Shown: piece after piece, positions 1-20,000 of the stretch
Layout of the letters: each line of letters opens with the position of its first letter
How positions within the stretch are numbered: the first letter of the stretch is position 1
IMG/VR virus record: IMGVR_UViG_3300032007_004036
DNA: 20,000 bases
Strand: one strand, 5' to 3'
Source of the DNA: an uncultured virus (IMG/VR IMGVR_UViG_3300032007_004036)
Taxonomy: Duplodnaviria; Heunggongvirae; Uroviricota; Caudoviricetes
Notes under the pieces: model-generated
Databases searched by the model: none
Told to the model about the DNA's origin: nothing
The model's input: the letters and a program-made list of their open reading frames with translations, nothing else
Position numbers and translations under genes: made by a program

Positions 1-1
1 G

Positions 2-298
2 GAAGATTACTACGTAGAAGGCAAATCATATTATGAGCGATGTTTCGATGTCTTTGAAAGAGAATATATTCTGAAGACGAAGCATTTATCGAATTATAGA
101 ATTAAGGAGACTGGGTGGCTTTCTGCGGAAGAGCTCGAAAAGCTTTCCGATTATATCTGGCGCAGGCATTATGAAGATTCCGATAGTGAACATGATAATG
201 ATAAAACGCAAAACCACAGCAAAGTTCACTATAAACGTGTCAGAAGTCAGCTAAAAAAATACTGCGACTTTCTTTATGTAGAAACACACGTAATATGA
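2..298 (+). CDS. 3' end of hypothetical protein (partial, runs off window)
   Basis: Frame 2 is open from the window edge (EDYYVEGKSYYER...YCDFLYVETHVI) to TGA at 296-298, followed by a hairpin. It is not in the ORF track. Confidence 0.65.
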   Translation, partial: EDYYVEGKSYYERCFDVFEREYILKTKHLSNYRIKETGWLSAEELEKLSDYIWRRHYEDSDSEHDNDKTQNHSKVHYKRVRSQLKKYCDFLYVETHVI

Positions 299-309
299 TA
301 CTATAATAA

Positions 310-492
310 TCATAAAGAACGGCTTCCTTTACGGGAAGCCGTTGCTGTTATAATTGCTTTTATTTTCACATGTATATGCGAGAGGATACTCCCAGCCACA
401 TGAAAGCACAGTTTCTCATAGCTCTGCTTCATTTCAGAGACAGCTCGTTCGTCCCTGTTCCATAGTAATTCAATGATCGATGCATCGTTCAA
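310..492 (-). pseudogene. Truncated ECF-type sigma-70 factor (N-terminal ~40 aa only)
   Basis: MNDASIIELLWNRDERAVSEMKQSYEKLCFHVAGSILS resembles the N-terminus of clostridial ECF sigma factors, but the expected DAEE region-2 motif is replaced by unrelated sequence. TTG start with AGAAAGGAGG RBS. Confidence 0.75.
318..343. terminator. Hairpin, probable intrinsic (possibly bidirectional) terminator
   Basis: AACGGCTTCC (318-327), 6-nt loop, GGAAGCCGTT (334-343), located between convergent ORFs. Confidence 0.65.
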
Positions 493-567
493 GGCTCAAC
501 CTCCTTTCTGACTATATATACAACTTTTTTTCGTTTACATTTCACTTTTTCAAAAATTATTTTTTCT

Positions 568-596
568 ATTATACCACTTTGCAGCAGCATTTACAA
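568..596 (-). promoter_or_regulatory. Sigma-A-like promoter for the sigma remnant
   Basis: Minus strand TTGTAA (596-591), 17 bp, TATAAT (573-568), with extended TG. Confidence 0.6.
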
Positions 597-764
597 TTGA
601 TATCGACCGCGGTGAAAAACTACCGTCCCGAAAATGTAACACCGCTGTCACAGCACAAACCCGAAAAAGCGTTCCCTGCATTACTTATCTTGAAATTTCG
701 GGGCTGCTGCAATGGCATTATAAGTGAAATTGAACAAAAATTATTTTGGAATATGTCGATTATA

Positions 765-793
765 TTGACTTTTATCCGCAGCATTGCTATAAT
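765..793 (+). promoter_or_regulatory. Sigma-A-like promoter of dockerin gene
   Basis: TTGACT (765-770), 17 bp, TATAAT (788-793), with extended TG at 785-786. Confidence 0.75.
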
Positions 794-860
794 TTTCCTT
801 GGCGGCTGTAAATGCTCTCCTATATCAGGGAAAGCACCCGCCAAAAGGAGGCTTTTTGAA

Positions 861-3800
861 ATGTGGAAGAATACTCACAAAAAACTTAGCTCAAGGGCGC
901 TGTCAGCACTTGCTGCTTCTGCTGTTGCAGGCAGTCAGTTCCTTGCTGCTATGCCGTACAGCGCTGTGGCAGCAGAAGCCGAGATCACCGATGCAGTCAG
1001 ATACGGCGATGCTAACGGCGACGGTGTTATAGACGCTGAGGACGCTGCTGCTATTGAAAAGTACGCAAGAACTTACGATGACGATTCTTTGGATCTTGAT
1101 GCAGCAGACGTTGATCTTGACAGTAACGTTACCCTGCGCGATGCTGAGATAATATATCAGTATTTCAGCGGTCAGGACGTAAAACAGCTCCCGTATAACG
1201 GCTATGTCAATTGGCAGAAGTACCCCGACCCATTGAAATATGAGGTCATAAACGAGGGTATGACTTGGACGGAAGCTGAGGCTTACTGCGAGAACAAGGG
1301 CGGTCACCTCGCTGTTATCACCTCAGAGGAGGAGCAGGCTCAGGTCGAAGCTCTTATTAATCAGCAGTGGGCTCCGTATATCAGAAACAACTACTGGATA
1401 GGTCTGAAAAGAGACAGCAATAATAATTTCGGCTGGGTAACGGGCGAGAAGCTCTCCTACACGAACTGGTGTTCGGATTCCCCGAACAATTCGGACGGAA
1501 GCCAGAATTCAGGCTATCTGTACGGTAATTACTATGAGCCCGCCGACAGGCATATCGGAAAATGGGACGACCTGAACGAAAACGGCGTCTGGAAAAATGA
1601 CGATTTCTTCGGGCTCGACAACTACGGCTTTGTCTGCGAATACGGCGGAAATGCAGTCAAGGACTACCCCATCTGGACAGATGAGAACAGCTTCCCGACA
1701 TCGGGCTGTTACAAGCTCGGCTGCGATATCAAGTCGGGATATGTGACTGTGGACAAATATCTCGACATCGACCTCAACGGTCATTCAGTTGATGTTGAAT
1801 GGATAGACTGCGACGGCAGCGTCACTATCAGGGACACTTCTTCCAAAAAGAATGGTGAGATACATAATTCGGGCGCAGTCCCGATTTTTGACGTTCGCGG
1901 CAAGCTTACTGTTTACGGAGGAAACATAAACGGTAATGCAGAAAACAATAATGACGCTGTAATAAATGTAATAGGTTCGGGCTGCTTTGAAATGTACGGC
2001 GGAACTGTCACATCATACGGCAGCCCTGCGCTCTCACTCGCTGAAAGCAGCGGAACAGCGCTCCTTGCAGGCGGTACTCTCAAAAACACCGATAGCGGCA
2101 CAGAAACTTCTGTTGAAGACAGCGCGGCTGTATATGCCGATGAATCGTATTCGGGAACTCTCAATATCACAGGTTCGCAGATATCCTCCGAGACAGGTGC
2201 GGGCATCTTCTCCAAAGCCGATAAAGGCTGTATCAATATCAGCGGCGGTAAGATAACAAGCGATGAAAGCTACGGTATCTGCTGCACAGCGGGCATACCG
2301 ATAAACTTTGAAAAGAAGGTGTATATCGTCGGAAAGAACGGCGGCATCTACCTTCCCAAGGGCAAAAAGATAAACCTCACAGGCAAGATAAGCAGCATAA
2401 ACACAAGCGTCTATGCTGAGGATTCGGGCGTTATCACCGAGGGCTTCAAAGAACTCGGATACGGAAGCTCTGTCGTGCCGTATCTCAGCAGCGCAGGCGT
2501 CAACGGTACTATCTCGCTTGACGAGAGCGGAGAGCTCCGCATAGACATTGACGAGGACGTTCCTGCCGAAACAACAACTTCTGCAACAACCACTACAACT
2601 ACTTCAACATCAACCTCATCAACTACCACTACTACTTCTACAACTACCACGACCTCTGCAACAACAACTTCAACTACAACGTCAACAACCACAACTTCTA
2701 CAACTACTACAGCAGAAACTACCGCCGCAGCTACTACAACAAATACCGACCCTGTGCCTCCCGCTCCTCATAAGCTCGATATCGACGGCGAGATGACCGT
2801 AAAGGAAATGGACCTCGATGAGATAATCGCGGCAGGCATCGACCTCGGCGACGAGGAAAACTACCACGTCTTTAAATATGAGCTGAAAATGACTTTTGAT
2901 GCTCAGCCCGTCGTCATCACAAAATACGAGGTCGAGAGCGGTTCGTCGGGAAGTTCGGGCTCCGTCAGCGGAAGATACTGTTACGGCTCTCCGATAATTA
3001 CTGTTGGCGGTATGCCTGTAAGGGTCATCGGCTATCAGGAAACAGCTCACGAAGAGATGTACATGGTCATCAAGGGCGAGTGCAAATGGCTCAAGGAATT
3101 CTACGACGTACAGCTTATCGTGATAAACAAGGACGGTTCGGGCGAAAGCCTCACCGACTGCACTGCAACTCTGAACTCTCCCGAGGGTCTTACCCTTATG
3201 AACTGCGACAGAGTTCAGCACTTCGATAAGCTTGAAGCAGGCAGCCCTTATATGATACACTGGTATCTGCGCGGCGATGAAGCAGGAGACTATGACCTCA
3301 CAGCTCAGCTCAAAGGAAATAGCGGCGGCGAGGAGTACACCTACGATTTCAAGTCGAAGAACACTCTCCACGTCTACGCAGGAAATGCTCTCAAAATGAA
3401 GATAACCCTTCCGAGATATTCCTTCTACGATGAGGATTACCCCGTAAAAATAAGCTTCACCAACGTTTCCGACAAGCCCATTTACAACATCGAGCATACT
3501 ATTTTCGGCTTCACTCAGGATTCAAAGCTGACGATCAACAGATACAAAGACGGTAAGCTTGTAAGCACGGAGGAAAACTACGAAAACCTTCAGGACGTTA
3601 CACTCAACAAGAGCTGTTTTGTTGAAGAGCTTGACCCCGGCGATACGCTCGTTGCCGAGGTGACTATCCACGATATCTGGAATTCTATCCTCGAAAAGAA
3701 CATCAACGAAATGAAGAAAGCAGCTGACATGATAACACTTATGAGCTGCGCTTCAAGAGATGAATACGGTCTCGCTATCAATCTCTCGTCTACCATCTGC

Positions 3801-5297
3801 AAGTCCGTTCTTGACAGCATAGTTGTCGGACACGTTCTTGAATGTGTGGACGTTGCGACCCTCGAAGACTCTACGACAAAGATACCATACGAAGTCGAAG
3901 TGACCGATATATCCCCCGAACTTGCGGAAAAATATCAGTTCAAGCTTCTCCAGAACCTTGAAAGAGACCTGACAGGCTGGGTGCTCGACAAAGCAGGTGC
4001 GCCTGATGCCGCACAGTATATCTACAACTACGGCGTGTTCTATGAGGGCGTAAGCGATGCTGAGACTATAAAGGATCTGCAAGACCCATGCGTTCAGTAC
4101 GGATTATCTGTACTGCCCGACAACGGAGCATCTTCACTGCTCTACACTTTGAATGAGGAATACTACTGGAGAGTAAATCAGCCCGAGGGCGGCGGAGATG
4201 TCGTGTTCTATGTTGAAAAAGCCTCCTACCCCGTACAGGCTCTTTCTTCGGCAAACATCGGAAGTCGTATCAGCAGGGCTGCTGTGCCGTTTGCAGGAAA
4301 TGTCATGGCTCAGGGCACTGTATCGGGTGAGGACTTCGATATCGAAGTCGTAAGCGGAGACTACACCGTCGGCGAAGACGGAAAGATCACTCTCAAAAGC
4401 AATGCTGTCGTTAAGGTCACTCCAAAAAAGGCAGGCGTAAAGGCTGTTGTCTGCGCTGCTGCGGAAAACGGCGAGGAAATGCGCGTTCCCGTTGAGACAG
4501 TTGACGAGCATGAGTGCAAGGGAGATTTCTTTATCCTCAGTATACCGAATGAGGAAAACGGCGCTGTAAGGGCTTCTTTCTGCGATACCTGCAACGAGCT
4601 CCTCGACTGCAAACAGCTTTCCAAGAACGTTGTTGCTATGTTCAGCAACGGCGAGTGCTACGACGATATCAGAGGCGCTGCTGCTGACGCTGAAAAATAC
4701 GGCGAGGGTCTTAAACTCTACATCTTCGGTGATGTTAACGTCGCTGATGACGTAACTATCCCCGATGACCTCACGCTTGTTATCACTCCCTATACAAATA
4801 TCATCGTAAAAGACGGCTGCAAGCTCGTCGCTAAGGGCAAGGTCGAGGACTACAGCGGCAGAAATTATGACCTCAGCGGAAACGGCCCTGTTGACCCTGC
4901 GGCAACTACGACAACGACTGCCACAACTACTACCACCACAACTACTACCACAACTTCCACAACTGAAAGCACCACAACTTCTTCTTCCGAGACAACAACT
5001 TCTACAGCTTCTACGACTGCTACGACTTCAACATCAACGCCCGAGAAGTACAAGTTCGGCGACTCGAACGGTGACGGCAAAATAGACTCCAGTGACGCAT
5101 CGTTCGTTCTCGGAGTATACGCAATTCTTGCAACAGGCGGCAAGTCAGGTCTTACAGAGGAACAGATCAAGGCTGCCGACGTCAATAAAGACGGCAAGCT
5201 TGATGCGAAGGACGCTTCTGCTATTCTTTCGTACTACAGCTATACCTCTACCGGTGGCAAGGAAGACCTTGAGACCTTCCTAAAACAGAAAAACTGA
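861..5297 (+). CDS. Secreted double-dockerin protein with C-type lectin domain (1478 aa)
   Basis: AAAAGGAGG RBS before ATG 861 and a signal peptide (MWKNTHKK...AVAAE). N-terminal dockerin (GDANGDGVIDAEDA / ADVDLDSNVTLRDA). C-type lectin motifs (MTWTEAEAYC, GGHLAVI, YWIGL, YTNW, GKWDD, GFVCE). Beta-helix-like Gly/Ile repeats, two Thr linkers and a C-terminal dockerin (GDSNGDGKIDSSDAS / ADVNKDGKLDAKDAS). Confidence 0.9.
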   Translation: MWKNTHKKLSSRALSALAASAVAGSQFLAAMPYSAVAAEAEITDAVRYGDANGDGVIDAEDAAAIEKYARTYDDDSLDLDAADVDLDSNVTLRDAEIIYQYFSGQDVKQLPYNGYVNWQKYPDPLKYEVINEGMTWTEAEAYCENKGGHLAVITSEEEQAQVEALINQQWAPYIRNNYWIGLKRDSNNNFGWVTGEKLSYTNWCSDSPNNSDGSQNSGYLYGNYYEPADRHIGKWDDLNENGVWKNDDFFGLDNYGFVCEYGGNAVKDYPIWTDENSFPTSGCYKLGCDIKSGYVTVDKYLDIDLNGHSVDVEWIDCDGSVTIRDTSSKKNGEIHNSGAVPIFDVRGKLTVYGGNINGNAENNNDAVINVIGSGCFEMYGGTVTSYGSPALSLAESSGTALLAGGTLKNTDSGTETSVEDSAAVYADESYSGTLNITGSQISSETGAGIFSKADKGCINISGGKITSDESYGICCTAGIPINFEKKVYIVGKNGGIYLPKGKKINLTGKISSINTSVYAEDSGVITEGFKELGYGSSVVPYLSSAGVNGTISLDESGELRIDIDEDVPAETTTSATTTTTTSTSTSSTTTTTSTTTTTSATTTSTTTSTTTTSTTTTAETTAAATTTNTDPVPPAPHKLDIDGEMTVKEMDLDEIIAAGIDLGDEENYHVFKYELKMTFDAQPVVITKYEVESGSSGSSGSVSGRYCYGSPIITVGGMPVRVIGYQETAHEEMYMVIKGECKWLKEFYDVQLIVINKDGSGESLTDCTATLNSPEGLTLMNCDRVQHFDKLEAGSPYMIHWYLRGDEAGDYDLTAQLKGNSGGEEYTYDFKSKNTLHVYAGNALKMKITLPRYSFYDEDYPVKISFTNVSDKPIYNIEHTIFGFTQDSKLTINRYKDGKLVSTEENYENLQDVTLNKSCFVEELDPGDTLVAEVTIHDIWNSILEKNINEMKKAADMITLMSCASRDEYGLAINLSSTICKSVLDSIVVGHVLECVDVATLEDSTTKIPYEVEVTDISPELAEKYQFKLLQNLERDLTGWVLDKAGAPDAAQYIYNYGVFYEGVSDAETIKDLQDPCVQYGLSVLPDNGASSLLYTLNEEYYWRVNQPEGGGDVVFYVEKASYPVQALSSANIGSRISRAAVPFAGNVMAQGTVSGEDFDIEVVSGDYTVGEDGKITLKSNAVVKVTPKKAGVKAVVCAAAENGEEMRVPVETVDEHECKGDFFILSIPNEENGAVRASFCDTCNELLDCKQLSKNVVAMFSNGECYDDIRGAAADAEKYGEGLKLYIFGDVNVADDVTIPDDLTLVITPYTNIIVKDGCKLVAKGKVEDYSGRNYDLSGNGPVDPAATTTTTATTTTTTTTTTTSTTESTTTSSSETTTSTASTTATTSTSTPEKYKFGDSNGDGKIDSSDASFVLGVYAILATGGKSGLTEEQIKAADVNKDGKLDAKDASAILSYYSYTSTGGKEDLETFLKQKN
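2571..2746 (+). repeat. Thr/Ser-rich low-complexity linker 1 (ACN codon run)
   Basis: TTTSATTTTTTSTSTSS...; typical glycosylated linker of cellulosome-associated proteins. Confidence 0.85.
4905..5040 (+). repeat. Thr/Ser-rich low-complexity linker 2
   Basis: TTTTTATTTTTTTTTTTSTTES... directly before the C-terminal dockerin. Confidence 0.85.
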
Positions 5298-5309
5298 TCA
5301 TACATAAGA

Positions 5310-5334
5310 AATGCCCGACATTACGTCGGGCATT
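5310..5334. terminator. Hairpin terminator between convergent genes
   Basis: AATGCCCGAC (5310-5319), ATTAC loop, GTCGGGCATT (5325-5334). Confidence 0.75.
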
Positions 5335-5340
5335 AAATGA

Positions 5341-6936
5341 TTAGCGCTGTATTCCCATTATATCATAAATTGAGTATTGACCATTACGTGTCAATTCGAG
5401 CCAATCGCGCTTCATAGATTCTACATTGGTGGTCATTGACTTCATGAAGCCTTTCATAGAATTGTTCCCTCTGAGCTTATCCTCGTAGCACTTGGCATTT
5501 TGGCATTTATTATCAAAGTCTGTCAGTAGTCTGTTATAGCCATTAACAAACTTCTCAATAAGATTTGGGTGCATTTGGATACGTTTTATCTTTTCTATAT
5601 TTTCAACGATATCTCGTCTGAAGATAAAATCATTACGGGTTTTGTAGAGAATATCCTTATTTTGTTCGATAGCTTTTCGATTTGCCTCTGCATATTCTCT
5701 TGAAGTAAAAACGACTCCCATTATAGTACGATATTCAATATCATATTTATTGAGCTTATCATCAATTTGTTTATACAGAACAAGTGCGTTATTCTGTGAT
5801 AATGAATACTCTTTTACAAATTCTTCTGTTTCTATGCGAAGTTTTTTTGCAGCTTCTTCATTTGTCCCTATATTCTTAGAGATGTAATCTTTGAAAATAG
5901 CAACACATCTTTCTTGAATAAACTGTTCTGCCTCTTGCTTGCATTTTTCAGGAAAGCCAAGTTCAGCAATAACATCATTCAAAAGCTTTCGGCAGCTTTT
6001 TACATCATCAGGTGTAGTACCTATATTGGCTATAGCGACTTTTTTTACGATCTCTGACAATTCATCAGTCAGATCAACTCCCATATAGTTGGCTATAGCG
6101 ATTATTTCTTTGGAATTCTTTAAGTATTTTTTGATGAATGCGATATAGTATTCAGATTGATATGGGTCGAGTGTCAGAATGTTTAATGATAATTCCTTAT
6201 TCTTTTCTTCAGTTAATTGCATAGTATTGATATTATTGAATATAGCTCTTGCTTTTTGTTTCTCTTCAGTAGTGATGGCGTCATTGATTTTGAATGTATT
6301 AATCATTATAATACCAATACTCTGAGCAGATTCACGAACACCATTAATTATTTTTTGTTTATATTCAGAATTGTTGGAAAACGCTGCTATTTCGTTTGTG
6401 AATTGAGAAGAGGCTTTAGAAATTGCGGCGGCGGCTGTAGCAGTTCCAGCGCCAATGAGAGCAAGACCTAAAAGACCTCCGCCTATACCACTGGCATTAG
6501 TTCGCCAGTCAGTTTTTCGATCAATATTTGAAATCGTAGCATTTCTTTTCTGAATTATCGAATTATATGCATTAGAGTATTCTCTAATAGCTGAATTAGC
6601 TTTATCATAACACTTCTTCTGCTCACAAATCTTTTTAACAGTGGCTTCATCTAAAGTATAACAGTCGACAGAAACAGCATCTTTGACAATTTCTTTGAAG
6701 ATATCATCGTAAGAAGCGGCTACATCTGACCCAAAATTATTGATTATGCTTTCAACGTTTTGATGTTTGCGTATCTTATCTGCATATTTATTAGAAGCGA
6801 TAAGTGCAAGTTCATTATATTTCTTCTTTACCTGAGAATAAACTCGACGCTTAGTAGGAATTATAAGAGTATTTCCAAGGAAGGGAAATTCAATATTATT
6901 TTGATTCTCAGAAATTATTTCATTTAAGCTTTTCAT
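5341..6936 (-). CDS. Hypothetical all-helical protein with single Gly/Ala-rich hydrophobic segment (531 aa)
   Basis: Long ORF with GAAAGGAG RBS. The segment GIGGGLLGLALIGAGTATAAAAIS is flanked by coiled-coil-like sequence, and there is a TPR-like LDPY motif. No signal peptide. Confidence 0.8.
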   Translation of the reverse strand: MKSLNEIISENQNNIEFPFLGNTLIIPTKRRVYSQVKKKYNELALIASNKYADKIRKHQNVESIINNFGSDVAASYDDIFKEIVKDAVSVDCYTLDEATVKKICEQKKCYDKANSAIREYSNAYNSIIQKRNATISNIDRKTDWRTNASGIGGGLLGLALIGAGTATAAAAISKASSQFTNEIAAFSNNSEYKQKIINGVRESAQSIGIIMINTFKINDAITTEEKQKARAIFNNINTMQLTEEKNKELSLNILTLDPYQSEYYIAFIKKYLKNSKEIIAIANYMGVDLTDELSEIVKKVAIANIGTTPDDVKSCRKLLNDVIAELGFPEKCKQEAEQFIQERCVAIFKDYISKNIGTNEEAAKKLRIETEEFVKEYSLSQNNALVLYKQIDDKLNKYDIEYRTIMGVVFTSREYAEANRKAIEQNKDILYKTRNDFIFRRDIVENIEKIKRIQMHPNLIEKFVNGYNRLLTDFDNKCQNAKCYEDKLRGNNSMKGFMKSMTTNVESMKRDWLELTRNGQYSIYDIMGIQR

Positions 6937-6963
6937 TTTTTCTCCTTTCAGGGTTCAAGACCA

Positions 6964-7083
6964 TTAATCATTAAAAGAGACGAATTGTTTGCTGACGTAT
7001 CCATAATAATCAATATCGCCTTTCGCTGCCATTACAAAAACTGACCATTTATCGTTCTTCAAGATGGGATTTAAGTGTTTTTT
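6964..7083 (-). pseudogene. Remnant C-terminal half of an SH3b-like domain
   Basis: Reads KKHLNPILKNDKWSVFVMAAKGDIDYYGYVSKQFVSFND*, which parallels TNNEWCYIR...IYGYVSSKYISISE* at the end of the 11448-12536 protein. Confidence 0.55.
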
Positions 7084-8685
7084 TCAAAGATTTGTTTTCT
7101 TAGCACCACAGTTATTACAGAAATTACCAATAATATTAGTATTACCGCAGGAACAATCCCATGTAGCAGATGCTTCCGGCTTTTTAGCTCCGCACATATT
7201 GCAGAAATTGCCAATGACTCCCTTGTTGCCGCATGAGCAGTCCCATGTCTGCGGAGGCTCGGGCTTTTTGCTTCCACAGTTATTGCAGAATAATCCCGTA
7301 GCATTATTTCCACAGCTGCACTGCCATGAATTAGATGACGGCTGCGGAGCAGGTGAGCTTTCAGAGAATGTATTGGGCTGAATTCTACCAAACATATTTC
7401 CAAACTGTGGTGCAATATTCTGTGCAGCCGCAAGACCTAATCCCATACCAAGCATATCACCCATTACTCCTCCGCCTGAACCATTAATTGTCATATTACC
7501 TATGCCCTCAGCGTATGCTTTTTGAACTTCAGCCTGCAAAACATCTTTCTGATTATAACCCTTAGCATGCATTATCTCTGCTTCTGTGAGACCATGCAAA
7601 CGCTGAGCCTGAGCCTCCGCTTGAGCTTCAATTATTCGGCGTTCAGCTTCACGTTTAGCTATCTCCGTTTCAGTGAGCTGACGCTGTAACTCGGCATCGC
7701 GTTTAGCAGCTTCGATTGCCGCCTTGCTTTTTTCCTGTTCAGTTCGATAAAGAGTCTCTGATTGCGCTTGAGCCACTTTTACATCGGCCTCAGCCTGCAA
7801 GACTTTTTGCTGTAATGTAACGGTATGCAGTTCTCGTATACGTCTAAAATTAGGATCAGCTTCTGGGAGTATAATGCTTGTAACATAAAACTGAGGGATT
7901 GTCAGGCCATATTCCTCGAATCCGGGGAGTATTTTTTCTCTCAGATTTGATGATATCAAGTCAAGCTTTTCGTCTATTTCAAGGAGGTCTATGTTATTCT
8001 GTTTGATGACAGATGTCAGATTCGTCTTGACTGCATTTGATATAAGCGGACGGAATGCGAGCTGAAGTGACTTTGCAAATCCATTTCCAGTATCGTTCCA
8101 AGCAATTCCTGTCATCGTTCCTACTACATTCAAAAGCAGCTTTTCAGGATCGCTGACAGCAAGGTTCATCTCGCCGCAGGCACCAATTTCAAGCGGCGTT
8201 GAAGTCAGTGGATCAATAAAACGAACCTTGTCCGGTGTTCCCCATTTAACGCCCATCTGAACGGTTTTATTAATAAAATATACTTCACAGGAGAAAATCG
8301 TATCCGAATTGATAGCATGTGCAATCAACTTTCTCAGCAGTGGGATATTCTGAGTGATTAGAGTATGGCTTCCGGCAGTGAAACGATCGCACATCTGACC
8401 GTTTTTGAAAAATACTGCTTCCTGTGATTCGTGAACAATCAACTGAGAACCAATGTTGAAGTTTTCAAGCGGATGTTTCCAGATAAATGTATTATTGTCG
8501 CCTTCATACTTTATGACAGAGATAAGTCCCTTATTGCTTTCCTCATACATTGCAACAGCCTTTGCAACGTCAATGACCGAATTACACATAGGACATACAT
8601 ATCTATCCGGAAGCGATGTAAATAAACCATCGGCAAGTTTAGTCATTCTGCCGCAGGTCGGGCATTTTATAGTATGTTTGCTCAT
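7084..8685 (-). CDS. SPFH/Band-7 (YdjI-like) protein with N-terminal Zn ribbon, coiled coil and three C-terminal Zn ribbons
   Basis: N-terminal CPTC..CPMC. SPFH motifs GSQLIVHESQEAVFFKNG, EVYFIN and KWGTP. AEA-rich coil and GMGLGLAAA segment. Three WxCxCG...FCNxCG units at ~81-84 bp period (7087-7326). GAAAGGTGG RBS. Confidence 0.88.
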   Translation of the reverse strand: MSKHTIKCPTCGRMTKLADGLFTSLPDRYVCPMCNSVIDVAKAVAMYEESNKGLISVIKYEGDNNTFIWKHPLENFNIGSQLIVHESQEAVFFKNGQMCDRFTAGSHTLITQNIPLLRKLIAHAINSDTIFSCEVYFINKTVQMGVKWGTPDKVRFIDPLTSTPLEIGACGEMNLAVSDPEKLLLNVVGTMTGIAWNDTGNGFAKSLQLAFRPLISNAVKTNLTSVIKQNNIDLLEIDEKLDLISSNLREKILPGFEEYGLTIPQFYVTSIILPEADPNFRRIRELHTVTLQQKVLQAEADVKVAQAQSETLYRTEQEKSKAAIEAAKRDAELQRQLTETEIAKREAERRIIEAQAEAQAQRLHGLTEAEIMHAKGYNQKDVLQAEVQKAYAEGIGNMTINGSGGGVMGDMLGMGLGLAAAQNIAPQFGNMFGRIQPNTFSESSPAPQPSSNSWQCSCGNNATGLFCNNCGSKKPEPPQTWDCSCGNKGVIGNFCNMCGAKKPEASATWDCSCGNTNIIGNFCNNCGAKKTNL

Positions 8686-8715
8686 TTATTTATCCACCTT
8701 TCCAAAGAGGTTTTT

Positions 8716-11418
8716 TTAATTTCCAAAGAATGCTTGTTTAAGTATTCCGCCAATAGTATATTTTATTTTATACGGCTTTCCATTATTAGGGGGATAAACA
8801 ACAAATTCACCCACTCTATTACCGTTTTCCCATCTTCCAGCATATCTTGTGCCGTCTTTATCAAAATAAACTCCTGTGCCATGGCATTTATTGTTAGCCC
8901 AGTTACCTTTGTATATAGTACCGTCTGTATTGACACAGATTGCATATCCATTTAATTGATTATTAATGAAATTTCCTTCATTAACCAAACCGTTATCCAG
9001 TTCAAGTTTACCTTTTCCGTGCCTTTTTCCGTTTATTATTTCACCGGTGTATTTTCCATTGGTGTACGCTACAATACCTCTGCCTGTCCAGAATTCATCA
9101 TCTTTGAATTCACCTTCAAACGTTCCTCCGGCTTTATAAGTCACCTTTCCTTTTCCTTGGCGGTTATTATTCTGCCATTCACCTTCGTATATATCTCCGT
9201 TTTGATATATCATTTTTCCATAACCGTTGCGTTTCCCTTCAGATACAGTTCCGTTGTATGACCTACCGTCATTTAAGTAAATTAAACCATTACCAGACCA
9301 GAAATCATCATTTTTGAATTCGCCTTCAAATACCTCTCCGTTCGTATAAGTTACCTTACCCCTGCCTTGACGTTTACCATTTAGCCACTCCCCTTCGTAT
9401 ATATCTCTGGTTTTACATATAAATTTTCCGTAGCCGTTGAATTTCCCTTGAGATAATTCTCCATTGTATGATACTTTATCAGAGTAAATGACTAAGCCCT
9501 TGCCAGACCAGAATTCATTATCTTTGAATTCGCCTTCAAAAACCTCTCCGGTTGCGTATGAAACTTTTCCTCTTCCATTACGTTTATCATTCACCCATTC
9601 TCCTGTATAGGAATTACCGTTTTTTGTTATCAACTCGCCATTTCCGTGTCGATTATCGTTCAACCAATCTCCTTCGTATACATCACCATTTTCATACATC
9701 AGCTTTCCTTTACCATTGAACTTACCTTCACTTAATTCACCAATGTATGAGTTCCCGTCAGAGAAGTTAACCAAGCCCTTACCACTCCATGGGATTTCAT
9801 CTTTAATCTCACCTTCAAATGTTTCTCCGTTTTTATACATGATCTTTCCTTGGAAATGACGTCCTTTATCCGACCATTCTCCTTCATAAACGTCTCCGTC
9901 CTGATCTATGAGTTTTCCATTACCGTTAAGAGAACCTTCTAGTATTTCTCCTATGTATGAGGGACCGTCAGGATAGTTGACAAGACCGTTTCCTTTCCAG
10001 ACAACACCGTCCTTGAATTCACCTTCAAACGTCTCTCCGGTCGTATATATTATTTTTCCGCTGCCATTAGCCTTGTCGTCAGCCCATTCTCCTTCGAAGA
10101 TTTCTCCAGTTGTATATTTGATTTTTCCTTTGCCATTGCGCTGACCTTCGGATAATTCACCAGTATATGCTCCGTCAGAGTAATTAATCAGACCGTGCCC
10201 CGACCACCTTTTATCATCCTTAAATTCACCTTCAAATGTCTCACCGTTTACATATAGAATTTTTCCTTTTCCATGGCGCTTATCGTTAATCCATTCTCCT
10301 TCATATACATCGCCATTTTTGTATGTTAGCTTTCCTATACCATGTCGATTACCAAGTTTCCATTCACCTTCATATATATTACCACTGCTATACTCAATAC
10401 GTCCTTTTCCGTTTGGCTTACCGGCAAAAGTTTCTCCGCTATACATTCCATTATCAATAATGAGTTCTTTTGTTTCACGGCTATTCTGAGAGCTGCTTTG
10501 CGGTTTAGCCGGTGCTTCTGTTTCAGTTTTAACGATCTTCTTGATGCCTCTTACAAGATCCTGCATAAAGCCGAGCTTGGACATATCCTGTGCCTGAAAC
10601 ATCGAAAGCGCGTCTGGCAGTTCATAAGGATCCATATCTTTGTATGCAGGGATTATGGTACGACTGCGATCCTCCTGCATGAGCATAAGATAACGCGACC
10701 ATTCGTTGCGCACCCATACGGCATTGTAATAATCTGGTTTTGTACCAATAACAACCATGACCTTAGAACTCTTAAGTGCAGCAAATATGTAAGGCTCATA
10801 TTCGCTTCCAAGCTTTGATTCGAGTGTAATACGCGAAAAGAACACCTTGAACCCTTCCTGTGTGAGACCATAGTAAAGTTCCTGCGCAAGAACTGAATCG
10901 CGTGTGCGTCTTCCGTCCTCGTCAGTTTCCTTGTAACATATGAAAACGTCAAACGGCTCTTCCTTTTTGGATATTTCAATAATTCCTTTTTGCACATTGT
11001 CGATGTAAGCAGCCTCGCTTTCATAAATGCTTCGTTGTAGCAGATCAGCATATTCAAGTGCAATATGGTAGTCGGGATCATCCAATATCGAACGAATCTG
11101 TGTGCGATGACAGGTAGGTATTTTTTTCTTTGTAAGAGGATCGTCAACGTATTCTATTCCATATCTGCATAATAACATTGACCAATAAAGCTCAGAATCG
11201 CCTTCAGAACTGTTTGACATTTTTTCATAAATCTCTGCCGCCTTATCAAATTCGCACTGTTGACGAAAATGATTTGCGCGGTTAAACATATTCAGGTTAC
11301 GTTCATTATCGGTTTTGGGGAGTGTTTGCTTGGTGCCGCAATATTCACATTCGCAAATCGTCATTCCTTCAGATATCTCAAGCGTACCTCCACACATTTT
11401 ACATTTATATACTGCCAT
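8716..11418 (-). CDS. Zn-ribbon-TPR-TIR-MORN repeat protein (900 aa)
   Basis: CKMC..CEYC Zn ribbon and TPR-like helices. TIR at aa ~155-295 (FDVFICYKE, VFFSR, WVRNEW with Glu239). 24 MORN repeats (YEGEW..GKRHGKG type). AAGGAG RBS. Confidence 0.92.
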   Translation of the reverse strand: MAVYKCKMCGGTLEISEGMTICECEYCGTKQTLPKTDNERNLNMFNRANHFRQQCEFDKAAEIYEKMSNSSEGDSELYWSMLLCRYGIEYVDDPLTKKKIPTCHRTQIRSILDDPDYHIALEYADLLQRSIYESEAAYIDNVQKGIIEISKKEEPFDVFICYKETDEDGRRTRDSVLAQELYYGLTQEGFKVFFSRITLESKLGSEYEPYIFAALKSSKVMVVIGTKPDYYNAVWVRNEWSRYLMLMQEDRSRTIIPAYKDMDPYELPDALSMFQAQDMSKLGFMQDLVRGIKKIVKTETEAPAKPQSSSQNSRETKELIIDNGMYSGETFAGKPNGKGRIEYSSGNIYEGEWKLGNRHGIGKLTYKNGDVYEGEWINDKRHGKGKILYVNGETFEGEFKDDKRWSGHGLINYSDGAYTGELSEGQRNGKGKIKYTTGEIFEGEWADDKANGSGKIIYTTGETFEGEFKDGVVWKGNGLVNYPDGPSYIGEILEGSLNGNGKLIDQDGDVYEGEWSDKGRHFQGKIMYKNGETFEGEIKDEIPWSGKGLVNFSDGNSYIGELSEGKFNGKGKLMYENGDVYEGDWLNDNRHGNGELITKNGNSYTGEWVNDKRNGRGKVSYATGEVFEGEFKDNEFWSGKGLVIYSDKVSYNGELSQGKFNGYGKFICKTRDIYEGEWLNGKRQGRGKVTYTNGEVFEGEFKNDDFWSGNGLIYLNDGRSYNGTVSEGKRNGYGKMIYQNGDIYEGEWQNNNRQGKGKVTYKAGGTFEGEFKDDEFWTGRGIVAYTNGKYTGEIINGKRHGKGKLELDNGLVNEGNFINNQLNGYAICVNTDGTIYKGNWANNKCHGTGVYFDKDGTRYAGRWENGNRVGEFVVYPPNNGKPYKIKYTIGGILKQAFFGN
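8790..10443 (-). repeat. MORN repeat array with a 3-unit (~210 bp) super-period
   Basis: GAATTC(A/G)CCTTCAAA recurs at 9106, 9316 and 9526; there are six FEGE(F/I)K..W-type units. Confidence 0.85.
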
Positions 11419-11447
11419 GATTAATACTCCTTATAGTTTTTCCTATA

Positions 11448-12536
11448 TTATTCGCTGATTGAGATATATTTTGAGCTGACATATCCATAAATGACAATAC
11501 TATTGCCCCCTCCCATTGGGTTCTCTCTAAAAGTGTACCATCTGATATAGCACCATTCATTGTTCGTACCAAGTACCTCAACAGAAGCTCCTTTAGGTAT
11601 TTCATCTGCGACTTCAAAATCTGTACCCGGTCCACTTCTCAAATTTAGGCTGGTTGATTCGGTTTCAACTACACCTCGTTTTATGTCTGAATCCCCATAG
11701 AACTCCATATCAGATGGAGCGTTTTCACTGTCAAAAAAGCCTGAATACGGATTAGAACTATTGACGGTTTGGTTATTAATCGGATGCTCCTCATTGATAG
11801 ATGTTGTTTTATCACTGGAATTTGTTGTTTCTTCATTGATTATTTTAAGTTCTGAATCATTTATTATAACTGCTGGAAAACCATCTTCATTTGAAGAGAA
11901 TAAGCGTTCTCCATATGAATTAATCCAATTATCCAAATCGCTATTATATGACCAACCATTATGAAATGTTAGCATACTACCTGGCTTAATTGTAGATGTC
12001 AAACTATTCTTATTTGAAGACAAATCGTGATAAAACTTTTGAATCTCATACCGTGTATCAGGTTGATAGTATGAGATTTCAATGATTCCATCTTTTTGTA
12101 CTACGCTCTTGTTTTCAAATGAATAATATGAATCCGGCAACTGCGTAAGCTCTTGGATAGTGTTGCCTTCATTATCAATTATCAAATAATACATATATAA
12201 GTCATCGTCTTCAATCAAAAACAATATGTTATCATCAAACGATTCACACCAATAATAGTGACCATTAAGCGCAGATAAACAATCATAAACTTGTGCCTTC
12301 GGAATGTTTAATAAATAATATTGATTCGTTTTTGATTCCTTATAAATCACATGTTCTTCATCTAAATATCTTAAATCAGTATATTCTCCGTTACCTAATG
12401 AATTAAAATCAAATACTGTTCCATCAGGCAAACTAAGATATGGTGAAGCAAAGAAGAAACCACTATTATATGGATACTTTGTTTTATCATCAAATCCATT
12501 ACCATCGTTTCTTTTAACAGCTGATTCAAAAAACAT
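11448..12536 (-). CDS. SH3b-domain protein (probably the 3' part of a split gene)
   Basis: C-terminal LNLRSGPGTDFEVADEIPKGASVEVLG..W...GYVSSKYI is an SH3b motif. No signal peptide and no properly spaced RBS (AAGAGG abuts the ATG). Confidence 0.75.
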   Translation of the reverse strand: MFFESAVKRNDGNGFDDKTKYPYNSGFFFASPYLSLPDGTVFDFNSLGNGEYTDLRYLDEEHVIYKESKTNQYYLLNIPKAQVYDCLSALNGHYYWCESFDDNILFLIEDDDLYMYYLIIDNEGNTIQELTQLPDSYYSFENKSVVQKDGIIEISYYQPDTRYEIQKFYHDLSSNKNSLTSTIKPGSMLTFHNGWSYNSDLDNWINSYGERLFSSNEDGFPAVIINDSELKIINEETTNSSDKTTSINEEHPINNQTVNSSNPYSGFFDSENAPSDMEFYGDSDIKRGVVETESTSLNLRSGPGTDFEVADEIPKGASVEVLGTNNEWCYIRWYTFRENPMGGGNSIVIYGYVSSKYISISE

Positions 12537-12581
12537 CCTCTTATCGGTATTATATGTCGTTTTTAATCGGTATGAGTATTC

Positions 12582-13262
12582 TCAAGGAGACAGTGCACCA
12601 CCGCCAAACCCAGCACCAGGCGAAGGTACGCCCATTGCTTCAGTCATTGCTTTTTCAGATACTCTCCAGCCATCGTCAGAAAAGTAAATAACATCAAAAT
12701 TAATGATTTCTTTCTCATCATCCTTGCTTTGAGGTTTTACTTCAACTTCAAGTGCATAACCTTTTTCTATCTTCGGACACTCTCCAGAAAAATTATACGA
12801 GTAATATGACTGAAGTGAATTAATATTATAATCATCCAATTCCGTTTTCCCCTTGATTTTGAATTTTATTTTATAATTTTTTTCAAACATCTTCATTATT
12901 TCCATCGTAGCCCCCCAGTTGCTATTAAAACTATCGATTTTATTTTGACCGATATTGTGATATTGTTCTGATGGCAATGTGCATTTGAACATCAAATCCC
13001 CGTCAACTTTGTTTAATGCTTTTTCAAAATCATTCACAGCGCTTTTATAGCTGGAATAATAAATCCTTCTTCCGCTACTCTTACTACTGTTCTCATTTGT
13101 AGAAGACGGCGATAAAATAAATGAAAAGCCACAACATGAACAGCACCCGAAAACCATTACAAATAAGATTACCAAACCAATCCATAGTAATGTTGAACCT
13201 GATTTAGAACCATTGTTTTCCATAGTCTGAGAGCCATTTGAATTAGGCATAGTATTATTCAT
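12582..13262 (-). CDS. Single-pass membrane protein (226 aa; start at 13262)
   Basis: AAGGGG RBS before ATG 13262. TM helix LLWIGLVILFVMVFG followed by CCSCC, then a small domain ending DDGWRV. Confidence 0.75.
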   Translation of the reverse strand: MNNTMPNSNGSQTMENNGSKSGSTLLWIGLVILFVMVFGCCSCCGFSFILSPSSTNENSSKSSGRRIYYSSYKSAVNDFEKALNKVDGDLMFKCTLPSEQYHNIGQNKIDSFNSNWGATMEIMKMFEKNYKIKFKIKGKTELDDYNINSLQSYYSYNFSGECPKIEKGYALEVEVKPQSKDDEKEIINFDVIYFSDDGWRVSEKAMTEAMGVPSPGAGFGGGALSP

Positions 13263-13296
13263 TATTCTTTCCCCTTGTGCTATAATAGAATTACAC

Positions 13297-13325
13297 ATGA
13301 TATGCACTGCCGCAAATTTCTGCAA
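13297..13325 (-). promoter_or_regulatory. Candidate promoter for TIR/SPFH operon, -35 inside left inverted repeat
   Basis: Minus strand TTGCAG (13325-13320), 17 bp, TATCAT (13302-13297). Confidence 0.45.
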
Positions 13326-13326
13326 T
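13309..13326 (+). repeat. Left arm of 18-bp perfect inverted repeat
   Basis: GCCGCAAATTTCTGCAAT is the exact reverse complement of 14677-14694. Confidence 0.9.
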
Positions 13327-13347
13327 CAAAGTCAACCCCTCACTTTT

Positions 13348-14487
13348 TTACCGAAAAACAGGTATTTTTACTGCAACATCTGACGATAATTCTGACGGCG
13401 AATACACTTTTGATTCAAGCAACTCCATACACGCTATCTTACGCTCCATAGAGGTATGAACATAGCGATTCAGCGTAGTTTCCACGCTCGCGTGACCGAG
13501 TATCTCCGAAAGCGTCTTCACATCGAATCCTGCTTGAAGACAATTCGTAGCAAATGCGTGGCGAAGGCTATGATAGCTGACTGACGGTAAATCTGCTTTT
13601 TTCAGTATTTGTTTGAAACGTCTCTGCAAGGTTCTTGGTTCAATTACTATCTCAGAATTCGATAAAACATAATGATTATCAGCGCTGCGGGATTCCCGCA
13701 GCAGCTTCATAATAAATTTTGTTATTGGAATAGTGCGCTTTGATGTGCGGCTTTTCGGAGTATCTGCTATAATGCGTGTTTTGTGGCTTTCAGTACGTAT
13801 ACGCTGAACTGTTCGTCTGACGGTTATTATGCTTTTCTCAAAGTCAATATCTCGCCACATCAGACCGCAGACCTCACCTACACGAAGTCCCGTATACAAG
13901 CTCAGGAGTATACATAGAGCTGTCGGACTTAGGTTCTTTGTAAGGAACTTGCATAGCTGCCACTGCTGAGTATTTGAAAGCAAGGGCTTCTCTTTTTTCT
14001 GCACTTTAGGAAGTGACACATCTGCCAATATATTGCGAAATCCGTGAATTTTAGATATATACTTAGCCATAGTTTTGAAAACGATAATAATATCTGAAAC
14101 ATACTTCGCGGATAGTCCTCCATCAAGCTTTTTCTGAATATAGCTGTTAATCATCTGCACCGTCAGGGAATCATAGCGAAGTCCGCCAAATTCAGGCATG
14201 ATATGCTTTTCGACCTTCATCTGATAGTTTGCGTAGGTTGAGAGCTTCACTCGAAGCTTTACTGCTGACAGCCACTCGTCAAATAGCTCTTTTACCGTCA
14301 GGCGGCAAGTGGTTTGAGGAGCGGTGACATTCACCTTCAAATCAACAAGCTTTGAACGCACCTCTGTGTAGGAGTGTCCGTATACAGAGCGATATTTAGC
14401 CTTTCCGTAGTCATTATATCCGCATTTATACCGTCCCTCCCAGCGTCCGTCCTTGCGTTTATAAATGTTTTCTCCGCGGCGAGCCAT
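13348..14487 (-). CDS. Tyrosine recombinase/integrase (379 aa; start at 14487)
   Basis: AAGGAGGAGG RBS. N-terminal arm-binding-type MARRGENIYKRKDGRWEGRY. Catalytic residues intact: GLRVGE (R), TPKS (K), HSLRH, LGH, RYVH (Y). Confidence 0.95.
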   Translation of the reverse strand: MARRGENIYKRKDGRWEGRYKCGYNDYGKAKYRSVYGHSYTEVRSKLVDLKVNVTAPQTTCRLTVKELFDEWLSAVKLRVKLSTYANYQMKVEKHIMPEFGGLRYDSLTVQMINSYIQKKLDGGLSAKYVSDIIIVFKTMAKYISKIHGFRNILADVSLPKVQKKEKPLLSNTQQWQLCKFLTKNLSPTALCILLSLYTGLRVGEVCGLMWRDIDFEKSIITVRRTVQRIRTESHKTRIIADTPKSRTSKRTIPITKFIMKLLRESRSADNHYVLSNSEIVIEPRTLQRRFKQILKKADLPSVSYHSLRHAFATNCLQAGFDVKTLSEILGHASVETTLNRYVHTSMERKIACMELLESKVYSPSELSSDVAVKIPVFR

Positions 14488-14676
14488 AGCTCTTCCTCCT
14501 CCTTGACCATATTCCTGACGCACTAAAACTGTTATTTGTAACAAAGCAGACCGGTTCTGATTGTCGAAACTGCTGATTTTTATTTCTTATTAGTGAACAA
14601 TTATCAAAATCTGTTGAATGATATTTCTTTTTATGTTAAAATCGTACATATAAAGTTCAACGTATGATCGCCGTGA

Positions 14677-14694
14677 ATTGCAGAAATTTGCGGC
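14677..14694 (-). repeat. Right arm of 18-bp perfect inverted repeat
   Basis: ATTGCAGAAATTTGCGGC is the reverse complement of 13309-13326. Confidence 0.9.
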
Positions 14695-14702
14695 GAATTT
14701 TT

Positions 14703-14731
14703 TTGACAATGAGACGCAGATATGGTACACT
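14703..14731 (+). promoter_or_regulatory. Sigma-A-like promoter of NTPase gene
   Basis: TTGACA (14703-14708), 17 bp, TACACT (14726-14731), with extended TG. Confidence 0.7.
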
Positions 14732-14772
14732 TATTACATCAATTAAATCATATCATGACGGAGAATAGAATC

Positions 14773-14802
14773 TGCCGCAAAAACAGCATGATTTGCCGCA
14801 AA
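14773..14802 (+). promoter_or_regulatory. 9-bp direct repeat TGCCGCAAA x2 with 12-bp spacer (putative protein-binding site)
   Basis: Copies at 14773-14781 and 14794-14802, immediately before the GGGAGG RBS. Same core as the 18-bp inverted repeat. Confidence 0.65.
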
Positions 14803-14818
14803 TATCGGGAGGTGTGAT

Positions 14819-17140
14819 ATGCTTTCCTTGAATGTTGTATTATCGCTTATAATGCAGGCGAAGCGAAAAGGTAAGGGCATTCTTTCAAACGGAACTGTTT
14901 ATGCTATGCTTATGCTCTGTATTTCGGACTTTTCGTGTGAAAACGAACTTCTGAAATGCTTCAATAATGAGGTCGTTCCGAAAGAAGCAAACAGAAAGCT
15001 TGAAAGATATTTGAGTCGTTTTTTCAGGGACGGCAAAGGGTATCCGTATAATCTGATATGCTTTTCTGAATTTGAAAGCTGTATCGGCAGTACCGATAAA
15101 ATGGCGGTATACTGTCGAAAGCTCAGAACAGTCCTTGACAGTTTTATAGATGAGCAGAAGACAGAGTCGCTTGTATTTACACTTCTCGAGCTTCTGAGAA
15201 ATGACAGGAATGTCGATAAAATAGTTTACGGAAGTGGATATATCCGCAAAGAGGAAATGTTTGGGAGCAGCGCACATCAGAAGCGTATATGCGTAGAAGC
15301 GCTGCTCCTTGGAATGCTCTATCTATGCCATAAAACTGCTGATATATCCCCAAAAACAGAACTTTTGGAATATGTGGGAAAAAGGGCTTTTTTCACCGTC
15401 AGATTCTCTGATAGTACTTCATTTGACCTTGAATACAAGGTCGATGTTATTGAAAATATGTTTGCAGCAGCCAAACGTCAGCAACTGAAAAAACTGCGCT
15501 ATCCGCTTGAATTATGTGTTGACGGAGAAGTAACTGGAGAACTGCCAAAAAACGGCGATCTCTTCCTATGTGGAGTTCACGGCTCGGGCAGAACATCGCT
15601 TATGAAAAGTATCATAAACTCCGACGATTCAGCATTTATCTATATTCCGCTCGAGGGCTATACTTCCGAATTCCACAGCGAATTCAGCAATGAGCCATGC
15701 TGGGTACTCTTAAACGCTTTGATGAAATACCATTATCAGGACGAATATCGGTCATTTGAAATGCTTGTCTTATCCGAAGGCAGGGATACCGCTTTACAGC
15801 AGCTCACAAGTCTTAGCAGGGAATTCAGAAATAAGCCTGTTCACAGCCGCAGCTGGACACTGCTGCTTGACGGACTGAACGACATTGATATCAGCAGCCA
15901 AGAGACATTTATCAGTGAATTGGAGTATATCCATAAAAACTGGAGCAATGTCCGTATCATTGTTTCGGGGTGTGCTGTTCCGAAGAACGATATTTTCAAT
16001 GAGTTCATCATAGCTGAAATTATCGGTATACCGTCGGACTACATAAATGAGAGGTTTGCTGAGAGTAATATAAGCACTGAGCTTAGAGAAATGCTGAAAA
16101 TGCCGGCATTACTTGATATTTACGAAAACAACAGCGACAGTATAAAAACACGGGGCGAGCTGCTTGATGCATTTTTTAATGAATGGCAAGGCAGTGACAC
16201 TGTACGCTTTCTTGTTCAGTTTGCTCTCCCAATGATTGCTAAAAGAATGCTTGAGGATTCCTCGCTTGACAAGCTTTCAAGAGCGGAGGTAATAAAGCTC
16301 ATCAATACAGCTGTCAGAATATACATCAAGAATGATTATGTTTATCAGAGCTGTATTTCAGTTAAAGGCATAGATAAAAAAATCCTGCTCGAAAGCAGGA
16401 AGAATCATAACTGGATAGATATACTTCTGAAAAACACCGGACTTATGGTCGAAGATGATGCAGATGATCTTTCTTTTGTAAACAGATCGTTCCGCGATTA
16501 TTTTGCTGCAAAACACATCATCAATGCCATAGGTATCTTTGAGGACGGCTGCATTATTGCACACGATAATGAGAAATACTTTGAGGAGATAGGTCTTTCC
16601 GGTATATGGTTCGACAATATAGATTTATTCCCTGAGAAACGTAATGTTTACAGGCTTATCGGTGAATTGTGCCGGGAATATGTCAAGAAAGCCGGCAGTG
16701 AGAAACTCTACACAAAGAATCAGCTTGACAGATTCCTTGATATCTGCCGAGGTTTAATAAACGGATACAACGTTGAAAATATCATCACTGTAAGAAAAAT
16801 AATACATAATAACATGGTTTTTCATACGGATTTCGGCTGGCTAAATACACCGCTGCTGCTCCCGTCTGACGTTACGTACAGTTTAGACGGAGAATATCCG
16901 TGTGATTTCTATGGTTGCAGGATATACCGTGTTGCTGACAGCGACAATGATAGTATCTTCAGGAATTGTGACTTTTCAGATGCTGTTTTCCTCGATATGG
17001 AAATAAAGGAAAAGATACATCAGCTTGGCGGTATAGTTGATTTTGAGGATGACAGCTTCATGGATGAGAATTACCGTGAGATGATACTTCCATGGATCAA
17101 ACCGATTCCGCGCAGCAGTTATACTTCCGCGGAAATATAG
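14819..17140 (+). CDS. Degenerate NACHT/STAND-like P-loop NTPase (773 aa)
   Basis: Walker A GVHGSGRT and Walker B LLLDGLND. IIVSG, LKMPALL and FVNRSFRDYFAA (compare FxHxSFQEYFAA). Short pentapeptide-like tail (FRNCDFSDAVF). Confidence 0.7.
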   Translation: MLSLNVVLSLIMQAKRKGKGILSNGTVYAMLMLCISDFSCENELLKCFNNEVVPKEANRKLERYLSRFFRDGKGYPYNLICFSEFESCIGSTDKMAVYCRKLRTVLDSFIDEQKTESLVFTLLELLRNDRNVDKIVYGSGYIRKEEMFGSSAHQKRICVEALLLGMLYLCHKTADISPKTELLEYVGKRAFFTVRFSDSTSFDLEYKVDVIENMFAAAKRQQLKKLRYPLELCVDGEVTGELPKNGDLFLCGVHGSGRTSLMKSIINSDDSAFIYIPLEGYTSEFHSEFSNEPCWVLLNALMKYHYQDEYRSFEMLVLSEGRDTALQQLTSLSREFRNKPVHSRSWTLLLDGLNDIDISSQETFISELEYIHKNWSNVRIIVSGCAVPKNDIFNEFIIAEIIGIPSDYINERFAESNISTELREMLKMPALLDIYENNSDSIKTRGELLDAFFNEWQGSDTVRFLVQFALPMIAKRMLEDSSLDKLSRAEVIKLINTAVRIYIKNDYVYQSCISVKGIDKKILLESRKNHNWIDILLKNTGLMVEDDADDLSFVNRSFRDYFAAKHIINAIGIFEDGCIIAHDNEKYFEEIGLSGIWFDNIDLFPEKRNVYRLIGELCREYVKKAGSEKLYTKNQLDRFLDICRGLINGYNVENIITVRKIIHNNMVFHTDFGWLNTPLLLPSDVTYSLDGEYPCDFYGCRIYRVADSDNDSIFRNCDFSDAVFLDMEIKEKIHQLGGIVDFEDDSFMDENYREMILPWIKPIPRSSYTSAEI

Positions 17141-17160
17141 CCCTGTTTTGGCTTAATCCC

Positions 17161-17189
17161 TTTACTTTTCTGAGTAGCTGTGCTATAAT
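17161..17189 (+). promoter_or_regulatory. Sigma-A-like promoter of SRAP gene
   Basis: TTTACT (17161-17166), 17 bp, TATAAT (17184-17189), with extended TG. Confidence 0.65.
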
Positions 17190-17218
17190 AATGGCAACTA
17201 CAGTTGGAGGTGTCTGCC

Positions 17219-17869
17219 GTGTGTACCTGGTTCTATGCTGATTATAAGTCGCTCGAAAAATATATCACCAGAGCACAGAAGTCACCTCTGGCGAACGAGA
17301 TAATGTTGACGATGTCCCGAAGCACAGTAATGACTGGAGACATCAGACCGACCGATGTTGCTGCCGTTATAGCTTCAGGCAGAAGCGGTAACATGGGTGT
17401 GTTTCCGATGGTGTGGGGATTCACCACCGAAGCTTCTTCCAAGCCTATCATTAACTGTCGAATCGAGACAGCCGACCAAAAGAACCTGTGGCGAGAGTCA
17501 TGGCATACCCGCCGATGTGTGATACCTGCTTCCTGGTACTATGAGTGGGGCGTTCTTCCTACTGACGAAGGATACAACAGTCGCCAGCAGCGTGATATAA
17601 AAAAGACCCGTTTCGCAATTCAACCGGCAGGAACTGAGATAACTTTTCTTGCAGGGCTGTACCGATATGAGGAGCAGAGCGGAAAGCAGATTCCTATGTT
17701 CTCGGTCATCACCCGAGAGTCGGTGGAACCTGTCAGGAGCATCCATGACCGGATGCCACTGATGTTGAAACAAGAAGATGTTCGTGAATGGGTACGTCCT
17801 AACGCAAGTCCCAGTGGCATCACTGAGAGAGCGTTGACTGATGTTATGATGGAAGCAGCGACAGTATAA
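17219..17869 (+). CDS. SOS response-associated peptidase (SRAP/YedK/HMCES family)
   Basis: GGAGG RBS and GTG start give Met-Cys2. Motifs INCRIET, RRCVIPASWYYEW and IHDRMP. Confidence 0.92.
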   Translation: MCTWFYADYKSLEKYITRAQKSPLANEIMLTMSRSTVMTGDIRPTDVAAVIASGRSGNMGVFPMVWGFTTEASSKPIINCRIETADQKNLWRESWHTRRCVIPASWYYEWGVLPTDEGYNSRQQRDIKKTRFAIQPAGTEITFLAGLYRYEEQSGKQIPMFSVITRESVEPVRSIHDRMPLMLKQEDVREWVRPNASPSGITERALTDVMMEAATV

Positions 17870-17890
17870 TTTAAGTAGAAAAAAGTGTTT

Positions 17891-17926
17891 AAGTATGTCC
17901 CCGCGAGAGCGGGGATCCATATACTT
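17891..17926. terminator. GC-rich hairpin after SRAP
   Basis: TCCCCGC-GAGA-GCGGGGA (17898-17915) with outer AAGTAT/ATACTT pairing; no classical U-tract. Confidence 0.5.
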
Positions 17927-17957
17927 GTAATAATGAAAAATGAATTATTCAAAGTCG

Positions 17958-18050
17958 ATTACGTTTTTTGAAAAAAATGAAATTCAAAAATTCTCAAAAA
18001 GAGAAGTTTTTTGAGAAAAATGCAATTTAATTTTTCTGAAAAAACGTAAT
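17958..18050. repeat. 93-bp imperfect AT-rich palindrome
   Basis: Perfect arms 17958-17969/18039-18050 and 17991-18000/18008-18017 share the centre 18004. Confidence 0.75.
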
Positions 18051-18117
18051 TCCAATGAAAAATGTCATTTATGATTTGAGCGATAGATGATATATCATAT
18101 AGTGGAGGAGTAGCAGT

Positions 18118-18930
18118 ATGGCAAAGTTCGACAACTTAAAGGATTATCTTCTATTAAAGCATGAAAAGACAATACGGAGGAAAATCGAAGTACTGTTGGA
18201 GGATAATTATTATGAGTATGAAGACTATGTAGAGCTGAGAAACGTTATTGTCCAATCCGTTGATTGTTGCCAAAACAATAAAAAATCACATGATTTGGTA
18301 ATTGAGCTTAAGGTCGTAGCTGATGTATTTGATTGCAGAAGTGATAATAGAATAGGGACCATCTCGCTAAAGATTCCTATGACTGGAAATCTGTCATTAA
18401 ATTTAGAAAGCATTCGCGTGAATAAGGAGAATCATAGATTTGATGAGAATGCATACTATTTTGATGAAGACGATTCTAAAAAGCTTTCACAAAGAATGCA
18501 TCATATCATTGAAGAAATAAAACTAACTGAGGAGAAGAATCGTCAAGATAAGAAGGAATTATGCCTTCTCATAAATAATAATAAAGATACGTTTGCTAAA
18601 GCATTTGACTATATTTTGAGAGAGCTTAGGCAAAATGCATTAACAAATGAGGAAATTGCTCATTGGCTTGGTTGTTCATCAAAAACTGTACAGAACTACC
18701 GTAACGGTGTTACCAAACCACAAAAGATTGAAACTATAATGCTTATTTGCCTAGTATGCAAGCTTGGGCCAGCAGTAAGCAAGTACCTTATCGAGAAGAC
18801 TTTTGGAGGAATCCCTGATGAAAGGAATCAAAAAGCAGCATACACCTTGTTATTGAATCATACAAATGCGAACATTGATTATTGGAATATGATTCTGGAC
18901 CAATTTGGACTTAAACACATTGATGATTAG
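18118..18930 (+). CDS. XRE-family HTH domain protein (C-terminal HTH)
   Basis: GGAGGAG RBS; LTNEEIAHWLGCSSKTVQNYRNGVTKP is a helix-turn-helix. Confidence 0.8.
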   Translation: MAKFDNLKDYLLLKHEKTIRRKIEVLLEDNYYEYEDYVELRNVIVQSVDCCQNNKKSHDLVIELKVVADVFDCRSDNRIGTISLKIPMTGNLSLNLESIRVNKENHRFDENAYYFDEDDSKKLSQRMHHIIEEIKLTEEKNRQDKKELCLLINNNKDTFAKAFDYILRELRQNALTNEEIAHWLGCSSKTVQNYRNGVTKPQKIETIMLICLVCKLGPAVSKYLIEKTFGGIPDERNQKAAYTLLLNHTNANIDYWNMILDQFGLKHIDD

Positions 18931-18970
18931 CATTGTGTACTAAAAATTGCGATGATATTTGTAAAGTTTG

Positions 18971-18993
18971 CGGAGGAAAATTAATTTCCTCCG
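18971..18993 (+). terminator. Hairpin with T-tail (terminator and/or operator)
   Basis: CGGAGGAAA-ATTAA-TTTCCTCCG followed by ATTTTCTTT. Confidence 0.6.
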
Positions 18994-19096
18994 ATTTTCT
19001 TTATATATAGCTGGTTATGTTGAATAATATATTTTCTAATTATGATATGTTGAGAAATAACGTTAAAAAATCGGGTTATTAAGAAAATTAATTTCC

Positions 19097-19125
19097 TTTA
19101 TGCTTTTTGCCTTTTTTGTTATGAT
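19097..19125 (+). promoter_or_regulatory. Candidate promoter of last gene
   Basis: TTTATG (19097-19102), 17 bp, TATGAT (19120-19125), with extended TG. Confidence 0.4.
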
Positions 19126-19202
19126 ATGAACAGCAGGCGACCTGAAAGCGAGCATAAGCTCCTTACATGTTCCCAAAAATATGATAGAAAAGAGGAAAAG
19201 AA

Positions 19203-20000
19203 ATGCATTTTGGCTCTAATTGGTATCCCAATCCTACATGGGGGGATGTCAATCGTTCAAATTTGGATGAGTTCGGTACAACGAACCAGGAAGAAATTGA
19301 ACGTATGAAGGAATACGGTCAACGCAAAGTTGACAAAGAATCAGAAATAAAAGCAAATCAGATGGCGCAAGGGAAGCTTGACGAAATGAAGGAGGAACTT
19401 CGAGTTGAGATTACTCGTGACACAATCAAGACATTCCTAAGTGTCAAGGGCAATGAAATAAAGCGGTTTTCTCCTTGGATTACGGAGCGTGTTTTGGCTG
19501 ACGGTGGTGAATTGTTCCCTTCGGATTTTATTCCCGAAACGATTGAGGGAGATCCGATCCACGATGATGTCTGGCTCTACTACAACGATATCGAGAACAA
19601 ATGGCTTCTTAGAACGAAGGCAGCGGGAGCGCATAAATTGATTTCGCGTTTCTGTGTGATAGTTGTTCTTATCGTTAATGCTTATGCGTCGGGGTGTTGT
19701 CGTGCATTGGTTGTTTTTTTGAAAGGATTTACGAAGCCGCTGATATTCTGGGAAGGCATCATATCTTCTACTGAACTTAGAAAACAAACCCAATTTCAGC
19801 AGAAGGGGCTTACGGTTAGGAACAGGGATTATTACTACGAATCGTTCATTAGGTCGTTAAGCATGTGTAAGAACGTATTCTTCCTGACCATTCCTTCACA
19901 CGCTGGTTGGAACGTTACACCCGACGGCAGAAGAGTATTTGTGTCTTCATCGGATATGATTCCTCACTTGCAAGATTTGTTTGAGAACATGGAGGGCTGA
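19203..20000 (+). CDS. Hypothetical protein (265 aa), possibly mobile-element replication associated
   Basis: ORF with AGAGG RBS ending in TGA at 19998-20000. The HAGWN...RVFV motif is only weakly reminiscent of DUF927-type domains. Confidence 0.65.
   Translation: MHFGSNWYPNPTWGDVNRSNLDEFGTTNQEEIERMKEYGQRKVDKESEIKANQMAQGKLDEMKEELRVEITRDTIKTFLSVKGNEIKRFSPWITERVLADGGELFPSDFIPETIEGDPIHDDVWLYYNDIENKWLLRTKAAGAHKLISRFCVIVVLIVNAYASGCCRALVVFLKGFTKPLIFWEGIISSTELRKQTQFQQKGLTVRNRDYYYESFIRSLSMCKNVFFLTIPSHAGWNVTPDGRRVFVSSSDMIPHLQDLFENMEG

What the first reader, a model, noticed from the sequence alone, without database searches (positions are those of the whole stretch)
13309..14694. Tyrosine recombinase gene bracketed by a perfect 18-bp inverted repeat: candidate self-inverting switch between a TIR/SPFH operon and a STAND NTPase
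Seen: GCCGCAAATTTCTGCAAT at 13309-13326 and its exact reverse complement at 14677-14694 enclose only the intact recombinase gene and its upstream region (~1.39 kb). The recombinase stop is 21 bp from the left arm, with no visible terminator. Known: tyrosine recombinases invert DNA between inverted sites (FimB/FimE, Bacteroides invertons). Inference: flipping would redirect the cassette's transcript from the TIR-MORN/SPFH operon into the NACHT-like/SRAP side, giving phase-variable choice between two signalling or defence arms. The alternative is that the repeats are paired operators.
Basis: partly seen in the sequence, partly recalled or inferred. Interest (0 to 1): 0.85.

Follow-up and report, generated by a model that had tools for sequence, protein, structure and literature searches.

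The report
Self-flipping promoter cassette with own recombinase
A 1.39-kb DNA cassette in a rumen Ruminococcus carries its own recombinase gene and an outward-facing promoter between two inverted recombination sites, and flipping it most likely turns a neighbouring TIR/SPFH gene cluster on or off.

Summary
A perfect 18-nt inverted repeat (13309-13326 / 14677-14694) encloses only an intact 379-aa tyrosine recombinase gene and its 190-nt leader.

The repeat is a family trait. Homologous cassettes in rumen Ruminococcus carry co-varying inverted sites at the same places. Several are found in both orientations between the same two flanks, with exact exchange inside the shared core (L014/L028, L010/L020, L010/L016).

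A conserved outward promoter sits in the leader, on the strand opposite the recombinase (21 of 21 cassettes).

- **As assembled:** the promoter runs into the right site, which folds as a 12-bp hairpin followed by U7. The NACHT-fold NTPase gene beyond it has its own promoter.
- **After flipping:** the promoter would read through a 92-nt leader into the promoter-less orf226-SH3-TIR/MORN-SPFH operon.

The same design recurs in 17 of 21 distinct flank pairs: one terminating flank and one cargo flank.

No flipped copy of this particular locus was seen, and there are no expression data.

Earlier agents of this scan noted the same kind of cassette on other DNA. I found no description of it in the papers I searched. 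I read it as a Hin-like design built on a tyrosine recombinase, here placed between immune-like genes.

The parts
13309..13336 (.). Left recombination site, at the 3' end of the recombinase. It holds the outer half-site GCCGCAAAT, a spacer of about 7 nt (TTCTGCA) and a divergent inner half (ATCAAAGTCAA).
   Evidence: The inner half fits variants seen in the wider family, such as L064.
13348..14487 (-). Tyrosine recombinase gene, 379 aa, intact.
   Evidence: Pfam Phage_integrase 102.7 bits and Phage_int_SAM_3 46.2 bits. Translation. The R, HxxR, H and Y positions align with XerA 5hxy. The protein is below NCBIfam cut-offs for the Xer, integron and FimB/E-type families.
14488..14676 (-). 189-nt leader of the recombinase, with conserved blocks. 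It includes a candidate recombinase promoter, a conserved tAAAATCaGCAG block near 14572-14589.
   Evidence: Alignment of 21 leaders. The promoter assignment is inference only.
14614..14642 (+). P_out, the outward promoter: TTGAAT, a 17-nt spacer, then TGtTAAAAT. It lies on the strand opposite the recombinase and reads out through the right site.
   Evidence: Found by the promoter scan. Present at a fixed place in 21 of 21 cassette leaders.
14668..14704 (+). Right recombination site. It is a full dyad of two inverted half-sites round the spacer; the 18-nt arm is 14677-14694. A run of 7 T follows at 14698-14704. In the P_out transcript this forms a 12-bp hairpin plus U7, an intrinsic terminator.
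   Evidence: Terminator scan. Fold of the stretch holding the hairpin: -17.2 kcal/mol, z-score -2.29. Hairpin alone: -16.4 kcal/mol directly before the U-run.
14703..14731 (+). P_N, the NACHT-like gene's own promoter (TTGACA, 17-nt spacer, TGgTACACT), starting 8 nt from the site.
   Evidence: An equivalent TTGACA-17-TAAAAT promoter is present in the N-type flanks of L013 and L014.
14774..14802 (+). Two direct copies of the half-site motif GCCGCAAA, 21 nt apart, between P_N and the ribosome site of the NACHT-like gene.
   Evidence: Conserved before N homologues in L014/L028 and L065/L066. Their function is not known.
14819..17140 (+). NACHT-fold P-loop NTPase gene (773 aa), a recurrent partner at the P_out end of these cassettes.
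   Evidence: Pfam NPHP3_N is below cut-off. Walker A and B motifs. AlphaFold2 model pLDDT 84.8. Foldseek hits to NOD2, NLRC4 and NLRP3, E 3e-8. Homologues sit next to the cassette in 10 of 30 genus loci.
13278..13286 (+). P_in, an inward-facing extended -10 promoter (TGCTATAAT) in the left flank, 22 nt from the site. As assembled it reads antisense into the recombinase gene.
   Evidence: The same feature occurs in 12 of 22 flank clusters. The two-hexamer scan did not list it.
5341..13262 (-). Cargo operon: orf226 (12582-13262), SH3 protein (11448-12536), TIR-MORN protein (8716-11418), SPFH/Band-7 protein (7084-8685) and orf531 (5341-6936, after a 147-nt gap). The ribosome site of the first gene abuts P_in, which leaves no room for a promoter of its own.

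Best explanation
The segment 13309-14694 is a self-contained invertible promoter cassette. It encodes an intact tyrosine recombinase. That enzyme recombines the two inverted lox-like core sites at the cassette ends and so flips the whole 1.39-kb segment.

The cassette's regulatory output is P_out, a near-consensus promoter in the leader on the strand opposite the recombinase.

As assembled (the 'parked' state), P_out points at the NACHT-like gene. Its transcript ends at once at the right site, which folds into a 12-bp hairpin followed by U7. The NACHT-like gene runs from its own promoter. The orf226-SH3-TIR/MORN-SPFH operon has no promoter of its own. It gets at most read-through from the recombinase gene, and that is opposed by the inward promoter P_in.

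After inversion, P_out lies at the left end. It reads through a 92-nt leader without a terminator into the TIR/SPFH operon (ON). P_in then reads the recombinase gene in sense. I infer that this raises recombinase levels and biases the switch back to the parked state, so that only a minority of cells express the operon.

Shown: the anatomy, its conservation, and inversion of homologous cassettes between the same flanks.

Inferred: that this copy still flips, that the predicted promoters and terminator work, and the feedback role of P_in.

My odds: the cassette type inverts, 0.9. This copy is still competent, 0.7. P_out versus terminator is the ON/OFF logic for the TIR/SPFH operon, 0.6. P_in gives orientation-dependent control of the recombinase, 0.35.
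For: 1. The inverted repeat is exact and far beyond chance.

2. The recombinase is intact. Its Pfam domains are above cut-off, and the R, HxxR, H and Y positions align with XerA.

3. Flanking inverted sites are a family trait, and their sequences co-vary. An exact inverted repeat of 11-19 nt lies about 190 nt upstream of the start and 20-50 nt after the stop in 7 of 11 first loci. One of 12 nt or more is found in 19 of 29 testable genus loci. The arm and spacer sequence changes from cassette to cassette but matches within each.

4. With loci oriented by the recombinase, both flanks are swapped and reversed in three pairs: L014 vs L028 (flanks 96.6 and 96.8% identical), L010 vs L020 (93 and 94.6%) and L010 vs L016. 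One shared flank changes ends in several more pairs. The four junctions of L014/L028 and of L010/L020 show exchange exactly inside the shared 19- or 17-nt core.

5. P_out (TTGNNN, 17-nt spacer, TGnTAnnnT) is present at a fixed place in 21 of 21 leaders.

6. In the window, P_out meets a -16.4 kcal/mol hairpin plus U7. After an in-silico flip there is no hairpin followed by a U-run between P_out and the orf226 start.

7. Of 21 distinct flank pairs, 17 combine one flank with a T-run next to the site with one 'cargo' flank. A cargo flank has an inward extended -10, a start-codon and ribosome-site complement, or both. In 14 of the 17 the T-run flank is at the P_out end. These loci are related genomes and are not independent.

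8. In 12 of 22 flank clusters the outward gene's ribosome site abuts an inward promoter. None of these 12 has an outward extended -10.

9. In L012 the recombinase is decayed and the far site is lost. P_out there faces a cargo-type operon, as expected for a switch locked ON.
Against: No flipped copy of this particular cassette was seen. Every copy with this NACHT flank has that flank at the P_out end: the window, L001/L009, L019 and L025. So do all 10 genus loci with an N homologue. Only L028, a 53% identical N homologue, is reversed.

The inversions documented are between genomes or contigs 77-97% identical. They prove site-specific inversion in the lineage, not rapid switching within a clone.

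The window's left flank (orf226 plus SH3) was not found in the 151 genus genomes searched, so this flank pair cannot be compared elsewhere.

The inner half of the left site differs from that of the closest relatives. Homology with the 96% identical G001 cassette stops at the recombinase stop codon, 20 nt short of the site.

All promoters and the terminator are sequence predictions, and no RNA data exist. P_in in the window is an extended -10 only and was not listed by the two-hexamer scan.

In the ON state P_in and P_out would face each other about 80 nt apart, so the net output is uncertain.
Confidence: 0.68

Rival explanations
1. The recombinase transcript has no terminator and feeds the TIR/SPFH operon as assembled. 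After flipping it feeds the NACHT/SRAP side, so cells choose between two arms.
For: No terminator lies between the recombinase stop and the left site. After an in-silico flip only a weak hairpin (-5.8 kcal/mol) precedes the U-run toward the NACHT gene. The genes on both flanks read outward.
Against: The NACHT-like gene has its own near-consensus promoter 8 nt from the site. The conserved strong promoter of the cassette points the other way (21 of 21). Read-through toward the operon would meet the convergent P_in. The candidate recombinase promoter is weak and less conserved. The flanks are not equivalent: one kind terminates and the other is cargo.
Confidence: 0.15
2. This copy is a fossil switch. 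It belongs to the invertible family but no longer flips and is fixed in the parked orientation, so the TIR/SPFH operon is silent or expressed in some other way.
For: All observed copies with this NACHT flank have one orientation. The inner half of the left site and the 21 nt before it are unlike those of the 96% identical relative. Decayed members of the family exist, for example L012.
Against: The recombinase reading frame and catalytic positions are intact. The outer half-sites and spacer are identical over 18 nt, better than in the G001 copy (9 nt). The inner half fits variants used elsewhere in the family.
Confidence: 0.2
3. The cassette is a mobile or integron-like platform. Together with the NACHT gene it moves between loci, or it captures alternative operons at its site. 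On this reading the repeats are ends or attachment sites rather than switch sites.
For: The recombinase-plus-NACHT block (13346-17126) is 96% identical in G001, but both outer flanks differ there. Flanks are re-assorted among cassettes that share a spacer. Up to 9 homologues occur per genome. With P_out next to a cargo operon the layout resembles an integron: divergent integrase, promoter, site, cassette.
Against: Copies within one genome are diverged. The two G001 copies are about 72% identical in DNA. No second site was found at the far end of the window's operon. The breakpoint between the window and G001 lies 20 nt inside the cassette, not in the core. Sites in inverted orientation give inversion, and same-flank inversions are what is seen.
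Confidence: 0.07
4. The repeats are paired operators. They are binding sites of a regulator, or of the recombinase acting only as a repressor, that co-regulate the two flanking transcription units without any DNA inversion.
For: The arms lie 8 nt from the -35 of the NACHT promoter and at about +1 to +20 of P_in. Two more half-site copies sit before the NACHT gene's ribosome site.
Against: Exact reciprocal exchange inside the core is seen in homologous cassettes. The right site has the two-half-sites-plus-spacer anatomy of tyrosine-recombinase cores. The enzyme keeps its catalytic residues. A repressor role may be added to recombination but cannot replace it.
Confidence: 0.03

Closest known systems
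Salmonella H segment (Hin recombinase, hixL/hixR, promoter of fljBA). My own knowledge; a passage of PMC5903667 names Hin as the example of a recombinase located within the invertible segment.
   Same: An invertible segment of about 1 kb is bounded by inverted sites. It carries both its own recombinase gene and an outward promoter that drives genes outside the segment in one orientation only.
   Different: Hin is a serine recombinase that needs an enhancer and Fis. Here the enzyme is a tyrosine recombinase with lox-like core sites. Here the promoter is divergent from the recombinase and parks against a terminator formed by the site itself. Cargo flanks carry an inward promoter.
E. coli fimS switch with FimB/FimE (my own knowledge; NCBIfam 'tyrosine-type DNA invertase' models)
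   Same: Tyrosine recombinases invert a promoter-bearing element. FimE expression depends on switch orientation, and I propose the same kind of dependence here through P_in.
   Different: fimS is 314 bp and the recombinase genes lie outside it. The window's recombinase scores 19-21 bits against these models, whose cut-offs are 221-222 bits. It has an N-terminal SAM-like domain and is about twice as long.
Clostridia 'inverton group 139' linked to tyrosine 'invertase group 35' (PMC11892184, passages read), and C. difficile RecV switches (PMC5903667, passages read)
   Same: These are invertible promoters in Clostridia that are flipped by tyrosine recombinases.
   Different: Those invertons are about 250 bp, and the recombinase is beside them or elsewhere in the genome. 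Here the recombinase gene is inside the inverted segment of 1.39 kb. As I recall, default short-inverton searches would not reach that size. I could not test whether invertase group 35 is related to this protein.
Pneumococcal SpnIII/ivr hsdS inversions with a locus-encoded tyrosine recombinase (passage in PMC11868660; PMC7096588 seen in a search listing only)
   Same: A tyrosine recombinase encoded within the switching locus inverts DNA between inverted repeats.
   Different: There the repeats lie inside hsdS coding sequences and shuffle protein domains. Here the sites are intergenic and move a promoter.
Cre/loxP and FLP/FRT core sites (my own knowledge)
   Same: Two inverted recombinase-binding half-sites of about 10-11 nt flank an asymmetric spacer of about 7 nt. 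Identity of the spacer defines partner sites.
   Different: The far site keeps only one good half-site. The enzyme is of the phage-integrase type with a SAM-like N-domain. No membership in the Cre family was tested.
Cassettes noted earlier in this scan on other DNA (e1-3018850, e1-4184755, e1-4717164, e1-3831267, e1-4296094, e1-7098053, e1-3019020)
   Same: They have the same design: a 1.3-1.6-kb cassette, a tyrosine recombinase, an outward promoter and inverted core sites, in gut and rumen Clostridia.
   Different: Those sit next to surface-protein, polysaccharide or fibre operons. This one sits between a NACHT-fold NTPase gene and a TIR/SPFH operon. It also adds the terminator-flank versus cargo-flank rule. 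Those are unchecked AI notes, not publications.

Membership tests
Tyrosine recombinase / phage integrase superfamily (PF00589) | Catalytic domain match above the curated cut-off | tested here: met
   Phage_integrase 102.7 bits against cut-off 27.1. Phage_int_SAM_3 46.2 bits against 22.6.
Tyrosine recombinase / phage integrase superfamily (PF00589) | Catalytic Arg, His-x-x-Arg, His/Trp and the Tyr nucleophile are present | tested here: met
   In the alignment with XerA 5hxy, TGLRVGE aligns with TGVRVGE, HSLRH with HVLRH, LGHAS with LGHAS, and the Y of RYVH with the Y of IYTH. Which residues are catalytic is established knowledge, not tested here.
Hin/Gin/Cin/Pin invertible segments | Recombinase gene and outward promoter lie inside a segment bounded by inverted sites | tested here: met
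Hin/Gin/Cin/Pin invertible segments | Serine recombinase (resolvase/invertase catalytic domain) | tested here: not met
   Only tyrosine-recombinase domains were found. It works like a Hin segment but is not a member.
FimB/FimE-type DNA invertases (NCBIfam NF007370, NF007371) | Score above the curated cut-off | tested here: not met
   19.4 and 21.4 bits against cut-offs 221 and 222.
XerC/XerD/XerA and integron integrases (NCBIfam) | Score above the curated cut-off | tested here: not met
   The best hit is XerA, 110 bits against 220. XerC scores 102 against 335 and the integron integrase 60 against 265.
Invertible DNA switch (inverton) in general | Both orientations observed between the same flanks, with junctions in the repeats | tested here: inconclusive
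   Met for the homologous cassettes L014/L028, L010/L020 and L010/L016. Not seen for this locus: contigs of 4 runs show one orientation only, and Logan contigs drop rare variants.
Invertible DNA switch (inverton) in general | Orientation-dependent expression of a neighbouring gene | not testable with these tools
   No RNA holder was listed. Only sequence predictions are available.
NACHT / STAND NTPases (neighbour gene 14819-17140) | P-loop NTPase with Walker A and an hhhhDG-type Walker B, and a NACHT-like fold | tested here: met
   Walker A GxGGSGKT and Walker B LLLDG are conserved (G252, G257 and D351 invariant, K258 nearly so) in 22 sequences. The model has pLDDT 84.8. Foldseek top hits are NOD2, NLRC4 and NLRP3 at E 3e-8. 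Pfam NPHP3_N scores 18.1 bits, below its cut-off of 24.8.
Thoeris or other catalogued TIR defence systems (operon 5341-13262) | Match to a system protein above cut-off | tested here: not met
   ThcB4 scores 23.8 bits against 220. PADLOC gives only PDC-S66 at E 7e-5 on the TIR protein and nothing on the other eight proteins. 'Defence' is a resemblance, not a membership.

The most novel reading that the evidence does not exclude
The NACHT-fold NTPase gene is not a bystander. It is a conserved partner of this cassette family, and recombinase half-site motifs sit at its ribosome site. On this reading the NLR-like sensor, the recombinase and the outward promoter form one circuit. Inversion, either stochastic or tuned by the sensor or the recombinase level, deploys interchangeable promoter-less effector operons (TIR/SPFH here, AAA+ ATPase or orf531-like operons in relatives). 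That would make a modular, phase-variable immune platform in rumen Clostridia, whose cargo is re-assorted by recombination between cassettes that share a spacer.
Probability: 0.15. Interest if true: 0.85.

Novelty: new variant of a known kind. Interest (0 to 1): 0.62.

Why it matters
Phase variation by DNA inversion is well studied in Enterobacteria, Bacteroides and C. difficile. There the flipped piece is a short promoter element and the tyrosine recombinase sits outside it. Here the whole switch travels as one 1.4-kb unit: enzyme, sites, promoter and a terminator made from the site itself.

The unit is common in rumen Ruminococcus. Of 151 genus genomes searched, 61 have a close homologue of the recombinase, with up to 9 per genome. 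At 1.39 kb it is, as I recall, longer than the elements that standard short-inverton searches look for.

Its neighbours here are a NACHT-fold NTPase and a TIR/SPFH operon. If the model holds, costly immune-like or signalling modules in an important fibre-degrading rumen genus are expressed only in a subpopulation. The rule of one terminating flank and one promoter-less cargo flank would then allow such switched operons to be predicted from sequence alone. The cassette would also be a compact, orthogonal set of recombinase and site pairs, each with its own spacer.

Tried and rejected
Reads. One search for runs and one laying were made. The window comes from a bovine gut metagenome. Contigs of the source sample (X1, X2) and of X4 cover both arms in the reference orientation only, and no strand-changing joints were listed. 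All four runs are Logan contigs, which drop rare variants, so this does not show that the cassette never flips. No RNA holder was listed, so nothing can be said about expression. X3 holds a related cassette whose 3' end joins a different flank from 13315 on. This is the L023-type flank, not an inversion.

Own genome. The window's assembly is not held. The nearest genome is G001.

Same flank elsewhere. The left flank 11448-13308 gave only trivial matches in 151 genus genomes, so no second copy of this flank pair exists to compare.

Rfam. There was no match at E up to 1 in 12500-15300, so no known riboswitch or small RNA explains the conserved leader.

Defence catalogues. PADLOC and NCBIfam gave no membership for any flank protein.

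Literature. Six searches and passages of three papers turned up no description of a tyrosine-recombinase-carrying invertible promoter cassette. Subscription journals and the supplements of these papers were not seen.

Integron-like capture was rejected as the main reading, because no second site lies at the far end of the operon.

An RNA hairpin in cargo leaders was considered and dropped, because it is not conserved between flanks (sequences, by eye).

I first read the recombinase frame one base off and corrected it.
Full report
**1. The observation**

The two 18-nt arms GCCGCAAATTTCTGCAAT (13309-13326) and its reverse complement (14677-14694) are exact, and 1350 nt lie between them. They enclose one gene, on the minus strand. 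Its true start is the ATG at 14487 behind GGAGGAGG, and its stop codon is 13348-13350, giving 379 aa (my first translation was one base off).

The gene carries Phage_integrase and Phage_int_SAM_3 domains above Pfam's cut-offs. Its R, HxxR, H and Y positions align with the archaeal XerA structure 5hxy.

An 18-nt inverted pair is expected 0.005 times in such a window, and 30 shuffles gave at most 16 nt. The stop codon is 21 nt from the left arm, with no terminator-like site between.

**2. Where it comes from**

The window's own assembly is not held. The closest relatives are rumen Ruminococcus of the R. flavefaciens group, and the best-holding public runs are bovine gut metagenomes.

**3. The repeat is a family trait with lox-like anatomy**

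I fetched homologous recombinase genes with their flanks. There were 10 loci from genomes, 25 from metagenomes of which 17 are close relatives, and 30 from a sample of 151 genomes of the genus. In that sample 61 of 151 genomes have a homologue at E 1e-80 or better, with up to 9 per genome.

An exact inverted repeat sits at the same two places, about 190 nt before the start and 20-50 nt after the stop.
- In the first 11 loci, 7 have one of 11-19 nt, 2 have 9 nt (the same genomic region fetched twice) and 1 has none at that place.
- In the genus loci, 19 of 29 testable ones have one of 12 nt or more, against 8-13 nt in shuffles. The exact-match criterion undercounts, because L066 and L067 have recognisable sites.

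The arm sequences differ between cassettes but match within each one. Examples are ...TTTCTGCA in the window...TTTCTACA in L010...TTTCAGCA in L014 and ...TTTCGGTA in L013.

The site upstream of the recombinase is itself a dyad: two inverted half-sites of about 10-11 nt round a spacer of about 7 nt. The site after the stop keeps the outer half and the spacer, and has a divergent inner half. This is the anatomy of tyrosine-recombinase core sites such as loxP and FRT (my own knowledge).

**4. Homologous cassettes are found flipped**

I oriented all loci by the recombinase and compared them pairwise.
- L014 and L028 share both flanks at 96.6 and 96.8% identity, but each flank is at the opposite end and reversed.
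- The same holds for L010 and L020 (93 and 94.6%) and for L010 and L016.
- Further pairs share one flank that changes ends (L016/L027, L028/L029, L027/L030/L031, L012/L017/L035, L010/L011/L022).

Printing the four junctions of L014/L028 and of L010/L020 shows that each flank is joined to either cassette end exactly within the shared 19-nt or 17-nt core. That is what conservative site-specific inversion produces.

One metagenome contig, L032, has the same 87-nt flank at both ends, identical at 87 of 87 positions. This fits a mix of both orientations in one sample, but it may also be an assembly artefact.

These comparisons are between genomes and contigs, not within a clone.

**5. What the cassette carries besides the enzyme**

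An alignment of 21 leaders shows a strongly conserved block on the strand opposite the recombinase: TTGAAa/t, a 17-nt spacer ending in TGn, then TAAAAT. The promoter scan had listed it in the window at 14614-14642. A pattern search finds it at a fixed distance from the site in 21 of 21 leaders. I call it P_out. It reads out of the cassette through the dyad site. A weaker conserved block may be the recombinase's own promoter (inference).

**6. The two flanks are of different kinds**

On the right, the dyad is followed at once by seven T and then by TTGACA-17-TGgTACACT (14703-14731), the NACHT-like gene's own promoter. In the P_out transcript the dyad folds into a 12-bp hairpin, -16.4 kcal/mol, directly before U7. 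The terminator scan lists it.

On the left, the ribosome site and start of orf226 (13262) are followed, toward the cassette, by an inward-facing extended -10, TGCTATAAT (13278-13286), 22 nt from the site. This leaves no room for an outward promoter.

The dichotomy is general.
- Among 22 clusters of distinct flanks, 12 have the start-codon and ribosome-site complement plus an inward TGnTAnnnT within 30 nt of the site, and none of these has an outward one. A 13th cluster (L002_up) has the start-codon and ribosome-site complement with an inward -35/-10 promoter pattern but no TGn extension.
- Three to four clusters have the T-run plus an outward TTGACA promoter.
- Among 21 distinct flank pairs, 17 combine one T-run flank with one cargo flank. 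In 14 of those 17 the T-run flank is at the P_out end.

The loci are related, so these counts are descriptive, not a test.

**7. In-silico flip of the window (sequence built in memory only)**

With the segment inverted, P_out would be followed by a 92-nt leader up to the orf226 start, with no hairpin followed by a U-run. The recombinase gene would then face the NACHT side, with only a weak hairpin (-5.8 kcal/mol) before the U-run.

**8. Mechanism proposed**

As assembled, the switch is parked. P_out is terminated at the site, and the NACHT-like gene runs from its own promoter. The orf226-SH3-TIR/MORN-SPFH operon is off, or low through recombinase read-through against the convergent inward promoter.

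Flipped, P_out drives the operon, and the inward promoter reads the recombinase in sense. I infer that this favours return to the parked state. That would explain why most assemblies show the parked orientation (14 of 17; 10 of 10 genus loci with an N homologue). This feedback step is the least secure part.

In L012 the recombinase is decayed and the far site is lost, and P_out faces a cargo operon. This fits P_out being the working promoter of cargo operons.

**9. The neighbours**

The 773-aa protein on the right is below Pfam's cut-off. However:
- 25 homologues exist, one of them named a NACHT domain protein by its source.
- Walker A and B motifs are conserved.
- A model with pLDDT 84.8 matches NOD2, NLRC4 and NLRP3 at E 3e-8, with Avs4 at rank 50.

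Homologues of this gene (34-55% identical) sit beside the cassette in many loci, always divergent from the recombinase except in L028.

Two direct copies of the half-site motif lie between its promoter and its ribosome site (14774, 14795). The motif recurs before N homologues in L014/L028 and L065/L066. I cannot say whether these bind the recombinase.

The left operon encodes TIR_2 plus 11 MORN repeats, SPFH/Band-7, an SH3 protein and two proteins without a family. Neither PADLOC nor NCBIfam places any of them in a catalogued defence system, so 'defence' is only a resemblance. Homologues of orf531 are the first cargo gene in L014-type loci.

**10. What speaks against this reading for this locus**

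- No flipped copy was seen. Contigs of the source sample and of a 97% identical strain show the reference orientation only (contigs drop rare variants).
- All relatives with this NACHT flank are parked.
- The left flank is not found elsewhere.
- The 96% identical G001 copy shares the recombinase-plus-NACHT block (13346-17126), but both outer flanks differ. Homology ends at the stop codon, 20 nt short of the site. So the window's left junction arose by some event other than exchange in the core.
- Its inner half-site differs from the closest relatives, though it fits variants elsewhere in the family.
- There are no RNA data.

**11. Comparison with what is known**

In design this is closest to the Salmonella H segment, with the recombinase and an outward promoter inside the invertible segment. 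The enzyme, however, is a tyrosine recombinase, so it is not a member of the Hin family.

It is also not a member of the FimB/E, Xer or integron integrase families by NCBIfam cut-offs.

Known tyrosine-recombinase switches in Clostridia are short elements with the enzyme outside them (passages of PMC5903667 and PMC11892184).

Six full-text searches found no description of this cassette type.

Earlier agents of this scan noted the same design on other DNA, next to surface-structure operons. I saw those notes only after I had written down my own reading, and they are unchecked notes, not publications.

My verdict is a new variant of a known kind. The particular points of this case are its immune-like neighbours and the rule of one terminating flank and one cargo flank.

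Noticed in passing
window 14774-14781 and 14795-14802 (+): Two direct copies of the recombinase half-site motif, 21 nt apart, lie between the NACHT-like gene's promoter and its ribosome site. The motif recurs before N homologues only 42-54% identical. It could be a recombinase operator, or a target of the short terminated P_out RNA, whose hairpin arm is complementary to it.
   Followed up: partly
window 13346-17126 vs L001 (G001:C21): The recombinase-plus-NACHT block is 96% identical in the nearest genome, but both outer flanks differ there. The SRAP gene that follows it in the window lies on another contig in G001 (L003). The block behaves as a unit that changes context.
   Followed up: partly
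L010, L011, L012, L016, L017, L020, L022, L024, L027, L030, L031, L035: The same flanks occur in different pairings round cassettes that share the spacer TTCTACA or TTCAGCA. This suggests recombination between sites of different cassettes, giving large inversions or exchanges. Cassettes within one genome with different spacers would be orthogonal to each other.
   Followed up: partly
L032 (2267-nt metagenome contig): The same 87-nt flank, identical at 87 of 87 positions, is joined to both ends of the cassette. Either both orientations co-occur in that sample or the contig is an assembly chimera.
   Followed up: partly
L012 4001-5260 (R. flavefaciens SAb67): This is a decayed family member. The recombinase frame breaks at 264 aa, the C-terminal end with the catalytic Tyr is lost, and no far site is present. 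The outward promoter faces a cargo-type operon, so the switch looks locked.
   Followed up: partly
L030 250 and 1635: The two sites of one cassette differ at one spacer position (TTCAGCA vs TTCATCA). By the usual rule for tyrosine recombinases this should hinder exchange.
   Followed up: no
window 5341-6936 (-) and L014 5243-7129, L028, L029, L021, L053: orf531, the last gene of the window's operon after a 147-nt gap, has 28-33% identical homologues that are the first cargo gene next to other cassettes. A 49% identical copy lies in G001 (L006).
   Followed up: no
run X3, loose end at window 13315: A contig from another bovine sample joins the 3' end of a near-identical cassette to a different flank, from inside the left arm on. 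This matches the L023-type cargo flank.
   Followed up: partly
X-type flank (L010 5208-5450, L011 upstream) and Y-type flank (L016 3452-3787): Some non-cargo flanks carry a gene that reads into the cassette and ends within about 30 nt of the site. One is a Cro/C1-type HTH gene beside a Fic gene. The other is a YpsA/SLOG-like ORF. P_out would be antisense to them.
   Followed up: no
window 480-5297 (+): A 1605-aa protein carries a C-type lectin domain, a mucin-like region and a C-terminal type I dockerin. It is probably a cellulosome-attached surface protein and lies convergent with the cargo operon.
   Followed up: no
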